From an uncultured SAR116 cluster alpha proteobacterium (GTDB lineage Bacteria; Pseudomonadota; Alphaproteobacteria; Puniceispirillales; GCA-002684695): a DNA stretch of 64,000 nt. The position numbers and the translations under genes were made by a program. The notes beneath the pieces were generated by a model. That model ran no database searches. It was not told the DNA's origin and saw only the letters and a list, made by a program, of their open reading frames with translations. Of this stretch, positions 1 through 64,000 are shown one piece after another (within the stretch, counting starts at the first letter, position 1; each line of letters opens with the position of its first letter). Location of the stretch: contig CABYVI010000002.1 of assembly GCA_902522415.1 (NCBI GenBank), positions 10,568 through 74,567 on the forward strand, given 5' to 3'.

Positions 1-1552
1 TTACTATACCAGCTGCATGAGTTGAAGCATGCCTGTACAAACCTTCTAATTTTTGTGATAGAGCAATTAGATCTGAAACCTGATCATCATTTTCAATTAA
101 AGATCTCAAATCATCAACTTCTTCTATTGACTCAGCAATAGTAAGAGGCCGAGCAGGATTATTTGGAATTAACTTTGCTATTTTATCAACTTGGCTATAT
201 GGCATTTCCAATACTCTTCCTGTATCTCTGATCACTGCCCTTGATTTTAATTCACCAAATGTAATTATTTGTGCTACCTTTTCATAACCATATTTATCTT
301 GAACATAATTAATCACTTCATCTCTTCTAGATTTGCAAAAATCTATATCAAAATCTGGCATGGATATTCTATCAGGGTTTAAGAATCTTTCAAAAAGCAG
401 TCCCCATTTAATAGGGTCTAAATCAGTTATTTTTAGACACCATGCTACTATCGAACCTGCTCCAGAACCTCTTCCTGGACCAACAGGAATATCATTATTC
501 TTAGCCCAATTAATTACATCAGAAACAATTAAGTAATAACCGGCAAATCCCATTTCACATATTATTTCTAATTCCATAGATAATCTTTTATGATAAGTAT
601 CGATCTCATCATTTGTAATTTTTATTTTATCTAATCTCTTCTTAAGTCCATTAATCGAAGTAAATCTTAATTCTTCTTTTTCATTTTTTCCTGAATTTGA
701 TGTAAATTCGGGCAACATTGGTTTAGATGTTTTAGATCGCACGTGAGATCTTCTAGAAATATTTATGGTATTATTTGCTGCTTCTGGAATATCTTTAAAA
801 AGCTCTCTCATTTCGCTCATAGATTTAAAATAATGATTAGATGTCAATGAAGGCTTTTTTTCATTTGAAATAGTTTTTCCAGCATCAATACACATTAAAA
901 TATCATGAGCACTTTTCATTGAAGGCTCTAAAAAACAAACGTCATTTGTTCCAACAATTGGAAAATTATTGTAAAAAGCAATATCAACAAGTTTTTTTTC
1001 AATTAAACTTTGATCTAATAAACCATGTCTTTGAATTTCAATATAAAAATTTTCTTTAAAATGATTTTTAAAAAATTCAATTCTATCTTTTACCTTGGTC
1101 TCATTTTGAATTTTCAATAGCTGAGGAACAAAGCCATTATACGACCCTCCTGACAAAATTATTATTCCTTCACTCTTATTTTTTAAATTTTCAAGGGTGA
1201 TTGATGGACCACTTATTCCTTCAGATAATAAATGTGCATCGCTTACTAAATTAATTAAATTTTGATAGCCAATATCATTTTTTGAAATGACAACCACCTC
1301 ACCTACTCCAAATTTGTCTTTAATATTTATTTGACAACCTATAATTGGTTGCAAGCCATTCTCTACAGATTTTTCTGAAAACTCTAGGGCTCCAAACATA
1401 TTACTGTTGTCAGTTAAACATATTGCAGGCTGATTATCATTTTTTGCAAATTCGATTATTTTATCAATTTGAAGAGCACCAAAAGAAAGGGAGTATGAAG
1501 AATGAACTCTTAAATGCACAAAAATATTTTCAATATTTAACTTATTTTTCAA
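1..1552 (-). CDS. dnaE: DNA polymerase III alpha subunit, N-terminal ~517 codons; gene runs off the left window edge
   Basis: Absent from the ORF track because it is open at the edge. Hand translation of the minus strand gives (TTG)[58 protein letters not shown], a PHP-domain N-terminus. Near position 1 it reads LEGLYRHASTHAAGIV, a conserved DnaE motif. Start placed at an in-frame TTG (complement of 1550-1552) right after an in-frame TAG; it overlaps the lolD stop by 11 nt. Confidence 0.85.
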   Translation of the reverse strand, partial: MKNKLNIENIFVHLRVHSSYSLSFGALQIDKIIEFAKNDNQPAICLTDNSNMFGALEFSEKSVENGLQPIIGCQINIKDKFGVGEVVVISKNDIGYQNLINLVSDAHLLSEGISGPSITLENLKNKSEGIIILSGGSYNGFVPQLLKIQNETKVKDRIEFFKNHFKENFYIEIQRHGLLDQSLIEKKLVDIAFYNNFPIVGTNDVCFLEPSMKSAHDILMCIDAGKTISNEKKPSLTSNHYFKSMSEMRELFKDIPEAANNTINISRRSHVRSKTSKPMLPEFTSNSGKNEKEELRFTSINGLKKRLDKIKITNDEIDTYHKRLSMELEIICEMGFAGYYLIVSDVINWAKNNDIPVGPGRGSGAGSIVAWCLKITDLDPIKWGLLFERFLNPDRISMPDFDIDFCKSRRDEVINYVQDKYGYEKVAQIITFGELKSRAVIRDTGRVLEMPYSQVDKIAKLIPNNPARPLTIAESIEEVDDLRSLIENDDQVSDLIALSQKLEGLYRHASTHAAGIV

Positions 1553-2231
1553 CTATACTTCCTTGGTCCAAAATTAATTTTTTGTCCATCAAATCAGCTA
1601 TTTCCATATTATGCGTGACAATCAAACAAGTAAGTTTTGTTTTTAAGACTATTTTTTGGAGATGATTAACAATACTAATTGCAGTTTTAGGATCTAAATT
1701 TCCTGTTGGTTCATCTGCGAGCAAAATATTGGGGGCATTTGCAAGACTTCTTGCAATTGCAACACGTTGTTGTTCTCCTCCAGAAAGTGCACCTGGTCTA
1801 TTATTTTTTCTTTTTGAAAGATTCATCATTTCTAAAAGTTCATCAGAACGTTCTAATGCTAGGCTTTTAGTTAATCCAGTAAGCATTTGAGGAATTGCAA
1901 TATTTTCTCGAGCTGAAAATTCTGGAAGCAACCTATGAGATTGAAAAATAAACCCAATTTGATTTAATCTTATTTTATTCTTGCTTGAATACGAACTTGG
2001 ATTAATTAATTTATTATCTAAAAAAATTTCTCCAGAGCTAACATTTTCTAATAATCCAATTAAGTTTAAAAGTGTTGATTTTCCAGAACCACTTGGACCT
2101 ACAAGTGCAGCCATTTCACCTTTTCTAATATTAAATGATATATTTTGCAGCACTCTAATTATATTTTTTCCATTTATATATGAGTGAGAAAGTTTTTTTA
2201 CTTCAAGGTATCCATTCTTCAAATCATTCAT
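1542..2231 (-). CDS. lolD: Lipoprotein-releasing ABC transporter, ATP-binding subunit
   Basis: Walker [13 protein letters not shown] signature [15 protein letters not shown], Walker [13 protein letters not shown]. Overlaps the upstream LolC/E-type permease gene by 8 nt. Confidence 0.85.
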
Positions 2232-3471
2232 ACCTTAAAACCTCAGCTGGTAAAATTCTTGAAGCTTTCCAAGCAGGAAAAACGGAAGCAAAAAATGAAA
2301 GAAATAAGGATAAAATTATAATTTGAAATACCTCTACAGGATCAATCAATGCAGGCATTTTAGATAAATAATATATTTCAGCTGAAAATAATTCATTTTC
2401 AGTAAAGCTTTCAAGAAATAATCTTATTTTTTCAATATTTTCACAAAAAGCCAGCCCAATAAAAGTTCCTATTATAGTTCCTAGTAAGCCAATAGACATA
2501 CCAGTAATAAAAAAAATTCTCATAATATTTGTTTTAGATGCTCCCATTGCACTAAGAACTGCGATGTCAGAAGTTTTACTGTTAACAAGCATTATCATTG
2601 AAGAAATGATGTTAAATGCTGCAACAGTAATAATTAATGTAAGAATAATAAACATTACATTTCTCTCAACATTAAGTGCATTTATAAAAGATGAATTTCT
2701 ATCAACCCAATCTGTTATATGTAAATTATTTGATGAAATTGATTTTATTCTATTTTTAATTTTTTCTATATTAATAATTGACCTTAAATATACCTCTAAG
2801 TTAGTTATTGAGTTTTGTTTTTTATAACCATAAAGTGACTGTGCATTTTCTAAAGAAACAAAAACAAATCCAGCATCATATTCAAACATTCCAACATTAA
2901 AAGTTTGAATTACTTTGAACCTTTTTTGTTTTGGAACTGATCCAAAAGCAGTTACTTGCATTTGGGGAGTTAGAATAGAAACATAATCATTTATTGTTAT
3001 ATTTAATTTTTTAGCAAGTCTGTGGCCTATTAAAATTCCATCTTCAGCATAGTTCTCTAGATTTTTGTCTTCTAATGATGAAAATAACTGTTTTCTTGCT
3101 GAAAGGTCTAACCATCTTATGCCTCTTACTACAACACCCTCAGCAATAGTGTTATAAACTATTAAACCTTGACCTTCAATTTGTGGTGTCACAGCCATTA
3201 CTTCAGGAATTTCTGCTATTGCTACAGAATATTCTTCATAATCATTAAAATCATTTTGATTTACATAGACACCTATATGACCATTAAGGCCTAGGATTCT
3301 ATCTATAAGTTCTGCTCGAAAACCATTCATTACAGACATTACTATTATCAGAGTTGCAACTCCTAAAATAATTCCAATTAGTGAAAATCCTGCAATTATA
3401 GAAATAAAGCCTTCTGATCTTTTTGATCTTAAATATCTGAATGCTATTAATATTTCTAATTGTGAAAACAT
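2224..3471 (-). CDS. lolE: Lipoprotein-releasing system permease (LolC/LolE family)
   Basis: 415 aa. N-terminus FRYLRSKRSEGFISIIAGFSLIGIILGVATLIIVMSVMNGF is typical of the LolC/E (FtsX-like) family. Operonic with lolD. Confidence 0.8.
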   Translation of the reverse strand: MFSQLEILIAFRYLRSKRSEGFISIIAGFSLIGIILGVATLIIVMSVMNGFRAELIDRILGLNGHIGVYVNQNDFNDYEEYSVAIAEIPEVMAVTPQIEGQGLIVYNTIAEGVVVRGIRWLDLSARKQLFSSLEDKNLENYAEDGILIGHRLAKKLNITINDYVSILTPQMQVTAFGSVPKQKRFKVIQTFNVGMFEYDAGFVFVSLENAQSLYGYKKQNSITNLEVYLRSIINIEKIKNRIKSISSNNLHITDWVDRNSSFINALNVERNVMFIILTLIITVAAFNIISSMIMLVNSKTSDIAVLSAMGASKTNIMRIFFITGMSIGLLGTIIGTFIGLAFCENIEKIRLFLESFTENELFSAEIYYLSKMPALIDPVEVFQIIILSLFLSFFASVFPAWKASRILPAEVLRYE

Positions 3472-3476
3472 ATCAA

Positions 3477-4781
3477 TTATTCAATAAATTCATATAACTG
3501 CTTGAAGGAAACAATATTTATTTCATCTGTTAATCTATTCTTAATTTCAAATTTATTATCTTTTGCAAGCCTAGGACCAACAATGACTTGATGAGGTATG
3601 CCAATAAGATCCATACTAGCTAATTTACTACCTGCACTCTCCTTTGTATCATCATAAAGAATATCTTTACCAAATGATTTCAAGGAATTATATATTTTAT
3701 GAGCAATTGCGTCACAACTATCATTTCCAACTGACAAATTTACTATAACTACATCAAAAGGCGCGACCTGCATTGGCCATTTGATACCTGCTTCGTCATG
3801 ACTAGACTCTATAATTGCTCCAACAAGCCTACTCACACCAATACCATAAGAGCCCATAAAAACAGGTTTTAAACTACCATCAGGTAAAACAACTTTTGCT
3901 CCCATTGATTCTGAGTATTTTGTACCAAAATGAAATATATGCCCAACCTCAATCCCTCTAGTTTCAAGCAAATTTTTTTTATTTATCCGCGATGGATCAT
4001 GCTTTTCATCAGTAGCAGCATATAAGGAAGTGTATTTATCAACTATTTTCTGGAGATTTTCATCATAAGAAATTTTTTCTATATTAATGTTCAGATTTTT
4101 CCATTTTTTATCATAAAAAACTTTAGATTCTCCTGTTTCAGCTAAAATAATAAACTCATGACTTCTTTCACCTCCAATTGGGCCAGTATCAGCTTCCATT
4201 GGTATAGCAGTTAAACCAAGCTTGCTAAATATTTTAAGATAAGAAATAAACATTTTATTGTACGCTTCATAAGACTTGTCTTTATCAATATCAAAAGAAT
4301 ATCCATCTTTCATTAGAAATTCTCTTCCTCTCATAACGCCAAATCTTGGGCGTATTTCATCTCTAAATTTCCACTGTATCTGATATAGATTTAGTGGTAA
4401 ACTTCTGTATGACTTAATATTTGTCCTAAAGATATCCGTTATCATTTCTTCATTAGTTGGACCAAATAAAATATCTCTTTTATGTCGATCTTTTATCCTC
4501 AGCATTTCAAGACCATAATCATCATACCTCCCTGATTCTCTCCATAAATCAGCTGATTGAATTGTTGGCATTAACATTTCATGTGCACCAGAACTGTTTT
4601 GTTCTTCGATAATGATTGAAGATATTTTTTTTAAGACTTTTAAGCCGAGTGGAAGCCATGAATATATACCGGCAGCATCTTGCTTAATCATCCCAGAACG
4701 TATCATAAGACGATGTGAAACTATTTGTGCATCCTTTGGAGTGTTTTTAACGATTGGCAAAAAGTATTTAGAAAGAAACAT
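3477..4781 (-). CDS. proS: Prolyl-tRNA synthetase (short alphaproteobacterial type)
   Basis: 434 aa. N-terminus [41 protein letters not shown] and class II aaRS motifs ([26 protein letters not shown]). Confidence 0.95.
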
Positions 4782-4933
4782 TAAAATATTCTCGAATTTT
4801 TTTAAAAAATTTATTAAAGTCTTTTAAATATAAATCTAAACTTTTTTTACAAAATTTTAAATTTTTTATTTTAAATTTATCAAATAAAAATTAATAATTT
4901 GAATTATATAATTTTTTATACTAATTCTGTGAA

Positions 4934-5950
4934 ATGTTTATTAAAAATAATGAGAATAGTTCTGGTTTCCCTTTAGTAAGAATGCGTCGAAATAGAATAA
5001 AGGACTTTTCAAGACGATTAATATCAGAAAATGTATTAACAACCAATGATTTAATACAACCATTATTCGTTACTAAAGGAAAATTTGAAAATTCTAATAT
5101 TGATTCTATGCCGGGAATAAAAAGGCATTCATTATCATCTATAATTTCTGAGGCAAAAGAAATTTATAGTTTGGGTATTCCGGCAATTGCATTATTTCCT
5201 TTTATTGATGAAACGCTTAAAGACGAAATAGGAAGTGAAGCTTTAAATGAAAATAACATCATATGTGAAGCTATTAAAGCAATAAAAAACGAGGTTCCAA
5301 AACTCGGGGTAATTTGTGATGTGGCTCTTGATCCATACACTAATCATGGTCACGATGGTATTATTATAAATCATGAAGTTGATAATGATGAAACTCTTAA
5401 GGTTTTATCAAAACAAGCTATTAATCAAGTTAATTCAGGTTGTGATATCATTGCACCAAGTGATATGATGGATGGAAGAGTTAAAACAATTAGATTATCT
5501 CTTGATGAAAATGGCTTTAATAATACACCTATTTTATCCTATTCTGCCAAATATTCATCAGTTCTCTATGGGCCTTTTAGAGATGCACTTGGATCTAAAG
5601 TGTTAAAATCAAAATTAGATGGAAAAAAAAGTTATCAAATGGACCCTTCTAATTCAAAAGAAGCGTTAAGAGAAATCCAGCTAGATATAGATGAAGGAGC
5701 TGATATGATAATGATTAAACCCGCACTAAGTTATTTGGATATTATCAAAAGCGCATCAGAAAATTTTAATATACCTGTATTTGCTTATCAAGTTTCTGGT
5801 GAATATTCGATGATAAAAGCTGCCGCTGAAAAAAAGTGGATTGATGAAAGCAAAGCTATAAATGAAAGTTTAATAAGCATAAAGAGATCCGGGGCTTCTG
5901 GGATTTTAACTTATTTTGCAAAAGAAGTTGCAAAAAACATAAATAAATAA
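4934..5950 (+). CDS. hemB: Porphobilinogen synthase (delta-aminolevulinate dehydratase)
   Basis: 338 aa. MRRNRIKDFSRRLISEN start and ALAD-typical segments (DVALDPYTNHGHDG, IIAPSDMMDGRV, ADMIMIKPALSYLDII). Confidence 0.95.
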   Translation: MFIKNNENSSGFPLVRMRRNRIKDFSRRLISENVLTTNDLIQPLFVTKGKFENSNIDSMPGIKRHSLSSIISEAKEIYSLGIPAIALFPFIDETLKDEIGSEALNENNIICEAIKAIKNEVPKLGVICDVALDPYTNHGHDGIIINHEVDNDETLKVLSKQAINQVNSGCDIIAPSDMMDGRVKTIRLSLDENGFNNTPILSYSAKYSSVLYGPFRDALGSKVLKSKLDGKKSYQMDPSNSKEALREIQLDIDEGADMIMIKPALSYLDIIKSASENFNIPVFAYQVSGEYSMIKAAAEKKWIDESKAINESLISIKRSGASGILTYFAKEVAKNINK

Positions 5951-5963
5951 TTTATTAGAATAT

Positions 5964-7181
5964 ATGGCAGTTAGCTTTGAAAATATTGTTGTTGCTTCAA
6001 AACAATTAAAAGGAAATATCAAAAAAACACCAGTAGTGAAAGCCTCTAAAATTAATTTGAAATTAGGCTGTGAGCTATTTTTAAAATTGGAATGCCTTCA
6101 ATTAACCTCATCATTTAAAACAAGGGGCGCTTTTATAGCTATTAAAAGAAATTGTGTAAAAAACCCTGGAAAAGGAGTTATTGCAATGTCTGCTGGCAAT
6201 CATGCACAAGCAGTTGCCTACCATGCAAAAAATTTAAATGTTCCTGCAACTATTATTATGCCAGAACAAGCACCTTTTTCGAAAGTTTCAAGAACAAAAG
6301 AATTAGGAGCAAAAGTTATTCTTAAAGGAAGAACTTTGAATGAAACAAGTGAATATGTAAAAAAAATTGCTCAAAATGAAGATCTCCAATTAATACACCC
6401 TTATGACAACGAAGATGTTATTAATGGTCAAGGAACTATAGGAATTGAATTGTTTGATGAAATAAATGATTTGGACTGTTTAATTGTTCCAATTGGAGGC
6501 GGTGGTCTTGTATCAGGTACCGCAACAGCAATTAAGCATTTAAAACCCAATATTAAAATTTTTGGTGTTGAAAGTAATCTTTATCCTTCAACATTTAATT
6601 TATTTAAAAATAAAAATTTACCTTGTTTGGGGGATACTATAGCGGATGGTATTGCTGTAAAAAGTCCTGGAGAAATAACCTATCCAATAATTAAAAAATA
6701 TATTGATGATATTTTTTTAGTAGATGAAATTTCAATTGAAAATGCAATAAGCATGCTTTTTGAAGATGAAAGAATAATTTCTGAAGGTGCAGGAGCAGTA
6801 GGGCTAGCAGCAATATTAAACAACAAATCATTTTTTAAAAATAAGAAAATTGGAACTATTATTTGTGGTGGGAATATAGATAGTAGAATTTTTGCAGAAA
6901 TATTAAATAAACAATTATCTCGAGATGGAAAATTAGCAAAAATTAGAATTGGGATAACAGATGAGCCTGGAATGTTAGCAAAAATATCAAATGCAATAGC
7001 TGCAAATGGAGGAAATATAATTGAAATATACCATCAAAGAATGTTTCATGATGTTCCTGTTAAGAAAGCAAAAATAGATGCAATAATTGAAGCACAAAAT
7101 ATTGCGAATATTAATGAGATTATAAATACATTAAAAAAAGAAAGTTTTGAAGTGTCAATTGTTAGTGAAAACTCAAATTAA
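5964..7181 (+). CDS. ilvA: Threonine ammonia-lyase (PLP-dependent, single C-terminal ACT-like regulatory domain)
   Basis: 405 aa. PLP-lysine motif SFKTRGA, glycine loop PIGGGGLVSG, C-terminal regulatory domain (RIGITDEPGMLAKISNAIAANGGNIIE). Confidence 0.85.
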   Translation: MAVSFENIVVASKQLKGNIKKTPVVKASKINLKLGCELFLKLECLQLTSSFKTRGAFIAIKRNCVKNPGKGVIAMSAGNHAQAVAYHAKNLNVPATIIMPEQAPFSKVSRTKELGAKVILKGRTLNETSEYVKKIAQNEDLQLIHPYDNEDVINGQGTIGIELFDEINDLDCLIVPIGGGGLVSGTATAIKHLKPNIKIFGVESNLYPSTFNLFKNKNLPCLGDTIADGIAVKSPGEITYPIIKKYIDDIFLVDEISIENAISMLFEDERIISEGAGAVGLAAILNNKSFFKNKKIGTIICGGNIDSRIFAEILNKQLSRDGKLAKIRIGITDEPGMLAKISNAIAANGGNIIEIYHQRMFHDVPVKKAKIDAIIEAQNIANINEIINTLKKESFEVSIVSENSN

Positions 7182-7189
7182 TTGATTGT

Positions 7190-7897
7190 ATGACTATCCA
7201 AAAAAAAATATTAGATCTATCATATATTCCTATTCAAGTAAGCAACAGTTCAAGTTGTCCTTATATTACAAATAAAGTAGAAACAAGGGCTTTCATTAAT
7301 TTGTCAGATTACCCTGAAGCACATGATCAACTTGCTGAAATAGGTTTTAGAAGGGTTGAAAATTGGGCTTATAAACCAATCTGTTCAAATTGCAACCAAT
7401 GCATACCTATCAGAGTAAACTGTAAAAAATTTGTTCCAAATAAAAACCAGAAAAGATGTATTAAGACAAAACTAGTAAGAAATATATTACCAAGTATAGC
7501 AAAACAAGAACATTACGAACTATTTAAAAAATATCAAAAAGAAAGACATACAGATGGTCTAATGTCAAAAATGTCGTGGGATAATTATACTGATATGATA
7601 AATCTTACTCCAATTAATTCTATGATTTTTGAATATAGAAATGAACAAAAAAAACTTTTAGGAGTTATTTTGATTGATATTCAGAGAGATGGATTATCTG
7701 CAGTATATTCATTTTATGATAACAAAATTAAAAAAATAAGTATTGGTAAATATATGATTATAGATAGTATTAATTTCGTAAAGGATAATAAATTGAAATA
7801 TTTATATCTAGGTTACTATATAAAAAACAATGAAAAGATGAATTATAAAAATCAATTTTATCCAAATGAAACTTTTTCAAAAGGAAAATGGAAATAA
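7190..7897 (+). CDS. bpt: Arginyl/leucyl-tRNA--protein transferase of the N-end rule pathway (ATE/Bpt family)
   Basis: 235 aa. N-terminal Cys motif (SSCPYITNK), central CNQCIPIRV, C-terminal ATE_C-like region (LSAVYSFYD, YLYLGYYI). Confidence 0.8.
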   Translation: MTIQKKILDLSYIPIQVSNSSSCPYITNKVETRAFINLSDYPEAHDQLAEIGFRRVENWAYKPICSNCNQCIPIRVNCKKFVPNKNQKRCIKTKLVRNILPSIAKQEHYELFKKYQKERHTDGLMSKMSWDNYTDMINLTPINSMIFEYRNEQKKLLGVILIDIQRDGLSAVYSFYDNKIKKISIGKYMIIDSINFVKDNKLKYLYLGYYIKNNEKMNYKNQFYPNETFSKGKWK

Positions 7898-7903
7898 GTT
7901 TTT

Positions 7904-10117
7904 TTATATAAATTTTGCAGGTTTAGGAAAGCCTCTTGGTGGCATTTTGCCTGAACCCCCTCTTCTTCCAATCCATGTGGTTAAATCTTTTTCAATTCTT
8001 GTTCTGTCTTTTCCTTGAGACCATGAGAGACCTTTATTTAAATTTATGATCTTAGCATCTGAACAAAGGCCATTTTTATATCTCTGCAAAATAACACCTT
8101 GACCTTTATTCAACTCAGGTATTTCGTCTAAGTCTAGAACTAGCAATTTCCTGTTCTCACCTACAATAGCTAACATATCACCGTCTATGGTCAGACAGGC
8201 AATAGCTTTATTAGAATTTTTAAGATTTAGTATCTGTTTACCAGATTTTCTAATAGTTACTACATCTTTCAAATTGACTATAAAACCTCTTCCATCTGAT
8301 GAAACAAGAATAACCCTTTGATCTTTAAATTCACTTAAAAATAAAATATTATTTTCAGAAATATCTTCAAATAATAAAGACAAAGGTTCACCAAAACCAC
8401 GCCCAGAAGGTAATTTATGAACTAAAATGCTATAAAATTTTCCATTACTTGCAAAAAGACATAACTGGTCTAAACTGTTTAAACAAATTGATAAATTTAG
8501 ACCGTCACCTTCTTTAAATTTTATATTTTCAATATCTGTAACATGCCCTTTAATTGTTTTAATCCAACCTTTTTTTGATACAACAACAGTTATTGGTTCT
8601 TTTTCAATTTCTAATGTAATATCATTAATATATTCAACATTTTTATTTTCAATGATTGTTTTCCTCGTTGTTTGATTTTTAAAAATACTTTTCAAATTCT
8701 TTATTTCTTTCGATATTTTTGCCCATTGAGCTTTTCTGCTTTTTAACAGTTTATCAAGACTGGTTTTTTCACTTAAAAGCTTATCTTTTTCTGAAATAAT
8801 TTCTTTTTCCTCAAGCTTTCTTAAATTTCTTAACTTCATGTCTAAAACTGCTATTGCTTGAGTTTCAGACAACTTAAAATTATATTTTAGAGAAACTTTT
8901 GGATCATCATCTTCTCTAATTATTTGTAAAACTTTATCTAAGTTAAGAAAAACAATTAAATAACTCTCTAGGATCTCTAAACGATTTTTAATTTTATCTA
9001 ATGCGAAAGTTTTAATTCTTACCAAAACTTTTCTTCTATGATTCAGCCAAGCAATAATGGCTTCTTTTATTGACATAACTTTAGGAGTTCCACTTTCATC
9101 TAAAACATTTAGATTAAGTTGAATTTTAGTTTCTAGATCAGTTAATCGGAATAAAACTTCCATCAAATCATTGTGGTTAATATTCCTTGATTTTGGTTCA
9201 ATAATAATTCTTATATCATCAGATGATTCATCACGAATGTCAGAAACCATAATTAATTTTTTTTCAGATATAAGTTCAGCAATTTTTTCTATTATTTTTG
9301 ATTTTTGAATTTGATAAGGTATTTCATTTATACATATTTGCCATGTCCCAGATGGTTTCTTTTCAACAAACCAGTTTGCTCTTAATCTAAATGAACCTTT
9401 TCCATTTTTATATGCCTCATTAATTTTTTCTAAAGGTTCAATTATTGTTCCACCAGTTGGAAAATCAGGGCCTTTTATTTTTTTTAGAATTTCATCGTCT
9501 ATTACATCTCTATCTTGAATTAGCAACTCTGCAGCATCACATATTTCTACAAGATTGTGCGATGGAATTGAACAAGCCATCCCAACTGCGATACCCTGAG
9601 CACCATTTACGAGCAAATTTGGAAAGCCCGATGGAAGTAAAACTGGTTCTTTACCTACACCATCATAAGTTTCTTTAAAGTCTATAGCATTTTCATTTAT
9701 ACCCTCTAACATTAAACGAGAAACATCGCTTAATCTAGCTTCAGTATATCTCATAGCGGCAGCATTATCTCCATCAATGTTGCCAAAATTGCCTTGCCCT
9801 TCAACTAAAGTAAAATTCATAGAAAATTCTTGTGCCATTCTCACCATAGATTCATATATTGCCGCATCACCATGAGGGTGGTATTTACCCATAACATCTC
9901 CGACTACTCTAGCTGACTTTTTAAAGCTTTTATTAGGAAGAAGATTTAAAAGATTCATTGCATAAAGCAATCTTCTATGAACTGGCTTCAAACCATCTCT
10001 TACATCGGGCAAGGATCTAGATGTAATTGTTGAAAGTGCATATTGTAAGAACCTTTTACTAAGTTCTTTTGAAAAATCTGCAATTTCTTGATCATTATTT
10101 TTAGTTTCTATTTCCAT
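7904..10117 (-). CDS. parC: DNA topoisomerase IV subunit A
   Basis: 737 aa type IIA topoisomerase A subunit ([19 protein letters not shown], active-site region [10 protein letters not shown]). Size and lack of a long acidic tail fit ParC rather than GyrA. Confidence 0.88.
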
Positions 10118-10122
10118 ATTTA

Positions 10123-10869
10123 TTATACCTTAGATAATTTATTTTCTAATTGTTTTTGCAATCTAATCCTAGAAGAGGGCAAATGACTATTTTTAAAAAA
10201 ATTCATGTTGATAAAAAATTTTGTTATAATTAAACCATTCAAAACATCTTCATTTATATTCTCTTGATAATAGTTACCTCCTAAAAATTTAGGAAGAATA
10301 AATAGTTTATTTTTATATGGCAACCCAATATTATAACTAACTGCTCTACCTGTTTTTGGACTAACAAATGCTAAATTTTTACAATCATTATTGACAGCAC
10401 ATTTATTTAGTTTTAAGGAAAACCCTAATTCAGATAAAACTCCTAGTTCCCAATTAATATAGCCTTTAACCCAAGAGAAATTAATAGAATCAGATAATTT
10501 AAGAAGTTCAAATAATTTGATTGTTGCATTAAACAATTTTTGATTAGGCTCTCTTTCTGGAAGAATAAAATCAAATACATCACATACTGATGATAATGCG
10601 GAAAGCTGTATTGGTTGGCCCATAATATTTGGAGCTGTTGACTTTATCAGCTCTATTTTTAAAGATCCTAATTGTTCTGAAGTTCTAGATTTCCAATGAG
10701 CCGTACATAAATTTCCTTTCTGAAATGTTGCTCTTTTTTTTTTGCTATGACCACCAAAAACAAATCCTTTATATCTTCCATTTTTTTCACTTAAAACAGA
10801 TGCAATAATTCCAGCCTCTCCATAAGGCTTTGATGATAACAAAATTACGTTGTCTTTCCATTCAAGCAT
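10123..10869 (-). CDS. recO: DNA repair protein RecO
   Basis: 248 aa. Sits directly downstream of era with an 8 nt overlap (classic rnc-era-recO order). N-terminal OB-fold-like segment [29 protein letters not shown]. Confidence 0.85.
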
Positions 10870-11731
10870 TAATATCTAACCCTGTTGACTCAAGGAGTTT
10901 GGTATCTTGTAGGCAGTTTTCTCTGACTTTTACTTTTATATATAAATGAACTTTTTTATCAAAAAAATTCTCCATGTCTTTCCTTGCAAGTATTCCTAAC
11001 ATTTTAATATTTTTACCTAAATGGCCAATAATCATTCCTTTATGTGATTTTTTAGTAACGTAAATATTTTGATAAATTTCTATACTAGTATTTATTTTTT
11101 CTTTCCATGATTCAGTTTCAACAATTAAATTATATGGAATTTCATCATGCATATTAATAAATAATTTTTCTCTTAAAATTTCTGAAGCTATCTGTCTTTT
11201 GGGTGTGTCAGTCAGATCACTCTGATCATATAAAAAAGTGGCTTCTGGCATTTTTTCTATAAGGTAATTTAATAATAATCCAGTTCCACTTCCATCTAAT
11301 GCTGAAAGCATAAAAATTTCTTCAAATTTAAATAAATTTTCAAAATTATGGATTAAAGGTAATAGCTTCTTTTTGTTTACCAAATCAATTTTATTCAATA
11401 CTAAAACTGTATGTGTTTGATTACTTTTAAGTTCTTCAAGTGTTTTTATTGTGTATTCATCTATTGTTTTTTTTGTACAATCATACAAAAAACAAATTAC
11501 CGTGGACTTTTTAGAGCTTTTCCATGCAGTTTTCACCATAATTTTATCTATGTAACTTTTTGGACTAAATAAACCTGGTGTATCAAGAAAAATTATTTGA
11601 GTATTTTTTCTAACAAAAACTCCCTTTAGAGTTGATCTGGTTGTTTGCTTTTTATGAGTAACAATTGAAATTTTTTCACCAATAACATTATTTAACAATG
11701 TTGATTTACCTGCATTGGGGGCACCAATCAA
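10862..11731 (-). CDS. era: GTPase Era
   Basis: G1 GAPNAGKST, G3 DTPG, G4 NKID, C-terminal KH domain. The track start is a TTG only 2 codons before the P-loop. The conserved beta-1 strand (SGFVSLIG) continues in frame upstream with no ATG/GTG/TTG, so the true start may be an ATT at 11768-11770 (see findings). Confidence 0.9.
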   Translation of the reverse strand: MIGAPNAGKSTLLNNVIGEKISIVTHKKQTTRSTLKGVFVRKNTQIIFLDTPGLFSPKSYIDKIMVKTAWKSSKKSTVICFLYDCTKKTIDEYTIKTLEELKSNQTHTVLVLNKIDLVNKKKLLPLIHNFENLFKFEEIFMLSALDGSGTGLLLNYLIEKMPEATFLYDQSDLTDTPKRQIASEILREKLFINMHDEIPYNLIVETESWKEKINTSIEIYQNIYVTKKSHKGMIIGHLGKNIKMLGILARKDMENFFDKKVHLYIKVKVRENCLQDTKLLESTGLDINA

Positions 11732-11772
11732 AGAAACAAATCCTGAATACTTTTTATTAATATTCGAAATAA

Positions 11773-12426
11773 CTAAATCCCTTTTAATTTGTTTAATATT
11801 TTTTTTGCAGCAGAAAATTCAGCAGTTTTCAAATTCTTACCGGTTCCTTTTGATTTAAAATTAAGAACTTCTACTTGTACAACAAAAATAGGTTTGTGGT
11901 CAGGCCCCCGTTTTTCAATTAGTTTATAAGCTGGTAAATCTATACCTTTTTCTAGAACGAATTCTTGAAGAGCTGATTTAGAATTTACTGGGTTCAATTT
12001 CTTATTAATTAAAAAAAATTTTTCAATGAATAGTTGGGCTTTTGAGTAACCTCCATCAATGAAAATTCCACCTATAATTGCTTCTAGGGAATCAGCAAGG
12101 ATTGAATCGTTTTTTTTGAAATTTTCATGATCTTTCCCATCTTGAACTAATATAAATTTATTCAATGTTATTTTTTTAGCAATTTTAGAAAGATAATATT
12201 CGTTAGTAAGAGATTCAAATTTCAAGTGGATTTTTGAAACGCTAAGATCTGACATCAAAATATTTAATTTTTGAGCTATAATCAAACCTAATACTCTATC
12301 TCCTAGAAACTCAAGTTTATCGTAGTTTTTTTTAATACCAGTGCTTTTATGGGTGAGAGCTTCTTTCAAGAGGTCTTTATTTTTAAAATTATAAGAAATT
12401 ATTTTTTCTAAATTATTAATAAACAA
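11773..12426 (-). CDS. rnc: Ribonuclease III
   Basis: 217 aa. RNase III signature KLEFLGDRVLG, second acidic motif LADSLEAIIGGIFID, C-terminal dsRBD. Confidence 0.9.
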   Translation of the reverse strand: MFINNLEKIISYNFKNKDLLKEALTHKSTGIKKNYDKLEFLGDRVLGLIIAQKLNILMSDLSVSKIHLKFESLTNEYYLSKIAKKITLNKFILVQDGKDHENFKKNDSILADSLEAIIGGIFIDGGYSKAQLFIEKFFLINKKLNPVNSKSALQEFVLEKGIDLPAYKLIEKRGPDHKPIFVVQVEVLNFKSKGTGKNLKTAEFSAAKKILNKLKGI

Positions 12427-12435
12427 AAAATTTCT

Positions 12436-13191
12436 CTAAGTAATTTTTTTGAAAATTCTATCATATCTGATATTAAACGGCCATCTCCAAAATTCCCAAA
12501 ATTTTGTATCTCCACTTATTGAGAAGAAAATAAAATTACCTTTACCAACAAAATTTTCAAAAGGGACAAACCAACCACCATTGGCTCTGCTGTCAAGAGA
12601 ATTATCTCTATTATCACCCATAACAAAGTAATTATTATCAGGCACCACGAACTCTTTTGTATTATCAAGGATCTGAAAATCATTTATATTTAGTACAGAG
12701 TAATTTTTACCATTTTCTAAAGTTTCTTTATATTTATCCATGTTTTGTTCAAATACTCTTTTATAAATATGTTTATAATTTCCTTCTTCAGTTTGATTAA
12801 CTAACTTTTTGTTAATATAAAGTTTACCTAATTTCATCTGAATAGTATCACCTGGAAGGCCAACAACTCTCTTAATATAATTAATACTAGTATTTGTTGG
12901 TAGTTTAAAAACGGCAACATCTCCCCTTTTTGGTGTATCAGAAAATAATCTATTCTGAGGCAATGGAATTATTCCAAAAGGAAAAGAATACCTAGAGTAT
13001 CCATAACTAAATTTTGATACAAAAAGATAATCACCAATTAAAAGATTAGGCAGCATTGAACCAGATGGAATATTATAAGGTTCAAATAATAATGATCTAA
13101 AAATAATTGCTATAAAAACAGCATAAAAAATAGTTTTAAAAAATTCAAAAAATCCACCATCTTTTGCTTTCTTTATTTTTTTTTTATTCAT
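12436..13191 (-). CDS. lepB: Signal peptidase I
   Basis: 251 aa. Catalytic Ser box IPSGSMLPNL, Lys box YIKRVVGLPGD, GDNRDNSLDSR box. Confidence 0.9.
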   Translation of the reverse strand: MNKKKIKKAKDGGFFEFFKTIFYAVFIAIIFRSLLFEPYNIPSGSMLPNLLIGDYLFVSKFSYGYSRYSFPFGIIPLPQNRLFSDTPKRGDVAVFKLPTNTSINYIKRVVGLPGDTIQMKLGKLYINKKLVNQTEEGNYKHIYKRVFEQNMDKYKETLENGKNYSVLNINDFQILDNTKEFVVPDNNYFVMGDNRDNSLDSRANGGWFVPFENFVGKGNFIFFSISGDTKFWEFWRWPFNIRYDRIFKKIT

Positions 13192-13591
13192 GCTTAATAC
13201 TTTCTATAATGACAAATGAGGAACAATAGTTTTTTTCGTCACTTAAACTTACGTGAATTTTATAATTACAACTCTTTGGAACTAATTCCAAACATAATTT
13301 TTTGGCTGTATTAAAAATTTTAATATCTGGTTGCCCTCCATCTAAGTTTAAGATTTCTACATCTTGAAAGCTTGGAATTTTGGATTTTTTATTATGATTT
13401 AAAGCCTTATAAAAGGCTTCTTTAGCTGCAAATCTATTTGCGAGTCTCTGAATAAATTTATTGTTATTTTCAGAGAAAAATTCTAATTCATTTTTAGTAT
13501 ATATTTTATTTAAAAACTTATTACCAAATTTTTCATATATTATTCTAATTCTATTGATATCGACCAAATCATTTCCAATTCCTAAAATCAT
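13184..13591 (-). CDS. acpS: Holo-[acyl-carrier-protein] synthase
   Basis: 135 aa. N-terminal ILGIGNDLVDINRI and FAAKEAFYKAL motifs. 8 nt overlap with lepB. Confidence 0.85.
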   Translation of the reverse strand: MILGIGNDLVDINRIRIIYEKFGNKFLNKIYTKNELEFFSENNNKFIQRLANRFAAKEAFYKALNHNKKSKIPSFQDVEILNLDGGQPDIKIFNTAKKLCLELVPKSCNYKIHVSLSDEKNYCSSFVIIESIKHE

Positions 13592-14379
13592 TAAAAACTG
13601 TTTACTCTAGCATCATTAATTATTTTCCTCATTTTTTTTATGGCTATTTCGATACCTGAAAATATAGCTTCTCCAATTATAAAATGACCAATATTTAGCT
13701 CTGTAATTTCAATTATTTTAGCAATTTCAACAACATTATGGTAATTTAATCCATGACCTGCATGCACATCTAGACCAACAGATTTTGCATATTTTGCACT
13801 AACTTTAATTTTTTCTAACTCAGCCTGAATTTCATTATTATCTATAGCATCACAATATTTACCAGTATGTATTTCAATTGCATCAACACCTAGCTCAGAT
13901 GCAATTTTTATTTGATTAATATCTGGATCTAAAAATAATGAGCATAAAATACCAGCTTTTTTTAATTTTAAAATATTTTTAAAAATCGTTTTATTTTCAA
14001 TAAGGTTAAGTCCTCCTTCTGTTGTTAGTTCATTTCGTTTTTCAGGAACTATACAACAAGCATAAGGCAGATTTTCAACAGCAAAATTTACCATTTCATC
14101 TGTAGAGGCCATTTCAAAATTCAGTGGAATTTTTAATTCATTTAAAAGATTTTTTATATCAGTGTCTTTTACGTGTCTCCTATCTTCTCTCAAATGAGCT
14201 GTAATATTATCAACACTACAATATTCAGCTTGCTTTGCAATAATTACAGGATCTGGATGTTTCCCACCACGAGCATTTCTAACAGTTGCTACGTGATCAA
14301 TATTTATTCCTAAACGAATTTTATCCAATAGTTTTACCCTTTCTAATTTTACGTTTATACTGCCAATAATTAACAACAA
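13591..14379 (-). CDS. pdxJ: Pyridoxine 5'-phosphate synthase
   Basis: LGINIDHVATVRNARGG, HLREDRRH and the EIHTG segment. Track start is the longest ORF. A TTG at 14326-14328 (MLDKIRLGINIDH) overlaps the upstream gene's stop inside TTGGATAA and gives a more typical 246 aa protein. Confidence 0.9.
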   Translation of the reverse strand: MLLIIGSINVKLERVKLLDKIRLGINIDHVATVRNARGGKHPDPVIIAKQAEYCSVDNITAHLREDRRHVKDTDIKNLLNELKIPLNFEMASTDEMVNFAVENLPYACCIVPEKRNELTTEGGLNLIENKTIFKNILKLKKAGILCSLFLDPDINQIKIASELGVDAIEIHTGKYCDAIDNNEIQAELEKIKVSAKYAKSVGLDVHAGHGLNYHNVVEIAKIIEITELNIGHFIIGEAIFSGIEIAIKKMRKIINDARVNSF

Positions 14380-14797
14380 ATTTTGTTGGTAAATAACAAA
14401 TAAATACTACAACAGGAAATAATATTATACTTCCAATTAACATTTCCGAAAAGTATTCTGCAAGGTTTTCAACAATTGTTTCATTCCCTAAAACAAAAGT
14501 ATGATCAAATTTATCTGAAATTAATTGTGAACCAGCATACCAACTAAAAACCCAAAAAATTGGAAATATAAAGGGCAACCCTGTTAAAAGAGTTCCTATT
14601 ACAGATGCTAGAACATTAGCTCTAAAAATAAATGCTAAGCTCATAGCGATTAATAAATTAATACCAAAAAAAGGATTAAAGTTTGTCCAAACACCAAAAG
14701 AAAATCCTAAGGCTATTTCATGTGGAGATGCTTTCAAATGTTTTAATCTTTTAATTTGAAAATTTAAATATCTTAATATATTTATAAAGAATTTCAT
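14321..14797 (-). CDS. DUF2062-family inner membrane protein
   Basis: 158 aa. SPHEIALGFSFGVWTNFNPFFGINLLIAMSLAFIFRANVLAS followed by further TM helices, the pattern I associate with DUF2062. Confidence 0.55.
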   Translation of the reverse strand: MKFFINILRYLNFQIKRLKHLKASPHEIALGFSFGVWTNFNPFFGINLLIAMSLAFIFRANVLASVIGTLLTGLPFIFPIFWVFSWYAGSQLISDKFDHTFVLGNETIVENLAEYFSEMLIGSIILFPVVVFICYLPTKFVVNYWQYKRKIRKGKTIG

Positions 14798-14806
14798 TTA
14801 TAAAAA

Positions 14807-16954
14807 TTAACCACGATATCTATCAACAGTTTCAACATACATGTTTGATCGCAATTCTACTATTATATTTGTTATGTGACTTAAATCTTTTACTTCAACA
14901 TCAACTAAAAACCTGAAGAAATCTACCTCTCTATTTACTAATTGTAAATTACTTATGTTTCCTCCATATTTATAGATGTGATTTGTTACTGAAGCTAGAC
15001 TACCAGGTTCATTAGTCATTACTATATTTATTCTTCCTATATGGAATGTTGATCCGTCTTTATCCCAGTGAATATCTAACCATCTTTCTGGTATATCATA
15101 AAATTTTTCAAGTGTGTTACAATCAATAGTGTGAACAGTTATTCCTTTTCCTGTAGTAACGATACCAACAATATTTTCGCCTGGCAGAGGAGTACAACAT
15201 TTAGCAAAATGGACTGCCATTCCAGGAATCAAACCATTAATTTGGAGAGTATTTTCATTCACATTTGGTTTAAAATTTTTATTTTTTTGCAATAAGGAAT
15301 TATTGTTTTTAAGCTTATAGTTAATTTCAGGGAATAAAAAATTAATTATTCTTGATGGATCAATTGAGCCATTTCCTATATTAGCAAAAATATCATCTGA
15401 TTTTAATAATTTCTCACTATCAAATTGATTTAGTTTTTTTGTAATTTTTTTAAGATCAAATTTTTTATTTACTTGGCGAAAATATTTTTGAAGTATTGCT
15501 TGGCCAACATTTGAAAATTCATCTTGTATTTTCTGCCTAATAAATTTTTTTATACCTGCTCGTGCTCTTCCAGTTTTAACAAAATTTTCCCATTCCGGTT
15601 TAGGCGTTGAATTTTTTGATCTTAATATATCAACTTGATCTCCATTTTGTAATATTGATTTTAATTGCCTTGGCTTACCATTTATTTTTACTCCAACGCA
15701 TGTATAGCCAACATCTGAATGAACTGCATAAGCAAAATCGATTGGTGTAGCACCTCTTGGTAAAGCAATTAAATCACCTTTAGGGGTAAAACAAAATACT
15801 TGATCAGCGTACATTTCAAGTTTCGTATTTTCTAAAAAATCTTCCGGGCCATGATCTTGATCTAAAATAGAAACTAAATCCTGTACCCAACTATTATTTA
15901 TCTTTTGTATCTTTTCAATATTTTGTTTATAAATCCAATGAGCGGCAATTCCAGTTTCAGCTATTTTATGCATTTCAAAAGTTTTAATTTGAATTTCGAT
16001 TTTTTGTTTAAAGGGACCTATTACATCAGTATGAAGGGATTGATAACCATTTCTTTTTTTTGTACTAATATAGTCTTTAAATCGTCCCATAACGTTTGGA
16101 TATTTTGAGTGTATTAAACCTAATGATGAATAACAATTTTGGATGTTTTCTACTAAGATCCTAAATGCCATTATATCAGAAAGTTGATCCATTGGGACAT
16201 TTCTTCTCTGCATTTTTTGCCAAATTGAAAAAGCTGTTTTTAATCTGCCTGAGATTTCAATAACATTAATGCCACCTTTTATTAAGGTTTCACGAATTTC
16301 TTCAATAATTTGAGGTATTAATTTTTTTGACTCATTTTCAAGAAAACTCAACCTGTTAATTATAGATGTTCTCATTTGAGGTTGAACAACTGCAAAAGCA
16401 AGATCTTCCATTTCATTCTTGAGAGAAATAAGACCAACTCTTTCAGATAAGGGAGCAAATATTTCTAAAGTTTCTTGAGCAATTCTTTGTCTTTTTTCAG
16501 TAATTTTTATCCCGCCTATAGTTCGCATATTATGAGTTCTATCTGCTAATTTTACTAGCAATACTCTAATATCATTACTTGTTGCCAAAAATAGTTTTCT
16601 AAAATTTTCAGCTTGTTTTGACCTATCAGATTGAAGCTCAAGCTTTGATAATTTAGTAACACCATTAACTAATTTTGCTACTTCAGTTCCAAATTCAGTT
16701 TCTAAGATATCAATCGTAATATTACAATCTTCAACAACATCGTGAAGCAACCCTGTAATTATGGTATTTGCATCTAAGTTTAATTCAAACAGAATATTAG
16801 CAACTGCAATTGGGTGAGTAAAATAATTTTCCCCTGAAGTTCTTTTTTGACCTTGGTGTGCTTTTTCTGCAAAATCCCAAGCTTTTTTGATAATTTTAAA
16901 ATTATTTGAATTATAAGATTCTTTGAAGTTATTAATTAATTTATTCTCATCCAT
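14807..16954 (-). CDS. spoT: Bifunctional (p)ppGpp synthetase/hydrolase (RelA/SpoT homologue)
   Basis: 715 aa. HD hydrolase domain (HPIAVANILFEL, LHDVVED), synthetase domain (YQSLHTDV), TGS and C-terminal ACT-like domains. Confidence 0.9.
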   Translation of the reverse strand: MDENKLINNFKESYNSNNFKIIKKAWDFAEKAHQGQKRTSGENYFTHPIAVANILFELNLDANTIITGLLHDVVEDCNITIDILETEFGTEVAKLVNGVTKLSKLELQSDRSKQAENFRKLFLATSNDIRVLLVKLADRTHNMRTIGGIKITEKRQRIAQETLEIFAPLSERVGLISLKNEMEDLAFAVVQPQMRTSIINRLSFLENESKKLIPQIIEEIRETLIKGGINVIEISGRLKTAFSIWQKMQRRNVPMDQLSDIMAFRILVENIQNCYSSLGLIHSKYPNVMGRFKDYISTKKRNGYQSLHTDVIGPFKQKIEIQIKTFEMHKIAETGIAAHWIYKQNIEKIQKINNSWVQDLVSILDQDHGPEDFLENTKLEMYADQVFCFTPKGDLIALPRGATPIDFAYAVHSDVGYTCVGVKINGKPRQLKSILQNGDQVDILRSKNSTPKPEWENFVKTGRARAGIKKFIRQKIQDEFSNVGQAILQKYFRQVNKKFDLKKITKKLNQFDSEKLLKSDDIFANIGNGSIDPSRIINFLFPEINYKLKNNNSLLQKNKNFKPNVNENTLQINGLIPGMAVHFAKCCTPLPGENIVGIVTTGKGITVHTIDCNTLEKFYDIPERWLDIHWDKDGSTFHIGRINIVMTNEPGSLASVTNHIYKYGGNISNLQLVNREVDFFRFLVDVEVKDLSHITNIIVELRSNMYVETVDRYRG

Positions 16955-16990
16955 ATATGTAATGATAACATATAAGAAATTATTTAAAAA

Positions 16991-17389
16991 TTATAAATCT
17001 TCAGATTTTATTAAACTTTCATCAACATCCTGAAAACCATTTTCTATTTTATGATTAACATCATTTGTATTTTTAAAATCTGTTAATTCGTCTTCGATTG
17101 AATATTGATTTTCTTTTATTTCATCAATGTCTTCATCATTTTCTTCTTCAGATATTTCTGTATTACTTAATTTTTGAAGGCTTTTAATAATTTCATCTCT
17201 TAAAAAATCAGGATCTATGGTTTCCTCAGCTATTTCTCTTAATGCAACAACAGGATTTTTATCATTATCTCTATCTATGGTTAAAGGATTTCCGGTTGAA
17301 ATATTTCTAGCTCTTTGGGCAGCACCCAAAACGAGATCAAATCTATTTGGTATTTTTTCTATACAATCTTCAACTGTAACTCTAGCCAT
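16991..17389 (-). CDS. rpoZ: DNA-directed RNA polymerase omega subunit
   Basis: [31 protein letters not shown], with the long acidic C-terminal extension common in alphaproteobacteria. Classic rpoZ-spoT adjacency. Confidence 0.9.
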
Positions 17390-17464
17390 AAATCACCTTA
17401 TTTTGGAGAATAATAATTACAAAATTACTAAAAATCAATATATATTTATTTTTTTTAAAATAAA

Positions 17465-17959
17465 TTAAATTTTTCTAATTTTTTGTTTTGGAGCATATTC
17501 TAGAATTAAATCATTTATTGATTTTTTAAAAATTGGGTGAACCCAATTTGGTTCAATTTCCCTCATTGGTAGAAGTACGAAATATCTTAGATGCATTCTC
17601 GGATGTGGTAAAACTGGCTGTCCTTTATTTATTAAACCTTCAAAATCGATTATATCTAAATCTAAAGTTCTAGCTTCATTTAATATGTTCCTTTTTCTAC
17701 CAAAGATATTTTCAATATCATGTAATAAATCAATTAATTTTTCAGGTGAATTTTTAGTTTGTATTTTTACTAAAGTATTAATAAACCAAGGTTGATCTGA
17801 AATAGGGACTGGTTCACTTTCATACCAATTAGATATTTTTTTTACATAAATATTATATTTAGGAAATAAATTTATAACTGTTTCCAAATTTTTTCTCAAA
17901 GAGATTTTATGATCAAATTTTAAATTTGCACCTAAAGAAATAAAAGCTGTATTAATCAT
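17465..17959 (-). CDS. folK: 2-amino-4-hydroxy-6-hydroxymethyldihydropteridine pyrophosphokinase (HPPK)
   Basis: 164 aa. SLGANL near the N-terminus, RTLDLDII and PHPRMHLRYFVLLPM motifs. Confidence 0.85.
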   Translation of the reverse strand: MINTAFISLGANLKFDHKISLRKNLETVINLFPKYNIYVKKISNWYESEPVPISDQPWFINTLVKIQTKNSPEKLIDLLHDIENIFGRKRNILNEARTLDLDIIDFEGLINKGQPVLPHPRMHLRYFVLLPMREIEPNWVHPIFKKSINDLILEYAPKQKIRKI

Positions 17960-17989
17960 TATATTAAATAAAGTTTAAAAAAATTAAAA

Positions 17990-18625
17990 ATGAATAAAAA
18001 ATATTATGAAGCTCCATTAAATTGTAAAAAATGTTTACGATTATATAATTACAGAAATACAATTATGGCTAGTAATCCATCTTGGCATAATAAACCAGTA
18101 AAATCTTTTGGGTCAATAAATTCTAAAATTTTAATCGTAGGATTAGCACCGGGAAAAAAAGGGGCGAACAGAACTGGAAGACCATTTACAGGTGATGGAG
18201 CTGGCGAAACATTATTCAAATCTTTAATTAAGCATAATTTAGCAATTGGTAATTATAATATTAATGCTGAAGATAATTTAACACTAATTGATTGTAGAAT
18301 AACAAATATTGTTAAATGTGTTCCACCTAAAAATCGTCCAACTGGAGAAGAGTTTAATAATTGTAAACAATTTCTGAAAAATGAAATAAAAGGAATGATT
18401 AATCTTAAAAAAATTTTGGCTTTAGGAAGGGATGCTTATAATAATATATTACAATATTATGAGTTACCTAAAAATAAAAATTTATTTAAACATGAGTCAA
18501 TTGTCAAACTTCCAGATAACAAAATTTTGGTTGGTTCATATCATTGCTCAAGATATAACACTAATACAAAAAGGCTCACTAATGAGATGTTTGATAATGT
18601 AATAAATTTTATAAAGAATTCTTAA
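17990..18625 (+). CDS. Uracil-DNA glycosylase superfamily protein (family 4/5 type)
   Basis: 211 aa. Motif GLAPGKKGANRTGRPFTGD and the C-terminal HCSRYNTNT segment are characteristic of family 4/5 UDGs. Confidence 0.8.
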   Translation: MNKKYYEAPLNCKKCLRLYNYRNTIMASNPSWHNKPVKSFGSINSKILIVGLAPGKKGANRTGRPFTGDGAGETLFKSLIKHNLAIGNYNINAEDNLTLIDCRITNIVKCVPPKNRPTGEEFNNCKQFLKNEIKGMINLKKILALGRDAYNNILQYYELPKNKNLFKHESIVKLPDNKILVGSYHCSRYNTNTKRLTNEMFDNVINFIKNS

Positions 18626-19095
18626 TTTTGATCTTTTAGGATTCTTAATTTCTGCCTATTCCATTCTCGTTGTTTAATGTTTTCTCTTTTATCTTGTTTT
18701 TGTTTTCCAATGGCAATACCTAAATCAATTTTAGCTAATCCTTTGTTATTAAAATAAAGAGATAAAGGAACTAGTGTAACACCATCTTTTTTAATTAAAC
18801 CAATTAGTTTATTTCTCTCCTTTTTTGTAACCAGAAGCTCTCTTTGTCTTAAAGGATCATGATTAAAATTATTTGCAGATTCATAAATTGGAATATTTGC
18901 ATTTATTAAACAGATTTTTCCTAGTGTCTCTGAAGCATATGATTCACTTATACTTGCTTTGCCTTGTCTCAGTGACTTAACCTCAGTACCTTTTAAAATA
19001 ATTCCAACTTGCAGTTTTTCTTTAATGTCATAATTAAATCTTGCTTTTCTATTATCGGCTATTCTGCCATGAGATATTAATTTTTTATTAGACAT
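18622..19095 (-). CDS. smpB: SsrA-binding protein
   Basis: 157 aa. NRKARFNYDI, GTEVKSLR and the basic C-terminal tail. Confidence 0.95.
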   Translation of the reverse strand: MSNKKLISHGRIADNRKARFNYDIKEKLQVGIILKGTEVKSLRQGKASISESYASETLGKICLINANIPIYESANNFNHDPLRQRELLVTKKERNKLIGLIKKDGVTLVPLSLYFNNKGLAKIDLGIAIGKQKQDKRENIKQREWNRQKLRILKDQN

Positions 19096-19115
19096 CTTTA
19101 AAAATTGAATTTTGT

Positions 19116-20027
19116 TTACAAAAGTTCACATTCTTTCAGTGCATTAATAACCTGATTTTTGCTAGAATCTTCAATTTCAACAATAGGCAATCGTGCCTCT
19201 GATTTGCACAAACCTAATTTTTCAGCAGCAAATTTTACTGGGCCAGGACTACTTTCACAAAACATAGCCTCGTGTAAATTGATCATTTGCAAATGAATTT
19301 CAAAAGATTTTTGGAGATTTTTGTTTTTCCAAGCATTATGCATTTGTGATAAAAATTTTGGAGCAATATTTGATGAAACCGATATACACCCATGTCCACC
19401 AGCTGCAAGGTAAGGTAAAGCTGTTGCATCTTCTCCAGATAATTGTGAAAACCCATCTCCAATTAGCCTTAATAATTTAGGCGGCCTTGATATATCTGCA
19501 GTAGCATCTTTTATTCCAGAAATTAATTCATGATTTTCACAAAGTTTCACTAGAGTACTATCATGAATAGGAATAATAGATCTACCTGGAATATCATAAA
19601 CAATGACAGGTACTTTTGCAGCATCAGCAACTGACATAAAATGAGAATAAAGTCCTGATTGTGTTGGTTTATTATAATATGGAGTAACTACTAAAACTGC
19701 ATCAGCACCTGCTTTACCAGCATGAGATGCTAGTGCACATGCCTCACTTGTTGAATTAGATCCTGCGCCTGCAATTACAGAAACTTTACCAGCACTTTCT
19801 TCAATGCAAACCTCAACTATTTTCTCATGCTCATAATGGCTTAAAGTAGGTGACTCACCAGTTGTTCCTACAGGTATCAAGCCAGCTGTACCATTATCAA
19901 TTTGATGTTTTACAATGTTTCTAAATGAATTTAAATCTAATTCGCCATTATCAAATGGAGTTATTAATGCAGTCATAGATCCAGTGAATTTTGGTTTTTC
20001 TTTCCTTAAAGAGCCTAGCAAGTTCAT
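19116..20027 (-). CDS. dapA: 4-hydroxy-tetrahydrodipicolinate synthase
   Basis: 303 aa. GSMTALITPF, GTTGESPTLS, YNKPTQ and the lysine-containing GIKDA segment. Confidence 0.9.
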   Translation of the reverse strand: MNLLGSLRKEKPKFTGSMTALITPFDNGELDLNSFRNIVKHQIDNGTAGLIPVGTTGESPTLSHYEHEKIVEVCIEESAGKVSVIAGAGSNSTSEACALASHAGKAGADAVLVVTPYYNKPTQSGLYSHFMSVADAAKVPVIVYDIPGRSIIPIHDSTLVKLCENHELISGIKDATADISRPPKLLRLIGDGFSQLSGEDATALPYLAAGGHGCISVSSNIAPKFLSQMHNAWKNKNLQKSFEIHLQMINLHEAMFCESSPGPVKFAAEKLGLCKSEARLPIVEIEDSSKNQVINALKECELL

Positions 20028-20100
20028 CTCCTATTTAAATGTTCAATGTATTATGTTAATAGGCTTAAAGACCATAGTTAACAATATTTAAATTTTTATA

Positions 20101-21063
20101 ATGATATCAATATATCAAATTAATAATGCATTCAAACGCATAAATAAATACATATATAAAACTCCAATTATTTATTCAGATAAACTAAATAAAATCACTG
20201 GATCAAACATATTAATCAAAGCTGAAAATCTCCAAAAAACAGGTTCATTTAAAATACGAGGTGCAATAAATTTAATTTCTCAAATTAGAGAAGAGAAAGT
20301 GGTTGCTCCATCAAGTGGCAACCATGCTCAAGCAGTTGCTGCAGCTTCTCAATTATTTAATAAAAATGCAACATTAGTAATGCCTTCAGATGCACCAAAA
20401 TCAAAGGTTTTAGGAGTTAAAAGTTATAATGGGAAAATCATTTTTTATGATAGAAACAATGAAAACAGAATAAAGATTGCTTCTGAAATTTCAAAAAGAG
20501 AGAACTCAGTTTTAATTCCTCCTTATGATCACGAAGAGATAATTAAAGGTCAGGGTACTTTGGGAGTTGAAATAATTGAACAATTGGAGGAGATGAAATT
20601 CAAACCTGACTTAATACTTTGCTGTTGCGGTGGAGGTGGATTAATTGCTGGTGTTGCAACAGCAATTAAATCTAAATGGAAAGATACAAATGTGCATCCT
20701 GTAGAACCAAAATTTTGGGATGATACAAAAATTTCACTTGAAAAGAATCGACGTTATTTAATAAAAAATAAGAAATATAGTATTTGTGATGCACTATTAG
20801 CAGAAACGCCAGGAAAACTAACATTTGATATAAATAAAAAAATTCTCTCCGAAGGTATTTCAGTAAGTGACAGAGAAGTTATGAAAGCAATCAAAATTGG
20901 ATATGAGTGGTTGAAAATGGTCATTGAACCAGGGGGCGCCGTTGCATTAGCGGCTTCAATTTCTAAAATTGAACTTGTTAAGAATAAAAATGTATTAGTA
21001 GTTCTTTCTGGAGGGAATATTGATACAGATATTTTTACTGAATCTCTAAATATGAATTTTTAA
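20101..21063 (+). CDS. PLP-dependent serine/threonine dehydratase family protein (no regulatory domain; serine racemase / hydroxyaspartate ammonia-lyase-like)
   Basis: 320 aa. PLP lysine motif SFKIRGA, SSGNHAQA, glycine loop CCGGGGLIAG. Second fold-type II dehydratase in the window. Confidence 0.75.
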   Translation: MISIYQINNAFKRINKYIYKTPIIYSDKLNKITGSNILIKAENLQKTGSFKIRGAINLISQIREEKVVAPSSGNHAQAVAAASQLFNKNATLVMPSDAPKSKVLGVKSYNGKIIFYDRNNENRIKIASEISKRENSVLIPPYDHEEIIKGQGTLGVEIIEQLEEMKFKPDLILCCCGGGGLIAGVATAIKSKWKDTNVHPVEPKFWDDTKISLEKNRRYLIKNKKYSICDALLAETPGKLTFDINKKILSEGISVSDREVMKAIKIGYEWLKMVIEPGGAVALAASISKIELVKNKNVLVVLSGGNIDTDIFTESLNMNF

Positions 21064-21081
21064 AATAAAAAATTACCTAGC

Positions 21082-22131
21082 TTAAGGTTTAAGATAGTTT
21101 TTAGCTATTTCATCTAAATTTTTAACTTTAATTTTTGAAGCCATGCCCTCAGCCCCAAATCTTTGCAGTCTGTCTAAGCAAACCTTTTTCATGGCATGCA
21201 TAGCAGGCCCTAGATATTTTCTAGGATCAAATTCCTCAGTTTTCTCTTTAAGAGTCTTTCGAATAGATCCAGTAATAGCAATTCTACAGTCAGTGTCTAT
21301 ATTAATTTTTCTGACCCCATTTTTTATACCCCTCTCAATTTCTTCTAAAGGAACACCCCAAGTTTGAGGCATGTTACCTCCATTTTCATTAATGACATTT
21401 TGGAGTTCCTGTGGAACAGATGACGATCCATGCATAACTAAATGAGTATTTGGGATTTTTTTATGTATTTCCTCAATAACATTCATAGCTAGAATTTCTC
21501 CGTCAGGTTTTCTAGAAAATTTATATGCTCCATGACTAGTTCCCATAGCAATTGCAAGGGCATCAACATTAGTTTTTTTTACAAAATCAACAGCCTGATC
21601 TGGGTCTGTTAGTAATTGATTTTTTTCTAACTTGCCTTCTGCTCCATGACCATCTTCAGCTTCACCAGTTCCAGTCTCTAAAGAACCTAATACTCCTAAT
21701 TCGCCTTCGACTGAGACTCCAAATAAATGAGCCATATCAGAAACTTTTTTTGTAACATTTACATTATAGTCATAATCTGATGGTGTCTTTCCATCATCTA
21801 AAAGCGAGCCATCCATCATGACAGAACTAAATCCATATTTTATTGCAGACATACATGTTGCAGGGCTATTTCCGTGGTCTTGGTGCATACACACTGGAAT
21901 ATTAGGATAGAGTTCTATAAATCCTTCTATTAATTTTGATAGAATTTTATCATTGGCATAAGCTCTTGCCCCTCTACTAGCTTGAATAATTACTGGAGCA
22001 TTAAGTTCACTTGCTGCATCCATAATTGCAAGACCTTGCTCCATATTATTTATATTAAATGCTGGAAGACCATATTGATATTCAGCTGCATGATCTAAAA
22101 GTTGTTTTAAACTAATCAGTGCCATAGTCAC
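21082..22131 (-). CDS. fba: Fructose-bisphosphate aldolase, class II (Calvin-cycle CbbA-like subtype)
   Basis: 349 aa. [24 protein letters not shown]; length and C-terminus fit the class IIB cbbA-type. Confidence 0.9.
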
Positions 22132-22148
22132 CTCTATATTGAGTTAAA

Positions 22149-24143
22149 TTACTTTCGATTTAATAAATACTTTGATTTTTTAATTATATTATCTTTAGAA
22201 ATTTTAAAATGATCGTAAAGTTCATTTGCTTTACCAGAAGCACCAAATGTTTCCATTCCAATAAAAATATCATCTTCTGAAAGCCATTTATCCCATCCAA
22301 ATGAAATAGAAGCCTCAATAGCGATTCTCGGTTTATTTCCAAGAATCTCTTTCCTGTAAGATAATTCTTGTTTTTCAAACAATTCCCAGCAGGGCATAGA
22401 GATAACAGCTACTGAAATATTTTCCTCCTTAAGTTCTTTTGCCGCTTCTATAGCTATAGAAACTTCTGACCCAGAAGACAAAATAGTTAAATCCCTTTTA
22501 AAAATATCGCCATAAATAATGTAAGCACCTTTACTTGATAAATTCATTTCAGTCTCTTCTTGTCTTAAAGTAGGGAGACCCTGTCTTGATAGTGCTAAAA
22601 CTGAGGGTGTTGAAATACTTTTTAAAGCTATTTCCCATGCTTCATTGACTTCAATGCCATCAGAGGGTCTAAAAACATTTAGATTTGGAGTAGACCTTAA
22701 CATAGATAAATGCTCAATAGGTTGATGTGTTGGTCCGTCTTCGCCTAGCCCAATTGAATCATGTGTTAAAACATAGATTACTCTTTGTTGCATTAATGAT
22801 GATAACCTCATACCACCCCTCATGTAGTCTGAAAAAACTAAAAATGTTCCACCATAAGGAATTGAACCACCATAAAGAGAGATCCCATTCATTATAGAGG
22901 CCATAGCATGTTCGCGAACACCATAATGAATGTAGTTTCCTTGAAAGTCACTTGGCTCAATTATTTTCATGCTACTTGCAAGTGTAAGATTTGATCCTGT
23001 TAGATCAGCTGATCCACCAATTAAAATATCTGTATTTTTATTAATAATCTCAAGCGTCAACTGGCTAGATTTTCTTGTTGCGTTTTTTGGCTTCTCTTTT
23101 ATAAGTTTTTTGCTATAATCTTTTAATTCTAAAAAAATTTTTTCGGGTAAATTACATTTTAATCTATCAAAAAATTCTTTTTTTGAACTAGATAAATTTA
23201 CCAAATTTTTCCAATTTTTATATTTCATTTCTGATTTATTAGAAACATACTTCCAAGCATCCAATGCTTCTTTAGGAAATTCAAAAGGAGGAAAATTCCA
23301 TTTTAGATTTTGTCTTGTTAAATTTATTTCACTTTCACCAAGAGGTGCTCCATGGACTTTATTAGTTCCAACAAAATTAGGTGACCCAAAACCAATTTTT
23401 GTTTTACAAGCAATAATGGAAGGACGATCATTTTTTTGAGCTATTGAAATAATTTCTTCTATTTCTTCTAAATTATGACCGTCTATGGAATGAACATCCC
23501 AATTACAAGACTTAAACCTTTGAAGTTGATTGGTTGATGTAGCTAAGTTTGTATTGCCATCTATTGAAATCTCATTATCATCCCAAAGAATGATCAGTTT
23601 ATTTAACTTTAAATGTCCTGCCATATCAATTGCTTCATGGCTTATGCCTTCCATTAAACAACCATCACCAACAATCACATATGTAAAGTGATCAATGATA
23701 TCAGAGCCAAACTTTTTATTTAAAATTTGCTCACTTATTGCCATCCCCACGGCATTAGCTAAACCTTGTCCAAGTGGCCCAGTTGTAGTTTCAATTCCAT
23801 CGGCATGTCCATATTCTGGATGACCAGCTGTCTTGGAATTTAGCTGACGAAAGCTTTTTATTTGATCAAGAGTCATGTCTTTATAACCCAGAAAATAGTT
23901 GAGGGCGTAAAGAAGCATCGATCCATGACCAGCAGATAAAACAAATCGATCTCGATTAGGCCACCTAGGTTCATTTGGATATATGTTTATAAACTTAGAA
24001 AAAAGAACTGTAGCAACATCTGACATACCCATTGGCATTCCAGGGTGACCAGATTTAGCCTTTTCAACAGCATCTAAAGATAAAAATCTTATTGAATTAG
24101 ACATAAGGCCTAAAACTTCTTTACTCAATTTACTTTTTTCCAT
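22149..24143 (-). CDS. tkt: Transketolase
   Basis: 664 aa. SGHPGMPMGMSD, TPP motif GDGCLMEGISHEA, THDSIGLGEDGPTHQPIEHL. Confidence 0.95.
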   Translation of the reverse strand: MEKSKLSKEVLGLMSNSIRFLSLDAVEKAKSGHPGMPMGMSDVATVLFSKFINIYPNEPRWPNRDRFVLSAGHGSMLLYALNYFLGYKDMTLDQIKSFRQLNSKTAGHPEYGHADGIETTTGPLGQGLANAVGMAISEQILNKKFGSDIIDHFTYVIVGDGCLMEGISHEAIDMAGHLKLNKLIILWDDNEISIDGNTNLATSTNQLQRFKSCNWDVHSIDGHNLEEIEEIISIAQKNDRPSIIACKTKIGFGSPNFVGTNKVHGAPLGESEINLTRQNLKWNFPPFEFPKEALDAWKYVSNKSEMKYKNWKNLVNLSSSKKEFFDRLKCNLPEKIFLELKDYSKKLIKEKPKNATRKSSQLTLEIINKNTDILIGGSADLTGSNLTLASSMKIIEPSDFQGNYIHYGVREHAMASIMNGISLYGGSIPYGGTFLVFSDYMRGGMRLSSLMQQRVIYVLTHDSIGLGEDGPTHQPIEHLSMLRSTPNLNVFRPSDGIEVNEAWEIALKSISTPSVLALSRQGLPTLRQEETEMNLSSKGAYIIYGDIFKRDLTILSSGSEVSIAIEAAKELKEENISVAVISMPCWELFEKQELSYRKEILGNKPRIAIEASISFGWDKWLSEDDIFIGMETFGASGKANELYDHFKISKDNIIKKSKYLLNRK

Positions 24144-25101
24144 TCAACATACCAATTTTTAAAAAAGTTTTTATTTCGTCTGAGGAACCAAAAATTAGAG
24201 GTACTCTCTCGTGAAGTTTTTTGGGATGTAACGACAATATTCTATTTTTACCATCTATTGCTGTTCCACCTGCTTGTTGAATTATAAATGAAATAGGGTT
24301 GGCTTCATAGACAAGTCTTAATCTGCCTTTTTCATAACCTTTTCTGGCATCTTCAGGATACATAAAAATACCACCTCTAATTAAAATTCTTAGACAGTCA
24401 GCTACTAATGAACCAATCCATCTCATATTATAACTTTTATTACTCATAGTTTTATCAACACCAATACATTTATCTATATACCTTTTAATTGAATTTGGCC
24501 AAATTGTATAATTAGAAAAATTAATAGAAAGCTCATTAGTGTTTGGAGGAATAATAATTGACCTATCTAAAAGGATAAATTTATCTTCGTTATTTAATTG
24601 AAACAGCAGTACCCCATTTCCCAGTGTAAGAACAAACATTGTCCTTGGTCCATAAACAAAAAAACCAGATGCCTTTAATTTGTCTCCTTTTTGCAATATA
24701 GTTTTAGAGTAGTTTGGATCTTCTGCATATATTCCAAAAATTGTTCCTATTGGTGCATTAGTTTCAATATTCGAAGAACCATCTAAAGGATCAATGCATA
24801 TAGAATACTTACCTTGCTTATTAAAAAGAACTTCTGCATTTTCTTCTTCAGAAGCATACCATTTTAAATTGCAATCTTTTAGATGCTGTTTAACTATTAA
24901 ATCAGTCTCAATATCAAGTTTTTTTGTTTTGTCGCCATCAGCATTAATAGAGCCTATATTTTGATCTAAATCTTTTCTTTCTGGGCTGAATATTAATTTT
25001 GATATTTTAATGGCGGCGAATGATATACTCTCAATTATATTTAAAAGCTCATTTGAATTAGGACTTTCTATTTCATTATTTATAAAATTTTGAAGGTTCA
25101 T
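24130..25101 (-). CDS. fbp: Fructose-1,6-bisphosphatase class I
   Basis: 323 aa. DPLDGSSNI metal site, GKLRLVYEANPISFIIQQAGG. Overlaps tkt by 14 nt. Confidence 0.9.
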   Translation of the reverse strand: MNLQNFINNEIESPNSNELLNIIESISFAAIKISKLIFSPERKDLDQNIGSINADGDKTKKLDIETDLIVKQHLKDCNLKWYASEEENAEVLFNKQGKYSICIDPLDGSSNIETNAPIGTIFGIYAEDPNYSKTILQKGDKLKASGFFVYGPRTMFVLTLGNGVLLFQLNNEDKFILLDRSIIIPPNTNELSINFSNYTIWPNSIKRYIDKCIGVDKTMSNKSYNMRWIGSLVADCLRILIRGGIFMYPEDARKGYEKGRLRLVYEANPISFIIQQAGGTAIDGKNRILSLHPKKLHERVPLIFGSSDEIKTFLKIGMLNGKK

Positions 25102-25210
25102 AAAGATATTAAAACTCTATAGATTTATATTGTAAACTACATCTAAATAGATTAATTCAAATTAAGTAAATTTAAATATTATTTATGATGCTATAAATTA
25201 ATTTTAATCA

Positions 25211-26119
25211 ATGAAATATAACCTAAGTCTAAGACAGCTCAAAACCATTCTTGTTGTATCTGATAATAAAAGACTTATCAAGGCATCAGATATCTTATCA
25301 TTGACGCCCCCTGCTGTCACAATACAACTAAAACAAGCTGAGGAAGAACTAGGTTTACTATTATTTGATAGAACATCGAATGGTTTAAAATTAACTGATG
25401 CTGGTAGTGAAGTTGTTAAGTGTGCTAGAAATATTTTTGGACATCTTAATGACTTGAACAACAAAATTGAAGAAGTTAAATATGCAGAAAGAGGATCTGT
25501 AAAAGTTGGCGTAGTATCAACTGCAAAGTACTTTGGTCATAATGTCATTGCCGGTTTTATAAATAAAAATCCAAACATAAAAACATTTATTAAAGTTGCA
25601 CCCAGAGAGGAAATACTAAAAGATCTATCTTCTTTTGAATTGGATTTAGCTATAACGGGAACCGTTCCGTTTAATAGGGATTTAGATACTAAAGCTTTTG
25701 GCGATCATCCACTAATTTTTATATCTTCACCAAAGTCATCTTTAGCAAATAAAAAAATAATAAAGAAAATTGAACTTATAAATCAAAAAATACTTACAAG
25801 AGAGATTGGAAGCGGTACTCTTAATACTTTGCAAAGCTATTTAGATGAAACAAAATTAGCTTATGAACCATATTTAACAGAAGTGGGTTCAAACGAAACA
25901 ATAAAGCAAGCAGTGATTTCAAATATCGGTATAGCAATGATATCTGAACACTGTTGCATTAATGAAATAAAATTTAACTTACTTAAAAAACTAAACGTTG
26001 AAGGGTTGCCAATTATCAAAAAATGGTATGTTACAAGGTTAAACTCAAGACAGCAGTCATCTTCAGCAAAATTACTTTTTAATTATATATTTAAAAATGC
26101 AAAAAATTTTTTACCGTAA
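25211..26119 (+). CDS. LysR-family transcriptional regulator (CbbR-like by position)
   Basis: 302 aa. N-terminal wHTH (LRQLKTILVVSDNKRLIKASDILSLTPPAVTIQLKQAEEELGLLLFDR). Divergent from fbp-tkt-fba. Confidence 0.8.
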   Translation: MKYNLSLRQLKTILVVSDNKRLIKASDILSLTPPAVTIQLKQAEEELGLLLFDRTSNGLKLTDAGSEVVKCARNIFGHLNDLNNKIEEVKYAERGSVKVGVVSTAKYFGHNVIAGFINKNPNIKTFIKVAPREEILKDLSSFELDLAITGTVPFNRDLDTKAFGDHPLIFISSPKSSLANKKIIKKIELINQKILTREIGSGTLNTLQSYLDETKLAYEPYLTEVGSNETIKQAVISNIGIAMISEHCCINEIKFNLLKKLNVEGLPIIKKWYVTRLNSRQQSSSAKLLFNYIFKNAKNFLP

Positions 26120-26124
26120 TTATT

Positions 26125-26403
26125 TTAATCAGTCATCAAACATTTATATTGATTAACTTGTCGATATCCATCGAAGTTAAGAATATTAAGTTTTAAATTC
26201 CCAAAACCAAAAACTAAAGTTTTTTGACCTGAAATATATTTTTTACTTAATTTGAAACACTTAAAGTTTTCATTTTTTTTAATTTTAAAACTATCTTTTA
26301 TGAAGTTATTCTTATTTATTGACGGTTCACTTGCATTAGTTTTAAGTGATGTAAAAAAAAATATTAATACTAAAATGATAGAAATGTATCGAAAAAAAAA
26401 CAT
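26125..26403 (-). CDS. Hypothetical small secreted protein
   Basis: 92 aa, N-terminal hydrophobic signal-like segment (ISIILVLIFFFTSLKTNA). No recognisable domain. Confidence 0.4.
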   Translation of the reverse strand: MFFFRYISIILVLIFFFTSLKTNASEPSINKNNFIKDSFKIKKNENFKCFKLSKKYISGQKTLVFGFGNLKLNILNFDGYRQVNQYKCLMTD

Positions 26404-26441
26404 AATCCTATAAACGCCTTAGTTACACAAAGTTTAAATAT

Positions 26442-26858
26442 TTATTTTGAATTAATCTTAATATAGATAGGAGGCACTTCTTCTGGAATAATTTTTTTTA
26501 TAATAATAGACAAAATTCCTTCATCTAAGCTTGCATTTTCAACTTTTAAATTACTTTCAAGTCTAAATTTTTTTTCAAAAGGTCTTTGGGCAATCCCCTT
26601 ATAAAGGTACTCTTGATGAGTTGAGTCATTTATTGATTCAGCTTTGACAACTAATAATTTATCTATCACCTCAACTGATAATTTATCTACTGAAAAACCT
26701 GCTACAGCAATTGTAATTTTATACTTATTATCTTGCAGTTTTTCCAAATTATATGCTGGATAATTAGATTCTTTTACTTCTGCTAATTTATTAAGCTCAT
26801 CGAAAAAAGCATCAAAACCAACAAAGGATTTTATTACGGATGATGAAATTATTGTCAT
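26442..26858 (-). CDS. Small heat-shock protein (Hsp20/alpha-crystallin family)
   Basis: 138 aa. NYPAYNLEK, ITIAVAGF, the GIAQRPFEKKFRL alpha-crystallin core and the GILSIII segment. Confidence 0.9.
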   Translation of the reverse strand: MTIISSSVIKSFVGFDAFFDELNKLAEVKESNYPAYNLEKLQDNKYKITIAVAGFSVDKLSVEVIDKLLVVKAESINDSTHQEYLYKGIAQRPFEKKFRLESNLKVENASLDEGILSIIIKKIIPEEVPPIYIKINSK

Positions 26859-26913
26859 AATTAAATTTAATATACAGAGTTAATAAATAATTAACAATAT
26901 ACATTAAAAGTAA

Positions 26914-27090
26914 TTATGAAAACAGAGGATTAGCCTCCCTTTTTCTCTTTTTTTCTTCCGCTTTTTTCAAATATAGAAGAGCCTCATTTTTAGAAAGTAG
27001 CAGTTCAAGAATACTTTTTTCTCTTTGACTTTTCTCTATATTTTCTTCTTCTGATGTTGCTGCATATTCGTAATTCAACTTTTTGCTCAT
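26914..27090 (-). CDS. Hypothetical 58-aa charged protein upstream of hsp20
   Basis: Track ORF is 26914-27138. I prefer the internal ATG at 27088-27090 (MSKKLNYEY) because GGAGGA lies 4 nt upstream. Product is helical and charged, no known domain. Confidence 0.4.
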   Translation of the reverse strand: MSKKLNYEYAATSEEENIEKSQREKSILELLLSKNEALLYLKKAEEKKRKREANPLFS

Positions 27091-27218
27091 TTTATCCTCC
27101 ATAAAAAACAAAAATTTGACATAAATAAAATAAAGCAAGGTTTGTACCAGTTGTTATTTTGTAAAAATTAAGTAAGGTTGATTTAATAAAAAATTTAATA
27201 TTAAATCTAAATATAGAC

Positions 27219-28034
27219 ATGTCAGATGTATTTTTAAATATCGATGAACAACCTAAAGATAGTGTTTCAATGATCTCTGAACGATTAGAAGACAGATCTT
27301 TTAAAGGCCAATTCTCTGATTTCACAAAAGAATATTTCGAACTTCTGGATTATGATGAATACTCCAGAATTCTTGAATTAGGAGGAGGAACAGGAGTTAT
27401 TGGAAGAAATTTTATTGAATATACAAATTTCAAGGGAAAATATGTTGTTTCAGACTTAAGTAAAGAGTTGTTAAACTTTGGTGAAAAGAAAGCTAAGGAA
27501 TTAGAATTAGATAATCATCTTGAGTTTAAACAAATAGACGCAATGTCAGAAATCATTCATGATCAAGGTTCTTATGATGCTATAATTATGCACACACTTG
27601 TAAGTCATGTTCCCAACCCTGCCCTTGTAATTGAAAATGCAAAAAAACTTCTTAAAAGAAATGGTAAAATAATAATTTTTGATGCTGATTACGAAACTCT
27701 ACTAATGGCATCAGGTAACAAAGAACTTGATGAAATAGTTAATACTGCCATTAAAAAAGGATGCGTTGCACAGCCAAAAGTAATGCGCCTCATTCCCAAA
27801 ATTGCTAATAGTCTCAAACTAAAACTGATTAAATATAAGTCAAATTTATTATTTGAAGCAGGGAGTGCTGAATTTTTTTATGGAATGGGTAAAACTTTAT
27901 CAACTGCTGTTGTTAAATCAAATCAACTAGAAAAAAAAATAGCGGATAAGTGGGTAAAAGAAATGGAAAAAGCTATGTCTGAAAATACATTTTTTGGAAT
28001 GTGCCCATACATTACATATATTTATGAAATATAA
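27219..28034 (+). CDS. Class I SAM-dependent methyltransferase
   Basis: 271 aa. Motif I ILELGGGTGVIG, acidic post-I residue (VVSDLS), motif II-like DAIIMHTL. Confidence 0.75.
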   Translation: MSDVFLNIDEQPKDSVSMISERLEDRSFKGQFSDFTKEYFELLDYDEYSRILELGGGTGVIGRNFIEYTNFKGKYVVSDLSKELLNFGEKKAKELELDNHLEFKQIDAMSEIIHDQGSYDAIIMHTLVSHVPNPALVIENAKKLLKRNGKIIIFDADYETLLMASGNKELDEIVNTAIKKGCVAQPKVMRLIPKIANSLKLKLIKYKSNLLFEAGSAEFFYGMGKTLSTAVVKSNQLEKKIADKWVKEMEKAMSENTFFGMCPYITYIYEI

Positions 28035-28043
28035 ATTATTTAT

Positions 28044-28937
28044 TTAATTACTATTTTTATCTCTTCTTCTTGTTGTTCTGCCTTTAGATCTAGGTTTAGT
28101 AAAATCCTCATCACCTTCTAGTTTGCCGCTGACATTAGAATATTGCTTAGTAAAAGCATCTGACCAACTTCCTAATTTTTCACTGAAGTCTTTCCAATTT
28201 TCTATTTTTTCTTGATCCCTATACATTGCAAATGGTCTCAAAGTACTCTCATAAAAATCAACTTGCTTATGAGTTCGGTATTGCATTGGAGAATACTTAT
28301 TCCAATGAAGACATTGCTCAAGAGGTCTTCTGTATCTTTTATCCTGAGTTTCTGCAGGATAACCAATTGGAATTGTACCAAAAGCTTTCATCCATTTAGG
28401 ATAACCTAATAAATTTGATAATTCATTATTAGTTGTGTCCTCCCCTCCTCCAGAAAGCCAAGCTGAGGTTAGACCCTCAGCTGCAACTCCTAATTGAATA
28501 TTCTGGATTGCAGCACCCATCGAACACAAAAATATAGCATCATTATTTCGAGAATACTCTTCTTCGTAATCTTTTGTTGAAGCATGTGGAAAACAAACTT
28601 TCCACCTAGGATCACCAAGAACTATTATTATTGCAACTGTATTAGCTAAATAAGTTTTCTTTACTGCTGGGAAACCTTTTGCAAAGTCAACGAGTCTTTG
28701 AGCTTGTTTAAGAAATATATTTGTTGTGGATGCAATCATCTTTTTATCTTTAATAACAATAAAATCAAAACACTGTGTGTTAGCACCTGATGGAGCCCAT
28801 CTTCCACAATCAACAATTCTTTTTAAAGTACCTTTTGAAACCGTTTTTCCAGGTTCAAATTTTCTTACACTCCGTCTTTTTTTTAAAACCTTATCAAATA
28901 ATATTTCTTTTTTAATCTCCATGTTTGAAATCTCCAA
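28044..28937 (-). CDS. Nitroreductase-family flavoprotein with ~90-aa C-terminal extension
   Basis: 297 aa. RRSVRKFEP, RWAPSGANTQCFDF, and the GTIPIGYP segment. Tail ends in the basic KPRSKGRTTRRRDKNSN. Confidence 0.8.
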   Translation of the reverse strand: MEISNMEIKKEILFDKVLKKRRSVRKFEPGKTVSKGTLKRIVDCGRWAPSGANTQCFDFIVIKDKKMIASTTNIFLKQAQRLVDFAKGFPAVKKTYLANTVAIIIVLGDPRWKVCFPHASTKDYEEEYSRNNDAIFLCSMGAAIQNIQLGVAAEGLTSAWLSGGGEDTTNNELSNLLGYPKWMKAFGTIPIGYPAETQDKRYRRPLEQCLHWNKYSPMQYRTHKQVDFYESTLRPFAMYRDQEKIENWKDFSEKLGSWSDAFTKQYSNVSGKLEGDEDFTKPRSKGRTTRRRDKNSN

Positions 28938-29058
28938 GTTAAATAGAAACTGAAAAATGTCTTTAATTATTGATAATTAATATACTTATTAGTTGAATTA
29001 TAAATTAAAAAATAATTTCATAAATTGATTATCCAAAAGATTCAATTACCTTTATTAA

Positions 29059-29430
29059 ATGGACAATGAATTTGTAATTTTATCTAAATTATTATTCTTA
29101 TCTTTTATTCACTCAACTTTGATAACGATTTTTTTATACTTAAGATCTTTTAAAAAACTTCAAATCATTTTATTGGTGACTATTTTTACATTTATTATTT
29201 ATTTTTTAAATTTATTTATATTAAATAGTAATTATAAAACCTTTTATATTTTTAATGCTTCAATTTTAACAATAATTTATTTTGAGTTTTCAATAATTTT
29301 AGAAAAATATTTTTTTAGAGACTTTCTTGAAAATTCTCTGCCGATTTCAATAAATTATATAATAAGTTTTACTTTGATGATAAATGCTGGATACTTTACT
29401 TTAATGTTAATCTATCATGTATTTAAATAA
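29059..29430 (+). CDS. Hypothetical multi-pass membrane protein
   Basis: 123 aa, about 4 hydrophobic helices, no motif recognised. In AT-rich DNA such ORFs can be spurious. Confidence 0.35.
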   Translation: MDNEFVILSKLLFLSFIHSTLITIFLYLRSFKKLQIILLVTIFTFIIYFLNLFILNSNYKTFYIFNASILTIIYFEFSIILEKYFFRDFLENSLPISINYIISFTLMINAGYFTLMLIYHVFK

Positions 29431-29495
29431 ATGAATTATAATTAATTTTTATATAAGATTAAGTAAAACGAGCAATCAGTGTAATTTTGTTTATT

Positions 29496-29612
29496 TTACT
29501 TTAAAAAATTTTTTATAAGGTAACTTATAATTTTCCATCCATCAGTAATTAATACATACAGGAAAATTCCAATAATCGCTATACCAATAATGATTGCTAT
29601 ATAATCGTACAT
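29496..29612 (-). CDS. Possible 38-aa single-TM micropeptide
   Basis: Hand translation: MYDYIAIIIGIAIIGIFLYVLITDGWKIISYLIKNFLK. Not in the track (too short). Only coding-like feature in a 330 nt gap. Confidence 0.2.
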   Translation of the reverse strand: MYDYIAIIIGIAIIGIFLYVLITDGWKIISYLIKNFLK

Positions 29613-29722
29613 AATTCATATGTTAATATTAACTAATTTATATTTTAATTTATTTTGGTTTTTAAATCTAAAATTTTATTTTTAACAACCCAAATAATTT
29701 ATCAAACAATTATTTTTCCTTC

Positions 29723-29750
29723 TCGACAATCAAAAATTTCTGCTATAAAT
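29723..29750 (+). promoter_or_regulatory. Duplicated copy of the tRNA-Ser promoter (-35 TCGACA, -10 TATAAAT/TAAATT) in front of the truncated tRNA copy
   Basis: Lies within the 96-nt block 29714-29809, which matches 30851-30946 with 5 mismatches. Both hexamers are intact. Confidence 0.35.
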
Positions 29751-29761
29751 TCACATCAAGT

Positions 29762-29820
29762 GGAGGGATGGCAGAGCGGTAATGCAGCGGATTGCTAATC
29801 CGTCAACCCCTGATTAGGGT
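29762..29820 (+). pseudogene. Truncated tRNA-Ser(GCU) copy: acceptor 5' strand through anticodon arm and variable-arm stem; no T-arm or 3' acceptor strand
   Basis: 29762-29809 is identical (48/48) to positions 1-48 of the intact tRNA at 30899. After that only the variable-arm stem (ACCC...GGGT) is recognisable, and no TPsiC arm follows. Confidence 0.85.
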
Positions 29821-29996
29821 CTTTTACCGACAATTTTAAGACAAATAACCATACCTTATTATACACTAAATTTGGCTAAATAAAAGGCATTTAGAGTAAA
29901 TTTTGTACGAAAAATTAACTTGTCTAAAAACGACATAGTTATGCAACGGATTAAAATTATTTGTCTATAAGATTTCTATTGTTTAATAAAATATTC

Positions 29997-30749
29997 TCAA
30001 GAACAAGGAACTGGAATAGTAAGAGTACAACCGAATCCTTCTTCCCAAGCTCCACAAGTGACACAACCAGCTTCATTTTTCTTTACAACCTCCTTAGCCT
30101 GTTCTTTTGCCTGTTCTTTTGCCTCCTCTTTCGCTTGATTTTTAGCTATTTCTTTTGCAGCTTCATTAGCTTTGATTTTTGCATCTTTTTTGATTTGGTC
30201 TTTAACCTCATCTACTCCTTTACCAATCAATTCAAATGTTTTACCAAGTACTTTCTCAGCTTTTTGATTATCTTCACCAATAATCTTATTAAGAGGAACG
30301 AATACCAATTCTCCCTCAATCATAACCGCAACCATTCCATCCTTTGATGATGTGTTTTTTATCTTTTCAATAAGCTCATCTTCTGTCATTTCACTGACAG
30401 GTTTATTTATTTCCTGCTTAAGCGGTTCTTCCTCTTTAGGTTCTTTATTTTCAAAATCAGCAAATGCTTTATCCAAAACTGCATCGATTTCAGCATCACT
30501 TTTTCCCTGTAATTCACTCATAGGTATATTGATAATGTCTTCATCCATAACAATGAAGAGTTGTTTATTTAATACACCTACTTGGTCACCTCCGTTTTTA
30601 TACTTTTCAATAAGCTTTTTCTTTTCATCTGGCGAAGCAAAATCATATACATTTCCATCAGACGACCAAACCTGTCCACTTTTAATCGTGAATGCATGAG
30701 TATTAAAAGAAATGAATATACATATAATTATGATTGAAAATATTCTCAT
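29997..30749 (-). CDS. Secreted protein, paralogue A (conserved N-terminal domain, AKE-repeat region, Cys-rich C-terminal tail)
   Basis: 250 aa. Signal peptide MRIFSIIIICIFISFNTHA. First ~100 aa are highly similar to ORF 31317-32003. C-terminus is AKEEAKEQAKEQAKE followed by GCVTCGAWEEGFGCTLTIPVPCS. Confidence 0.65.
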   Translation of the reverse strand: MRIFSIIIICIFISFNTHAFTIKSGQVWSSDGNVYDFASPDEKKKLIEKYKNGGDQVGVLNKQLFIVMDEDIINIPMSELQGKSDAEIDAVLDKAFADFENKEPKEEEPLKQEINKPVSEMTEDELIEKIKNTSSKDGMVAVMIEGELVFVPLNKIIGEDNQKAEKVLGKTFELIGKGVDEVKDQIKKDAKIKANEAAKEIAKNQAKEEAKEQAKEQAKEVVKKNEAGCVTCGAWEEGFGCTLTIPVPCS

Positions 30750-30850
30750 ATCTTAATTGTATCGTACAAAAAAATTAAATTCAAAGATTGTAATAACTAT
30801 TTTCCTAATTTCGACATTAAAATTTGAAAACATATTATTTTAATTTATAA
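30450..30850. repeat. Copy 1 of a ~400-nt duplicated block (5' ~300 nt of the secreted-protein gene plus ~100 nt upstream)
   Basis: By-eye alignment with 31704-32105. Upstream parts share strings such as AAAAAATTAAATTCAAAGATT and TACTATTTTC. Boundaries approximate. Confidence 0.7.
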
Positions 30851-30859
30851 TTTTCCTTC

Positions 30860-30888
30860 TCGACAACTAAATTTTTCTGCTATAAATT
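30860..30888 (+). promoter_or_regulatory. Candidate sigma70-type promoter of tRNA-Ser(GCU)
   Basis: TCGACA (30860-30865), 17-nt spacer, TAAATT (30883-30888; overlapping TATAAAT). The tRNA 5' end lies 10 nt downstream. Confidence 0.4.
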
Positions 30889-30898
30889 CACATCAAAT

Positions 30899-30986
30899 GG
30901 AGGGATGGCAGAGCGGTAATGCAGCGGATTGCTAATCCGTCAACCCGTAAAGGGTTGCGAGGGTTCAAGTCCCTCTCCCTCCGCCA
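30899..30986 (+). tRNA. tRNA-Ser (anticodon GCU), CCA encoded
   Basis: Hand fold. Acceptor GGAGGGA/TCCCTCC, anticodon stem GCGGA/TCCGT (one G-U pair) with loop TTGCTAA, long variable arm (ACCC GTAA GGGT), T-arm GAGGG TTCAAGT CCCTC, discriminator G, CCA. Confidence 0.95.
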
Positions 30987-31021
30987 ATTAAATCACAATA
31001 AATCAAAGATTTAAGCCCTAA

Positions 31022-31054
31022 GTGTCAGGATTGAATACTGACACCTTTATTTTG
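31022..31054 (+). terminator. Rho-independent terminator downstream of tRNA-Ser
   Basis: GTGTCAG (31022-31028), 9-nt loop, CTGACAC (31038-31044), followed by CTTTATTTTG. Confidence 0.5.
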
Positions 31055-31316
31055 CTATTTTTTGAAGAATTTTGTTGCACTATTTAAAGTTATAGCTGCA
31101 AATATTATCGCAATTAGTTTCTTCATTTTTATTTCTTCTCTTTTCTTCTTTTTCTAGCAAATACCCTAAGAAGCCTTAATGACATTCTGATAATCAAACC
31201 GATTGGCAGTCTCATTTTCTTCTCCCACAAAATTTACTTCAAACTTAGCACAAACCTAAAGGCAAAAAATATTGGAAATTAACTTAAGTTAAATAAATTG
31301 AAAGTTTTTAAATAAA

Positions 31317-32003
31317 CTATTCAGAAACCGAAGCAGCTTTTTTATCATCCGAAACAAAAACAGAAGCAGTTACTCCTTGTCCATTAAAGGAACCTGAATT
31401 TGAATGAAATTCTTGAATTGCTCCCATTATTTCTTGCATTTTTGCTTGTTCCTTAGCAGCATCTTTAATTGCCTCTTTAGCCCAGTCTTTATCCATATCT
31501 TCAGTTGTTATTGCTAGGTTTGAACCTCCCCATGCAAAAGAAACGGGTCCATCTTTAGCTTTTTCTTTATAATCGTTGACAATTTCAGAAACGCTTAACT
31601 CTTTCGTCTCTTCTCTAGTATTTTTAATAATATCCTTTGTGTCTAAAACAATTTCATTATCTAATAATGAGTCAACTTCAGGCCTATTCTTTATTTTGTC
31701 TTTTTCAAATTTTTCAAAAGCCTCTTCTAAAATTAAGTCCATGTCACTATCACTAGCACCTCTAATTTTACTTAATGGAATATTTATAATATTGTCACCT
31801 ACTATTACAAAGAGGTTGTTATTCATAACCCCTACTTGGTCGCCACCACTTTTATGCTTTTCAATAAGTTTTTTCTTTTCATCTGGAGATGCAAAGTCAT
31901 ATATATTTCCATCAGATGACCAAACCTGTCCACTTTTAATAGTGAATGCATGAACATTATTAGCAATGAATATACATATAATAATGATTGAAAATATTCT
32001 CAT
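31317..32003 (-). CDS. Secreted protein, paralogue B
   Basis: 228 aa. Signal peptide MRIFSIIIICIFIANNVHA, then AFTIKSGQVWSSDGNIYDFASPDEKKKLIEKHKSGGDQVGV, near-identical to paralogue A. C-terminal half diverges and lacks the Cys-rich tail. Confidence 0.65.
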   Translation of the reverse strand: MRIFSIIIICIFIANNVHAFTIKSGQVWSSDGNIYDFASPDEKKKLIEKHKSGGDQVGVMNNNLFVIVGDNIINIPLSKIRGASDSDMDLILEEAFEKFEKDKIKNRPEVDSLLDNEIVLDTKDIIKNTREETKELSVSEIVNDYKEKAKDGPVSFAWGGSNLAITTEDMDKDWAKEAIKDAAKEQAKMQEIMGAIQEFHSNSGSFNGQGVTASVFVSDDKKAASVSE

Positions 32004-32105
32004 ATCTTGATTGTTAGGTGAAAAAAATTAAATTCAAAGATTTTTATTACTATTTTCATATTTACGACATTTAAATCTGAAAGCAAATAAGTTTAATTTA
32101 TATGA
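31704..32105. repeat. Copy 2 of the ~400-nt duplicated block
   Basis: See copy 1 (30450-30850). Offset is 1254 nt at the start codons. Confidence 0.7.
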
Positions 32106-32575
32106 TAAGATGTAATTCATATAAAGAAAGTCGCTATTGTCGTTCTTGGCGCTATTGTCGTGACGAGTGGTCTCTAAGTGTTTGATTTTGTTGATTTTCG
32201 TTTGCTCTCCTTCCACCAGAAGCGTTCTCTGATTTAGTTCATAAGAGCTCATAAAAGCTCTAAAAACATTATGATTTCAATGTTTCATCGATTTATTCTC
32301 ACTTTTAAACATTCATAAGATATAGAGAGGAGTACACTCTATATTTACCATGTTATATACATCTTAGTTACAACCATCCAAACAATAAAACCTCAATATG
32401 GCCACAATATTAATTAATATTCTTTAGATGAATAAGTCCTAAATATGTTAAACAGTACATATGTACAATTTAATATTTAAAGTAGACATTAATAAAAAAT
32501 CTAAATTTATAATATTCAATTTGTATGTTTATAGTTTAATATTTTTATTTTATTTATATAATATAAGGTAAAAAT

Positions 32576-33289
32576 TTGATTAAAATATTAAATATTTCAA
32601 CTGTAGTTTATATACTCATACTATTTTTTTTATCTCCAGTTTATGGGTTAGAAAAGGATAGAGATAAAATAATCCAAGAAATCATATATAATTCTATTTC
32701 TTCTTATGATGGTAAATGTGCTTGCCCTTATCAAAGGACTACTAAAGGATCACGATGTGGTAAAAGAAGTGCTTACTCAAAACCGGGGGGATATGAGCCT
32801 CTTTGCTTTCCTGAAGACATAACTGAAGATATTTTAAATGCATTTATAAATTCTGCTAAAACTGATAAAAATCCTGCAGTTAATATTCTGGGCAGAGTGT
32901 CAATTACTGACGGTGATACTATTAAATTAGGAACAGTTAAAGTTAGATTACATGGTATAGACGCTCCTGAAAGTAAACAAAATTGTAAAGATGCAAAAAA
33001 TAAAGCCTATGCCTGTGGAAGACAATCAACAGCGTTTTTAAAATCATTAGTTAAAAATAAAGAAGTACAATGCGAAGGAAAAGATAAAGACCGATATGGA
33101 AGAATTATTGGAATTTGTTATGCAGATGAAATTAATTTGAATTCTACAATGGTAAAAGAAGGTTGGGCCATAGCATATCGATATTACTCAAAGGATTATG
33201 TTAAAGAAGAAGAGATGGCCAAAAGAGATAAAAAAGGTATCTGGCAGGGCAGTTTTGAAGAGCCTTATATTTGGAGAAAAAATAATTAA
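32576..33289 (+). CDS. Secreted thermonuclease (staphylococcal nuclease/SNase fold) with Cys-rich N-terminal module
   Basis: 237 aa, TTG start, signal peptide. SNase core: DGDTIKL, VRLHGIDAPES, DRYGRIIGICY, MVKEGWAIAYRYY. N-terminal module: CACPYQRTTKGSRCGKRSAYSKPGGYEPLC. Confidence 0.85.
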   Translation: MIKILNISTVVYILILFFLSPVYGLEKDRDKIIQEIIYNSISSYDGKCACPYQRTTKGSRCGKRSAYSKPGGYEPLCFPEDITEDILNAFINSAKTDKNPAVNILGRVSITDGDTIKLGTVKVRLHGIDAPESKQNCKDAKNKAYACGRQSTAFLKSLVKNKEVQCEGKDKDRYGRIIGICYADEINLNSTMVKEGWAIAYRYYSKDYVKEEEMAKRDKKGIWQGSFEEPYIWRKNN

Positions 33290-33356
33290 TTATAGAGAAA
33301 AAGTGGATTGAAAGTAGGGTTAATATATTATAATTTTAAATAAAGTAAGGCTATCA

Positions 33357-33397
33357 GAGGGTTAGATTTGGTATTAAAGCACCCTCTCCCTCCACCA
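33357..33397 (+). pseudogene. Decayed 3' remnant of a tRNA-Ser gene (T-stem with expanded loop, 3' acceptor strand, CCA)
   Basis: GAGGG-TTAGATTTGGTATTAAAGCA-CCCTCTCCCTCCACCA versus intact GAGGG-TTCAAGT-CCCTCTCCCTCCGCCA. The 18-nt stretch 33382-33399 matches the tRNA 3' end plus 2 flanking nt at 17/18. Confidence 0.6.
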
Positions 33398-33402
33398 ATA
33401 AT

Positions 33403-34035
33403 TCAACATTTAGGCAATGTTATTTTTTGGCAATTATTGTATAGTTTTTGCGCTTCTATTATTTGACTTTCACTCATTTTACTTTCAATCATAATTAAAT
33501 TATTAAAAGCTGCTTCAACACCTTTTTCTTTTGCTATACTCCACCACATATGAGCCTTAGGAAAATTTTTTCCTACGCCTTGTCCAAAATAATACATATT
33601 ACCAATAATAATTTGCGATGCTGGGTGTCCCATAAAAGAAGCATCAAGAAATAAATTCATAGCTTTATTAAAATTTAAACTAGTTCCCTTTCCATGATAA
33701 TATAATAATCCTAAAGCATATTTTGATAACATATGTCCATTATCAGAACCTAGTGTAAACCATCCCAAAGCCTCTTCATTGTCTTTATCAACACCAATTC
33801 CATTTTTATACATTAAGCCTAAATTATATTGTGCAGTAGCATTTCCCTGGACAGCTTCAAAGCTAAGATAGTAAAGGGCTCTGTCATAGTCTTTCATTTC
33901 AAGTGCAAACATTCCTTTCTCAAGCTCATTTGAGAGTGCTGAACTTAAATAAAAACAAAAAAATATGAACAAAAAAATTCTTATCATTTTATAAAATTTT
34001 GGTACAAAATTTGAATAAAAATCATTATGACACAT
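33403..34035 (-). CDS. Sel1-repeat (SLR/TPR-like) secreted protein
   Basis: Four to five Sel1 repeats (AQYNLGLMYKNGIGVDKDNEEALGWF; SKYALGLLYYHGKGTSLNFNKAMNLF; QIIIGNMYYFGQGVGKNFPKAHMWW). Likely true start is the internal MIRIFLFIFFCFYLSSALS signal peptide. Confidence 0.8.
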   Translation of the reverse strand: MCHNDFYSNFVPKFYKMIRIFLFIFFCFYLSSALSNELEKGMFALEMKDYDRALYYLSFEAVQGNATAQYNLGLMYKNGIGVDKDNEEALGWFTLGSDNGHMLSKYALGLLYYHGKGTSLNFNKAMNLFLDASFMGHPASQIIIGNMYYFGQGVGKNFPKAHMWWSIAKEKGVEAAFNNLIMIESKMSESQIIEAQKLYNNCQKITLPKC

Positions 34036-34390
34036 ATTAATTTTGAAATCTTTCTTTTTTTATTTGTAATTATTTGTAGTGGTATTTTTTACCTTCCTAT
34101 CAATAGATGGGAATATAAAATATCTGAAAGGAACAGAATGAATTTTGAAAAAAAAATTAAACGAAGAAACTTAAAGATAAAAGCTCTTAAAAATTTAAAG
34201 AGGACTTCGAGTAATTTGTCTAATGCAATTCATAATTAAGAGAGTTTTATGAAAATACACAAAGATTTGAATATTATAGTTGTTAAGGATAAAAAGCTTG
34301 AAATTTTCAAAAACTATAAAATGCTATTTTTATTTTTTGTTGTAGTAAGTATTATTTTTACAACTTTATTAATTTTTAAAACACTATAAA

Positions 34391-35878
34391 TTATTCACTC
34401 AATAAACTATCAATTCTTTCCATTAATTCATCTTTATTGTAGAGATCGTAATAAGATGATGCCATAAGAGCAGGCGGACCAAAAAAATATCTTTCATACA
34501 ATGCTTGCCTACTACCAAAACCAGATATTGCAACGTCATGTGCTAACCTAAACATAGCAACTCTATTTTTTGAGTCTAAATTTGAAAGTTGAAAATATTT
34601 TTCAACATCCTCTGAAATTTCATTTGCAAAATCTGCTTCGGATGGGGTGGCCATAAGAGATGATGCTCCAAGGAGTTGCAAAATTTCAACCATTCTTGGA
34701 TACATTCTTGGATATAAATTTCTAGATGTTTCTAGTGGATATCTTAAAGGTATATAGTTTCCAAATTGATCTTCATGAGCTTGTTCTTCAGCAGAAAATA
34801 ATAAAGCTCTTATGCTTTCAGTCATTTGCATGACTTCAGCAATTAAACCTTTTGTATACAAATCTTTGTCTCTACCAGAAGCTTTCACAATTGAAGTCAT
34901 CAAACCAACCATAAATTCAGATTTAGCTAATTTTAAACAAGCAACTTGATGCATCATATGAACTACTGCATTTGTGGCACTAAAAGCTGGATTGCATAAC
35001 TCTGGCTCTCCATACATAAAAATTCTTTCCCAAGGAACTAAAACATTGTCAAAGATAATAACTGCATCCATTTCTTCATACCTTGAAGATAAAGGAGCAT
35101 CAAAATGAGACTTTCCCAAATCATAACTATCTCTACAAATTAGACGAAGACCTTTAGTTGCTATTGGTAATGCAAATGCAAATGCAAATGGAATATTATC
35201 GGGTGTAGCTTTTAAAACAGTAGACGGAAACACTTCTATTTCGTCAGCTAAAGGACCCAAGGTTGCAAGCAATCTTGCTCCATTAACAATAATGCCAGCA
35301 TCAGTTTCTTTAATTACTTGGAGAGCAACTTTCTCAGAAAATTTTCCTTTGTAACCTTGTTGATGATTGTAGGTTGGGTTTACAAGTGTATGCGTTAAAA
35401 CTTTATCATTTTTTCTAACATAATTATAGTAATTAACCATATTTTGTGCCATGACTTTTCCACCTTGGCCTTTAATTCCTTTTTCAAGAAAAGTACTAGC
35501 AGATGCAAAAGACATTAATGAGGCATTTTTATAGTCGGGAGTTCTTCCAAAATAACCATTAGACCACTTAGCCCACTCATAATATGATTTACCTCTGTCT
35601 TTTATATCTTCCTTTGATTTTGGCGTTTTAAAAGCTAAAGCGCATCTATCACCATCATCATCTAAATATGTTAAATGATTAATATATTTTGGTTCGTGCT
35701 GCCTATCAATAAAATTTGCAAGGGTATGGGCACAGCTTTTTAAACCATTTTCATTAGTAACGTCTTGAACTTTTCTACCATGAATCCAAACATTTCTGTC
35801 ATCTCTCAAACCTTCAAGATATTGTTTACCTGTTCTGATGCCCTTATTTGACAAATTATTTATTACTAAATCATCCAT
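34391..35878 (-). CDS. HpaB-family flavin-dependent monooxygenase, oxygenase component (4-hydroxyphenylacetate 3-hydroxylase / 4-hydroxybutyryl-CoA dehydratase superfamily)
   Basis: 495 aa. N-terminal TGKQYLEGLRDDRNVWIHGRKV and overall length and pattern of the HpaB/PvcC family. No partner flavin reductase nearby. Confidence 0.75.
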   Translation of the reverse strand: MDDLVINNLSNKGIRTGKQYLEGLRDDRNVWIHGRKVQDVTNENGLKSCAHTLANFIDRQHEPKYINHLTYLDDDGDRCALAFKTPKSKEDIKDRGKSYYEWAKWSNGYFGRTPDYKNASLMSFASASTFLEKGIKGQGGKVMAQNMVNYYNYVRKNDKVLTHTLVNPTYNHQQGYKGKFSEKVALQVIKETDAGIIVNGARLLATLGPLADEIEVFPSTVLKATPDNIPFAFAFALPIATKGLRLICRDSYDLGKSHFDAPLSSRYEEMDAVIIFDNVLVPWERIFMYGEPELCNPAFSATNAVVHMMHQVACLKLAKSEFMVGLMTSIVKASGRDKDLYTKGLIAEVMQMTESIRALLFSAEEQAHEDQFGNYIPLRYPLETSRNLYPRMYPRMVEILQLLGASSLMATPSEADFANEISEDVEKYFQLSNLDSKNRVAMFRLAHDVAISGFGSRQALYERYFFGPPALMASSYYDLYNKDELMERIDSLLSE

Positions 35879-36023
35879 ATAAATTATAATATATATCTAT
35901 TTGCAATCTTATTAAATAAGTTTTTTTTAATTCAATGGTTTTAAATTAAATTAATTGTTTCAAAAAATTTATGAATTATTTGAAAAAGTTTTTAAACTAT
36001 ATATAAATATTAATTGACTGACT

Positions 36024-37745
36024 TTGACACTGACTGGGGAAACAATGAATAGAACAATTGACTTCAATATAATTATTAGACAACTCCGAATTTACACTGG
36101 AATATTATTATTTTTTTATTCTTTCACGCATCTCCTTAATCACTCAGTTAATGTGATTTCAATTGAAGCTGCAGACTTTGTAAGAGAGAATTATTTTCAT
36201 TTATTATGGAAAAACTCTATTGGATATTTTCTTCTTTATGCATCTTTAACTATTCATATAATTTTAGGCTTTTATTCAATATTAACAAAAAAATCTTATA
36301 AAATAACTGGCAGGGAATGGGTCCAAATTTTATTTCCAGTTTTAGCATTGCTTGTCTTGTTGCAACATATAGGTGGTGGATTTATTCTATCTCGTTTTGA
36401 TGTTGATATAAAATATTCACTTTTATACGCATTGCTTTCATCTGATCCAAATGAGTTAGTTGCAGGTGCTGTTTTATTTTCTCTAATGGTAATATTTATA
36501 TGGGTACATGGGGTTATTGGGATACATGGTTTATTAAAGTTTAACTTCAAATCATACCACAAGTTTATGTTTGGGTTTAAATTTATTTACTGGTTTGTAC
36601 CAATAGGTGCAATTTTAGGATTTATATTCGGTTTAAAAGAAACAAGTGTTCTTGCAACAATTGAAAATTTAAAAGGAAACGAAAATTTTATAATGTCTTT
36701 TTTTGCTGCCATACCTCAAGAAGCATTTGCTTATTTAATGCCTGTAGAGCCTTATGTCATGAACAATTACCCTATTTTTGTATTAACAGTATTGGTATTA
36801 TGTATTCTAAATGTTGTAAGATCAAAATATTTTGGTAGAGTTAAAATTTCTTACCCAGGGGGTAATGAATATTCTGTTCCAAGAGGAACAACAGTATTAG
36901 AAGCTAGTAGGCTTGCTGGCATACCTCATGTTTCAGTTTGTGGAGGCAAAGGTAGATGTACGACTTGTAGAGTAAAAATAGTTTCTGGTAATAATAACGT
37001 TTCTGAACCTAATGCGCATGAAACAAAAATAATAAAGAGATTAGGTTTTGATAGCGATGTGAGGTTAGCATGCCAATTAAAAGTATCAAAAAACCTTGGT
37101 ATTCTTCCTCTTATAAATCCTGAGACTAAAGAAATTAAAGCAAGAACACCAGTTGGTTTAAGTGGAAAAGAAAAGGAGACAGTTGTTGTTTTTATTGATC
37201 TTCGTGAATTTACCAAGTTATCTGAGAAGAAACTACCTTATGATGTAGTTTATATTTTAAATAAATATTACAGTGTTTGTGGTGAAATTATTGAAAACAA
37301 CAAAGGAAGATTAGATAAGTTTATTGGGGATGGCATAATGGCTATTTTTGATGGAGCCGAAACTTCATCAGAAAATTGCAAAAATTCAATTAAAGCAGCT
37401 CAACAAGTTTCAATTGCCATTAAGGAGCTAAATGCACAAATAAAGAATGACTTTTCTGAGGAATTAAGATTTGGTATCGGAATTCACGTTGGAAATACAA
37501 TTGTTGGCATGATGGGATATGGCAACACTGTTACGGAAACTGTTGTTGGCGATAACGTAAATATTGCAAGCAGACTTGAAGAATTAAATAAGAAGTATGG
37601 TTCAGAGTTAGTAGTGTCAAAGGATGTACTTGACGCCGCAAAAGTTAATTCAAAACAGTTTAATAATGAGATGATTAAAATTCGTGGTAGAGAAAATGAA
37701 TTACAAATTTTCAGTCTTGAAAATGCTTACAATTTAAAGTTATAA
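36024..37745 (+). CDS. Membrane-anchored [2Fe-2S] ferredoxin-domain / class III adenylate cyclase fusion protein
   Basis: N-terminal ~280 aa has about 6 TM helices with conserved His (FTHLLNH, LTIHIILG, LLQHIGGG, WVHGVIGIHG). Ferredoxin module CGGKGRCTTCRV...LACQ. Cyclase domain VVVFIDLREFTKL, KFIGDGIMAIF, VVGDNVNIASRLEE. More likely start is ATG at 36045 (GGGGA 6 nt upstream) than the track TTG. Confidence 0.85.
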   Translation: MTLTGETMNRTIDFNIIIRQLRIYTGILLFFYSFTHLLNHSVNVISIEAADFVRENYFHLLWKNSIGYFLLYASLTIHIILGFYSILTKKSYKITGREWVQILFPVLALLVLLQHIGGGFILSRFDVDIKYSLLYALLSSDPNELVAGAVLFSLMVIFIWVHGVIGIHGLLKFNFKSYHKFMFGFKFIYWFVPIGAILGFIFGLKETSVLATIENLKGNENFIMSFFAAIPQEAFAYLMPVEPYVMNNYPIFVLTVLVLCILNVVRSKYFGRVKISYPGGNEYSVPRGTTVLEASRLAGIPHVSVCGGKGRCTTCRVKIVSGNNNVSEPNAHETKIIKRLGFDSDVRLACQLKVSKNLGILPLINPETKEIKARTPVGLSGKEKETVVVFIDLREFTKLSEKKLPYDVVYILNKYYSVCGEIIENNKGRLDKFIGDGIMAIFDGAETSSENCKNSIKAAQQVSIAIKELNAQIKNDFSEELRFGIGIHVGNTIVGMMGYGNTVTETVVGDNVNIASRLEELNKKYGSELVVSKDVLDAAKVNSKQFNNEMIKIRGRENELQIFSLENAYNLKL

Positions 37746-37751
37746 ATATGT

Positions 37752-38069
37752 ATGTATGTAAGAGTATTGCAGATAAAATTTCCTAATGAATTAGCAAAAA
37801 AATCTGTTATTGCTTTATCTCGTAATGTAACTAAAGATCATTTCAAAAATGGATTAATCTTAAGACTTCATACTGACATATCATCGAATTCATCAATGAT
37901 AATTTTATTATGGAAAACTAGGGAACTTTTTGAAACTGCTAGAAAAGTATTTGGGGACAGGTTTGTAGCTGAAGTAAAAGAAATGGGAGGCATTATTACA
38001 ATTTCAGAAGGACCATCAGAAGTTGATATTGCAAAAGAAATTGATTTTTCAAAATTTAATCAATTCTAG
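37752..38069 (+). CDS. Hypothetical 105-aa protein, possibly dimeric alpha-beta-barrel (ABM-like) fold
   Basis: Starts 6 nt after the cyclase stop on the same strand. Pattern MYVRVLQIKF ... LLWKTRELFE resembles ABM-like proteins only weakly. Confidence 0.4.
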   Translation: MYVRVLQIKFPNELAKKSVIALSRNVTKDHFKNGLILRLHTDISSNSSMIILLWKTRELFETARKVFGDRFVAEVKEMGGIITISEGPSEVDIAKEIDFSKFNQF

Positions 38070-38072
38070 AAT

Positions 38073-38552
38073 TTAATTACTTTTCAAAGCCTTAATAGTT
38101 GCTTGTTGTTTTTTTATCATTTCTTCGAGACGTTTAATTTTTTTTAAATTTTCTGAAATTGCTTGGTCGTCTTTTAAGTTTTTATTATCGTCAAGTGGGG
38201 CTATTTTTTCAATCTTTACAGTTGAAATATTGTTACTGGACTGTTCAAATTTTTTTTCACTTAAGTTTTTATAATTATCTAATTGAATTATTGTCCATAC
38301 AAATAATCCAAAAATAAAAATTAAGAATAATATTGTTATTGGATTTAAAATAAATTTTAAAATTCCTTCAATTATAATCTTTAAGACATAAAATGTTATA
38401 AATAGGCCAACAAAATATAATAATATTGCCCAAATTATAACAATAAAAGTATTATCTTGAAAGTTTGATTGGAAAATAGCTAATTGCCAGACATCATTGG
38501 CTAAAATATTTAAATTTAAAAATATTTTTTCAAAGTTATCAATAACACTCAT
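38073..38552 (-). CDS. Hypothetical membrane protein with C-terminal coiled coil
   Basis: 159 aa. Two to three TM helices, then a charged helical tail (KKIKRLEEMIKKQQATIKALK). Confidence 0.4.
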   Translation of the reverse strand: MSVIDNFEKIFLNLNILANDVWQLAIFQSNFQDNTFIVIIWAILLYFVGLFITFYVLKIIIEGILKFILNPITILFLIFIFGLFVWTIIQLDNYKNLSEKKFEQSSNNISTVKIEKIAPLDDNKNLKDDQAISENLKKIKRLEEMIKKQQATIKALKSN

Positions 38553-38639
38553 AACATTTATAATTGTTTTTTGGTTAAGTAATTTATAGCATAAAAATAA
38601 ATTTATTGTCTTAATTTTAAAATGAATTAATTAACATAC

Positions 38640-39065
38640 ATGATTTTCGATATTGTCATTTATTTGAATGCATGTTTAGCAGGTTCAATGTTATTTTTTG
38701 TTTCTGTTGTTTCGCCTACAGTTTTTAAAACTCTTGATAATAAAAGTTCAAGTAAATTTCTTAGAAGTATTTTCCCAAGAATATTTTTTTTTGGATTTGT
38801 TGTTTCGTTTACGTCGGCAATAATTTCTTTGTACTCTTCTAAATTTTTGGAATTTTATAGCTTGTCCTTTATCAGCTTACTTTTTCTGATTAACAGAAAT
38901 ATAATAACCCCAAAAATAAATTTTTTTAGAGATAAAGAGATTGAAGGTGATGTTAATGCACAAAAATATTTTAAATTATTGCATTTGATATCAGTCATAT
39001 TCTTTATATTAAATTTTTTAATTTTAATATTACTATTATCAAATAATTCATTTGATTTTATTTAA
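38640..39065 (+). CDS. Hypothetical 4-TM membrane protein (DUF4149/TMEM205-like pattern)
   Basis: 141 aa. MLFFVSVVSPTVFKTL ... FLRSIFPRIFFFG is reminiscent of DUF4149. Weak assignment. Confidence 0.4.
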   Translation: MIFDIVIYLNACLAGSMLFFVSVVSPTVFKTLDNKSSSKFLRSIFPRIFFFGFVVSFTSAIISLYSSKFLEFYSLSFISLLFLINRNIITPKINFFRDKEIEGDVNAQKYFKLLHLISVIFFILNFLILILLLSNNSFDFI

Positions 39066-39127
39066 ATTTTTAATAAATTAATTTTATTTTATTTTATATT
39101 CTAATGACTAATTAAGAGTTCTTATTT

Positions 39128-39481
39128 GTGTTTAGTTTTATTGGTAAAAATGATTATACATCAAAGTGCACTAAAATTCTTAATAAAGAAACAGGGCTTG
39201 ACCCACTTATAACTCAAGCATTTATTGAAGATTTTAGACCAATTTTTGATGAAGAATATGATAAAAATAATGACCCAGAAGAAACCTTGACTAATGCTGG
39301 CATATTGGTTTTGCAGCATGTAATTGAAGAAAATATTAAAGAAATAAAAGTTAGTAATAAATGTAGAATTTATGATAAAGTTGCTGTTAAAATTAATCAA
39401 TGGTCATTAACAAAAACCAATTTAGATATTTCTTTAAAAAATAAAATTGAAAAAAATTTAGAGCCTTTTATAAGGAAATAA
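39128..39481 (+). CDS. Hypothetical cytoplasmic protein
   Basis: 117 aa, GTG start, acidic/helical, no motif recognised. Confidence 0.35.
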   Translation: MFSFIGKNDYTSKCTKILNKETGLDPLITQAFIEDFRPIFDEEYDKNNDPEETLTNAGILVLQHVIEENIKEIKVSNKCRIYDKVAVKINQWSLTKTNLDISLKNKIEKNLEPFIRK

Positions 39482-39544
39482 TAAAGATTTTATTATTAAA
39501 ATTTTAGTCTCATTTTATATAATTATAATAAACTATAAAATTTA

Positions 39545-39805
39545 ATGTTGAATTTTGTCTTAAGTTTAAATTTCTTTGATTGGATAGGTATTTTAGGTTC
39601 ATTACTGATTGCAGGAGCATATTATGGGGTATCGAACAACATTTTTTCACCTAAAAAGCTTGTTTATCATTTAGTAAATTTAATTGGATCAGTTTTAATT
39701 CTTTTGTCTCTTTACTATAAACCTAACCCTGGAGCCATAATGATCGAATTACTTTGGATTTTTATAGCTGCTTTAGGTATTTATAATTATTATTTTAGTA
39801 ATTAA
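39545..39805 (+). CDS. Small 3-TM membrane protein
   Basis: 86 aa. DWIGILGSLLIAGAYYG ... YHLVNLIGSVLILLSLYY ... ELLWIFIAALGIYNY; topology like small PQ-loop/SemiSWEET-sized proteins. Confidence 0.4.
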   Translation: MLNFVLSLNFFDWIGILGSLLIAGAYYGVSNNIFSPKKLVYHLVNLIGSVLILLSLYYKPNPGAIMIELLWIFIAALGIYNYYFSN

Positions 39806-39856
39806 ATTTATAAACTTGGTTGATTGAAAATTATCTTTATCAAAATTCATTAACAC

Positions 39857-39881
39857 ATCAATAATAAGATTTATTATTGAT
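39857..39881. terminator. Perfect 11-bp-stem hairpin between convergent genes (weak, all A/T except one pair)
   Basis: ATCAATAATAA gat TTATTATTGAT. No adjacent U-tract, so terminator function is uncertain. Confidence 0.25.
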
Positions 39882-39918
39882 TGTTACGCTAAATATAAAT
39901 CACTTTTTTTATTCATTT

Positions 39919-40491
39919 TTACATTTTAAAGAGCATACTTAAAAGCCTTGCATATTCTCTAGCATCATCTATGGCTTTATGAGTATGTTTACAATTATCA
40001 TGTAAATCTTTTGGATAATTTTCTCTTATTACGTCTTTATAATCTTTTTTAAGAACTGCTGATGCGTACGATTTAATGTCAAATGCTGGCATATGTTGAA
40101 AAAAAGGCTGATGATAAGGGTAGTTATATAAACGACCACGAAGAAATTTTAAAATGTACCAGTTAACCCAAGCGAAATCTAAAGGTGCAGGATGAGCCGC
40201 CATTATCCTTGGGCTAGGCAAACTTAAGAGCCAATCACCAAACCTTGTCATTGCCTCACCTGGTGAGAATGGATTCTGTCTACAATATTCAAGAGCTTCA
40301 GGTGCTTCAGTATTAAACCAGTCCATAGTTACAGGATCAGGATGAGAATTTTTCAGAGGTTTTAAATTGATTTCAAAATCTCCTAACTCAATCCCATTTT
40401 TATTTATAGCAACAGCTCCTAAACTTATCATTGAATGAATTCCTGGAAGTGGACCATCAAATTCAACATCTATAACAATATAATTACTCAT
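39919..40491 (-). CDS. DEDD-family 3'-5' exonuclease (DnaQ/RNase T-like), stand-alone
   Basis: 190 aa. ExoI YIVIDVEFDG, ExoII-like AHPAPLDFAW, ExoIII HKAIDDAREYA (DEDDh type). Confidence 0.75.
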   Translation of the reverse strand: MSNYIVIDVEFDGPLPGIHSMISLGAVAINKNGIELGDFEINLKPLKNSHPDPVTMDWFNTEAPEALEYCRQNPFSPGEAMTRFGDWLLSLPSPRIMAAHPAPLDFAWVNWYILKFLRGRLYNYPYHQPFFQHMPAFDIKSYASAVLKKDYKDVIRENYPKDLHDNCKHTHKAIDDAREYARLLSMLFKM

Positions 40492-40620
40492 TTAAATATC
40501 TCATAACCCAACCCTAAAACCAAATACATTAATTGTGAATACATTATCAAAAATCTTCTTATAAAAAAGAGATTTAACTCTTGTTTTGCCTACATTCTTG
40601 CTTTAATAATCTATTCGTGT

Positions 40621-40709
40621 GCGAGCGTGGCGGAATCGGTAGACGCACTGGACTTAAAATCCAGAGAAAGGTAACTTTCGTGGGAGTTCAAGTCTCCCCG
40701 CTCGCACCA
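40621..40709 (+). tRNA. tRNA-Leu (anticodon UAA), CCA encoded
   Basis: Hand fold. Acceptor GCGAGCG/CGCTCGC, anticodon stem CTGGA/TCCAG with loop CTTAAAA, long variable arm GAAAG GTAA CTTTC, T-arm GGGAG TTCAAGT CTCCC, discriminator A, CCA. Confidence 0.95.
40651..40709 (+). repeat. attL-like copy of a 59-nt perfect direct repeat (3' two-thirds of tRNA-Leu)
   Basis: GACTTAAAATCCAGAGAAAGGTAACTTTCGTGGGAGTTCAAGTCTCCCCGCTCGCACCA, identical to 42402-42460. Confidence 0.9.
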
Positions 40710-40975
40710 CAATCTGACCAATCGTATATCTCATAAAGGTTTCCATATATTAAGTGTTTCAGACTTAAAATGAAAAAACAAGGGTTTTTTCTTCCTCTGG
40801 ACTTTTGAAAGTTGTCTCTGGTAGTCCAGAGAATTGTCTTAGGACTTTTTTAGTCTAGAGCAAATGACGAAAAAAAAGGTCTACAAGATTTCTCTCATAG
40901 ACTTTTTTAAGCTAAGTCTGCTAACCTAGCTTAATTAATATATATTAATTATCATTTAAATTGTTAATTTTTAAT

Positions 40976-41173
40976 TTAAAACCAAAAATAAATTAAAAAA
41001 AGACCAAAACCTAACCCAACTCCAAACAAAACCCATAAATTTGCAACATTTAAGTCTTGAAGCTCTTCTTTAGTTTTAGATATACTTAATCTTACTAATG
41101 AAATTGCACTAAACAAGCCAATACATAGAAGGACAATTCCAACTATAAATAATAAGTCAACAAAGCTAATCAT
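40976..41173 (-). CDS. Hypothetical 65-aa two-TM protein
   Basis: Overlaps the upstream PH-domain gene by 4 nt (ATGA-type coupling). Two hydrophobic helices. Confidence 0.4.
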   Translation of the reverse strand: MISFVDLLFIVGIVLLCIGLFSAISLVRLSISKTKEELQDLNVANLWVLFGVGLGFGLFLIYFWF

Positions 41174-41580
41174 GAATAATCTATCTCCTGTGTCCCTGAT
41201 TTTTTACGAGATTTTTCAACAAAACCTCTAAGTAAATCCATCACCTTTTCTGGTTCTTTAATCCCTACCATTGTAATTCTTGGGGTGCTTTTATCAGATG
41301 AAATAATCGTTAAATTTCCTAAACCAAAAATTCTTAATAAAAATGGCTTAAAAATACTATAATCTCTAATTCTATAAAGTTCTATCTCTTCAATAGATTG
41401 AGACAGAATTCCAGACTTTATAAAAAATCTTTCGTCGGAGAAAGAGTATATACGAAATCTTGTATTAAGATACCTATATATTGGTAAAAATAGAGTCCAA
41501 AAAAATAAAAAAAAGTAAGGAATATTTACTAATTGTGATGTTCTCCCCTTCCATTTCAAGTTTTTGTCCATTTTTACCAT
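41170..41580 (-). CDS. Bacterial PH-domain (bPH_2 / YdbS-YdbT-like, DUF304) membrane protein
   Basis: 136 aa. N-terminal TM hairpin, then YSFSDERFFIKSGILSQSIEEIELYRIRDYSIFKPFLLRIFGLGNLTIISSD, the bPH_2 pattern. Confidence 0.6.
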   Translation of the reverse strand: MVKMDKNLKWKGRTSQLVNIPYFFLFFWTLFLPIYRYLNTRFRIYSFSDERFFIKSGILSQSIEEIELYRIRDYSIFKPFLLRIFGLGNLTIISSDKSTPRITMVGIKEPEKVMDLLRGFVEKSRKKSGTQEIDYS

Positions 41581-41661
41581 TTATTTTAAATAAAACTTTA
41601 TTTATTTTAATAAATTTCATAACTTTTTACTAATTATTAATTATGAATTTGGGAGATTAAA

Positions 41662-42144
41662 ATGAGTGCAGAATCTAATGAAAGAATAATAACGACATTT
41701 GAAAAAAAAGTAGGTTCTGATTTAACTAAGTTAACTTTAACAAATTATAGAGTATCCCTAGAATCTACAGGTTCATGGTTTAAAAAAGTGAAAGGTGTAC
41801 AAAGCGTAACCTTAGAATCAGTCCACAGTGCAAATTTAGTAGTTAGACATAACCCATCTTATTTAGGTTTATGTATTATAGCTGCACTGCTATTATATAT
41901 TGCTTATTCAGAGTATAGTTATTTAGCACCAAGTCTAATAGGCTTTAGTGGTGGAGAGATAGCAACATTGATTGGAGCTATTCTGTTTTTAATAGGGTTA
42001 TTAGGTTATTTTAGAAGTAGAAGTTCTGGAATAAGCATAATGTCAAGGGGAAACACCATATCTATGGATGCTAGAAATGTTAAGGGGGATGCTTATGACT
42101 TCGTTTCTAAAGTAATGCAGGAGATAGCTAATTCAAAAAAATAA
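41662..42144 (+). CDS. Hypothetical membrane protein, PH-like strands interrupted by a TM hairpin
   Basis: 160 aa. LTLTNYRVSLES, SVTLESVHSANLVVR, two TM helices, SGISIMSRGNTISMDARN, C-terminal helix. Confidence 0.4.
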   Translation: MSAESNERIITTFEKKVGSDLTKLTLTNYRVSLESTGSWFKKVKGVQSVTLESVHSANLVVRHNPSYLGLCIIAALLLYIAYSEYSYLAPSLIGFSGGEIATLIGAILFLIGLLGYFRSRSSGISIMSRGNTISMDARNVKGDAYDFVSKVMQEIANSKK

Positions 42145-42401
42145 CTTATTTTAAAATTCATTAACTTTAATTATCGTAAACAATAAAAATTTTTATTCTT
42201 AAAAATACTTATAATTTAAAATTGTAGAATTTTATCAAAAAAGATGTCCAATTGATGTCCATAAACATCCGTGGCGATTGAACTTTTTATTTATAGATTT
42301 TTGATTCAATTCTCCTAAAAAAATTTATCTTTTTTTGGGTTTTGAGGGTGTACTTAGCTCACAGACTAAATCGGTAGAAAGCTGGACTACTCTTTCACTT
42401 T

Positions 42402-42460
42402 GACTTAAAATCCAGAGAAAGGTAACTTTCGTGGGAGTTCAAGTCTCCCCGCTCGCACCA
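42402..42460 (+). repeat. attR-like copy of the 59-nt tRNA-Leu 3' repeat
   Basis: Perfect copy of 40651-40709. Just upstream is degenerate similarity to the D-arm/anticodon stem (AATCGGTAGAaaGCTGGACT) separated from the repeat by 13 nt. No matching 5' acceptor strand, so it is not a functional tRNA. Confidence 0.9.
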
Positions 42461-42532
42461 CTTCAAACATAAAAATTCAAACACTTTTACTTTTACCATT
42501 GTCTTAAGAAGTAATTAGGTTATTTAAGATTT

Positions 42533-42868
42533 ATGAAAATTTTTATATTCGGATTAGTAATAGCTTTCTTCTTTTTTAAAATTAGTTATTGGTCAAATGC
42601 ATATGGTAACATAGTTGAACTTGGACCAATGGAAAAAACTATTGGTGATATATCTTCTACAGAATGCAAAGAAATTTTAAATAGTGGAAACATTATGGAA
42701 TATCCTGAATTAACAAAAGGTCAGCAATTTTGGGTAATTATTTATAATTATAAAGAATATTTTGTAAAAAAATTCCAAGTAACAAGAAGTACTGGAATGT
42801 CAGGTGCTTTACCGGTGATGGCTTATACTTGTCACGGTGCTCAAGAGCTAATACCTATTGCCAAATAA
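42533..42868 (+). CDS. Hypothetical small secreted protein
   Basis: 111 aa, signal-like N-terminus (IFIFGLVIAFFFFKISYWSNA), two Cys. Confidence 0.4.
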   Translation: MKIFIFGLVIAFFFFKISYWSNAYGNIVELGPMEKTIGDISSTECKEILNSGNIMEYPELTKGQQFWVIIYNYKEYFVKKFQVTRSTGMSGALPVMAYTCHGAQELIPIAK

Positions 42869-43209
42869 TCAAAAAAAAAAAGATTTATCTATAATTTATT
42901 TTATTTTAATAAATTTTAAATAAATTGAATTATACTTTAATATTCTTCTCTCAAATTGAGTCTCGATTTCTCATGACACTAAACCCATTGGGTTGCAGCC
43001 CTTCAAACTCTCTAAATAAAGTCGCAACCCACTGATGTACAAAATCTATAAAACGTGCGTATTGACAGATTTATAGGATTATAAGATTGTTGCTATTGTT
43101 GGATTGTGAATGTACTTGGTGCGTATATGAAGTAAAACTTTCACCCTACTCAACACATATATAATTCAAATAATTTCAATTTTAACTATTTGATTTTGGG
43201 GCATATACT

Positions 43210-43710
43210 TTGGTTTATAATGAATTAAATTGGGAAACTGAAAATTTTATTCTTAAAAGATTTAAATTAAAAATCTTCAAAGTTATAGAAAATCAAAACT
43301 TAATTGAAATACCTAATAAATGGCAGCTTTTATTATCTGAAGGATATAATATAGTTTGGAATAATTTGAAATATAATAGACTTTTTAAAGAGAATGACAG
43401 TGTTTGGGTTGTTACAGGCTGGAAAAAAACAATTATACATTCTAGCAACCAAAATCTATTTAATAAAAATGCATTAGAAAATGATAAATTTGAACCAAGA
43501 ATCTTCATTGATACAAATCAAGATGATAATTTTAAATCTTTAAAAACAAATGTTGGTGATTTGGAAATATTCATGGAAGAAATGTGGAAAAATTATTTAA
43601 AAACAAAAAATATTGAGTATTTAGCAAAGGCTTCAGATATGGCACCTTTTTTTGGTCAAAAAGAAATTTCTTTAGAAATTGGAAAATTACTGAGAAGTAT
43701 TAAAAATTAA
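43210..43710 (+). CDS. Hypothetical protein
   Basis: 166 aa, TTG start, no recognisable motif. Confidence 0.35.
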   Translation: MVYNELNWETENFILKRFKLKIFKVIENQNLIEIPNKWQLLLSEGYNIVWNNLKYNRLFKENDSVWVVTGWKKTIIHSSNQNLFNKNALENDKFEPRIFIDTNQDDNFKSLKTNVGDLEIFMEEMWKNYLKTKNIEYLAKASDMAPFFGQKEISLEIGKLLRSIKN

Positions 43711-43711
43711 T

Positions 43712-43984
43712 TTATTTGTTTAAGAGTTTATTAAAAGCTTGGTTAAATCTAATTTTATCAATTTTTTTTGTTATTTTAACAGTCATTATTTTATCATCAA
43801 TTTCAAGATCATTTTTACTTAAAAATTTATTTAAAAGTTTTTCTTTTTTTATATTATTTTTGATAAAATCTTTTTTCATGATGAATATATTTCTAGATAA
43901 TCTTTTATAACTATACAATTTTAAATTAAAAATAATAAATTTTAATAATTGTATTTTATAAAATAGTAAATAACTTAATATCAT
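43712..43984 (-). CDS. Doubtful small ORF (if real, more likely the 55-aa form starting at 43879, MKKDFIKNN)
   Basis: Lys/Ile-rich, low complexity. Could be a chance ORF in AT-rich DNA. Confidence 0.2.
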   Translation of the reverse strand: MILSYLLFYKIQLLKFIIFNLKLYSYKRLSRNIFIMKKDFIKNNIKKEKLLNKFLSKNDLEIDDKIMTVKITKKIDKIRFNQAFNKLLNK

Positions 43985-44393
43985 GACTAAAAAAATTATT
44001 TATTTTTTTATAATTTTTGTTTTTTTTATAACGCCAGCATTAAGCCAGAGTTACTTAAAAAAATTCAAATGCGTTGAAACCAATGTATTTACAATTTATT
44101 CTGAGGGTTTTTCTTATGAAAAAGATGTTAATAATATTTATTTTTTTAATTTAACTAATAGCCATTTAGTTTTTATGAAGGGATCAGTTGGTAGTAAAAA
44201 CTATATTAAATTTCCTATAAAGAATAGAAATGGTAAATATATCAAAATTTATCAAGATAATATTAATTTAAGCATCCAATTAGGACCATTACAAAATCAA
44301 CAAAAAAATAAAGACTTATTTTATCTAAAATACTCTAGAAATGATATCTTTTATTCAGAGATGTCATACTCAGAATGTGAACTAGTTAAGTAA
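43983..44393 (+). CDS. Hypothetical secreted protein
   Basis: 136 aa, signal peptide (IIYFFIIFVFFITPALS), two Cys. Confidence 0.4.
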   Translation: MTKKIIYFFIIFVFFITPALSQSYLKKFKCVETNVFTIYSEGFSYEKDVNNIYFFNLTNSHLVFMKGSVGSKNYIKFPIKNRNGKYIKIYQDNINLSIQLGPLQNQQKNKDLFYLKYSRNDIFYSEMSYSECELVK

Positions 44394-44425
44394 AAAATGC
44401 TTAGAAGTATAGATTAGTTTCCAAA

Positions 44426-45835
44426 TTAAATTTTTGGTTTTTTATCCCAAAAACAAAATTCCTTCTCCAGAGAGAAAGCCGCTCTTAAAAGTAAGTCTTC
44501 ACTGAATGGCTTTCCAACCAATTGAATACTCAATGGGAGCCCATTTTCGTCAAAACCCATTGGAATACTTATTGCGGGTAGACCCAAATAATTTATTGGT
44601 CGAGTATTATGGCCTATTCTTCTAACTAGATGTGCAGCTTTATCATTGGCACCAAAATCACTTTCTTTGATTGAAGGAATTAAACACGGCCAAACTGGGG
44701 TAATAAAAAGATCAACTTCTTCAAAAACTTTTGAAACAATATTTTTGATAAAACCAATTCTATATTTTTTTAGTTTTTTGTACTCTTCTGAGCTAGTAAA
44801 AACTCCTGATAAAATCCTCATTAATGTTTGCTGATTAAAAGATTTATTTTTTTCTAAAGCTATTTTCTTGTGAGATAGAGCTGCTTCAGTAGAAATCAAA
44901 AGCATATTCAAATCATTTGCAGTTTCAATATTTGGAATTCTGATATCTTTTGTAAAAGCACCAAGTTTTTCACATATTGAAAAAACCTTAACTGTATTAT
45001 CACTTACAATTTTATCACTACCTTCTAAAAAATAGTTCTTTGGTAAACCTATCGATATTTTTTTAATACCTTTTTTCATTTCGGTGAGAAAATCTGGTAT
45101 ATTTATCTTTACCGACAAATTATCATTTTTATCTTTACCAGAAATAATTTGTAAAACTTTTGCTGCGTCTTCCACACTTCTTGATAGTGGGCCAACTGTA
45201 TCAAGTGAGGTTGACAATGGGAAAACTCCATCTCTGCTAACCAGACCTTGCGTTGGTTTTAGGCCAAATAAGCCACATGCTGACGCTGGCAACCTCACAG
45301 ATCCACCAGTATCAGTTCCTAAAGCTACAGGTATAATTCCAGATGCAACAATAGCAGCAGAACCAGAAGAGGATCCTCCACACACATAAGTTCTATTCCA
45401 AGGATTTTTAGGAGTTCCTGCATATTCATTATGGCCAGTAACTCCAAATGCATATTCAACCGAAACTAATCTACCACAATCTATAGAGCCTGCCTTATCT
45501 AAAAGTGAAATAACTTTAGCAGTTTGATCTGATAATAAATTTTTTCGGCTTTCTGAACCACCCTCATTAGGCCATGCTTGTCCACCCTTTAATTTTCTTT
45601 GAAACAACTCCTTGTGAGCCAAAGGAACACCAAACAGAGGTAAATTAAAGTTTTTTTCACTAAAAATTTTATTCCCCTGAAAAATAGCAAAATCTTTATC
45701 TGTAAATCTTAATGCATTAAGGGTTTTACCTATACTCTCAAGTTGATCAATTGTACTTTCTAAAATTTTAAAAAAATTGTTTTTATTTTCAAAAATTAAA
45801 TCTTTTATTTCAGATATAGATTTAAAATTTATCAT
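44426..45835 (-). CDS. Amidase-signature (AS) family amidase (GatA-like)
   Basis: 469 aa. AS motif GGSSSGSAAIVASG, GTDTGGSVRLPAS. Confidence 0.85.
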   Translation of the reverse strand: MINFKSISEIKDLIFENKNNFFKILESTIDQLESIGKTLNALRFTDKDFAIFQGNKIFSEKNFNLPLFGVPLAHKELFQRKLKGGQAWPNEGGSESRKNLLSDQTAKVISLLDKAGSIDCGRLVSVEYAFGVTGHNEYAGTPKNPWNRTYVCGGSSSGSAAIVASGIIPVALGTDTGGSVRLPASACGLFGLKPTQGLVSRDGVFPLSTSLDTVGPLSRSVEDAAKVLQIISGKDKNDNLSVKINIPDFLTEMKKGIKKISIGLPKNYFLEGSDKIVSDNTVKVFSICEKLGAFTKDIRIPNIETANDLNMLLISTEAALSHKKIALEKNKSFNQQTLMRILSGVFTSSEEYKKLKKYRIGFIKNIVSKVFEEVDLFITPVWPCLIPSIKESDFGANDKAAHLVRRIGHNTRPINYLGLPAISIPMGFDENGLPLSIQLVGKPFSEDLLLRAAFSLEKEFCFWDKKPKI

Positions 45836-46034
45836 TTTTATTTTTCTTTAAAAAATCAGTGAACACTTCTTGAACTGTATCTGGTATTTTATCTTGAATA
45901 ATAGTATTTTTAAGAGTTTCAATTTGCTTCTTACTTATTCCATAGACATTATCAATTAATTCTTTGTTAATTTTGGCCTTCTCTAACTCATTAAGAATTT
46001 TTAAATGATAATTATTTTTTACATTTTTGACCAT
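45822..46034 (-). CDS. Small 70-aa helical protein translationally coupled to the amidase (possible GatC/AtzG-like partner)
   Basis: Overlaps the amidase start by 14 nt and the upstream gene's stop by 16 nt. No motif; functional idea rests on position and size only. Confidence 0.35.
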   Translation of the reverse strand: MVKNVKNNYHLKILNELEKAKINKELIDNVYGISKKQIETLKNTIIQDKIPDTVQEVFTDFLKKNKNDKF

Positions 46035-46612
46035 TTAATAGCATCCTCTAATCGATCATCACCCCAAAAAAGCTCTTTGCCTACAATGAAAGTTGGACTG
46101 CCAAAAACATTTTTTGCTTTAGCTTCTGATGTATTGTCATTATATAAATCTATGGTTTTTGATGATTTTGCTTTAGTCATTACTTCATTTGGATTAAGTT
46201 TAATTTTAGTTAAAGATTCTTTTAAGTTCTCTAGGCTTCCTGCTTCACTCCAATTTAAAAACCATAATTTATAAGTTTCCTCTAAATATTTTAAAATCCA
46301 CCCTTCATGTAACCCAACAATTGCAACACAGTTTGCTAAATCTAAATCTTTTAAAGGATAAGGAACCGGAACTTCAGGGACACTAATTTTATAATGCATT
46401 GCCCGTCTTTGTATATCTCTCCACATGTGGTCAACTTTTGGTTTTTTTGAGGATGGGAAAGGTATATTATCCATATCTTTCATTACTGTTCTAACACTAA
46501 AAGGAAAAAAATTTATTGTAAGGTTTTCAGCTTCAATAATTTTTCTTAATCGAGAAACGGTTAAGTAAGTGTATGTACTTCCAATGGAAAACCAAAAATT
46601 AATTTCTTGCAT
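46019..46612 (-). CDS. DsbA-like thioredoxin-fold protein, 2-hydroxychromene-2-carboxylate isomerase family
   Basis: 197 aa. FWFSIGSTYTYL (CxxC replaced) and C-terminal FGSPTFIVGKELFWGDDRLEDAI. Confidence 0.7.
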   Translation of the reverse strand: MQEINFWFSIGSTYTYLTVSRLRKIIEAENLTINFFPFSVRTVMKDMDNIPFPSSKKPKVDHMWRDIQRRAMHYKISVPEVPVPYPLKDLDLANCVAIVGLHEGWILKYLEETYKLWFLNWSEAGSLENLKESLTKIKLNPNEVMTKAKSSKTIDLYNDNTSEAKAKNVFGSPTFIVGKELFWGDDRLEDAIKWSKM

Positions 46613-46683
46613 TGCTTACCTCAATAAACTTAGTAATATATATTATTTCTTATTAAAAATAGAATAAAGTTAGAGATAAGCCA

Positions 46684-47847
46684 ATGCCTATAATTAATCA
46701 AATTGCAGATTATTATGAAGAAATGAAAGAATGGCGAAGGCATTTGCATGCAAACCCAGAACTTGGTTTTGAATGTTTTAATACTTCTGAATTTGTCATT
46801 CAAAAACTAAAAGAATTTGGCATAAATAAAATTTATACAGGTATTGCTAAAACTGGCTTAGTGGCAATTATTAATGGAAAGAAAAAAGGAAAGACTATTG
46901 GTTTAAGGGCAGACATGGATGCATTACCCTTAACAGAGGAAATTGATCACAATTATAAATCTAGGGTAGATGGAGTGATGCATGCTTGTGGGCATGATGG
47001 ACACACCACAATGCTTTTGGGAGCAGCTAAGTATTTAGCTGATACAAAAAACTTTGCGGGACAAGTCGCATTAATTTTTCAACCCGCCGAAGAAAAAGGT
47101 GGTGGTGCTGGAGAAATGTGCAAAGAAGGGATAATGGATAAATTTTCTATAGATGAAGTATATGGCATCCATACTCTACCTGGATCACCATTGGGAAAAT
47201 TTGAAACAAACTCAAATACCGTTTTTGCAGCGTCAGATGACTTTTTAATCAATATTACAGGAAATGGTGGGCATGGAGCTTACCCTGAACAAACTGTAGA
47301 CCCAGTTATGATAGCAACTCAAATTACACAAGGTATTCAATCAATAACTGCAAGGAATATTAACGCTTTAAAACCTGTTGTTATTTCAGTTACTCAAATA
47401 CATACTGGGACTGCTTATAATATTATCCCAGAAACTGCATCCATAAATGGAACAGTAAGGACGCTGACAGAAGAAACTCAAGAATTAGTTAAACAGAGAA
47501 TGACAGAAATTTGTAATGGTTATTCTTTGGCGTTTAATGGGAAAATAGAATTAATTTATAACTATGGGTATCCTGCTACAATTAATTATGAGAAAGAGGC
47601 TGCCTTTGCAATTGAAGTTGCAGAAGAAATTTCAGGCAAGAAAAATGTTGATGGAAATGCAAAACCAGATATGGGAGCAGAAGATTTCTCTTTTATGCTT
47701 CATGAACGCCCTGGTGCTTTTTTGAATTTAGGACAAGGTAATGGACCTGGTGTTCATAATACAAAATTTGACTTTAATGACGACTTATCTCCAATTGGAG
47801 CTAGTTTCTTTGTGAAACTTATAGAAAAAGGCCTGCCTCTAAATTAA
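46684..47847 (+). CDS. M20D-family amidohydrolase (hippurate hydrolase / N-acyl-L-amino-acid amidohydrolase type)
   Basis: 387 aa. WRRHLHANPELGFE, HACGHDGHTTMLLGAA, FQPAEE, the GAEDFSFM segment. Confidence 0.85.
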   Translation: MPIINQIADYYEEMKEWRRHLHANPELGFECFNTSEFVIQKLKEFGINKIYTGIAKTGLVAIINGKKKGKTIGLRADMDALPLTEEIDHNYKSRVDGVMHACGHDGHTTMLLGAAKYLADTKNFAGQVALIFQPAEEKGGGAGEMCKEGIMDKFSIDEVYGIHTLPGSPLGKFETNSNTVFAASDDFLINITGNGGHGAYPEQTVDPVMIATQITQGIQSITARNINALKPVVISVTQIHTGTAYNIIPETASINGTVRTLTEETQELVKQRMTEICNGYSLAFNGKIELIYNYGYPATINYEKEAAFAIEVAEEISGKKNVDGNAKPDMGAEDFSFMLHERPGAFLNLGQGNGPGVHNTKFDFNDDLSPIGASFFVKLIEKGLPLN

Positions 47848-48512
47848 GGTACTAATCTTACAAACTTATTATCTTTATGTTTTAAATCCCATAAAGATGA
47901 GTTTTCCATATCAAACCACCACCCATGTAGTTTAATTTTATTATCTGAAACTAAATCGGATATCCAAGGGAATGATTTAAGATTATTAATAGAATTTATT
48001 ATAGAATTCTTTTCAGCTATATGTTGAGTGGGACCAGGCCAATTATCAAAGTCTAAATCAATTACTGATTTCTTGGAAATTTGAAGCCAACTATCAAGGA
48101 ATTCTCTCTTATTAGAAATCTTATTATCTAATCCGAACTTTTCATCTTTACAATTTTTACATAATTCTGATATGCCACCACAAAAAGCGTGTCCTAGAAC
48201 AATTATATGGTCAACTTTTAGATCTTTAACCGCAAATTCAATACCTGCACTAACTCCATGATAACCTTCATCGGGTTCATATGGAGGGACTAAATTTGCA
48301 ACATTTCGTACAATAAATAATTCACCTGGTTTAGTGCCAAATAAAATTGCAGGGTCAACTCTTGAATCAGAGCAAGATATAATCATAATTTTTGGTTTCT
48401 GACCTCTCTCAAGCAGAGTTTTAAAAAAAACTCTTTCTTTTGAAAAATAATTATCTCTGAAATGTTTAAACCCATTTATGAGCGGCTTTACCATAAAATA
48501 ACTCCTATACAA
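47844..48512 (-). CDS. Beta-class carbonic anhydrase
   Basis: CSDSRVDP and GHAFCGG zinc-ligand motifs. Probable true start at MVKPLINGF. Confidence 0.85.
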   Translation of the reverse strand: MYRSYFMVKPLINGFKHFRDNYFSKERVFFKTLLERGQKPKIMIISCSDSRVDPAILFGTKPGELFIVRNVANLVPPYEPDEGYHGVSAGIEFAVKDLKVDHIIVLGHAFCGGISELCKNCKDEKFGLDNKISNKREFLDSWLQISKKSVIDLDFDNWPGPTQHIAEKNSIINSINNLKSFPWISDLVSDNKIKLHGWWFDMENSSLWDLKHKDNKFVRLVP

Positions 48513-48529
48513 CTCGATTTAGAAAGCTT

Positions 48530-48949
48530 TCAAACCTCAATTTTTTGGTGAACTTCAATAATGTTACCTTCAGGGTCGTAAAAAAAAATTTGGTGCCATT
48601 CAGCAGAAAAAGTTGTGCCATAATCTGCATAATTAATTTTATTTTTTTTTAAAATACTTATAAATTCCTTTAAATTATCTGTTCTAAATGCGATATGGCC
48701 TCTTTCAACTGGATTAATATGTTTCTTATTTAGACTGGCAATATCTAAATTTTTTTCTGCTAAATGCATTTGTATCTTACCTTCAGTTACAAATTTTATT
48801 TCTCCATTATAACCAGTACTCTCAGTAGCTTTAGTTCTTTTAAAATTATCTTCTGATATACTATCCATTTGTAGAATATTTTTATAAAAGTTATTTAATT
48901 TTTCTACATTTCTAGTGACATAGTTAATGTGATGGAATTCAAGTTTCAT
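48530..48949 (-). CDS. VOC/glyoxalase-family protein
   Basis: 139 aa. FHHINYVTRNVEKLNNFY, the HIAF segment and FFYDPEGNIIEV. Confidence 0.7.
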   Translation of the reverse strand: MKLEFHHINYVTRNVEKLNNFYKNILQMDSISEDNFKRTKATESTGYNGEIKFVTEGKIQMHLAEKNLDIASLNKKHINPVERGHIAFRTDNLKEFISILKKNKINYADYGTTFSAEWHQIFFYDPEGNIIEVHQKIEV

Positions 48950-49041
48950 AATTTATAAAAGATTATTAAGTATTTTATTATTTATATTAGTAATATTACA
49001 TGATTAAAGTTTAAACACTAAACATAAAAATTAGTTTAATT

Positions 49042-50130
49042 ATGGGAAAAAGAATTTTAGCACTTGGTGGTGACGGCATCGGACCTGAAGTTCTTGAATC
49101 TGGTATTCAAGTATTACAGCTAATTGACCAAATTTACAATATTGATTTAGAATTTGAATTGGATGATATAGGTGGCATATCTTGGGATAAGCATGGCACT
49201 TTCTGTACTAATAAAACTATTGAAAAAGCAAAAGCTTCAGATGCGATATTAGTTGGAGCTGTTGGAGGACCAAAATGGGATAATTTAAATATAAAAGGCC
49301 CCCCAGAAAATCAAGATGGATTAATGAAACTAAGGAAAGAACTTGATGCTTTTCTTGGTATAAGACCAGCTTTATATTATAGAGGATTACAAAATCAGGT
49401 TCCATTAAAGAAAAGATTATTTGAAAATGCAGATATACTTATATTACGTGAAATGACAAGCGGTGTAATGTTTTCTCAACCAAGGGGAACAAAAAATATT
49501 GATGGAATACGTTATGCTTTTGATACTGCAGCTTACAATGAAATTGAAATCAGAAGATTTGTTAGAGAAGGTTTTGAATTAGCTAGAAAAAGAAAGAAAA
49601 AAATTTGTTCTATTGATAAGGCAAATGTAATGGAAAGTTACAAACTTTGGAGAAAAGTAGTAGACGAAGTTTCTAATGAATATAGAGACATAGAATTAAC
49701 CCATTACTATGCTGATAATTGTGCATTTCAATTTGTCATGAACCCCTCAAATTTTGATGTTATGCTAGGCTGTAATTTTTTAGGTGATTTGTTTTCTGAC
49801 TTAGCAGCTATCATTTCAGGTGGATTAGGTTTGTTGCCATCAGCATGCCTTTGTGGATCAACAAATTTTCCTGTAAAAGGTATTTATGAGCCTGTTCATG
49901 GATCTGCTCCTGATATTATGAATTTAGGCAAGGCAAATCCTATTGGTATGATTTTAAGTATCTCAATGATGTTTTATTATTCATTTAATCGTAAAGACAT
50001 TAGTAAAATCATTGACCATTCTGTAAAAACAATAATTAATAAAGGCCATGTAACTCGTGATTTAAATGGTCATTTATCTACACAAGACGTAACTAAAAAA
50101 ATTTTAGATCAGATTAAATTATGTCATTAA
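49042..50130 (+). CDS. Isopropylmalate/isocitrate/tartrate dehydrogenase-family beta-decarboxylating dehydrogenase (LeuB-like)
   Basis: 362 aa. LGGDGIGPEV, GAVGGPKWD, LRKELDAFLGIRPA, the DNCAFQ and GSAPDI segments. Sits in a catabolic-looking operon, not with leuCD. Confidence 0.8.
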   Translation: MGKRILALGGDGIGPEVLESGIQVLQLIDQIYNIDLEFELDDIGGISWDKHGTFCTNKTIEKAKASDAILVGAVGGPKWDNLNIKGPPENQDGLMKLRKELDAFLGIRPALYYRGLQNQVPLKKRLFENADILILREMTSGVMFSQPRGTKNIDGIRYAFDTAAYNEIEIRRFVREGFELARKRKKKICSIDKANVMESYKLWRKVVDEVSNEYRDIELTHYYADNCAFQFVMNPSNFDVMLGCNFLGDLFSDLAAIISGGLGLLPSACLCGSTNFPVKGIYEPVHGSAPDIMNLGKANPIGMILSISMMFYYSFNRKDISKIIDHSVKTIINKGHVTRDLNGHLSTQDVTKKILDQIKLCH

Positions 50131-51827
50131 GTTATGATTATATAATTGCCGGTGGTGGGTCAGCAGGGTGTACTTTAGCTTCAAATCTAGCAGTTAAATC
50201 TGATGCAAAAATATTGCTTATTGAAGGCGGTGGAAATGGTAAAAGTTTATTTACAGAAATGCCTGCAGGAAATGGGTTTATTTTTGGCAATCCAACCTAT
50301 GATTGGATGTTTGAGAGCATTCCTCAAAAAGGACTAAATGGAAATAAAATTTACTATCCTAGAGGTAAAGGTCTTGGAGGTTCATCTTTATTAAATGGCA
50401 TGATCTATATTAGAGGAAACCCTATTGATTTTGACAGATGGAGACAAAAAGGGTTGGAAGGTTGGTCTTACGCCGATGTCCTTCCATACTTTAAGCAATC
50501 AGGTAATGCACATCACAGAAAAGGAAGTCCGTTTCATTCAAATACTGGTCCTTTGAAGATATCGCCTGCTGGTAATGATGACCTTATAAACAAAGCTTTT
50601 ATTGATGCTTGTATACAGGCTGGAGCAACTTATAATAAAGACTTTAATGGACTTAAACAAAATGGGGTTGGAAGGTATGACAGTACAATTTTTAAGGGCA
50701 TCAGAAGCTCATCAAGAAAGTCATATTTAGATAAAAAGTTTAAAAACCTCACTATCTTAAAAAATGAAAAGGTTTTTAAAGTCATTATTGAAAAAGAAAG
50801 AGCAAAGGGAATACAGCTAAAAGATAAAATAATCCATGCTGAAAAAGAGATTGTTCTCTGTCTAGGCGCTTTTGGCTCACCTCAATGTCTAATGTTGTCT
50901 GGAGTTGGTCCTGAAGATCACATAAAATACCATGGCATCGATTTGAAATTGGATTTACCAGGAGTAGGTTTGTCATTATATGATCATCCAAATTTTCCTG
51001 TCCATTTCTCTCTTAAAGATGAAAACTTAAGTATGTCTAGATACCAGCGTTTAGACAGGGCAATAGCAATGGGTTTAGAATATATTTTTTTTAAAAGTGG
51101 TGCTGCAGCCTCATCTTTTTGGTCTACATCTCTTTTTCATTCATTAAATGATGAAGAACTGCCTGAAATCCAAATTAATTTTACTCCTATGGTTGTTAAA
51201 GAAGAAGCTGCTAGTACAAATTTTTCAATTCAAAACTTTTTAAATTTTGGAAAAGCAATAATTGCTAGAGGAAAAACTGCAATACCAGGAATTCAACTTG
51301 ACATTAATTTACTTCAACCAAAAAGTGTTGGTTCAGTTAAATTATCTTCATCAAATCCTTATGAAAAACCTTTAATAGATCCAGGTTATCTTAGCGATCA
51401 AAGAGATATAGAGGATCTTTGCAAGGCATTTAAGCATTTAAGGCATATATGTAATCAAGATGCTCTCAAAACAATAATTGGAAGTGAGTTGTCTCCAGGA
51501 AAAAATATTAAAACAGAAGACGAAATTCATACTGCAATAAGAAACTTAACTACGACTGGTCATCATCCTGTGTCTACGTGTAGAATGGGTAATGAAAATG
51601 ATAAAGAAGCTGTTTTAGATAAGAACCTTAAAGTTCGAGGTATTAATTCTTTAAGGATTGTTGATGCCTCGGCATTTCCTGACCAGATTAATGGAAATAC
51701 AAATGCAGCTGTTATAATGATGGCTGAAAAAGCAGCAGATATCATACTTAAAATTTCACCATTAAAAAGAGAGGATCCAAGAGAAAACTCTTTTTTATTA
51801 GAAAAGGAAGAAAATGAAAATTTATAA
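50121..51827 (+). CDS. GMC-family FAD oxidoreductase (choline/alcohol dehydrogenase-like)
   Basis: 568 aa. YDYIIAGGGSAGCTLASNLA, GKGLGGSSLLNGMIYIRG, C-terminal HPVSTCRMG. Overlaps the upstream gene by 10 nt. Confidence 0.85.
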   Translation: MSLSYDYIIAGGGSAGCTLASNLAVKSDAKILLIEGGGNGKSLFTEMPAGNGFIFGNPTYDWMFESIPQKGLNGNKIYYPRGKGLGGSSLLNGMIYIRGNPIDFDRWRQKGLEGWSYADVLPYFKQSGNAHHRKGSPFHSNTGPLKISPAGNDDLINKAFIDACIQAGATYNKDFNGLKQNGVGRYDSTIFKGIRSSSRKSYLDKKFKNLTILKNEKVFKVIIEKERAKGIQLKDKIIHAEKEIVLCLGAFGSPQCLMLSGVGPEDHIKYHGIDLKLDLPGVGLSLYDHPNFPVHFSLKDENLSMSRYQRLDRAIAMGLEYIFFKSGAAASSFWSTSLFHSLNDEELPEIQINFTPMVVKEEAASTNFSIQNFLNFGKAIIARGKTAIPGIQLDINLLQPKSVGSVKLSSSNPYEKPLIDPGYLSDQRDIEDLCKAFKHLRHICNQDALKTIIGSELSPGKNIKTEDEIHTAIRNLTTTGHHPVSTCRMGNENDKEAVLDKNLKVRGINSLRIVDASAFPDQINGNTNAAVIMMAEKAADIILKISPLKREDPRENSFLLEKEENENL

Positions 51828-53286
51828 TTGTTTTATAAATAACAAATGGGTGAAACCCCATTCAGGGAAATGGTTTTATTCTGAAAATCCAGCAAATGGA
51901 GAAGAATGGGCTAAAGTTTCAGATTGTAATTCTGAGGACGTCAATGATGCAGTAAAAGCAGCTAAAGATGCTTTCTATGAGGGTGAATGGAGTATGATTT
52001 CTGCAGCCCAAAGAGGCAGATACCTTCACAGAATTGGTGAAGTAGTAACTAAATATGCTGACCGTTTAGGAAAAGTAGAAACCAAGGATAATGGAAAGCT
52101 ACCAAAAAATATTACTCCTTCTCTCAGGCAGGGACAATGGCTTGTTGATAGTTGGCACTATTATGGCGGTATGTGTGATAAATTTGAAGGTAAGTTAATT
52201 CCATCAGAAGCAACAAATATTCATAACTATATGCATTGGGAGCCTTATGGTGTGGTTGCTCAAATTCTTCCTTGGAACTCTCCATTAGGAACTTTATTTT
52301 GGAAATTAGCTCCATGCCTTGCAGCGGGCAATACAGTGGTTCTAAAACCCTCAGAGCATGCAAGCTGCTCAATTTTAGAATTAATGGAAATATTAATTGA
52401 AGCTGAGTTGCCACCTGGTGTAATAAATGTTGTTACAGGTTATGGGAAAAGTGTTGGAGAGCCTCTAATAGAACACAAAGATGTTAGAATGGTGTCTTTT
52501 ACTGGTGGAACTAGTGGCGGAAGAGCTGTTGCTTCAATAGCTTCGAAACAAACAAAGCCAATTGTTATGGAGCTTGGTGGTAAATCTCCACAAATTATCT
52601 TACCAGATGCAGATATAGATTTAGCTGTTAACGGCGTAGTTTCAGGTATTTTCCCGGCGGGTGGTCAAAGCTGTATCTCTGGTTCACGAATACTTATTCA
52701 CAAATCAATTTTTAAAGAAGTAACCAAGAAATTATTAACAATATCAAAAAAAGCTGTGGTTGGCGATCCTCTTGATCCCAAAACGCATATTGGTCCTATT
52801 GCTAACAAGAACCATTATGAAAATATTTTGAAAAATATTTCCAAAGCTACTGAAGACGGTTGTGAGATAATTCTAGATGGTAGAACTCATAAAAAGGATA
52901 AAGGATATTTTGTTGGACCTACAATATTTTCAAATGTGCCAAATAGTTCTTTTTTAGCTCAGAATGAAATTTTCGGTCCAGTTATCTCAACTGAACCTTG
53001 GGAAGATGAAAGTGAAGTTATTAAAAAAGCTAATGATACCATTTATGGTCTTGCAGCAGGAATATGGACAAAAGATACAATTAAAGGAATGCGGTTAGCA
53101 AATAGAATTGAATCAGGCACAGTTTATATTAACAATTACTTTAATGCAGCAACACAAAGTCCAGTTGGCGGATATAAGCAATCTGGTTATGGTAGAGAAA
53201 ATGGTTGGGAGGGAATGAGATGCTTTATGCAAACTAAATCTGTATGGCTTTCGACAAAGCCATCCGAACCAGATCCATTTTTATAA
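51814..53286 (+). CDS. NAD(P)-dependent aldehyde dehydrogenase
   Basis: 490 aa. FTGGTSGG, MELGGKSP, catalytic Cys region GQSCISGSR, EIFGPV. 14 nt overlap upstream. Confidence 0.9.
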   Translation: MKIYNCFINNKWVKPHSGKWFYSENPANGEEWAKVSDCNSEDVNDAVKAAKDAFYEGEWSMISAAQRGRYLHRIGEVVTKYADRLGKVETKDNGKLPKNITPSLRQGQWLVDSWHYYGGMCDKFEGKLIPSEATNIHNYMHWEPYGVVAQILPWNSPLGTLFWKLAPCLAAGNTVVLKPSEHASCSILELMEILIEAELPPGVINVVTGYGKSVGEPLIEHKDVRMVSFTGGTSGGRAVASIASKQTKPIVMELGGKSPQIILPDADIDLAVNGVVSGIFPAGGQSCISGSRILIHKSIFKEVTKKLLTISKKAVVGDPLDPKTHIGPIANKNHYENILKNISKATEDGCEIILDGRTHKKDKGYFVGPTIFSNVPNSSFLAQNEIFGPVISTEPWEDESEVIKKANDTIYGLAAGIWTKDTIKGMRLANRIESGTVYINNYFNAATQSPVGGYKQSGYGRENGWEGMRCFMQTKSVWLSTKPSEPDPFL

Positions 53287-53290
53287 AAAA

Positions 53291-54337
53291 ATGAAACCCG
53301 TCAAAAGTAAATTATTACTAGAAGGAAAACGAATTAACGTTAAATCAAGTACTTCTATTAGAGTTTTAAACAATATTTTTTTGAAGTTAGGATGCTCAAG
53401 AAAAACTAGCAAAGAAGTTTCAGAGCATCTTACAGATTCCAGTCTTTGTGACATGGAAAGTCATGGAATAATGCGCGTGTTACAGTATTCAGAACAATTT
53501 AAGTCAGGTTATATGAATGCTAAAGCAAAACCAAAAATCTTAGTTGATGACAAAGGGATAAAAAGGGTATCAGGTAATGGAGGTATTGGGATTCCAGTAA
53601 TGACTATCGCCTATAATGCAGGCGTTAGTGATGCAAAAAAATATGGGGTTTCGGCCTTATCCATTAGGGATGTTGGGCATACTGGAAGGCATGGTGCTTT
53701 TGCTGATGATGCTGCAAACAAAGGTGTCCTGACGATTTGTGTTGGTGGTGGAAATAGATATACATGGAGGCAAGTTGCACCTTATGGAGGTTCGAAAGCT
53801 ATTCTTCCAACAAACCCTTGGTGTATTGGCATTCCTGGTGGCAATTTAGGACCAGTAGTACTAGATTTTGCAACATCTAAAATTGCTGGTGGTTGGATAT
53901 ATGCCGCAAAATCTGCAAATGCTTTATTACCAAAAGATTGTATCATTGACAAAAGTGGTAATCCTTCTCAAAACCCAGATGACTATTTTAACGGAGGTGC
54001 AATTCTTCCATCTGGAGCACAAAAGGGATATGGCTTAGCATTAATAGGTGAGTTAATAGGAGAGGCTCTCTTAGGGCCATCCACTACTGAAGCAAATTGG
54101 CTCCTTATTTCAATAGATACGACTAGATATAGAAATAAAAACAATATTCAAAATGCTGCAGAGGAAATTTTAGACGAAATAAGAAAATGTCCACCCTCAA
54201 AAGGATTTAAAAATGTCGAAATTCCAGGGGAAAGAGAAAGGCAAAGTCGTAATAACGCAAATGGTAAAATTTCAATACCTGAAAGTACATGGAATCAAAT
54301 ATTAGAACTTTCAAATAAGCTAAGCACCATTAGCTGA
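53291..54337 (+). CDS. Ldh_2-family (malate/L-lactate/ureidoglycolate-type) dehydrogenase
   Basis: 348 aa. ESHGIMRVLQY, HTGRHGAF, the ATSKIA and QKGYGLAL segments. Confidence 0.7.
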   Translation: MKPVKSKLLLEGKRINVKSSTSIRVLNNIFLKLGCSRKTSKEVSEHLTDSSLCDMESHGIMRVLQYSEQFKSGYMNAKAKPKILVDDKGIKRVSGNGGIGIPVMTIAYNAGVSDAKKYGVSALSIRDVGHTGRHGAFADDAANKGVLTICVGGGNRYTWRQVAPYGGSKAILPTNPWCIGIPGGNLGPVVLDFATSKIAGGWIYAAKSANALLPKDCIIDKSGNPSQNPDDYFNGGAILPSGAQKGYGLALIGELIGEALLGPSTTEANWLLISIDTTRYRNKNNIQNAAEEILDEIRKCPPSKGFKNVEIPGERERQSRNNANGKISIPESTWNQILELSNKLSTIS

Positions 54338-54338
54338 C

Positions 54339-55139
54339 CTACAAAGAAACAATTTTTTTGATTTGAGGGAGAGCCTCTTTACCTTTTTTATACATTAAGT
54401 CCAAGTATTCATTATTGTTCCAATTGGAAATAGATTGAGTGTAATTACGCTTCATTTTAATTTTAGAATACCAATTAGAGAGAAATTTTTTCTTTTCATA
54501 AAAAATAGATAAGTTTAAATGCTCAAATCTAGTCAAATAAGGTGTATACGTAATATCAGCAAGAGAGTAATTATCGCCCACCAACCAATCATTTTTTGAT
54601 AAATGTGCATCTAAGTCGTCAAATAACTTTATGTATTCATTCAAAGCGCCTGGAAGAAATTTTGAATTTAATCCATTAAAAATTGTATCCTTGCTTATTT
54701 CTTGTCTTTTTTCACTAGGTATCTTCGCAATAAGATTATTTATTTCCTCAGTTGTATATTTATCTAAAAACTGAAATCTAAAGGCTAGACAAGAACTAAT
54801 TATAGCTATTGATGAGTGCAGAGAATCATCAACCCTTTTATTCCATAGCCTCATTACAGCAATACTATTAGCATCAACTGGCCTTAAGGATTTTTGTGTA
54901 AAAGCATCTTCTAAATATTCAATAATGATTGTTGATTCAATAATAATATTTTTACCATCGACTAGGGTCGGAACAACTCCATTTTTATTTAAATTTGTAA
55001 TATAGTCTTTTGACCTTGTTTCTCCTTTTCTTAAGTTCATATGGTGGCTATGCCACTTTAATTCTTTTTCATCTAAGACTAATCTGACCTTCTGTGAACA
55101 ACTAGACATGTCATTATGATATAAATGTAATTCAGACAT
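54339..55139 (-). CDS. Glutathione S-transferase family protein
   Basis: 266 aa. N-terminal thioredoxin-like GST domain (SSCSQKVRLVLDEKEL, VVPTLVDGKNIIIESTIIIEYLED). Confidence 0.8.
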   Translation of the reverse strand: MSELHLYHNDMSSCSQKVRLVLDEKELKWHSHHMNLRKGETRSKDYITNLNKNGVVPTLVDGKNIIIESTIIIEYLEDAFTQKSLRPVDANSIAVMRLWNKRVDDSLHSSIAIISSCLAFRFQFLDKYTTEEINNLIAKIPSEKRQEISKDTIFNGLNSKFLPGALNEYIKLFDDLDAHLSKNDWLVGDNYSLADITYTPYLTRFEHLNLSIFYEKKKFLSNWYSKIKMKRNYTQSISNWNNNEYLDLMYKKGKEALPQIKKIVSL

Positions 55140-55161
55140 TTAAAATCTCTCCCTTTGAATT

Positions 55162-55641
55162 TTATCTTGGACCTAATATTCCTTTTTTACTAAAATCAAT
55201 CTCAAAAAAATTATTTTTATTTAATTTACACCAATCCTCAAAAATCCACTCATCAGTATATGCCAGTGATTTATTTGGCATATAAATCTCACAACTAATT
55301 TTTATTTTCTTTTTAGTCTCATAAGCATACACTTTATACCTAGAGTAATTATCACCTTCAAATAAATCTAATTGTCTAATTATTTTTTTATCAAGTCCTT
55401 TTACCAGATATCCAAGAATTGGCTTCTTAGATAAAGTATCTTTGATAATCAATGGATAATTTGCATTCTTAACTTTGAATAATTTGAAACCAATTAAATA
55501 TGCATCACTTAAAATTAGTTTGTTTGCATTTTTATCTAAAACAGCATCCCTAACCTCTTGGGACCTTAATGTTCCATAAAAGAAAAGTGGTAGTATTTTG
55601 CTTTTATTCATCTTTATTTTAATAATATTAATCCATAACAA
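55162..55641 (-). CDS. Gamma-glutamylcyclotransferase (GGCT/AIG2-like) family protein
   Basis: LFFYGTLRSQEVRDAVL and the later FEGDNYSR segment. Probable real start is the internal MNKSKILP (55611). Confidence 0.6.
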   Translation of the reverse strand: MLWINIIKIKMNKSKILPLFFYGTLRSQEVRDAVLDKNANKLILSDAYLIGFKLFKVKNANYPLIIKDTLSKKPILGYLVKGLDKKIIRQLDLFEGDNYSRYKVYAYETKKKIKISCEIYMPNKSLAYTDEWIFEDWCKLNKNNFFEIDFSKKGILGPR

Positions 55642-56203
55642 ATCGAAAATTTTTTATGTCTTTATCAAGCTCTGAAAAGTTAATGTCTTTTTGAGGCGGG
55701 ACTATGAAAAGGCACTGTCTCCCATAAGTATCTTCTCTTTGGATATAGTTTTCAACGATATGGTAATAAGGTCTGTTGCAATAGTCATCAAATATTATTT
55801 TTGTCCCTTGTTTTGCATTTTTTAATGAAGTTAAAAAGCAGCAAACTCTGAACCTACCATCTATTAAGACTGTATCAGGAATTTGAGGTAATTTCCAAAT
55901 CCAATCAGTGTAATTATAAAAAATATCCGAATAATTGTAATTAATAGGGCGACCCCAATCACCCACCTCTCCTAAATCAATAAGTTTAATATTCAGTCTT
56001 TGAAGATATTTATTATTTTTATTTTTTGTAATTTGAACCCACTCACGTGAAGTATCTACAGAATGAACCACGATTTTAGAATTTCTTAAAACCCAGTCAG
56101 TCGAAAGGCCGCATCCATATTCACCATATAAATTTGTTTCTCTTAATATTTCTTTGAAGAGACTGTCATCTCCATCAAATAGAAGATTTTCCTTCTCTGT
56201 CAT
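55628..56203 (-). CDS. Hypothetical protein with class I methyltransferase-like fold
   Basis: 191 aa. Motif I-like YGEYGCGLST, acidic residue after beta-2 (VHSVDTS), DTVLIDGRFR resembling the FIDG motif of Methyltransf_24-type proteins. Weak. Confidence 0.4.
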   Translation of the reverse strand: MTEKENLLFDGDDSLFKEILRETNLYGEYGCGLSTDWVLRNSKIVVHSVDTSREWVQITKNKNNKYLQRLNIKLIDLGEVGDWGRPINYNYSDIFYNYTDWIWKLPQIPDTVLIDGRFRVCCFLTSLKNAKQGTKIIFDDYCNRPYYHIVENYIQREDTYGRQCLFIVPPQKDINFSELDKDIKNFRFVMD

Positions 56204-56733
56204 ATTTTAAAGAGATTTTTTTTATTATTATAATATTTCATTTTAATACATGGTACTTTCTTATTATGGAAAATGCTAAATATTTCTCCTTTTCCAATAA
56301 CATCAAAACCAGTTTTTATTAACACATTTCTAGAAGCCTTATTGCCAGTTAAATAACTTGCAAATATCTCTATATTATTAAAATTGTTCAAAAATCTTAA
56401 AGCGCCGTTCACAGCTTCAGTTGCCATTCCATTCCCCCAATATGGATACGCTAGCCAATACCCCAATTCAAAAATTTCTAAATCAACTTCTTTAAAACCG
56501 ACACCGCCAATGAGACTATCATTAAAATATATATTTGATTGAAATTTATTTCTTTTTACCAAATTAGACCAATTAATAGCATCTTGTAAAGAGTAAGGGT
56601 TGGGCACATTTGTTAAAAATTTTGCTACTTTCTTGTCGCCTATTTCTAATACTAGAGTTTTAAAATCTTTTTTTCTGATTTTTTTTATTTCTAATCTTGA
56701 TGTTTTAAAAATCATATTAATATCTAAAACCAA
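56200..56733 (-). CDS. GNAT-family N-acetyltransferase (RimJ/RimL-like)
   Basis: 177 aa. ELGYWLAYPYWGNGMATEAVNGALRF motif A region. Confidence 0.8.
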   Translation of the reverse strand: MVLDINMIFKTSRLEIKKIRKKDFKTLVLEIGDKKVAKFLTNVPNPYSLQDAINWSNLVKRNKFQSNIYFNDSLIGGVGFKEVDLEIFELGYWLAYPYWGNGMATEAVNGALRFLNNFNNIEIFASYLTGNKASRNVLIKTGFDVIGKGEIFSIFHNKKVPCIKMKYYNNKKNLFKI

Positions 56734-56739
56734 TACATT

Positions 56740-57630
56740 TTAAGTTACTATTTGGCCTTTAATCATTCCAATAAGCGCATTTTCTTCCATCCTGAAAGAT
56801 CTATTTTTTTTTACTACCATTTGATAATTTCTTGGCGGTAAACTTAAAGAAGTTGCTTTAAGCAAGCCTGTTTCCAAAGCAAGAGATACAACATGCCTTG
56901 AAATAAGTGTTACACCAACTCCTGCAATTACTGCCTCTCTAACAGACTCATTGCTTGGGAGTTCTAAAACAATATCTAAATCAGACCAAGAAATTTTATT
57001 TTGAATCACAAGATCTTCTAATACCTTTCTTGTTCCTGAACCTTTTTCTCTTACGATCCATGGTAATTTCGATATATTATTTAAGTTTTCTGATAGTCCT
57101 AATGAAGCCCAACGAGAAACTGAAGCTACTAAGGCTATTTGATCATGATCAACTTTAATAAATCTAAGTTCATCAGAAAAAACTTCGGCTTCCACAAAAC
57201 CAATGTCAACCTTTCCATTTACAACTGCTTTTTCTACATTGCTTGTATTTGTCATTGTTAAATGTAACGCCACTTCAGGGTGTCTTGCGTGGAACAATGC
57301 AAGTTTTCTAGGAAGCCAATAATTTGCAATTGTTTGACTAGCAGCAATTTTTAAACTACCAACAGTTTTTTCACTTAAAGACCTGAGATATTTTGTTGCA
57401 CTTTTCGCACTTGCAATGGCACTTTGAGCTTCTGGAAGGAAACGTTTACCTACTTCAGAAAGGATAATCGAACGACCAACCCTTTCAAAGAGTTTTACTT
57501 GATATATATTTTCTATTGAAGCAATTGATGCTGATGCAGCAGACTGAGTAATGCCAAGCAAATCTGCTGCTTTAGTAACGTTTCCCACTTCAGCAATAGC
57601 TAGAAATATTTTAAGCTGATTCAAAGTCAT
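56740..57630 (-). CDS. LysR-family transcriptional regulator
   Basis: 296 aa. wHTH LNQLKIFLAIAEVGNVTKAADLLGITQSAASASIASIE. Divergent from the molybdoenzyme operon and followed 6 nt later by the GNAT gene. Confidence 0.85.
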   Translation of the reverse strand: MTLNQLKIFLAIAEVGNVTKAADLLGITQSAASASIASIENIYQVKLFERVGRSIILSEVGKRFLPEAQSAIASAKSATKYLRSLSEKTVGSLKIAASQTIANYWLPRKLALFHARHPEVALHLTMTNTSNVEKAVVNGKVDIGFVEAEVFSDELRFIKVDHDQIALVASVSRWASLGLSENLNNISKLPWIVREKGSGTRKVLEDLVIQNKISWSDLDIVLELPSNESVREAVIAGVGVTLISRHVVSLALETGLLKATSLSLPPRNYQMVVKKNRSFRMEENALIGMIKGQIVT

Positions 57631-57770
57631 CCTAATTCATAACATAAATCGATTGTTTTGACAATAATAACTCATTAGACTTGTTAATAAAATTTATTTA
57701 AATAATAAACAGTCCATAGTTTTATAAATTTTGAAACCTAAGTAAAACGTTTAATTTTTTTTGAATTTTT

Positions 57771-60659
57771 ATGTCATTTGAGCCAGTTATAGAAAAATCC
57801 CCAAAAGTTTCAGATGAAATTAAAAAAACAACTTGTTACATGTGTGCTTGCCGATGTGGAATAAACGTCCATATTCGCGATAACAAGATTAGATATATAG
57901 AAGGTAATAAAGACCACCCAATAAACAAAGGTGTTTTATGTGCAAAGGGTTCAGCTGGAATAATGCAGCATTATTCCCCTGCTCGCTTAAAGTCCCCAAT
58001 GAAAAGGATTGGTCCAAGGGGGTCAGGCAAATTTGAACCTATTACTTGGGATAAAGCTCTGTCAATAGCAACAGATTGGCTTGAACCAATAAGAAATAAG
58101 GATCCAAAAAAACTTGCATTCTTTACAGGGCGTGACCAATCACAGGCATTAACTGGTTGGTGGGCCCAACAATTTGGCACCCCAAACTTCGCAGCCCATG
58201 GAGGGTTTTGTTCTGTTAACATGGCTGCAGGAGGTATTTATACAATAGGAGGTGCTTTTTGGGAATTTGGAGCGCCTGATTGGAACCTTACTGAAATGTT
58301 TGTTCTTTTTGGTGTAGCTGAAGACCATGATTCAAACCCAATCAAAATTGGCTTAGGAAAATTGAAAGGCAGAGGCAAACGTGTTGTTTCAGTTAATCCA
58401 GTTCAAACCGGTTATGCTGCTATATCAGATGACTGGTATGGTATTACCCCAGGAACCGATGGTTTATTAATACTCTCTCTTATTCGTGAATTATTTCTTT
58501 CAAATAAAATTGACGTTAATTACCTCAGAAGATATACAAATTCTCCCTGGTTAGTAATCCAAAATCCGGGCAAAAATAATGATGGTCTTTTTCTTAGAGA
58601 CCAATCAGGGCAACCACAAGTTATAGACAGATTATCAGGTAAAATAGTCTCTCATAGCAAAAAAGGCATTAGTCCTGAGATGAGTGGTAAAATTAAACTA
58701 GACACTGGCGGATTTGCTATACCTGTTTTCAAAATCATGTATGATACATATATAAATAGTACTTATTCACCAGAAAATATATCAAGTAAAGTTGGTATTT
58801 CTTCCAATAGGATACGAAAATTTGCTGCCGATCTTGCTGATGCGGCTTTTTCTAGAGAGGTTGTTATTAATCAACCTTGGACTGACTGGAAAGGTGAGAA
58901 ACATAAAAAAATGATTGGCCGACCTGTCTCAATGCATGCAATGCGAGGTATCTCTGCTCACTCAAATGGTTTTCAAACTTGTAGGGCTTTGCATGTATTA
59001 CAATTAATTTTAGGATCCATAGAAGTTCCAGGTGGGTGGCGGTTTAAACCACCCTACCCTAAACCACCAGAAGCCCATCCAAAACCATCAGGTAAACCAA
59101 ATCAAGTTCAACCAGGCAAACCTCTTACTGGCCCACCTCTTGGTTACGTTTTAAGTCCTGAAGATTTGATTATAAATGAGGATGGCTCTCCTCAAAGAAT
59201 TGATAAAGCTTACAGTTGGGATGCTCCTATGTCAGCTCATGGCCTTATGCATATGGTTATCTCTAATGCTGTTGCTGGTGATCCTTATCACATTGATGTT
59301 TTATTTATGTATATGGCAAATATGGCTTGGAACTCCTCCATGAATACTAGAGGCGTAATGGAGATGCTCACCGAAAAAGATGGAGATACTGGCGAATATA
59401 AAATACCAAAAATTATTTACTCAGATGCTTATTCATCTGAAATGGTAGCTTATGCTGATTTAATTTTGCCAGATACAACTTATCTTGAGCGACATGATGC
59501 TATTTCACTATTAGATAGACCTATATGTGAGGCTGATGCAGTTGCTGACGCAATCAGATGGCCAGTATTGAAACCAGACCGAGACGTTAGAGGTTTTCAA
59601 TCAGTTCTATTAGATTTGGGAGCAAGACTTAAACTACCTGGAATGGTAAATGACGATGGTAGTGCAAAGTATAAGGATTACGCAGACTACATTATTAATC
59701 ATGAACGCAAACCCGGCATTGGCCCACTTGCAGGATTTAGAGGAAATGGTGATAAATCAGGCCGAGGGGAACCAAATCCAGGACAAATAGAATCTTATAT
59801 GTCGAATGGTGCATTTTGGCATAAAGAAATACCCGAAGAAGCAAGATATTTTAAAATGGCAAATATGGAATATCAAAAATTTGCAGTAGACATAGGTATT
59901 TTTGATAAACCTGAACCATATACATTTCAAATTTATAGTGAACCTCTACAAAAATTTCAACTTGCTGCTTTAGGACACGGAAATATTCAACCCCCTGAAA
60001 ACATGCGTGATAGAATTAAGTCTAGCTTCACTCCTTTACCTATTTGGTATGAACCTTTTGAGGGAAAAGCTGTTTTAGAAGACGAATACCCAATTCATGC
60101 ACTTACACAACGCCCAATGGCAATGTACCACTCTTGGGGATCTCAAAATCCGTGGCTTAGACAAATACATGGCCAAAACCCAATGTATATTCCTATAAGC
60201 CTCGCCATGAAACATAACTTATCAGATGGAGATTGGATTTGGGTTACTTCTCATCATGGGAAAATACGTGTTCCTATTCTAACCATGGCTGGGTTAAATA
60301 AAAAAACAATTTGGACATGGAATGCGATCGGAAAAAGAAAAGGAGCATGGCAACTTGATGAAGATGCACCAGAAGCTAAGAAGGGGTTTCTTTTAAATCA
60401 TCTTATTAAAGAATTATTACCTGCAAAAGGCGATGGTCAAAGATGGTCAAACTCAGATCCAATAACTGGTCAAGCTGCGTGGTTTGATTTAAAAGTTAAA
60501 ATAGAAAAAGCTAATATCAACGAACCTCACGAGTCATACCCTCAATTTCCTCCGTTACCCAGAGAATACGGAACTATTCAAGATCCTCCAAAAAAACTTA
60601 GGTATGGAATTGAATGGACAAAACAAAATAAAGCCCATAATAAGAGTGATAATTCATGA
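57771..60659 (+). CDS. soeA: Molybdopterin (bis-MGD) oxidoreductase catalytic subunit, no Tat signal; tentatively sulfite dehydrogenase (quinone) subunit A
   Basis: 962 aa. N-terminal [4Fe-4S] motif CYMCACRC-X27-C (C-X2-C-X3-C-X27-C) with no twin-arginine leader. Followed by ferredoxin and DmsC-like genes with 4 nt overlap and 4 nt gap. Subunit sizes (962/247/306 aa) and cytoplasmic orientation fit the described SoeABC. The Mo-enzyme call is ~0.9; the Soe assignment ~0.55. Confidence 0.6.
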   Translation: MSFEPVIEKSPKVSDEIKKTTCYMCACRCGINVHIRDNKIRYIEGNKDHPINKGVLCAKGSAGIMQHYSPARLKSPMKRIGPRGSGKFEPITWDKALSIATDWLEPIRNKDPKKLAFFTGRDQSQALTGWWAQQFGTPNFAAHGGFCSVNMAAGGIYTIGGAFWEFGAPDWNLTEMFVLFGVAEDHDSNPIKIGLGKLKGRGKRVVSVNPVQTGYAAISDDWYGITPGTDGLLILSLIRELFLSNKIDVNYLRRYTNSPWLVIQNPGKNNDGLFLRDQSGQPQVIDRLSGKIVSHSKKGISPEMSGKIKLDTGGFAIPVFKIMYDTYINSTYSPENISSKVGISSNRIRKFAADLADAAFSREVVINQPWTDWKGEKHKKMIGRPVSMHAMRGISAHSNGFQTCRALHVLQLILGSIEVPGGWRFKPPYPKPPEAHPKPSGKPNQVQPGKPLTGPPLGYVLSPEDLIINEDGSPQRIDKAYSWDAPMSAHGLMHMVISNAVAGDPYHIDVLFMYMANMAWNSSMNTRGVMEMLTEKDGDTGEYKIPKIIYSDAYSSEMVAYADLILPDTTYLERHDAISLLDRPICEADAVADAIRWPVLKPDRDVRGFQSVLLDLGARLKLPGMVNDDGSAKYKDYADYIINHERKPGIGPLAGFRGNGDKSGRGEPNPGQIESYMSNGAFWHKEIPEEARYFKMANMEYQKFAVDIGIFDKPEPYTFQIYSEPLQKFQLAALGHGNIQPPENMRDRIKSSFTPLPIWYEPFEGKAVLEDEYPIHALTQRPMAMYHSWGSQNPWLRQIHGQNPMYIPISLAMKHNLSDGDWIWVTSHHGKIRVPILTMAGLNKKTIWTWNAIGKRKGAWQLDEDAPEAKKGFLLNHLIKELLPAKGDGQRWSNSDPITGQAAWFDLKVKIEKANINEPHESYPQFPPLPREYGTIQDPPKKLRYGIEWTKQNKAHNKSDNS

Positions 60660-61399
60660 CAAGTCTACCAGATCCATCAGCCATTAAACTTGGATTAGTT
60701 ATTGATCTTGATATTTGTGTTGGCTGTCAAGCATGCGTCGTTAATTGCAAGGAATGGAATACATCTGGTTATGGCGCTCCTCTGAGCGATGAAAACCCGT
60801 ACAGTTCAAATCCAAACGGTGCTTGGTTAAACCGAGTTCATGCATATGAGGAATTTAACTCTGAAAAGGTTAAAACAGTCCATTTTCCAAAATCCTGTTT
60901 GCATTGTGAAGATGCACCTTGTGTAACTGTCTGCCCAACTGGCGCTTCATATAAACGTGCAGAAGATGGAATTGTTCTTGTCAATGAGGATTGGTGCATA
61001 GGTTGTGGACTTTGCGCATGGTCATGTCCTTACGGAGCAAGGGAAATGGATCCAGTTGAAAATGTAATGAAAAAATGCACATTGTGCGTTGATAGGATCT
61101 ACAACGATAATATACCAGAGGAAGATCGAGTTCCTGCATGTGTAAGAACTTGTCCCACAAGTGCACGTCATTTTGGTGATTTGGGTGATCCTAATTCTAA
61201 AGTCAGTAAATTAGTAGCTGAACGCGGTGGTTATGACTTGCTTCCAGAACAACAAACCAAACCTGTTAATAAATATCTTCCGCCTCAATCGAGTTGTGAA
61301 TCTAATGAAGACCAGTTTTCATTGCTTGAAATGGCAGAAAGTAATTCCCCAAAAGGATTTTGGGAGTGGATGGACAATACACTAGAGAGATTAGGTTAA
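60656..61399 (+). CDS. soeB: Four-cluster [4Fe-4S] ferredoxin subunit (DmsB/NrfC-like); tentatively SoeB
   Basis: 247 aa. CVGCQACVVNC, CLHCEDAPCVTVCP, CIGCGLCAWSCP, CTLC...CVRTCP. Confidence 0.6.
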   Translation: MTSLPDPSAIKLGLVIDLDICVGCQACVVNCKEWNTSGYGAPLSDENPYSSNPNGAWLNRVHAYEEFNSEKVKTVHFPKSCLHCEDAPCVTVCPTGASYKRAEDGIVLVNEDWCIGCGLCAWSCPYGAREMDPVENVMKKCTLCVDRIYNDNIPEEDRVPACVRTCPTSARHFGDLGDPNSKVSKLVAERGGYDLLPEQQTKPVNKYLPPQSSCESNEDQFSLLEMAESNSPKGFWEWMDNTLERLG

Positions 61400-61403
61400 G
61401 CTT

Positions 61404-62324
61404 TTGCATCCTGCTTGGTCAATAATTTTTTTTACAACCCTATCCGGACTTGGATTTGGTTTTTCAACTTGGGTTGTTTTTGGATTTATAGAAATAAGAA
61501 ATATTTTTCAACTAATAATTACAGCTGGATTTACATTTTGTTTAATTGGTTCAGGACTACTTAGCTCAACACTCCATCTTGGGCATCCAGAACGAGCTTG
61601 GAGAGCTTTAAGCCAGTGGCGTTCAAGTTGGCTATCAAGAGAGGGCATTTTATCTGTATTAGTTTTGACAGCACTAACTTATTGGTTTTTATACACTTTT
61701 AGATATGGAGAACTACCTTTACTGATAAACATAACACTTATGACTATGATTTTATTTACCGTTTACGCTACCGCTATGATTTATGCATCGTTAAAAACTG
61801 TGACATGCTGGAATCAGTTTTTAACACCAGTATGTTATTTGATGTTTGCTATTTCAGGAGGTATGTTAGCAATTACATGGCTAATGTCTATTTTTGGACA
61901 ACTAATAACTTCGAGTACCTTTCAGATTTTATTAATACTTATTTTACTTACATGGGCTTTCAAAATAAAATGGTGGTGGAATTTAGACCATAGTCAATCA
62001 GAGAGCAATCTAGCAACTGCTACAGGTCTTGGTAAATTTGGTAAAGTTCGATCATTAATGCCACCTCATACTTCAGAGAACTATTTGCAAAAGGAAATGG
62101 GGTTTGTTGTTGCGAGAAAACATGCAATTAAACTAAGAGTAATTTCATTAACTCTTGGGGGAATAATACCTTTTGCAACTATCTTAATTGGCACATCTTC
62201 CTCATTACTACTTGGTATTATTCTTTTTATACATTTAGCAGGAGTTTTTGTCGAACGTTGGTTGTTTTTTGCTGAAGCAAAACACATTGTCTCACTCTAC
62301 TACGGAGATAAAACTTCTGTTTAA
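61404..62324 (+). CDS. soeC: Eight-TM membrane anchor subunit (DmsC/NrfD-like); tentatively SoeC
   Basis: 306 aa, TTG start, about 8 hydrophobic helices. Motif LHLGHPERAWRAL after helix 2 is typical of DmsC-type anchors. Confidence 0.55.
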   Translation: MHPAWSIIFFTTLSGLGFGFSTWVVFGFIEIRNIFQLIITAGFTFCLIGSGLLSSTLHLGHPERAWRALSQWRSSWLSREGILSVLVLTALTYWFLYTFRYGELPLLINITLMTMILFTVYATAMIYASLKTVTCWNQFLTPVCYLMFAISGGMLAITWLMSIFGQLITSSTFQILLILILLTWAFKIKWWWNLDHSQSESNLATATGLGKFGKVRSLMPPHTSENYLQKEMGFVVARKHAIKLRVISLTLGGIIPFATILIGTSSSLLLGIILFIHLAGVFVERWLFFAEAKHIVSLYYGDKTSV

Positions 62325-62334
62325 CAAAATGAAA

Positions 62335-63516
62335 CTAAGCATATTGACCAGCTACATATCCTGAAGACCAGGCCCATTGAAAATTATATCCACCAAGATG
62401 GCCAGTAACATCCATAACTTCACCAATAAAGAAAAGTCCAGGATACTTTTTAGACATCATAGTTTTTGAGGATATTTCATTAGTATCTATACCACCAAGA
62501 GTAACTTCAGCAGTTCTGTATCCTTCTGTTCCTATTGGTTTGACAAACCAGTTATTAATTGAATTACTTAATTTAGATAATGACTTATTTGAAATTTCAG
62601 AAATATTACCTTTAACATTATTTTGTAAACAAATAATTGAGGCAAGACGCTTGGGAATTATTTCAGATATAATTGAAGATACGTCAATTTTAGGACTATT
62701 AGATCGTTTATCAATTAAAAATTGCAAAATATTTATATTAGGGGATAGGTTAATACTGATTTCATCTCCTAATTTCCAATATGAAGAAATTTGTAATATT
62801 GAGGGACCACTTAACCCCCTATGAGTAAATAGCATTCCCTCTTCAAAAAAAGTTTTATTATGCGAAACTACTGCTTCAAGAGAAAGACCAGCGAGACCTT
62901 TACACATTGTTAGTATTTTTTCACTAAAAGTAAGAGGCACAAGCGCAGGCATGGTTTCAATAACTTTTAAATTGAATTTTCTAGCTAAATCATAGCCGAA
63001 TTTACTTGCTCCTATTTTTGGTATAGACAAACCACCTGAAGCAATTATCAGTGACTCACAATGATAATTATTATTTCCAAAACTAACAATATATTCATTA
63101 TCAATCATATTTATATCAGTAATAAAGATTTCTTTTTTTAAAGTAACCTTTGCTTTCTCTGCTTCTAAAAGAAGCATATCAATGATTTGCTGCGCACTCT
63201 TGTCACAAAAAAGTTGCCCTAATTTTTTTTCATGAAATTTAATTTTATGACTTTCAACCAAAGAAATAAAGTTTTCATGCGAGTATTGCTTTAGTGCAGA
63301 TTTAACAAAATTTGAATTTTGAGAAATAAATTTACTGGCATCAGTATTGAGATTTGTAAAATTACATCTTCCTCCACCTGAAATTCGGATTTTCTCACCA
63401 ATTTTTTTTGCATGATCTAATAAAAGTACTTTTCTACCTCTTTTTCCAGCCTCAATGGCACTCATCATGCCTGCTGCACCAGCTCCAACAACAATTATAT
63501 TAAATTCTTTAATCAT
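62335..63516 (-). CDS. HI0933/YhiN-family NAD(P)/FAD-dependent flavoprotein
   Basis: 393 aa. IIVVGAGAAGMMSA, ISGGGRCNFTN, C-terminal GEVMDVTGHLGGYNFQWAWSSG. Confidence 0.8.
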   Translation of the reverse strand: MIKEFNIIVVGAGAAGMMSAIEAGKRGRKVLLLDHAKKIGEKIRISGGGRCNFTNLNTDASKFISQNSNFVKSALKQYSHENFISLVESHKIKFHEKKLGQLFCDKSAQQIIDMLLLEAEKAKVTLKKEIFITDINMIDNEYIVSFGNNNYHCESLIIASGGLSIPKIGASKFGYDLARKFNLKVIETMPALVPLTFSEKILTMCKGLAGLSLEAVVSHNKTFFEEGMLFTHRGLSGPSILQISSYWKLGDEISINLSPNINILQFLIDKRSNSPKIDVSSIISEIIPKRLASIICLQNNVKGNISEISNKSLSKLSNSINNWFVKPIGTEGYRTAEVTLGGIDTNEISSKTMMSKKYPGLFFIGEVMDVTGHLGGYNFQWAWSSGYVAGQYA

Positions 63517-63552
63517 AATCTTTTGTTGATACTATTTTGGTTAAAAAAAATA

Positions 63553-64000
63553 TCACTGGCTCTTCTCTCTATTAATATTTCTTTCTTTCCAAATTGGAAC
63601 CATTGAGCTCCATACACCGTCATTTTTTAAACGATGATAAATTGCAGCAATAACATGAAATGATATAAGCCAATATATTAATGAAACGAAGAATTCATGT
63701 GCACCTACAATAATATTTATTAGAAGCTCATCCCTAAAACCTAATGAAAAAAAATAACCTATCAATAAACCTGAAATTGCTATTCCTGCTAAGCATATAT
63801 ACATAGAAAGATGCACTATTTTAGCAGCAAATTTCTGAGACTTTGGTGTATCGTCAGGAATAGAAGTTTTTTGTGTTTTAGTCATATAAAAGAAACGAAA
63901 GATAAGAAATAATAAAAATACTGAAGCAAATATTATTTCAGTTCTAAAAAAAGAAATATCTTCTAACTGATTAATATCATCAACTTGTTTGTATATACCA
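63553..64000 (-). CDS. Cytochrome b561-family membrane protein; gene continues beyond the right window edge
   Basis: Track shows 110 aa from an internal Met. My translation shows the frame stays open upstream to position 64000 (GIYKQVDDINQLEDISFFRTEIIFASVFLLFLIFRFFY-MTKTQ). His-containing helices (VGAHEFF, SFHVIAAIYHRL) and the WSSM tail fit CybB-like proteins. Confidence 0.65.
   Translation of the reverse strand, partial: GIYKQVDDINQLEDISFFRTEIIFASVFLLFLIFRFFYMTKTQKTSIPDDTPKSQKFAAKIVHLSMYICLAGIAISGLLIGYFFSLGFRDELLINIIVGAHEFFVSLIYWLISFHVIAAIYHRLKNDGVWSSMVPIWKERNINREKSQ

Follow-up and report, generated by a model that had tools for sequence, protein, structure and literature searches.

How did an intact tRNA-Ser(GCU) gene come to lie between a 5′ half-copy of itself, complete with promoter, and a decayed 3′ remnant? 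The arrangement occurs in a 64,000-nucleotide stretch of DNA (the window; GC about 30%) whose HpaB gene and its neighbours are closest to metagenome-assembled and single-amplified genomes of SAR116 (Puniceispirillales). ARAGORN, Rfam (tRNA, 61.3 bits) and the repeat alignments confirmed the intact gene at 30899-30986 on the plus strand, together with its position between the two fragments. The first-pass annotation proposed that an ancestral tRNA had been split by a single insert, or else that a tRNA-linked unit had been duplicated in tandem. The evidence assembled here instead makes it likely that tRNA-Ser(GCU) of this low-GC marine SAR116 bacterium is an integration hotspot with two sides, a phage attL on the left and gene cassettes on the right.

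The half-copy was compared with the intact gene. As originally observed, 29714-29809 matches 30851-30946 over 96 nt with five mismatches (94.8% identity); all five are confined to the promoter portion, while tRNA nt 1-48 carry none. The repeat (D2) thus joins two elements: a host-type promoter copy, P1 (29711-29761, plus strand; its left portion, adjoining a conserved left flank X), which is 94% identical to the promoter P2 of the intact tRNA (30848-30898, plus strand; TCGACA ... TGCTATAAAT), and a segment (29762-29809, plus strand) that is 100% identical to 30899-30946, that is, tRNA nt 1-48. By itself, the hexamer match of P2 is no better than chance. The half-copy lacks the T arm and scores 27.2 bits with the Rfam tRNA model, under the gathering score of 29.

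The sequence downstream of nt 48 reveals the probable origin of the half-copy. Window positions 29758-29959 share 90-91% identity with contigs L092-L097 in the part upstream of integrase P0004, and the similarity following the half-copy (about 90% identity to the attP region) covers ~175 bases, extending to ~29985 as judged by eye. This stretch (29810-29985, plus strand) is a putative remnant of a phage P′ arm; within it are a pseudo variable arm (TTTTACCGAC), another copy resembling the anticodon stem (29941-29952) and what is left of a hairpin (29963-29977). The left fragment had been read as tRNA positions ~1-57, of which nt 1-48 hold, yet the bases beyond are shared with phage attP. A variable-arm-like CTGATTAGGGTC following nt 48 was considered as host tRNA and rejected: it occurs in phage attP too and is thus phage sequence. 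Half-tRNAs with this arm after them also occur in L003, L087, L106-L108 and L116.

The attP lies directly upstream of a tyrosine integrase gene, and its identity with the tRNA spans exactly nt 1-48 (100% between 29762-29809 and the tRNA segment in L092, L093 and L096); a promoter-like sequence belonging to the phage precedes this core. L092 (35% GC) forms the end of a 38.9-kb contig identified as T7-like from precomputed Pfam hits covering 11.5 kb of that one contig, which encodes a single-subunit RNA polymerase, endonuclease I, a T7-type primase-helicase and DNA polymerase A. A related integrase in L081 matches Pfam Phage_integrase (71.8 bits) and Phage_int_SAM_5. No close relative of the phage was found in INPHARED or IMG/VR, and a search of a GenBank phage collection gave no close match to either the scar in the window or the integrase. 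Because its 3′ flank shares ~90% identity with the attP arm of a T7-like phage that encodes an integrase, the half-copy (29711-29985) is read as a phage attL, a left junction scar that remained once the prophage body was lost. In L003, an orthologous attL occurs beside the same left flank, together with a scar that has the 5′ end of the integrase and the phage promoter. L099 has the order integrase, phage promoter, intact tRNA-Ser and non-phage DNA, which is an attR junction. The window itself retains no phage genes and, consistent with what had been reported for the locus, no integrase anywhere in its 64 kb.

The search for empty sites, suggested at the outset, located them on both sides among comparison contigs that are mostly short metagenome assemblies ending in the repeats (left, L086, L082 and L089; right, L084). 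In L086, the left flank is joined to an intact tRNA-Ser (96.8% identical to window 28576-29809, a value that also applies to flank X left of P1), and the same join exists in L082 (86% identity). In L084, an intact tRNA directly adjoins Sel1-HpaB and its 3′ end aligns to window 33382-33397; from 33382 on, the window is 78.7% identical to the tRNA 3′ end and Sel1 flank of this contig across 6.4 kb. A Sel1-repeat protein gene (33403-34035, minus strand; Pfam Sel1) represents the conserved right host flank and is syntenic in L001, L003, L004, L005, L084 and L089. Given the empty sites in L086, L082 and L084, the outer fragments are taken to be the displaced ends of the original tRNA gene.

On the right side, two cassettes were delineated, each with a repeat of the tRNA 3′ end as its boundary. 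Cassette 1 opens with a left part (30987-31277, plus strand) that abuts the 3′ end of the tRNA and contains a hairpin (31022-31044) followed by a T run. It continues with a minus-strand module (31278-32102) composed of secreted-protein paralog B (31317-32003) and block D3b (32021-32102), and then a right arm (32103-32204) carrying direct repeats GCTATTGTCGT at 32133-32143 and 32151-32161. Adjoining it is remnant 1 (32205-32218, plus strand; CTCTCCTTCCACCA), a second, more decayed tRNA 3′ end that had been missed. In alignments it matches the remnant in L001 and also the intact L090 tRNA at its 3′ end, the same cassette edge lying downstream in the window and in L090. Cassette 2 (32219-33356, plus strand) carries the secreted nuclease noted earlier, which is indeed of the staphylococcal type (32576-33289; Pfam SNase, 82 bits). 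Remnant 2 follows (33357-33397, plus strand), with the structure described before: a T-stem strand GAGGG(TT), ~18-20 unrelated bases and the tRNA 3′ end CCCTCTCCCTCCACCA with one substitution. Its 16-mer differs from the tRNA 3′ end at one position, the 64 kb contain no other match with two or fewer mismatches, and the match is not attributable to chance (0 expected in 100 shuffles). From its alignment with L084, remnant 2 would be the original tRNA 3′ end, displaced.

Each right-side element is also found in other settings. In L090, an intact tRNA is followed directly by the left edge of cassette 2 and an SNase homolog. In L114 (93% identity across 30972-32077), the left edge of cassette 1 abuts a 3′ remnant instead of the tRNA, and that remnant is preceded by similar TGTCG repeats. 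The right arm of cassette 1 is 85% identical to L001rc 5066-5145, just before the 3′ remnant beside Sel1 in L001, where other cargo is coupled to the same arm and the remnant adjoins Sel1.

In the favoured reading, a T7-like podophage with a tyrosine integrase would have recombined at some position within core nt 1-48, leaving attL, composed of host promoter, nt 1-48 and phage P′ arm, at the far end and rebuilding an intact tRNA beside the integrase (attR); the prophage body would later have been lost and, in some manner, the paralog-A block would have taken its place. On the right, two successive insertions, presumably made by an integrase, would each have duplicated the tRNA 3′ end: cassette 1 (30987-32218, paralog B), adjoining the tRNA, is probably the newer and cassette 2 (32219-33397, nuclease) the older, with the outermost remnant representing the original 3′ end beside Sel1. 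Neither an integrase nor an attP donor was found for the 3′-side cassettes. The order of all these events is likewise presumptive.

The intermediate step on the left is the least direct. The scar is now separated from the intact tRNA by one secreted-protein gene (paralog A, 29997-30749, minus strand; 250 aa with a signal peptide and no Pfam family), block D3a and a host-type promoter. Homologs of paralog A (83-93% identity) lie on contigs of about 1 kb. D3a (30768-30849), a conserved block upstream of a minus-strand secreted-protein gene, is 85% identical to 32021-32102 and abuts the tRNA promoter. Since that promoter is of the host type rather than the phage's, simple integration followed by internal deletion does not yield the present layout. 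P2 plus tRNA is 97.8% identical to its counterpart in L086. Moreover, the promoters next to flank X differ between the window and L086 at 5 of 50 nt, the reverse of what would be predicted had an L086-like site recombined through the core.

An unlikely though not negligible alternative is that single-gene units, in which a secreted-protein gene stands between a phage arm and D3 with host-type promoter and core, are themselves mobile and that the paralog-A block is not mere debris. Such units could excise as circles and reinsert at the 48-nt core through a phage integrase acting in trans, or aberrant excision could move host DNA beside attL as in specialised transduction; from a donor ordered gene, D3, promoter and tRNA, the latter would be expected to give a hybrid att with a host-type promoter. 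One frame (arm on the left; D3, promoter and core on the right) indeed encloses at least four different cargos: paralog A in the window and in L116 (scar, paralog A and D3 in the same layout), paralog B in L105-L108 (L105 is possibly chimeric), a 279-aa protein in L087, and a methyltransferase with a 352-aa protein in L003. The paralog-B module of the window is 90% identical to that between phage arm and tRNA in L105-L108, and the D3-promoter-tRNA block recurs in L003, L087 and L085. Arm similarities are also independent of host flanks, as L087 combines a window-like arm with an L003-like right flank. However, neither a circular junction nor a free cassette was seen among the comparison contigs, the conserved arm and D3-tRNA flanks could recombine homologously, which would explain the cargo swaps equally well, and frequent microhomology deletion scars at arm/cargo junctions suggest decay over clean site-specific movement.

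Much less plausible still is that a unit of promoter, tRNA, secreted-protein gene and D3 was duplicated in tandem and that the upstream tRNA copy then lost its 3′ half through decay. The paralogs are real, as had been claimed (42% identity overall, E 2e-43, and about 90% across residues 16-60); repeats D1, D2 and D3 recur at spacings of 1137-1254 nt, and the end of D3a coincides with the start of D2b. Yet what follows nt 48 is no decayed tRNA, being ~90% identical to the phage attP arm for about 150 nt; the same scar precedes the unrelated cargos of L087 and L003; and the paralogs are just 42% identical, against 97% flank identity to the empty-site relative L086. A variant with duplication first, phage integration into the upstream copy and then deletion is conceivable. 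Of this alternative, which the first-pass annotation had itself offered, the paralogy and a separate 3′-end integration scar survive, but the half tRNA as a decayed duplicate gives way to a phage attL.

A single 3.5-kb insert with its own replacement tRNA, splitting tRNA-Ser between about nt 57 and nt 60, is hardly tenable, even though the outer fragments do flank inserted material, correspond to displaced ancestral ends (left flank plus tRNA in L086, tRNA plus Sel1 in L084) and cover nearly complementary parts of the tRNA. The material between them is inserted relative to the relatives, but not as one insert: tRNA identity of the left fragment stops at nt 48 and gives way to the attP arm, and remnant 1 divides the supposed insert. 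Relatives have each right cassette independently of the other (L001, L090, L114 and L003), and the parts are independent more generally: the left scar exists without the right remnant in L003, L087 and L116, remnant 1 alone is found in L001, an intact tRNA runs directly into the nuclease cassette in L090, and cassette 1 comes after a remnant in L114. The seeming reconstitution of one tRNA is a coincidence of two different att cores. Nor is there much to commend the half tRNA and arm as a functional RNA gene (a T-arm-less tRNA-like or promoter-driven small RNA), for despite the retained promoter, the fully intact nt 1-48, the possible GGAGGGA/TTTTACC pairing (6/7 positions) and the Rfam score, that acceptor pairing falls to 3-5/7 in L101, L003 and L116 and is not restored by compensatory changes. 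Point substitutions affect the core in L003 and L116, the sequence does not encode a CCA end, and attP/attL accounts for all of it.

The favoured two-sided hotspot has counterparts in several known systems. T7-like pelagiphages integrate into tRNA genes and several supply the tRNA 5′ part, that carried by HTVC021P/022P, 109P and 120P completing the disrupted tRNA (Zhao et al., bioRxiv 10.1101/410191). As here, HTVC019P-type pelagiphages have an Autographiviridae-type gene set, a tyrosine integrase near the early end (about 29% identity between theirs and the one here) and an attP beside it whose core exactly matches part of a host tRNA gene. They differ in host (SAR11 rather than SAR116), target (here tRNA-Ser(GCU)), core length (11-46 bp reported, against 48 nt; bioRxiv 10.1101/410191) and attP position (between integrase and RNA polymerase, rather than upstream of the integrase), and here a scar alone was seen, not a prophage. 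The T7-like cyanophages P-SSP7 and S-TIP37 are likewise essentially lytic-type podophages with an integrase and an attP matching a tRNA gene, whose integration leaves remnants rather than stable prophages; unlike here, their target is tRNA-Leu, attP lies downstream of the integrase, and integration was shown experimentally rather than deduced from junction sequences (Shitrit et al., PMC8776855). Uncultured Mediterranean podoviruses of group G16 (about 35% GC, 35-kb genomes) were assigned to SAR116 via their integrase and an attP matching a tRNA, which links them to SAR116 single-cell genomes (Mizuno et al., PMC3861242); the likeness to L092 is one of GC (35%) and size (38.9-kb contig). Additive flexible genomic islands beside tRNA genes share variable cargo, partial tRNA repeats separating successive insertions with the newest nearest the tRNA, and, in most cases, absence of an integrase (Hackl et al., bioRxiv 2020.12.28.424599; Layoun et al., PMC10872708). 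The present island differs in growing on both sides of the tRNA through two cores (nt 1-48 and the 3′ end), in its very small, single-gene units (1.1-1.2 kb) and in the absence of tycheposon hallmark genes. The mechanism is one already known, and the locus is a SAR116 example of a familiar tRNA-linked hotspot of gene insertion.

A single tRNA-Ser(GCU) was called in the window by ARAGORN at 30899-30986 (Rfam score 61.3 bits), in a region of ~30% GC. The 96-nt repeat reported by the first-pass annotation was confirmed: only 5 mismatches separate 29714-29809 from 30851-30946, all five of which fall in the promoter part, and nt 1-48 of the tRNA (29762-29809) are identical to the intact copy. The truncated copy misses its T arm and scores 27.2 bits in Rfam, short of the threshold (29). 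The 3′ remnant at 33357-33397 was likewise confirmed as GAGGG, 20 nt and CCCTCTCCCTCCACCA; the 16-mer differs from the tRNA 3′ end by one mismatch and has no second site in the 64 kb, with none expected by chance. Since a scan for sigma-70 and terminator consensus sequences performed no better than on shuffles, the promoter calls are based solely on conservation.

Two paralogous signal-peptide genes without a Pfam family, paralog A (29997-30749) and paralog B (31317-32003), lie on the minus strand, and are accompanied in the same locus by genes for a secreted staphylococcal-type nuclease (32576-33289), a Sel1-repeat protein (33403-34035) and HpaB (34391-35878). The paralogs share 42% identity overall but about 90% across residues 16-60, and their 5′ ends and upstream blocks are repeated (D1, 77% identity; D3, 85%, the D3 copies being D3a at 30768-30849 and D3b at 32021-32102). 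The 64 kb contain just three copies of a 12-mer, AAAATATTCTCA (29988-29999, 30737-30748 and 31991-32002): one at the start codon of each paralog and one that overlaps the paralog A stop codon. This hints that paralog A borders, at its 3′ end, on what is left of the start region of another paralog.

The sequence that follows nt 48 of the truncated copy resembles phage DNA. Window 29758-29959 shares 90-91% identity with the sequence immediately upstream of the integrase in phage contigs L092-L097; past the core (tRNA nt 1-48) the similarity is about 90% over ~150 nt (200 nt including the core), and by eye it runs to a hairpin remnant at ~29985. The same 48 nt, at 100% identity, are present in the phage attP, where identity to the tRNA covers exactly nt 1-48. 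In the comparison loci L081 and L088, a 305-aa ORF lies beside promoter-like sequence, tRNA nt 1-48 and an arm with homology to window 29810-29960, and Pfam assigns the L081 ORF to Phage_integrase (71.8 bits) and Phage_int_SAM_5. A homolog of this ORF, P0004 (70% identity), is encoded at the end of L092, a marine contig of 38.9 kb (35% GC), where the gene, at 639-1550, adjoins attP at 359-560. Precomputed Pfam matches on this contig (RNA_pol, Phage_endo_I, Helic-prim_T7_N/DnaB_C and DNA_pol_A) point to the gene set of a T7-like (Autographiviridae) podophage, with single-subunit RNA polymerase, endonuclease I, T7-type primase-helicase and DNA polymerase A, an assignment drawn from 11.5 kb of the contig that comprise the RNA polymerase and the replication module. 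The GenBank phage collection held no close match to the scar and only integrase relatives about 29% identical, and in IMG/VR no integrase relative, attP arm or tRNA core was found.

Both the reciprocal junction and the unoccupied site were recovered. An attR was found in L099, which reads integrase, phage promoter, intact tRNA-Ser and then non-phage DNA resembling the flank of the SAR116 relative L001. A metagenome scan with the conserved promoter and tRNA start as query returned 11 contigs, and attB sites with the flank of the window were found in L086, L082 and L089. L086 is 96.8% identical to window 28576-29809 and then continues into an intact tRNA-Ser where the window has the truncated copy; the left flank in L082 (86% identity) likewise runs into an intact tRNA-Ser, and L089 is the corresponding empty site in the lineage of L003, another SAR116 relative. 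On the right, Sel1-HpaB in L084 directly follows an intact tRNA, with an alignment that starts within the 3′ remnant at window 33382 and extends over 6.4 kb at 78.7% identity. The ancestral order was thus left flank, promoter, tRNA and Sel1. Empty-site variants, to which the first-pass annotation had looked as a check, therefore exist on both sides, and its view of the outer fragments as displaced ends of one ancestral tRNA gene holds; its single ~3.5-kb insert carrying a replacement tRNA gives way to an integrase-based explanation with multiple events.

Judged from these alignments, the half tRNA is most probably a phage attL, composed of host promoter, core and phage arm, and the 'variable-arm-like' CTGATTAGGGTC with the following TTTTACCGAC is phage sequence. 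An orthologous attL is present at the corresponding left flank in L003, a second L003 scar keeps the first integrase codons, the phage promoter and part of the core, and half-tRNA plus arm scars recur in further lineages (L116 and L106-L108). The first-pass annotation had offered as its alternative a tandem duplication of tRNA plus secreted-protein gene followed by decay. Although the repeats D2 (promoter plus core) and D3 give that reading its appeal, D2 stops at nt 48 and the sequence 3′ of the truncation is phage arm, with attP and attR counterparts, so the half tRNA is not a decayed tandem duplicate; a tandem unit of D2, gene and D3 is countered both by the phage homology and by the different cargos found in the same frame. 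A functional fold lacking the T arm, conceivable in principle, was rejected as well: the acceptor-like pairing of 6/7 drops to 3-5/7 in variants with no compensating change, and the core carries substitutions in L003 and L116. A 'middle' half-tRNA in L003, cut at nt 34, was considered as a second crossover site and rejected, being an attP-like junction with a ~150-nt deletion between GCAGCGGATTG of the tRNA and GCAACGGATTG of the arm.

The phage arm itself holds a second, imperfect copy of the anticodon stem (window 29941-29952; ATGCAACGGATT versus ATGCAGCGGATT in the tRNA), and deletions between the two copies (L003, reverse complement 3953-4030), as well as between GGATTGAAAA of the arm and TGATTGAAAATATTCTCAT in the start region of the paralogs (arm ends of L105-L108 and L116), have given rise to several scar types.

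Among relatives, the closest HpaB matches come from SAR116/Puniceispirillales metagenome-assembled and single-cell genomes (amino-acid identity 91% in L001, 85% in L002 and L003); a search for exact-protein matches to two flanking ORFs found none, probably owing to differing start codons among gene callers. L001 and L003 carry tRNA-Ser(GCU) on the same Sel1-HpaB side, but at different distances and with different intervening genes, and the tRNA neighbourhood is therefore variable among relatives. In two more distant SAR116 loci (HpaB 82%; L004 reverse complement about 4000-9000 and L005 reverse complement 1-3430), no tRNA-Ser stands beside Sel1, and the Sel1-adjacent site is taken by unrelated genes, including one for an 834-aa MORN-repeat-like protein in L005. 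Relatives also encode a large member (667-702 aa) of the paralog A/B family, in which the N-terminal domain is conserved and MAGQQAQQ-type repeats form a long C-terminal run, between nitroreductase and the tRNA left flank (L001, reverse complement 44-2047; L091, oriented 644-2752; L085; L082; L003, reverse complement 8-688; L104); the window is without it at that position, having only the two short paralogs beside the tRNA. In L091 (oriented, about 4143-4202), a ~34-nt tandem duplication, TTTTTCCTTCTAGCAATTAAAATT and onward, marks the left edge of the tRNA promoter, the very place from which flank X (the left flank) plus promoter and D3 plus promoter are homologous to each other. Farther along, a ~360-nt segment (window 37702-38068) spanning a 105-aa ORF (37752-38069) has a second, inverted copy a few kilobases on (74-76% identity) in L001 (reverse complement 12962-13324) and L003 (reverse complement 13567-13926).

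On the 3′ side, a second tRNA 3′ remnant, CTCTCCTTCCACCA at 32205-32218, had been missed by the first-pass annotation. It aligns with the intact tRNA 3′ end in L090, which is followed there without a gap by the same downstream sequence and a nuclease homolog, and also with the L001 remnant adjoining Sel1. A 100-nt stretch just before it, with two GCTATTGTCGT repeats, is shared by the window and L001 at 85% identity, even though the cargo differs (in L001, a 348-aa protein and one resembling a sulfatase). In L114, it is a 3′ remnant and not an intact tRNA that precedes the complete paralog-B cassette (93% identity to 30972-32077). Remnants of the tRNA 3′ end delimit the inserts at 32205-32218 and 33382-33397, as another does in L114, and the inserts occur independently: L084 is empty, and L090, L001, L003 and L114 hold different combinations. 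The right side is thus a small additive island of two parts, of which cassette 1 (30987-32218) is probably the newer and cassette 2 (32219-33397), ending in the original tRNA 3′ end, the older. Two items missing from the nuclease cassette of the window are present in that of L090 (oriented 364-882 and 1097-1468), a secreted protein of the LprI family (lysozyme-inhibitor-like) and a small ORF resembling a lipoprotein, and 3′-side cassette content therefore differs between genomes.

Neither the window nor the fetched loci nor IMG/VR yielded a cognate integrase for these cassettes. In IMG/VR, a 16-mer from the cassette-1 arm matched five viral contigs, by chance given the lack of extended similarity and the unrelated GC of the contigs, and the nuclease-cassette edge had no match. 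A tycheposon was rejected, as a tblastn search with 16 tyrosine recombinases found no recombinase in the window and the cargo is secreted proteins only. An integron was also rejected: the window has no integrase, and the units come with an upstream block (D3) of their own and have tRNA-derived repeats at their borders.

The space from the arm to the intact tRNA is occupied by paralog A, D3a and a host-type promoter, and nothing phage-like was found there, with no tblastn matches between the proteins of the window locus and the phage loci. Plain integration followed by internal deletion predicts the promoter of the phage beside the tRNA, where the host-type promoter is found instead. The common frame, with the arm on the left and D3, promoter and core on the right, encloses varying cargo: a 279-aa protein in L087, a methyltransferase plus a YadA-like protein in L003, a paralog-B type gene in L105-L108 and, as in the window, paralog A in L116. 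Junctions between arm and cargo often show the motif GGATTGAAAATATTCTCAT, joining GGATTGAAAA of the arm to the paralog start region, a sign of probable microhomology deletions. Moreover, the left-flank promoter variant of the window (29714-29761, AATCAAAAATTT to CAAGTGG) differs from that of the 97%-identical empty-site contig L086 (oriented about 1138-1187, AACTAACATTTT to CAAATGG), which instead matches the promoter beside the intact tRNA of the window.

Four routes to the paralog-A block are possible: homologous recombination between the conserved arm and D3-tRNA flanks, swapping cargo; Campbell-type single-crossover insertion of a circle via the 99-nt promoter plus core homology; an integrase acting in trans; or aberrant excision capturing host DNA beside attL. 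A bolder proposal is that the single-gene units of arm and 'D3 plus host-type promoter plus 48-nt core' are integrase-less cassettes that spread among SAR116 through the att system of the T7-like phage, as trans-mobilized excised circles or by specialized-transduction-like capture of host DNA beside attL. We consider this unlikely; were it true, secreted-protein genes would form an integron-like array on the 5′ side of tRNA-Ser, supplied by a phage that usually counts as lytic. The possible mobility of the single-gene units in the phage-arm frame is the point worth following.

That marine T7-like phages can carry an integrase and an attP matching a tRNA is already established. The T7-like cyanophages P-SSP7 and S-TIP37 use tRNA-Leu as their integration site but do not become stable lysogens (PMC8776855); HTVC019P-type pelagiphages target tRNA-Cys, -Leu and -Arg, the phage in several of them supplying the 5′ part of the tRNA (bioRxiv 10.1101/410191); and uncultured podoviruses have been tied to SAR116 through integrase/att matches (PMC3861242). 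Growing tRNA-adjacent islands punctuated by partial tRNA copies have also been described (bioRxiv 2020.12.28.424599; PMC10872708). Added here is the SAR116/tRNA-Ser(GCU) case, in which the 5′ core spans 48 nt, attP lies upstream of the integrase and inserts flank a single tRNA on both sides. The odd 'nested tRNA' is explained as the footprint of known processes, and a new kind of gene disruption is not required.

The junctions, comprising an attP core of tRNA-Ser(GCU) nt 1-48, attL scars in several lineages and one attR, provide sequence-level evidence that T7-like integrase phages leave their marks in SAR116 genomes, and tie a group of uncultured marine phages to a host. Furthermore, the locus shows how very small single-gene secreted-protein cassettes build up to the left and right of one tRNA in a marine bacterium with a streamlined genome, which is of use for annotating flexible islands and for host prediction via att matching.

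What the first reader, a model, noticed from the sequence alone, without database searches (positions are those of the whole stretch)
40621..42460. 59-nt perfect direct repeat of the tRNA-Leu(UAA) 3' end brackets a 1.7 kb integrase-less mini-island with arm-like short repeats at both ends
40651-40709 equals 42402-42460 (59/59). This is the classic attL/attR signature of site-specific integration into a tRNA 3' end, and tRNA genes are known integration sites for temperate phages and islands in marine alphaproteobacteria. Just inside attL are three (G/A)GACTTTT motifs (40799, 40842, 40899), a TTGTCT(C/T)(T/A)GG pair and an 18-nt palindrome TCTCTGG-TAGT-CCAGAGA (40815-40832). About 150 nt inside attR are two GATGTCCA repeats (42243, 42254). 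Upstream of attR the tRNA D-arm/anticodon-stem sequence is also recognisable in degenerate form, interrupted by 13 nt. No recombinase is encoded, so the element is either a decayed remnant, or a satellite/cassette mobilised in trans by an integrase encoded elsewhere.
Basis: partly seen in the sequence, partly recalled or inferred. Interest (0 to 1): 0.65.

Follow-up and report, generated by a model that had tools for sequence, protein, structure and literature searches.

The report
Integrase-less islet at tRNA-Leu hotspot
A 1.7-kb three-gene insert with no recombinase of its own sits in the anticodon-loop site of tRNA-Leu(UAA) of a low-GC marine SAR116 bacterium; a related environmental contig lacks it exactly, and it is one layer of an ordinary stack of island remnants at a tRNA hotspot.

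Summary
tRNA-Leu(UAA) lies at 40621-40709, and its last 59 bases plus one more base (40651-40710) recur exactly at 42402-42461 (60/60). These are the only two copies in the genome. The 1,691 bases between them carry three small membrane-protein genes and no recombinase.

The insert is a discrete, polymorphic unit. One metagenome contig (L063) joins the intact tRNA directly to the sequence right of the second repeat. Other contigs carry the unit, and in one it sits behind a short tRNA-end fragment in a different left context.

The locus is a stack. Beyond the second repeat lies a decayed remnant of a second element family. Intact members of that family, in a congener and in metagenome contigs, encode a DUF6538-type tyrosine integrase right after this tRNA and duplicate only 18-27 bases of the tRNA end.

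The 60-base block begins in the anticodon arm and the short blocks begin at the T-loop, which are the two canonical crossover sublocations. No phage or viral contig shares the core.

Best reading: an att-flanked, integrase-less unit of the CIME type, most likely a decayed resident that can be lost across its repeats. Mobilisation in trans is possible but not shown. This is a new member of a known kind, of modest interest.

The parts
40621..40709 (+). tRNA-Leu(UAA), intact, with encoded CCA. In the integration model its 3' part from 40651 onward was supplied by the element.
   Evidence: ARAGORN; Rfam RF00005, 63.4 bits. The sequence is 100% identical in four congeners (G001, G003, G004, G007) and in 15 metagenome contigs.
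40651..40710 (+). Left copy of the 60-base identity block (attL core). It starts in the 5' strand of the anticodon stem and runs to CCA plus one base.
   Evidence: the repeat finder family D2, 60/60.
40711..40975 (+). ALPHA arm, the non-coding left end of the unit (P'-type arm). It contains GACTTAAAAT (40762-40771), a copy of the anticodon-loop region; the hairpin GAAAAAAC-AAGG-GTTTTTTC (40772-40791); CTCTGGAC half-site copies at 40795(+), 40824(-) and 40853(-, one mismatch); the palindrome at 40815-40832; and a terminator-like hairpin for the minus-strand cargo genes (40902-40879).
   Evidence: The arm is conserved next to the tRNA or to a tRNA-end fragment in L039, G004:C36, G002:C34, L054, L062 and L064 (alignment A1). 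A 52-base block, 40754-40805, is identical in L039. Motifs. The GACTTAAAAT match has p about 0.016.
40976..41173 (-). Cargo gene 1: 65-aa small hydrophobic protein. Its start overlaps the stop of gene 2.
   Evidence: ORF list. Weak DUF350 hit only. 100% aa identity in L039. The same gene order is seen in L040 and L041 at 68% nucleotide identity.
41170..41580 (-). Cargo gene 2: 136-aa membrane-anchored bacterial PH-domain protein (bPH_2).
   Evidence: Pfam PF03703, E 5.7e-14; PHROG 3707 'membrane-flanked domain', E 7e-9; no PADLOC hit.
41662..42144 (+). Cargo gene 3: 160-aa protein of unknown function, with a weak, sub-threshold DUF6232 hit.
   Evidence: Only 6 relatives were found among 5.8 billion proteins, all on short marine metagenome contigs.
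42145..42401 (+). P1 arm, the non-coding right end of the unit. It contains GATGTCCA twice (42243, 42254); a degenerate tRNA 5' part, AATCGGTAGA (42369-42378) and CTGGACT (42382-42388); and a 13-base interruption (42389-42401) directly before the core.
   Evidence: 10/10 match, 0 of 500 shuffles reach it. The same degenerate 5' part and interruption lie before the 60-base block of G002:C34.
42402..42461 (+). Right copy of the 60-base identity block (attR core). In the integration model this is the displaced original 3' part of the host tRNA.
   Evidence: 60/60. Not called as a tRNA by ARAGORN or Rfam.
42462..42484 (+). First ~23 bases of the BETA arm. In intact relatives this sequence lies between the tRNA end and the integrase start. 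Here the rest, integrase included, is gone.
   Evidence: Alignment A2; junction catalogue.
42533..42868 (+). 111-aa ORF of unknown function inside the older BETA/P2 remnant.
   Evidence: 31-36% identity to a 115-aa ORF in the G004 array. Present in the empty-site contig L063.
42975..43130 (+). P2 arm, the conserved non-coding distal end of the BETA-type island family. It contains GATGTACAAA (43034) and GGTGCGTATAT (43118-43128).
   Evidence: Homologous to the sequence directly left of tRNA-end fragments in G004:C23 (twice) and G002:C34 (alignment A3); in L039 only its last ~25 bases match (GGTGCGTATATAAGGGAAATCA). The motif GATGYACAAA is shared with BETA arms, where copies are 12 bases apart, and occurs only twice in the 64-kb window.
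43131..43157 (+). Decayed short tRNA-end fragment (10/18 of the core), the outermost and oldest att scar of the stack.
   Evidence: Recognisable only by alignment to P2+core of relatives (A3). Not significant against the tRNA alone. Synteny with G004 resumes at 43211.

Best explanation
The 60-base direct repeat marks the two junctions of a 1,691-base unit (ALPHA arm, three cargo genes, P1 arm) that entered tRNA-Leu(UAA) by tyrosine-recombinase-type site-specific recombination, with crossover in the anticodon loop. The element brought its own copy of the tRNA 3' part, which now completes the gene. The host's original 3' part was pushed to 42402-42461.

The unit has no recombinase. It is therefore an att-flanked, integrase-less element of the CIME (cis-mobilizable element) type. 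Most likely it is a decayed, vertically inherited resident rather than an active satellite.

It is the tRNA-proximal layer of a tandem stack. Distal to it lies the remnant of a second island family, BETA/P2. That family uses the T-loop/acceptor sublocation of the same tRNA, with an 18-27-base identity block, and its intact members carry a DUF6538-type tyrosine integrase directly after the tRNA.

The unit can be absent exactly at the repeats. That state could be a site that was never occupied, an excision by a related integrase acting in trans, or RecA-type recombination between the 60-base repeats.

Shown: the repeat, the unit's boundaries in two contexts, the empty site, the two block classes, the integrase in relatives, and the decay series.

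Inferred: the crossover position, the direction of events, and who catalysed them.
For: - The repeat is exact and unique to these two places.
- Empty site: L063 has the leader and intact tRNA (98% to 40588-40709) joined directly to 42462-42877 (92%).
- Occupied relatives: L054 matches at 97% over 40328-41793. L039 matches at 92% from exactly 40691 onward. Upstream, L039 has an ABC-ATPase gene, a P2 arm and only an 18-27-base tRNA-end fragment. The unit's left edge therefore coincides with the tRNA end in two different contexts.
- A second unit, G002:C34, has the same arms but different cargo: a MORN-repeat gene in about 0.85 kb. Its 60-base block keeps the window-type variable arm although G002's own tRNA-Leu differs, so it is not a local copy of G002's gene.
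- Two block classes: the 60-base block starts in the anticodon arm, and the 18-27-base blocks start at the T-loop. These match the known sublocations A and T/J (Islander, PMC4383910).
- L060 has a 5' tRNA fragment ending at position 38. The 3' block starts at position 31. The overlap, GACTTAAA, lies in the anticodon arm and loop.
- An integrase sits at this tRNA in G002:C47 (DUF6538 + PF00589) and in L058 and L055.
- Remnants that keep only BETA plus up to about 26 integrase codons occur in G007, G002:C34 and L050-L053; G004:C23 and L057 keep BETA with little or nothing of the gene.
- BETA and P2 share GATGYACAAA repeats.
- Paralogous integrases in congeners each sit beside another tRNA.
- Stacking with older elements pushed outward, fragmented integrases and scattered partial tRNAs is described for Prochlorococcus islands (bioRxiv 10.1101/2020.12.28.424599). 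CIMEs are defined in PMC5704250.
Against: - No ALPHA/P1-type element with an integrase was found. I searched 8 genomes of the genus, 192 genomes of the order, 15 metagenome contigs and IMG/VR. Descent from an autonomous element is therefore inferred by analogy with the BETA/P2 decay series.
- The proximal ALPHA sequence resembles the tRNA trailer of the apparently unoccupied G003-type locus. ALPHA could thus be partly native-like sequence.
- The unit diverges from L039 (92%) about as much as the flanks diverge from L063 (90-92%). That argues for old, vertical residence. A neutral 60-base scar would then be expected to have picked up about 2 changes (my estimate: P of none about 0.1), yet it has none.
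- The attR junction itself rests on this assembly alone. Logan contigs are too short to span a 60-base repeat.
- The own genome is only 61% complete, so 'no integrase' is not proof of absence.
Confidence: 0.75

Rival explanations
1. The unit is an active satellite or cassette. ALPHA/P1 units would be a family of integrase-less mini-elements, excised and integrated at the anticodon loop of tRNA-Leu(UAA) by an integrase encoded elsewhere (another island or a helper), and they would carry exchangeable cargo.
For: - Two units share homologous arms but carry unrelated cargo: the bPH trio in the window and a MORN gene in G002.
- The window's 60/60 repeat is undecayed.
- ALPHA holds three extra copies of the anticodon-arm half-site CTCTGGAC, and P1 holds GATGTCCA twice. 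Both could be recombinase-binding sites.
- Presence/absence falls exactly at the repeats.
- The anticodon loop is also used from the 5' side in L060.
- Trans-mobilisation of CIMEs is documented in streptococci (PMC5704250).
Against: - No helper integrase with this sublocation was found, and none at all in the 61%-complete own genome.
- No circular junction or excision evidence could be obtained.
- Divergence of the unit matches that of the flanks, so there is no sign of recent horizontal movement.
- None of the 15 exact-59-mer metagenome hits is a P1-core junction.
- The same cargo trio occurs at 68% identity without these arms.
Confidence: 0.18
2. No mobile element is involved. The second block would be a pseudogene left by an old duplication of the tRNA-Leu gene, with the genes between being ordinary flexible genes exchanged by homologous recombination.
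For: - The right copy is preceded by a degenerate tRNA 5' part, so it looks like a whole decayed tRNA gene.
- Proximal ALPHA resembles a native trailer.
- The composition of the insert is like that of the genome.
Against: - Identity switches from 100% to degenerate exactly at the anticodon arm, a canonical crossover sublocation. The same sharp edge, with a homologous 13-base interruption, is seen in G002.
- G002's block is not derived from G002's own tRNA.
- No flanking sequence is duplicated.
- The unit recurs behind a different left context (L039), with its edge at the tRNA end.
- The same tRNA demonstrably receives integrase-bearing islands.
Confidence: 0.05
3. Assembly artefact. The repeat would let the assembler join pieces that are not adjacent in the cell.
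For: The genome is a fragmented, 61%-complete assembly. A related single-cell assembly contains a palindromic chimeric contig (G002:C47).
Against: - The attL side (exonuclease gene, tRNA, ALPHA, cargo) is reproduced at 97% by an independent metagenome contig, L054.
- Cargo running into P1 and the first 43 bases of the core is reproduced by a Logan contig, X2 record 16, 42083-42444.
- G002 has the same P1-core-BETA order.
- The right flank continues in L063.
Confidence: 0.02

Closest known systems
CIMEs (cis-mobilizable elements) and tandem accretion at att sites, as described for streptococcal ICE/IME sites at tRNA-Lys and other genes (review PMC5704250)
   Same: The element is bounded by attL and attR but lacks integration and transfer genes. 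It sits in tandem with other decayed elements at the 3' part of a tRNA gene. The stack grows by repeated site-specific integration.
   Different: - Descent of the ALPHA/P1 unit from an autonomous element is not shown.
- No conjugation genes are seen anywhere in the stack.
- The host is a streamlined marine alphaproteobacterium.
- Two element families use two different sublocations of the same tRNA.
- Excision in trans is untested.
Tycheposon-type tRNA-linked islands of Prochlorococcus (Hackl et al., bioRxiv 10.1101/2020.12.28.424599)
   Same: This is a marine, streamlined host with a tRNA-proximal hotspot. Successive integrations push older elements outward. Partial tRNAs and fragmented integrases are scattered through the island, and most cells lack an intact element.
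   Different: The integrase here is a DUF6538 + Phage_integrase type. No tycheposon replication module (primase or helicase) was seen in the held pieces. Membership in the tycheposon family was not tested and is not claimed.
Islander-type genomic islands in tRNA/tmRNA genes (Hudson, Lau & Williams, PMC4383910; sublocations after Williams 2002, cited from that paper's reference list)
   Same: A regenerated tRNA gene plus a displaced 3' fragment in direct orientation mark the ends. Block lengths fit the anticodon-loop (A) and T-loop/junction (J) crossover classes.
   Different: Islander requires an integrase gene inside each island, and this unit has none. At 1.7 kb it is also much smaller than typical islands.
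Integrating T7-like pelagiphages (HTVC019P type), named as closest known for the tRNA-Ser scars in this same window
   Same: tRNA-gene attachment with long identity blocks, in marine Alphaproteobacteria.
   Different: No phage gene, phage record or viral contig matches the core, the arms, the cargo or the integrase.

Membership tests
tRNA-integrated genomic island (Islander definition) | Intact tRNA gene plus a cognate displaced fragment in the same orientation on the same replicon | tested here: met
   tRNA at 40621-40709 and a 60/60 fragment at 42402-42461, both on the + strand.
tRNA-integrated genomic island (Islander definition) | Integrase gene (PF00589, non-Xer) inside the island | tested here: not met
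   No recombinase domain in the three ORFs. No PF00589 anywhere in the 61%-complete genome.
CIME (cis-mobilizable element) | Retains attL and attR | tested here: met
   Perfect 60-base direct repeats. The absence in L063 falls exactly at the repeats.
CIME (cis-mobilizable element) | [quoted passage not shown] | tested here: inconclusive
   Such genes are absent. That they were ever present is not shown for ALPHA/P1: no integrase-bearing relative was found. For the neighbouring BETA/P2 remnant the loss is shown, since relatives keep only the first ~19-26 integrase codons.
CIME (cis-mobilizable element) | Can be excised or mobilised by a related element's integrase | not testable with these tools
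   Only short assembled contigs of public runs were available. No junction reads could be examined.
Temperate phage or prophage remnant | Phage structural or replication genes, or an attP-bearing phage genome sharing the core | tested here: not met
   - PHROGs gives only a 'moron' membrane-domain hit.
- INPHARED hits are phage-encoded tRNA-Leu genes only.
- IMG/VR has no match to the core or arms. The two 18-mer hits are unrelated high-GC tRNA genes.
Tycheposon | Tycheposon-type integration plus replication module in intact members | not tested
   Only the integrase and an ankyrin-repeat gene of the intact G002 island are on the held contig. No comparison with tycheposon proteins was run.
Integron gene cassette | attC recombination site and an IntI platform with attI | tested here: not met
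   The boundaries are tRNA fragments, not attC-type imperfect palindromes. The associated integrase is DUF6538 + Phage_integrase beside a tRNA.

The most novel reading that the evidence does not exclude
ALPHA/P1 units are a family of integrase-less cargo cassettes of low-GC SAR116. Their attachment region (P1 + 60-base core + proximal ALPHA) would be a decayed copy of an entire tRNA-Leu locus: the 5' half, the 3' half and the trailer. A separately encoded integrase specific for the tRNA-Leu(UAA) anticodon loop would move them in trans. That would give a streamlined genome a low-cost way to swap single genes at one tRNA.
Probability: 0.15. Interest if true: 0.55.

Novelty: new member of a known kind. 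Interest (0 to 1): 0.3.

Why it matters
The locus shows how a streamlined marine SAR116 lineage turns over flexible genes. One tRNA-Leu gene receives elements at two different sublocations. Integrases are then lost, and tiny att-flanked gene packets remain that are present in some populations and cleanly absent in others. This extends the picture known from Prochlorococcus islands and from streptococcal CIMEs to another abundant ocean clade. It also gives concrete junction sequences for counting occupied and empty sites in metagenomes. It does not reveal a new mechanism.

Tried and rejected
- **Phage origin.** I searched INPHARED with blastn. I made eight IMG/VR scans: six DNA patterns from the 59-mer, shorter cores, the P2+core and the ALPHA block, and two protein queries (the bPH protein and the G002 integrase). 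The only hits were unrelated tRNA genes.
- **Metagenome scan for the P1+core junction** with a degenerate pattern: 0 hits. The exact 59-mer returned 15 contigs, all whole tRNAs and none a P1 junction.
- **Empty-site or circle joints in public runs.** Only Logan contigs were on offer. They are too short to cross the repeat, and the listed joints are low-complexity noise.
- **ALPHA arm elsewhere in 192 genomes of the order.** It is found only beside this tRNA within the genus.
- **Further tRNA-like scars** in 42462-44430 and in the cargo: nothing significant by local alignment against shuffles. The outer scar at 43131-43157 is supported only by homology to relatives.
- **5' tRNA fragments upstream of the tRNA** in the window and in 11 relatives: found only in L060.
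- **Fetching the 19.8-kb parent contig of L051:** the record is not held.
- **Defence function of the cargo:** no PADLOC hit.
- **Known RNA family in 38000-45000:** only the tRNA.
- **Plain tandem duplication** was considered and rejected. No flank is duplicated, G002's block differs from G002's own tRNA, and the identity edge sits at the anticodon arm.
Full report
**1. Observation**

The window is AT-rich (about 30% G+C). It belongs to a 1.2-Mb, 92-contig, 61%-complete assembly. Exact-pattern hits in named genome records identify two congeners. One is an 'uncultured SAR116 cluster alpha proteobacterium' single-cell genome, and the other is a 'Candidatus Puniceispirillales' MAG.

tRNA-Leu(UAA) lies at 40621-40709. 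Its 3' part recurs exactly: 40651-40710 equals 42402-42461, 60/60. No other copy exists in the window or in the genome. Sequence identity stops at once on both sides.

The 1,691 bases between the copies hold three ORFs:
- 65 aa, on the minus strand;
- 136 aa, on the minus strand, bPH_2 domain (E 6e-14);
- 160 aa, on the plus strand, with only a weak DUF6232 hit.

None has a recombinase domain.

**2. The insert is a discrete, polymorphic unit**

An exact scan of metagenome contigs with the 59-mer returned 15 contigs, all carrying the whole tRNA.

- **L063, the empty site.** It matches the window's leader and tRNA at 98%. It then continues directly with 42462-42877 at 92%, so it lacks exactly one repeat plus the insert. 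It also lacks 42878-43527.
- **L054, occupied.** It reproduces exonuclease gene, tRNA, ALPHA and cargo at 97%.
- **L039, occupied in a different context.** I found it through the 160-aa protein. It carries the same three genes at 92% nucleotide identity, and the match to the window begins exactly at 40691. Upstream it has an ABC-transporter ATPase gene, a conserved non-coding piece, and only GGGAAATCA + GTCTCCCCGCTCGCACCA in place of the tRNA.

The unit's left edge therefore coincides with the tRNA end in two different contexts.

**3. Junction catalogue in the genus**

To the right of a tRNA end I find two recurrent sequences.

*ALPHA* corresponds to window 40711 to about 40905. It occurs after the tRNA in the window, G004:C36, L054, L062 and L064. 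It occurs after a short tRNA-end fragment in L039 and G002:C34.

*BETA* is about 64 bases long and runs into the start codon of a 387-aa gene with DUF6538 and Phage_integrase domains in G002:C47.
- The integrase is intact as far as the contig reaches in L058 (145 aa, 84% identity) and L055.
- In G007, G002:C34 and L050-L053 only BETA plus up to about 26 integrase codons remain. G004:C23 and L057 keep BETA with little or nothing of the gene. The break points differ between remnants. This is a decay series.
- The window keeps only the first ~23 bases of BETA (42462-42484).

To the left of a tRNA end there are again two kinds.

*P2* is about 190 bases of non-coding DNA ending in GGTGCKTATATAAGGGAAATCA. 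It occurs in G004:C23 (twice) and G002:C34; L039 keeps only its last ~25 bases. It occurs in decayed form in the window at about 42975-43130, followed by a 10/18 scar of the tRNA end at 43131-43157 (alignment A3).

*P1* is a degenerate tRNA D-arm and anticodon-stem sequence, then a 13-base interruption, then the 60-base block. It occurs in the window and in G002:C34.

BETA and P2 share the motif GATGYACAAA. In several arms two copies lie 12 bases apart. The motif occurs only twice in the whole 64-kb window. This is what the two arms of a single attP would look like.

Paralogues of the integrase in congeners each sit beside another tRNA: Leu(GAG), Asn, Arg, Phe and Ser(GGA). A P2-like piece lies about 0.9 kb beyond the integrase at the Leu(GAG) sites.

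**4. Reading of the window**

From left to right the window reads as follows:

| Segment | Coordinates |
|---|---|
| tRNA-Leu(UAA) | 40621-40709 |
| ALPHA/P1 unit | 40711-42401 |
| 60-base block | 42402-42461 |
| BETA/P2 remnant (23 bases of BETA, a 111-aa ORF, P2) | 42462-43130 |
| Decayed short tRNA-end block | 43131-43157 |
| Conserved flank (synteny with G004 resumes) | from 43211 |

The order differs in other genomes. G002:C34 and L039 have a BETA/P2 element proximal to an ALPHA unit. That is expected if each newcomer enters at the intact tRNA and pushes the older layers outward. The same process is described for Prochlorococcus islands and for CIME/ICE accretion.

**5. Mechanism**

The 60-base block starts in the 5' strand of the anticodon stem and runs to the end of the gene. 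The short blocks start at the T-loop. These are the recognised crossover sublocations in tRNA genes: A (anticodon loop) and T/J (T-loop or junction) (Islander paper).

L060 adds independent support for an anticodon-loop crossover in this genus. It has a 5' fragment of the tRNA (positions 1-38, 35/38) lying 1.7 kb upstream of the intact gene. The 3' block begins at position 31, so the two blocks overlap in GACTTAAA.

ALPHA also carries three more copies of the anticodon-arm half-site CTCTGGAC and a 10/10 copy of GACTTAAAAT (p about 0.016). These may be recombinase-binding sites or older scars. That part is inference.

The reconstructed attP (P1 + core + proximal ALPHA) looks like a decayed copy of a whole tRNA-Leu locus. 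Proximal ALPHA shares ATATA..AGTGTTT.CAGAYTTAAAAT with the trailer of the apparently unoccupied G003-type locus.

**6. Remnant or active cassette?**

*For activity:*
- Two ALPHA/P1 units share their arms but carry unrelated cargo (the bPH trio here, a MORN gene in G002).
- The window's repeat is undecayed.

*For an inert, inherited remnant:*
- The unit differs from L039 by about as much (92% identity) as the flanks differ from L063 (90-92%).
- No integrase-bearing ALPHA/P1 element and no helper were found.
- The neighbouring BETA/P2 remnants show that small integrase-less packets arise here by deletion.
- The cargo trio also exists without these arms in more distant relatives.

I favour the remnant reading. 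Loss in L063 could have come from recombination between the repeats, or the L063 site may never have been occupied.

**7. Cargo**

The three genes are conserved, at 95-100% amino-acid identity against 92% nucleotide identity in L039. They encode small membrane-associated proteins. One has a bacterial PH domain. No defence-system match was found. Their function is unknown and has no bearing on how the unit moves.

**8. Verdict**

The feature is an ordinary tRNA-linked integration hotspot with tandem accretion and an integrase-less, att-flanked unit. It is a new member of a known kind, now seen in low-GC SAR116. Earlier notes of this scan describe similar stacks in other marine bacteria. I treat those as leads only.

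Noticed in passing
L060 (Ga0115011_10051988), tRNA-oriented coordinates 66-103 and 1812-1900: A 5' fragment of tRNA-Leu(UAA) (positions 1-38, 35/38) lies 1.7 kb upstream of the intact gene. It brackets a 105-aa gene (a paralogue of window 37752-38069) and a 273-aa secreted protein, with no integrase. The 5' side of the tRNA therefore also receives insertions at the anticodon loop.
   Followed up: partly
L056 (Ga0208764_10033301), about 1933-2096 in tRNA orientation: The P2 arm lies in inverted orientation directly after the tRNA, in place of most of BETA. This may be an inversion between the shared arm repeats. It is unexplained.
   Followed up: no
window 39919-40491 (-): A stand-alone DEDDh/RNase_T-type exonuclease lies immediately upstream of the tRNA. 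It is present in L054. In G003 and L061 the corresponding gap is only about 40 bases, and G004 and G007 carry other genes there. It hits the PADLOC 'Effector Exonuclease' model (E 5e-21). The upstream side of the tRNA is therefore variable as well.
   Followed up: partly
window 42191-42235 versus 37699-37746: A 45-base AT-rich stretch inside the P1 side of the unit resembles (82-85%) the region just upstream of the 105-aa ORF at 37752 and of its paralogues, which sit next to the tRNA in relatives (L050, L053, L057). It may be a shared promoter or regulatory piece.
   Followed up: no
G002:C47 (L036) 2165-2254 versus the window tRNA: G002's own tRNA-Leu(UAA) differs from the sequence shared by the window and four congeners. 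It has compensatory changes in the anticodon stem and a different variable arm. The contig is also a palindromic chimera (inverted halves), typical of single-cell amplification.
   Followed up: partly
G000, whole assembly: No PF00589 match at all, not even XerC/D, in the 61%-complete genome, whereas congeners have 2-6. Incompleteness is the probable cause.
   Followed up: no
window 42878-43527 versus L063: There is a second indel between the window and the empty-site contig. L063 lacks P2, the decayed scar and the first ~318 bases of the 166-aa ORF (43210-43710). The edges are not att-like.
   Followed up: no
Congener loci L076-L083: The DUF6538-type integrase family is abundant in the order, with up to 11 matches per genome. 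Many matches lie at contig ends and several have in-frame stops. In this genus each paralogue sits beside a different tRNA gene.
   Followed up: partly

Follow-up and report, generated by a model that had tools for sequence, protein, structure and literature searches.

The three genes at positions 57771 to 62324 of the window raise two questions: whether they encode a SoeABC-type sulfite dehydrogenase working on the cytoplasmic side of the membrane, as an earlier note had proposed from the letters of the DNA, and how they came to be in this genome. The window is the whole stretch analysed, 64,000 nucleotides of a contig (CABYVI010000002.1, assembly GCA_902522415.1) from an uncultured SAR116 cluster alphaproteobacterium. 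With a probability of roughly 0.85, we read the locus as a canonical SoeABC sulfite:quinone oxidoreductase, of the KEGG K21307-K21309 type, that was laterally acquired by the genus.

Three coupled genes encode a molybdoenzyme lacking export signals

Taking the start of each ORF as the first ATG, GTG or TTG after the upstream stop, we delimited three genes:

57771..60659, plus strand: soeA, 962 aa, 107.9 kDa, ATG start; catalytic Mo-bisPGD subunit
60656..61399, plus strand: soeB, 247 aa, 27.3 kDa; ferredoxin with four [4Fe-4S] clusters and without a signal peptide
61404..62324, plus strand: soeC, 306 aa, 34.6 kDa, TTG start; haem-free DmsC/NrfD-type quinone-binding anchor

The first two genes share a 4-nt ATGA overlap, and soeB and soeC lie 4 nt apart. 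The SoeABC subunits of A. vinosum are said to be of about 109, 27 and 36 kDa. SoeA matches the Pfam families Molybdop_Fe4S4, Molybdopterin and Molydop_binding, SoeB matches Fer4_11 and related families, and SoeC matches DmsC (E 1.1e-18).

The N-terminus of SoeA, MSFEPVIEKSPKVSDEIKKTTC, leads directly into the motif for the FS0 [4Fe-4S] cluster (C22-x2-C25-x3-C29-x27-C57). The predicted molybdenum ligand is C147, which aligns to Cys173 of Thermus thermophilus PsrA, the molybdenum ligand of that protein. In SoeB, 16 cluster cysteines fall into four groups (21/24/27/31, 81/84/89/93, 114/117/120/124 and 141/144/162/166). No RR occurs in the first 40 residues of SoeA or of SoeB, and thus neither has a twin-arginine leader; the N-terminus of SoeA is conserved in relatives, likewise without RR. 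Hydropathy reveals eight hydrophobic segments in SoeC, taken as eight predicted transmembrane helices, and a positive-inside count gives 15 lysines and arginines on the side of the termini versus 2 on the opposite side. Both termini and all of the long charged loops of SoeC are predicted to be cytoplasmic.

These results bear out the earlier note in its description of a three-subunit molybdoenzyme of 962, 247 and 306 aa at exactly these coordinates, comprising a catalytic subunit with an FS0 motif but no twin-arginine signal, a four-cluster ferredoxin lacking a signal and a DmsC/NrfD-like anchor. The cryptic Tat signal at an upstream start that it had raised as a danger to this reading does not exist: there is no in-frame start upstream of 57771, making a longer N-terminus impossible.

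The operon is orthologous to roseobacter soeABC

SoeA aligns end to end with SoeA of Ruegeria arenilitoris (65% identity over 933 aa), and SoeB and SoeC are 69% and 41% identical to their Ruegeria counterparts. Full-length identities of 64-67% are found to SoeA proteins from Ruegeria, Sulfitobacter, Roseovarius, Mesorhizobium and a Granulosicoccaceae gammaproteobacterium. Around the predicted molybdenum-ligand cysteine, this SoeA and that of Ruegeria have an identical motif, AAHGGFCSVNMAAGG, and the order soeA-soeB-soeC is retained in all 25 related loci compared. In R. arenilitoris the genes for a MocR regulator, xsc, pta and soeABC are consecutive, with xsc scoring 933 bits against a cut-off of 676. 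The arrangement corresponds to that of R. pomeroyi, where SPO3562 is tauR, SPO3560 is pta and SPO3559-3557 are soeABC (PMC4334477), and it is through R. arenilitoris, as the positional orthologue of R. pomeroyi soeABC (SPO3559-SPO3557), that we link this locus to studied SoeA proteins. The SoeABC reading of the earlier note is supported, and each refuting condition that it named turned out in its favour.

Described SoeABC enzymes comprise a subunit with Mo-bisPGD and a [4Fe-4S] cluster, a four-cluster ferredoxin and an NrfD-like anchor, and their peripheral subunits are located at the N-side (PMC8076601). Those studied genetically or biochemically are from A. vinosum (Dahl et al. 2013) and Aquifex aeolicus (Boughanemi et al. 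2020; both cited in PMC8076601); compared by description, they (Alvin_2491-2489 in A. vinosum) have the same composition as the enzyme here. In those organisms, however, sulfite comes from Dsr-type lithotrophic sulfur oxidation, whereas here it likely comes from organosulfonate breakdown. The Ruegeria locus resembles the present one in having three genes in the same order, no signal peptides and the same FS0 motif. It differs in that the Ruegeria operon directly follows tauR, xsc and pta, whereas here a LysR gene diverges from the operon and genomes of the genus have xsc at another place.

A 2025 paper assigned SAR116 soeABC to K21307, found SoeA to be polyphyletic in a tree and suggested horizontal transfer (PMC12262181). 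The copies it describes, from SAR116 subclade I and two subclade III genomes, belong to the same order, Puniceispirillales. Since earlier publications cover the enzyme family, its occurrence in SAR116 and the suspicion that it spread horizontally, nothing here is surprising to a specialist. What sets this copy apart is that it sits in a 32%-GC genome, is recoded to 38% GC as against 51-61% in related copies, and has another regulator and other neighbours.

The operon lies in an accessory block with a divergent LysR gene

Four further features surround or enclose the operon:

56183..63581, no strand: accessory block of 7.4 kb containing a GNAT gene, lysR, soeABC and the gene for an HI0933-like flavoprotein
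56740..57630, minus strand: lysR, LysR-family regulator divergent from soeA (Pfam HTH_1 and LysR_substrate)
57631..57770, no strand: AT-rich divergent intergenic region of 140 bp between lysR and soeA
62335..63516, minus strand: gene for an HI0933-like FAD protein, 393 aa (Pfam HI0933_like, E 2.4e-92)

The block is present here and in congener G004, and about 70 bp stand in its place in congeners G003 and G007. In these two empty sites homology ends at window position 56182 and restarts at 63582, and genes for cytb561 and a 191-aa protein are adjacent. A direct repeat (19/22 nt) lies near both edges of the block. The HI0933-like gene is convergent with soeC, 10 bp away; its product is 79% identical in G004, where it occupies the same place, and no such gene was found beside soeABC among the compared loci outside the genus. 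SoeC is 69% identical to that of G004.

The LysR protein is a candidate regulator of soeABC, and the intergenic region presumably holds both promoters and a LysR operator. Conservation of lysR next to soeA is confined to G004 (78% identity). In roseobacters and high-GC SAR116 a MocR/TauR-type regulator takes its place, the MocR type being seen in loci L043 and L011. No NCBIfam equivalog cut-off is reached by the LysR protein, the best match being a selenium-metabolism-associated LysR model (210 bits against a cut-off of 250).

Sulfite would likely be supplied by Xsc desulfonation of sulfoacetaldehyde. In the genus, xsc and pta occur together with a taurine-type ABC transporter, and xsc scores above its cut-off in 6 of 7 congeners. 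In congener G006, whose SoeA is 97% identical, xsc adjoins pta and tauABC-like genes, and in the present MAG the region matching this neighbourhood lies immediately ahead of where contig C16 begins. This assembly is 61% complete and lacks both xsc and mobA, which near-identical and congeneric genomes contain. Since xsc is likewise found in congeners that lack soeABC (G002, G005 and G007), SoeABC is not obligatory for taurine use. Moreover, context does not fix the source of sulfite, because the operon in this genus adjoins the LysR gene and genes of unknown role and is adjacent to neither xsc nor tauR.

This arrangement leaves room for a variant that we consider unlikely: after transfer soeABC may have been uncoupled from the tauR-pta-xsc regulon and become, with the GNAT and HI0933-like flavoprotein genes of the 7.4-kb block, a free-standing module for sulfite stress or sulfite-derived energy, controlled by LysR and responding to sulfite or another sulfur compound rather than to taurine. 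If true, this trait would define an ecotype in a lineage that is abundant in the open ocean. Decidedly less probable is a re-tasked enzyme, oxidizing or detoxifying some other cytoplasmic oxyanion or sulfur species under LysR control, together with the GNAT, methyltransferase-like, GGACT and HI0933-like neighbours and not in sulfonate catabolism. In favour of such re-tasking, the tauR/pta/xsc context of Ruegeria and of one Puniceispirillaceae locus is replaced here by the LysR gene, whose best match is to the selenium-associated model, and the neighbours are conserved together with soeABC in G004. However, SoeA is still 79% identical to proteins of high-GC SAR116 as well as 65% identical to roseobacter ones, and the predicted molybdenum-ligand cysteine and its motif are unchanged relative to Ruegeria. 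The selenium-model match, for its part, stays under its cut-off, and congeners without soeABC likewise have the genes for the methyltransferase-like, GGACT and GST proteins, which therefore do not form a soe-specific module.

The host probably supplies the cofactor, and no CysI-type domain is found in its genus

Lack of molybdopterin biosynthesis, which the earlier note saw as fatal to its proposal, does not apply: MoaA and MoeA are present in the genome and MobA scores above its cut-off in 7 of 7 congeners. Another bis-MGD enzyme, a formate dehydrogenase of the NAD type, is encoded a few kb before the window begins. A search of 8 genomes of the genus for a CysI-type sulfite reductase domain gave no hit, and for this reason the dependence of the host on reduced sulfur, as earlier proposed, is plausible. 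The host is a flagellated bacterium of the SAR116 order with 32% GC and not a SAR11-like cell.

The SoeA tree points to transfer from Puniceispirillaceae

With regard to origin, the SoeA tree conflicts with a housekeeping tree. The SoeA clade of this genus is nested within Puniceispirillaceae (family f4), among genera g12, g14, g16 and g18, with 99% SH-aLRT support; holding that family together without this genus costs 60.9 lnL (AU p = 0.0012, for a group named after the tree had been seen). In the ParC tree, by contrast, the four families form separate groups with 99-100% support and this genus is placed next to family f3, and soeA is absent from all 18 sampled genomes of f3. The path from the window to the nearest Puniceispirillaceae sequence is 0.43 for SoeA and 1.46 for ParC, and paths within the genus are 0.27 and 0.35, respectively, so that the SoeA/ParC distance ratio is 0.29 to Puniceispirillaceae versus 0.77 within the genus. 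Between this SoeA and those of other families in the order, identity is 59-79%; inside the genus it is 84-97%.

The composition of the genes bears on the same issue. The soe genes on the candidate donor side have 51-61% GC, and here the values are 38.2% for soeA, 40.6% for soeB and 34.1% for soeC, against a mean of 32.5% (sd 3.6) for long ORFs. The latter are the 513 in this genome that reach 300 aa or more, and within this set the three genes stand at the 95th, 99th and 65th percentiles. The GC3 values are 0.237, 0.258 and 0.218, respectively, compared with 0.199 (sd 0.028) for long ORFs of the genome (79th to 98th percentile). The excess resides mostly at codon positions 1 and 2 (in soeA, GC1 is 0.495 and GC2 is 0.414, the window means being 0.406 and 0.326). 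A GC-richer patch had been claimed earlier; it is real, if modest, in soeA and soeB, and soeC lies outside it. Horizontal acquisition and protein constraint had been posed as alternatives for it, and both turn out to be true, in that most of the excess is at positions 1 and 2 and the operon is laterally acquired.

Vertical inheritance, with amino-acid constraint alone raising the GC content and losses producing the patchy distribution, is highly improbable. The concentration of the excess at positions 1 and 2 and the limited shift in GC3 agree with it, the absence of the block from G003 and G007 could be a deletion, a direct repeat lies near both edges, and outgroup synteny does not decide between gain and loss of the block. 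Against it stand the well-supported nesting of SoeA in one part of Puniceispirillaceae with rejection of the alternative, the placement of the genus by ParC next to a family without soeA in its 18 sampled genomes, and the disproportionately short SoeA distance to Puniceispirillaceae. We therefore favour lateral acquisition, in which a high-GC Puniceispirillaceae lineage passed the operon to this low-GC SAR116 genus, part of which now carries it as an accessory trait. The transfer would have taken place long enough ago for third codon positions to come close to host composition.

Cytoplasmic sulfite oxidation is the favoured activity

The nearest solved structure to this enzyme is T. thermophilus PsrABC (PDB 2VPZ/2VPW), which shares its three-subunit CISM architecture; PsrA similarity to SoeA amounts to only 109 bits, mainly over residues 9-256. 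Psr is Tat-exported and periplasmic; SoeA here, unlike Psr, has no leader, and the predicted orientation of SoeC is inverted. A review of NrfD proteins places both termini of PsrC on the P-side and expects SoeC to be inverted relative to it (PMC8076601). Among NCBIfam equivalog models, SoeA reached no curated cut-off for Phs, Ttr, Dms/Ynf, Arr, Nap, Nar or Fdh (bits against cut-off: PhsA 182/694, DmsA/YnfE 129/778, TtrA 91/1750, ArrA 74/1600, NapA 77/904), and the A subunit thus does not fall into the different characterised clade that the earlier note had asked to be checked.

A Psr/Phs/Ttr/Sre-type reductase, passing quinol electrons to polysulfide, thiosulfate, tetrathionate or sulfur instead of oxidizing sulfite, has PsrA as nearest structure, PhsA as best-scoring model, 'tetrathionate reductase subunit A' labels on some roseobacter orthologues and an Aquifex enzyme reportedly first purified as a sulfur reductase to recommend it, yet it is extremely unlikely, as such enzymes have a Tat leader and face the periplasm while SoeA has neither leader nor upstream start, SoeA scores 4- to 19-fold under the reductase family cut-offs, the SoeC anchor is predicted to be inverted, SoeA orthologues accompany the sulfite-releasing xsc, and the labels are automatic names.

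Returning to a sulfite:quinone oxidoreductase, we infer its substrate and the direction of its reaction from homology, and most likely the enzyme converts toxic sulfite to sulfate inside the cell. Neither SoeA nor SoeB carries an export signal, so both would remain in the cytoplasm, where they would dock onto the cytoplasmic loops of haem-free SoeC. Sulfite would be oxidized to sulfate at the Mo-bisPGD centre, with Cys147 as predicted ligand, and electrons would pass from FS0 through the four SoeB clusters to a quinone bound in SoeC.

For the biology of the group, this means that, within a streamlined SAR116 lineage that is abundant in the open ocean, some members can probably oxidize organosulfonate-derived sulfite in the cytoplasm, with the electrons entering respiration. 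The soe genes are absent at the same site in close relatives, which helps in interpreting how strains differ in marine sulfur cycling.

The window encodes a complete SoeABC complex without export signals

Three open reading frames lie at 57771-62324, exactly where the earlier note had placed a three-subunit molybdoenzyme with the architecture of the sulfite:quinone oxidoreductase SoeABC:

soeA, 57771-60659, 962 aa; Pfam Molybdop_Fe4S4, Molybdopterin and Molydop_binding
soeB, 60656-61399, 247 aa; ATG overlapping the soeA stop codon in ATGA; Pfam dicluster ferredoxin families
soeC, 61404-62324, 306 aa; TTG start; Pfam DmsC

The features on which that proposal was based, an FS0 motif without a twin-arginine signal, a four-cluster ferredoxin without a signal and a DmsC/NrfD-like anchor, were all recovered. 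SoeA contains the motif C22-x2-C25-x3-C29-x27-C57 with no RR before it, the N-terminus leading directly into FS0. Each reading frame was extended back to the earliest start codon that follows the preceding stop, so there is no longer SoeA N-terminus in which a cryptic Tat signal could lie. Residue C147 of SoeA aligned with Cys173 of Thermus thermophilus PsrA, which we take to be the molybdenum ligand of that enzyme. The 16 cysteines of SoeB fall into four ferredoxin groups and the protein lacks a leader, and the Pfam DmsC match identifies SoeC as the anchor. SoeC has eight hydrophobic segments, with 15 Lys and Arg residues in the loops on the side of the termini versus 2 on the opposite side, so the positive-inside rule predicts a cytoplasmic location for the two termini and the long loops. 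Such an inversion relative to PsrC is what is expected of SoeC (PMC8076601).

SoeA is an orthologue of the roseobacter enzymes

The possibility that the catalytic subunit falls in another characterized clade found no support, as no curated NCBIfam equivalog approached its cut-off against SoeA: PhsA scored 182 bits (cut-off 694), DmsA/YnfE 129 bits (cut-off 778), TtrA 91 bits (cut-off 1750) and ArrA 74 bits (cut-off 1600). The closest solved structure, PsrA, matched with only 109 bits. A homologue scan limited to a single genome for each species gave 596 relatives, the best 80 of which shared 63-77% identity along practically their full length. Two of these 80, L011 and L012 (76-77% identical), are MAGs from the same order as the window; the remainder, at 63-68% identity, came from roseobacters (Ruegeria, Sulfitobacter, Roseovarius and Yoonia), Rhizobiales and one Granulosicoccaceae gammaproteobacterium. 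When SoeA was searched against representatives clustered at 50% identity, which yielded mostly fragments and other full-length matches on very long branches, the family fell onto a single full-length representative (P0124, 54% identical).

The orthologue in Ruegeria arenilitoris is 65% identical to SoeA over 933 residues (1309 bits), and its SoeB and SoeC are 69% and 41% identical to those of the window. Upstream of soeABC in this organism lie a gene for a MocR-type regulator, then xsc (933 bits, cut-off 676) and pta. R. pomeroyi DSS-3 has the same layout in the literature, where SPO3562 is tauR, SPO3560 is pta and SPO3559/8/7 are soeA/B/C (PMC4334477). The order soeA-soeB-soeC was kept in all 25 of the 25 loci compared. 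The SoeA proteins of A. vinosum, A. aeolicus and R. pomeroyi were absent both from the best 80 of the 596 loci and from the 120 closest homologues of Ruegeria SoeA, so the connection with enzymes studied by experiment is one step indirect and runs through the R. arenilitoris orthologue. We conclude that the window encodes a canonical SoeABC, as the earlier note had proposed.

The genome homologue search flagged one TGA within soeA of seven high-GC relatives. Selenocysteine was rejected as an explanation from the five loci checked: in both that have a stop inside the aligned stretch (L107 and L110, in genomes G010 and G040), the TGA is the natural stop of the gene, read through into an alignable C-terminal tail at about query position 952, and does not correspond to the molybdenum ligand. 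No internal stop was present in the other three.

The genes were acquired laterally from within the order

The earlier note had described a GC-richer patch and offered horizontal acquisition or strong protein constraint to account for it. Among the 513 ORFs of at least 300 aa, with a mean GC content of 32.5% (sd 3.6) and a mean GC3 of 0.199 (sd 0.028), soeA (38.2% GC, GC3 0.237) ranks at the 95th percentile for GC, soeB (40.6%, 0.258) at the 99th and soeC (34.1%, 0.218) at the 65th. The patch is thus real but modest, and codon positions 1 and 2 hold most of the excess, as protein constraint predicts. On composition alone lateral transfer is not proven; judged from the gene trees, it is the phylogeny that provides the proof, so that both suggestions hold.

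The distribution of soeA within Puniceispirillales is uneven, as listed here.

Occurrence of soeA in the window's genus and in other families of the order
Own genus, other genomes: 3 of 7; 84-97% identity to the window
Family f2: 18 of 18; up to 75% identity
Family f4: 17 of 17; up to 79% identity
Family f3: 0 of 18

In the SoeA tree the three sequences of the genus form a clade nested within the f4 genera g12, g14, g16 and g18 (99% SH-aLRT), and a named Puniceispirillaceae MAG is placed among the relatives from the same order. Constraining those f4 sequences to group together without the genus cost 60.9 log-likelihood units (AU p = 0.0012), for an f4 group chosen after the tree had been viewed. 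In contrast, in a ParC tree of the same genomes all four families separate at 99-100% and the genus joins f3. Path lengths agree with this: the nearest f4 sequence lies 0.43 from the window in SoeA versus 1.46 in ParC, whereas the congener G004 lies 0.27 versus 0.35 away. The related f4 copies of soeA have 51-61% GC and a GC3 of 0.51-0.72, whereas the copies of the genus have 38% GC and a GC3 of 0.22-0.24, which argues that the transfer is old and almost fully ameliorated. Its direction was from the high-GC Puniceispirillaceae side into the genus.

Further SAR116 sequences formed two other groups in the SoeA tree, one with roseobacters and Rhizobiales and one a deep pair. These several groups agree with the polyphyly of SoeA and the suspected transfers in SAR116 reported in the supplement of PMC12262181.

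soeABC lies in an accessory block with a divergent LysR gene

In two congeners (G003 and G007) DNA homology to the window ends at 56182 and restarts at 63582 with about 70 bp between, placing the cytochrome b561 gene directly next to a gene encoding a 191-aa protein. The intervening 7.4-kb block, which is syntenic in G004, carries soeABC along with the divergent lysR gene and genes for a GNAT protein and an HI0933-like flavoprotein. Since the window groups with G004 and G003 with G007 in the ParC tree, presence of the block follows a sub-lineage of the genus. Outgroup synteny does not distinguish insertion from deletion, because the 191-aa gene occurs in the sister family f3 without any of the window's neighbours. 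A 22-nt imperfect direct repeat (19/22; 56134-56155 and 63563-63584) lies within about 30 nt of both block edges; it may mark the recombination event behind the indel or have arisen by chance in such AT-rich sequence.

Among the loci compared, no LysR, GNAT or HI0933-like gene adjoins soeABC outside the genus. In a high-GC Ca. Puniceispirillaceae MAG (JBMZTC010000002.1, L011:3830-8004), soeABC is preceded by genes for a class-III aminotransferase, a MocR-type regulator and a pta-like protein, with no xsc among the ORFs scanned. Only soeABC itself is common to the window and the donor-side lineages, the regulatory context having been replaced.

Elsewhere in the window, an operon at 49042-54337 encodes four dehydrogenases (LeuB-like, a GMC flavoenzyme, an aldehyde dehydrogenase and Ldh_2). 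The last two occur in the same order in G003 and G007, neither of which has soeABC, so this operon and soe are not linked. Ldh_2 matched the L-sulfolactate dehydrogenase model weakly (162 bits, cut-off 500), and the GMC/aldehyde dehydrogenase pair came closest to the models for choline dehydrogenase and betaine-aldehyde dehydrogenase without reaching the cut-offs.

Cofactor and sulfite supply in the host genus

The host MAG (G000; 1.2 Mb, 92 contigs, 61% complete, 31.7% GC) belongs to a genus that forms a low-GC branch of SAR116/Puniceispirillales. The earlier note had regarded the absence of molybdopterin biosynthesis as fatal to its proposal, and the pathway is present in the genus: MoaA (360 bits, over cut-off) and MoeA occur in the host MAG, and MobA, not found in this 61%-complete assembly, is over cut-off in all seven congeners. 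Moreover, a second bis-MGD enzyme is encoded close to soeABC, the 914-aa alpha subunit of an NAD-type formate dehydrogenase (contig C2, about 4763-7507; L002:823-3567; TIGR01591, 774 bits, over cut-off). Its gene, which follows a NuoF-like gene, lies about 3 kb before the window begins. On contig C14 (L007:452-2085) an XdhC-family maturation factor precedes a MocA-like molybdenum cofactor cytidylyltransferase (124 bits, cut-off 186), a pair implying that the genome also has a molybdoenzyme of the xanthine dehydrogenase or CO dehydrogenase family. G004 has an intact mobA on C7 and a second, split mobA-like stretch interrupted by TAA and TAG (C29:37413-37974), probably a pseudogene copy.

The eight genomes of the genus (61-93% complete) yielded no NIR_SIR (CysI-type) domain, so the dependence on reduced sulfur assumed in the earlier note stays plausible. 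Of the sulfonate desulfonation genes that it named, true xsc is over cut-off in six of the seven congeners; neither it nor SsuD was found in the 61%-complete MAG. The only candidate in the MAG, a contig-end ThDP enzyme, scored 357 bits against the Xsc model (cut-off 676) and is 29% identical to Ruegeria Xsc, and therefore is not an Xsc orthologue. The congener G006 is nearly identical to the host MAG, at 97% for SoeA and 98% for DNA across their overlap. Its xsc has as neighbours a divergent pta, a gene resembling citrate synthase and a taurine-type ABC transporter, forming an xsc-pta-tauABC-like cluster (L155, C23:40478-54205); the transporter permease is a 628-aa fusion-length ORF. Host contig C16 begins 4.4 kb beyond the position of xsc in G006, so the site of the cluster lies in a gap of the host assembly, which does not show the cluster to be missing from the organism. 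The single Oxidored_molyb (sulfite-oxidase-fold) match in the MAG is MsrP rather than SorA or SoxC, and the three TauE-family genes belong to a family too general to interpret.

Implications for SAR116

By analogy with its family, the enzyme would oxidize sulfite to sulfate at molybdenum in the cytoplasm, with electrons passing through FS0 and the four clusters of SoeB to quinone in SoeC. From its position, the divergent LysR protein might control soeABC through the 140-bp spacer. The earlier note was right in both observation and interpretation, and the finding is an ordinary one: soeABC in SAR116 has already been published (K21307), including its presence in two genomes of a subclade with low soe abundance and a suspicion of horizontal transfer (PMC12262181). 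For this genus, SoeABC would detoxify sulfite released by sulfonate cleavage while yielding respiratory electrons, and the local detail added here is the direction of the transfer, how old it is judging from amelioration, the site left empty in congeners and the swap of regulator.
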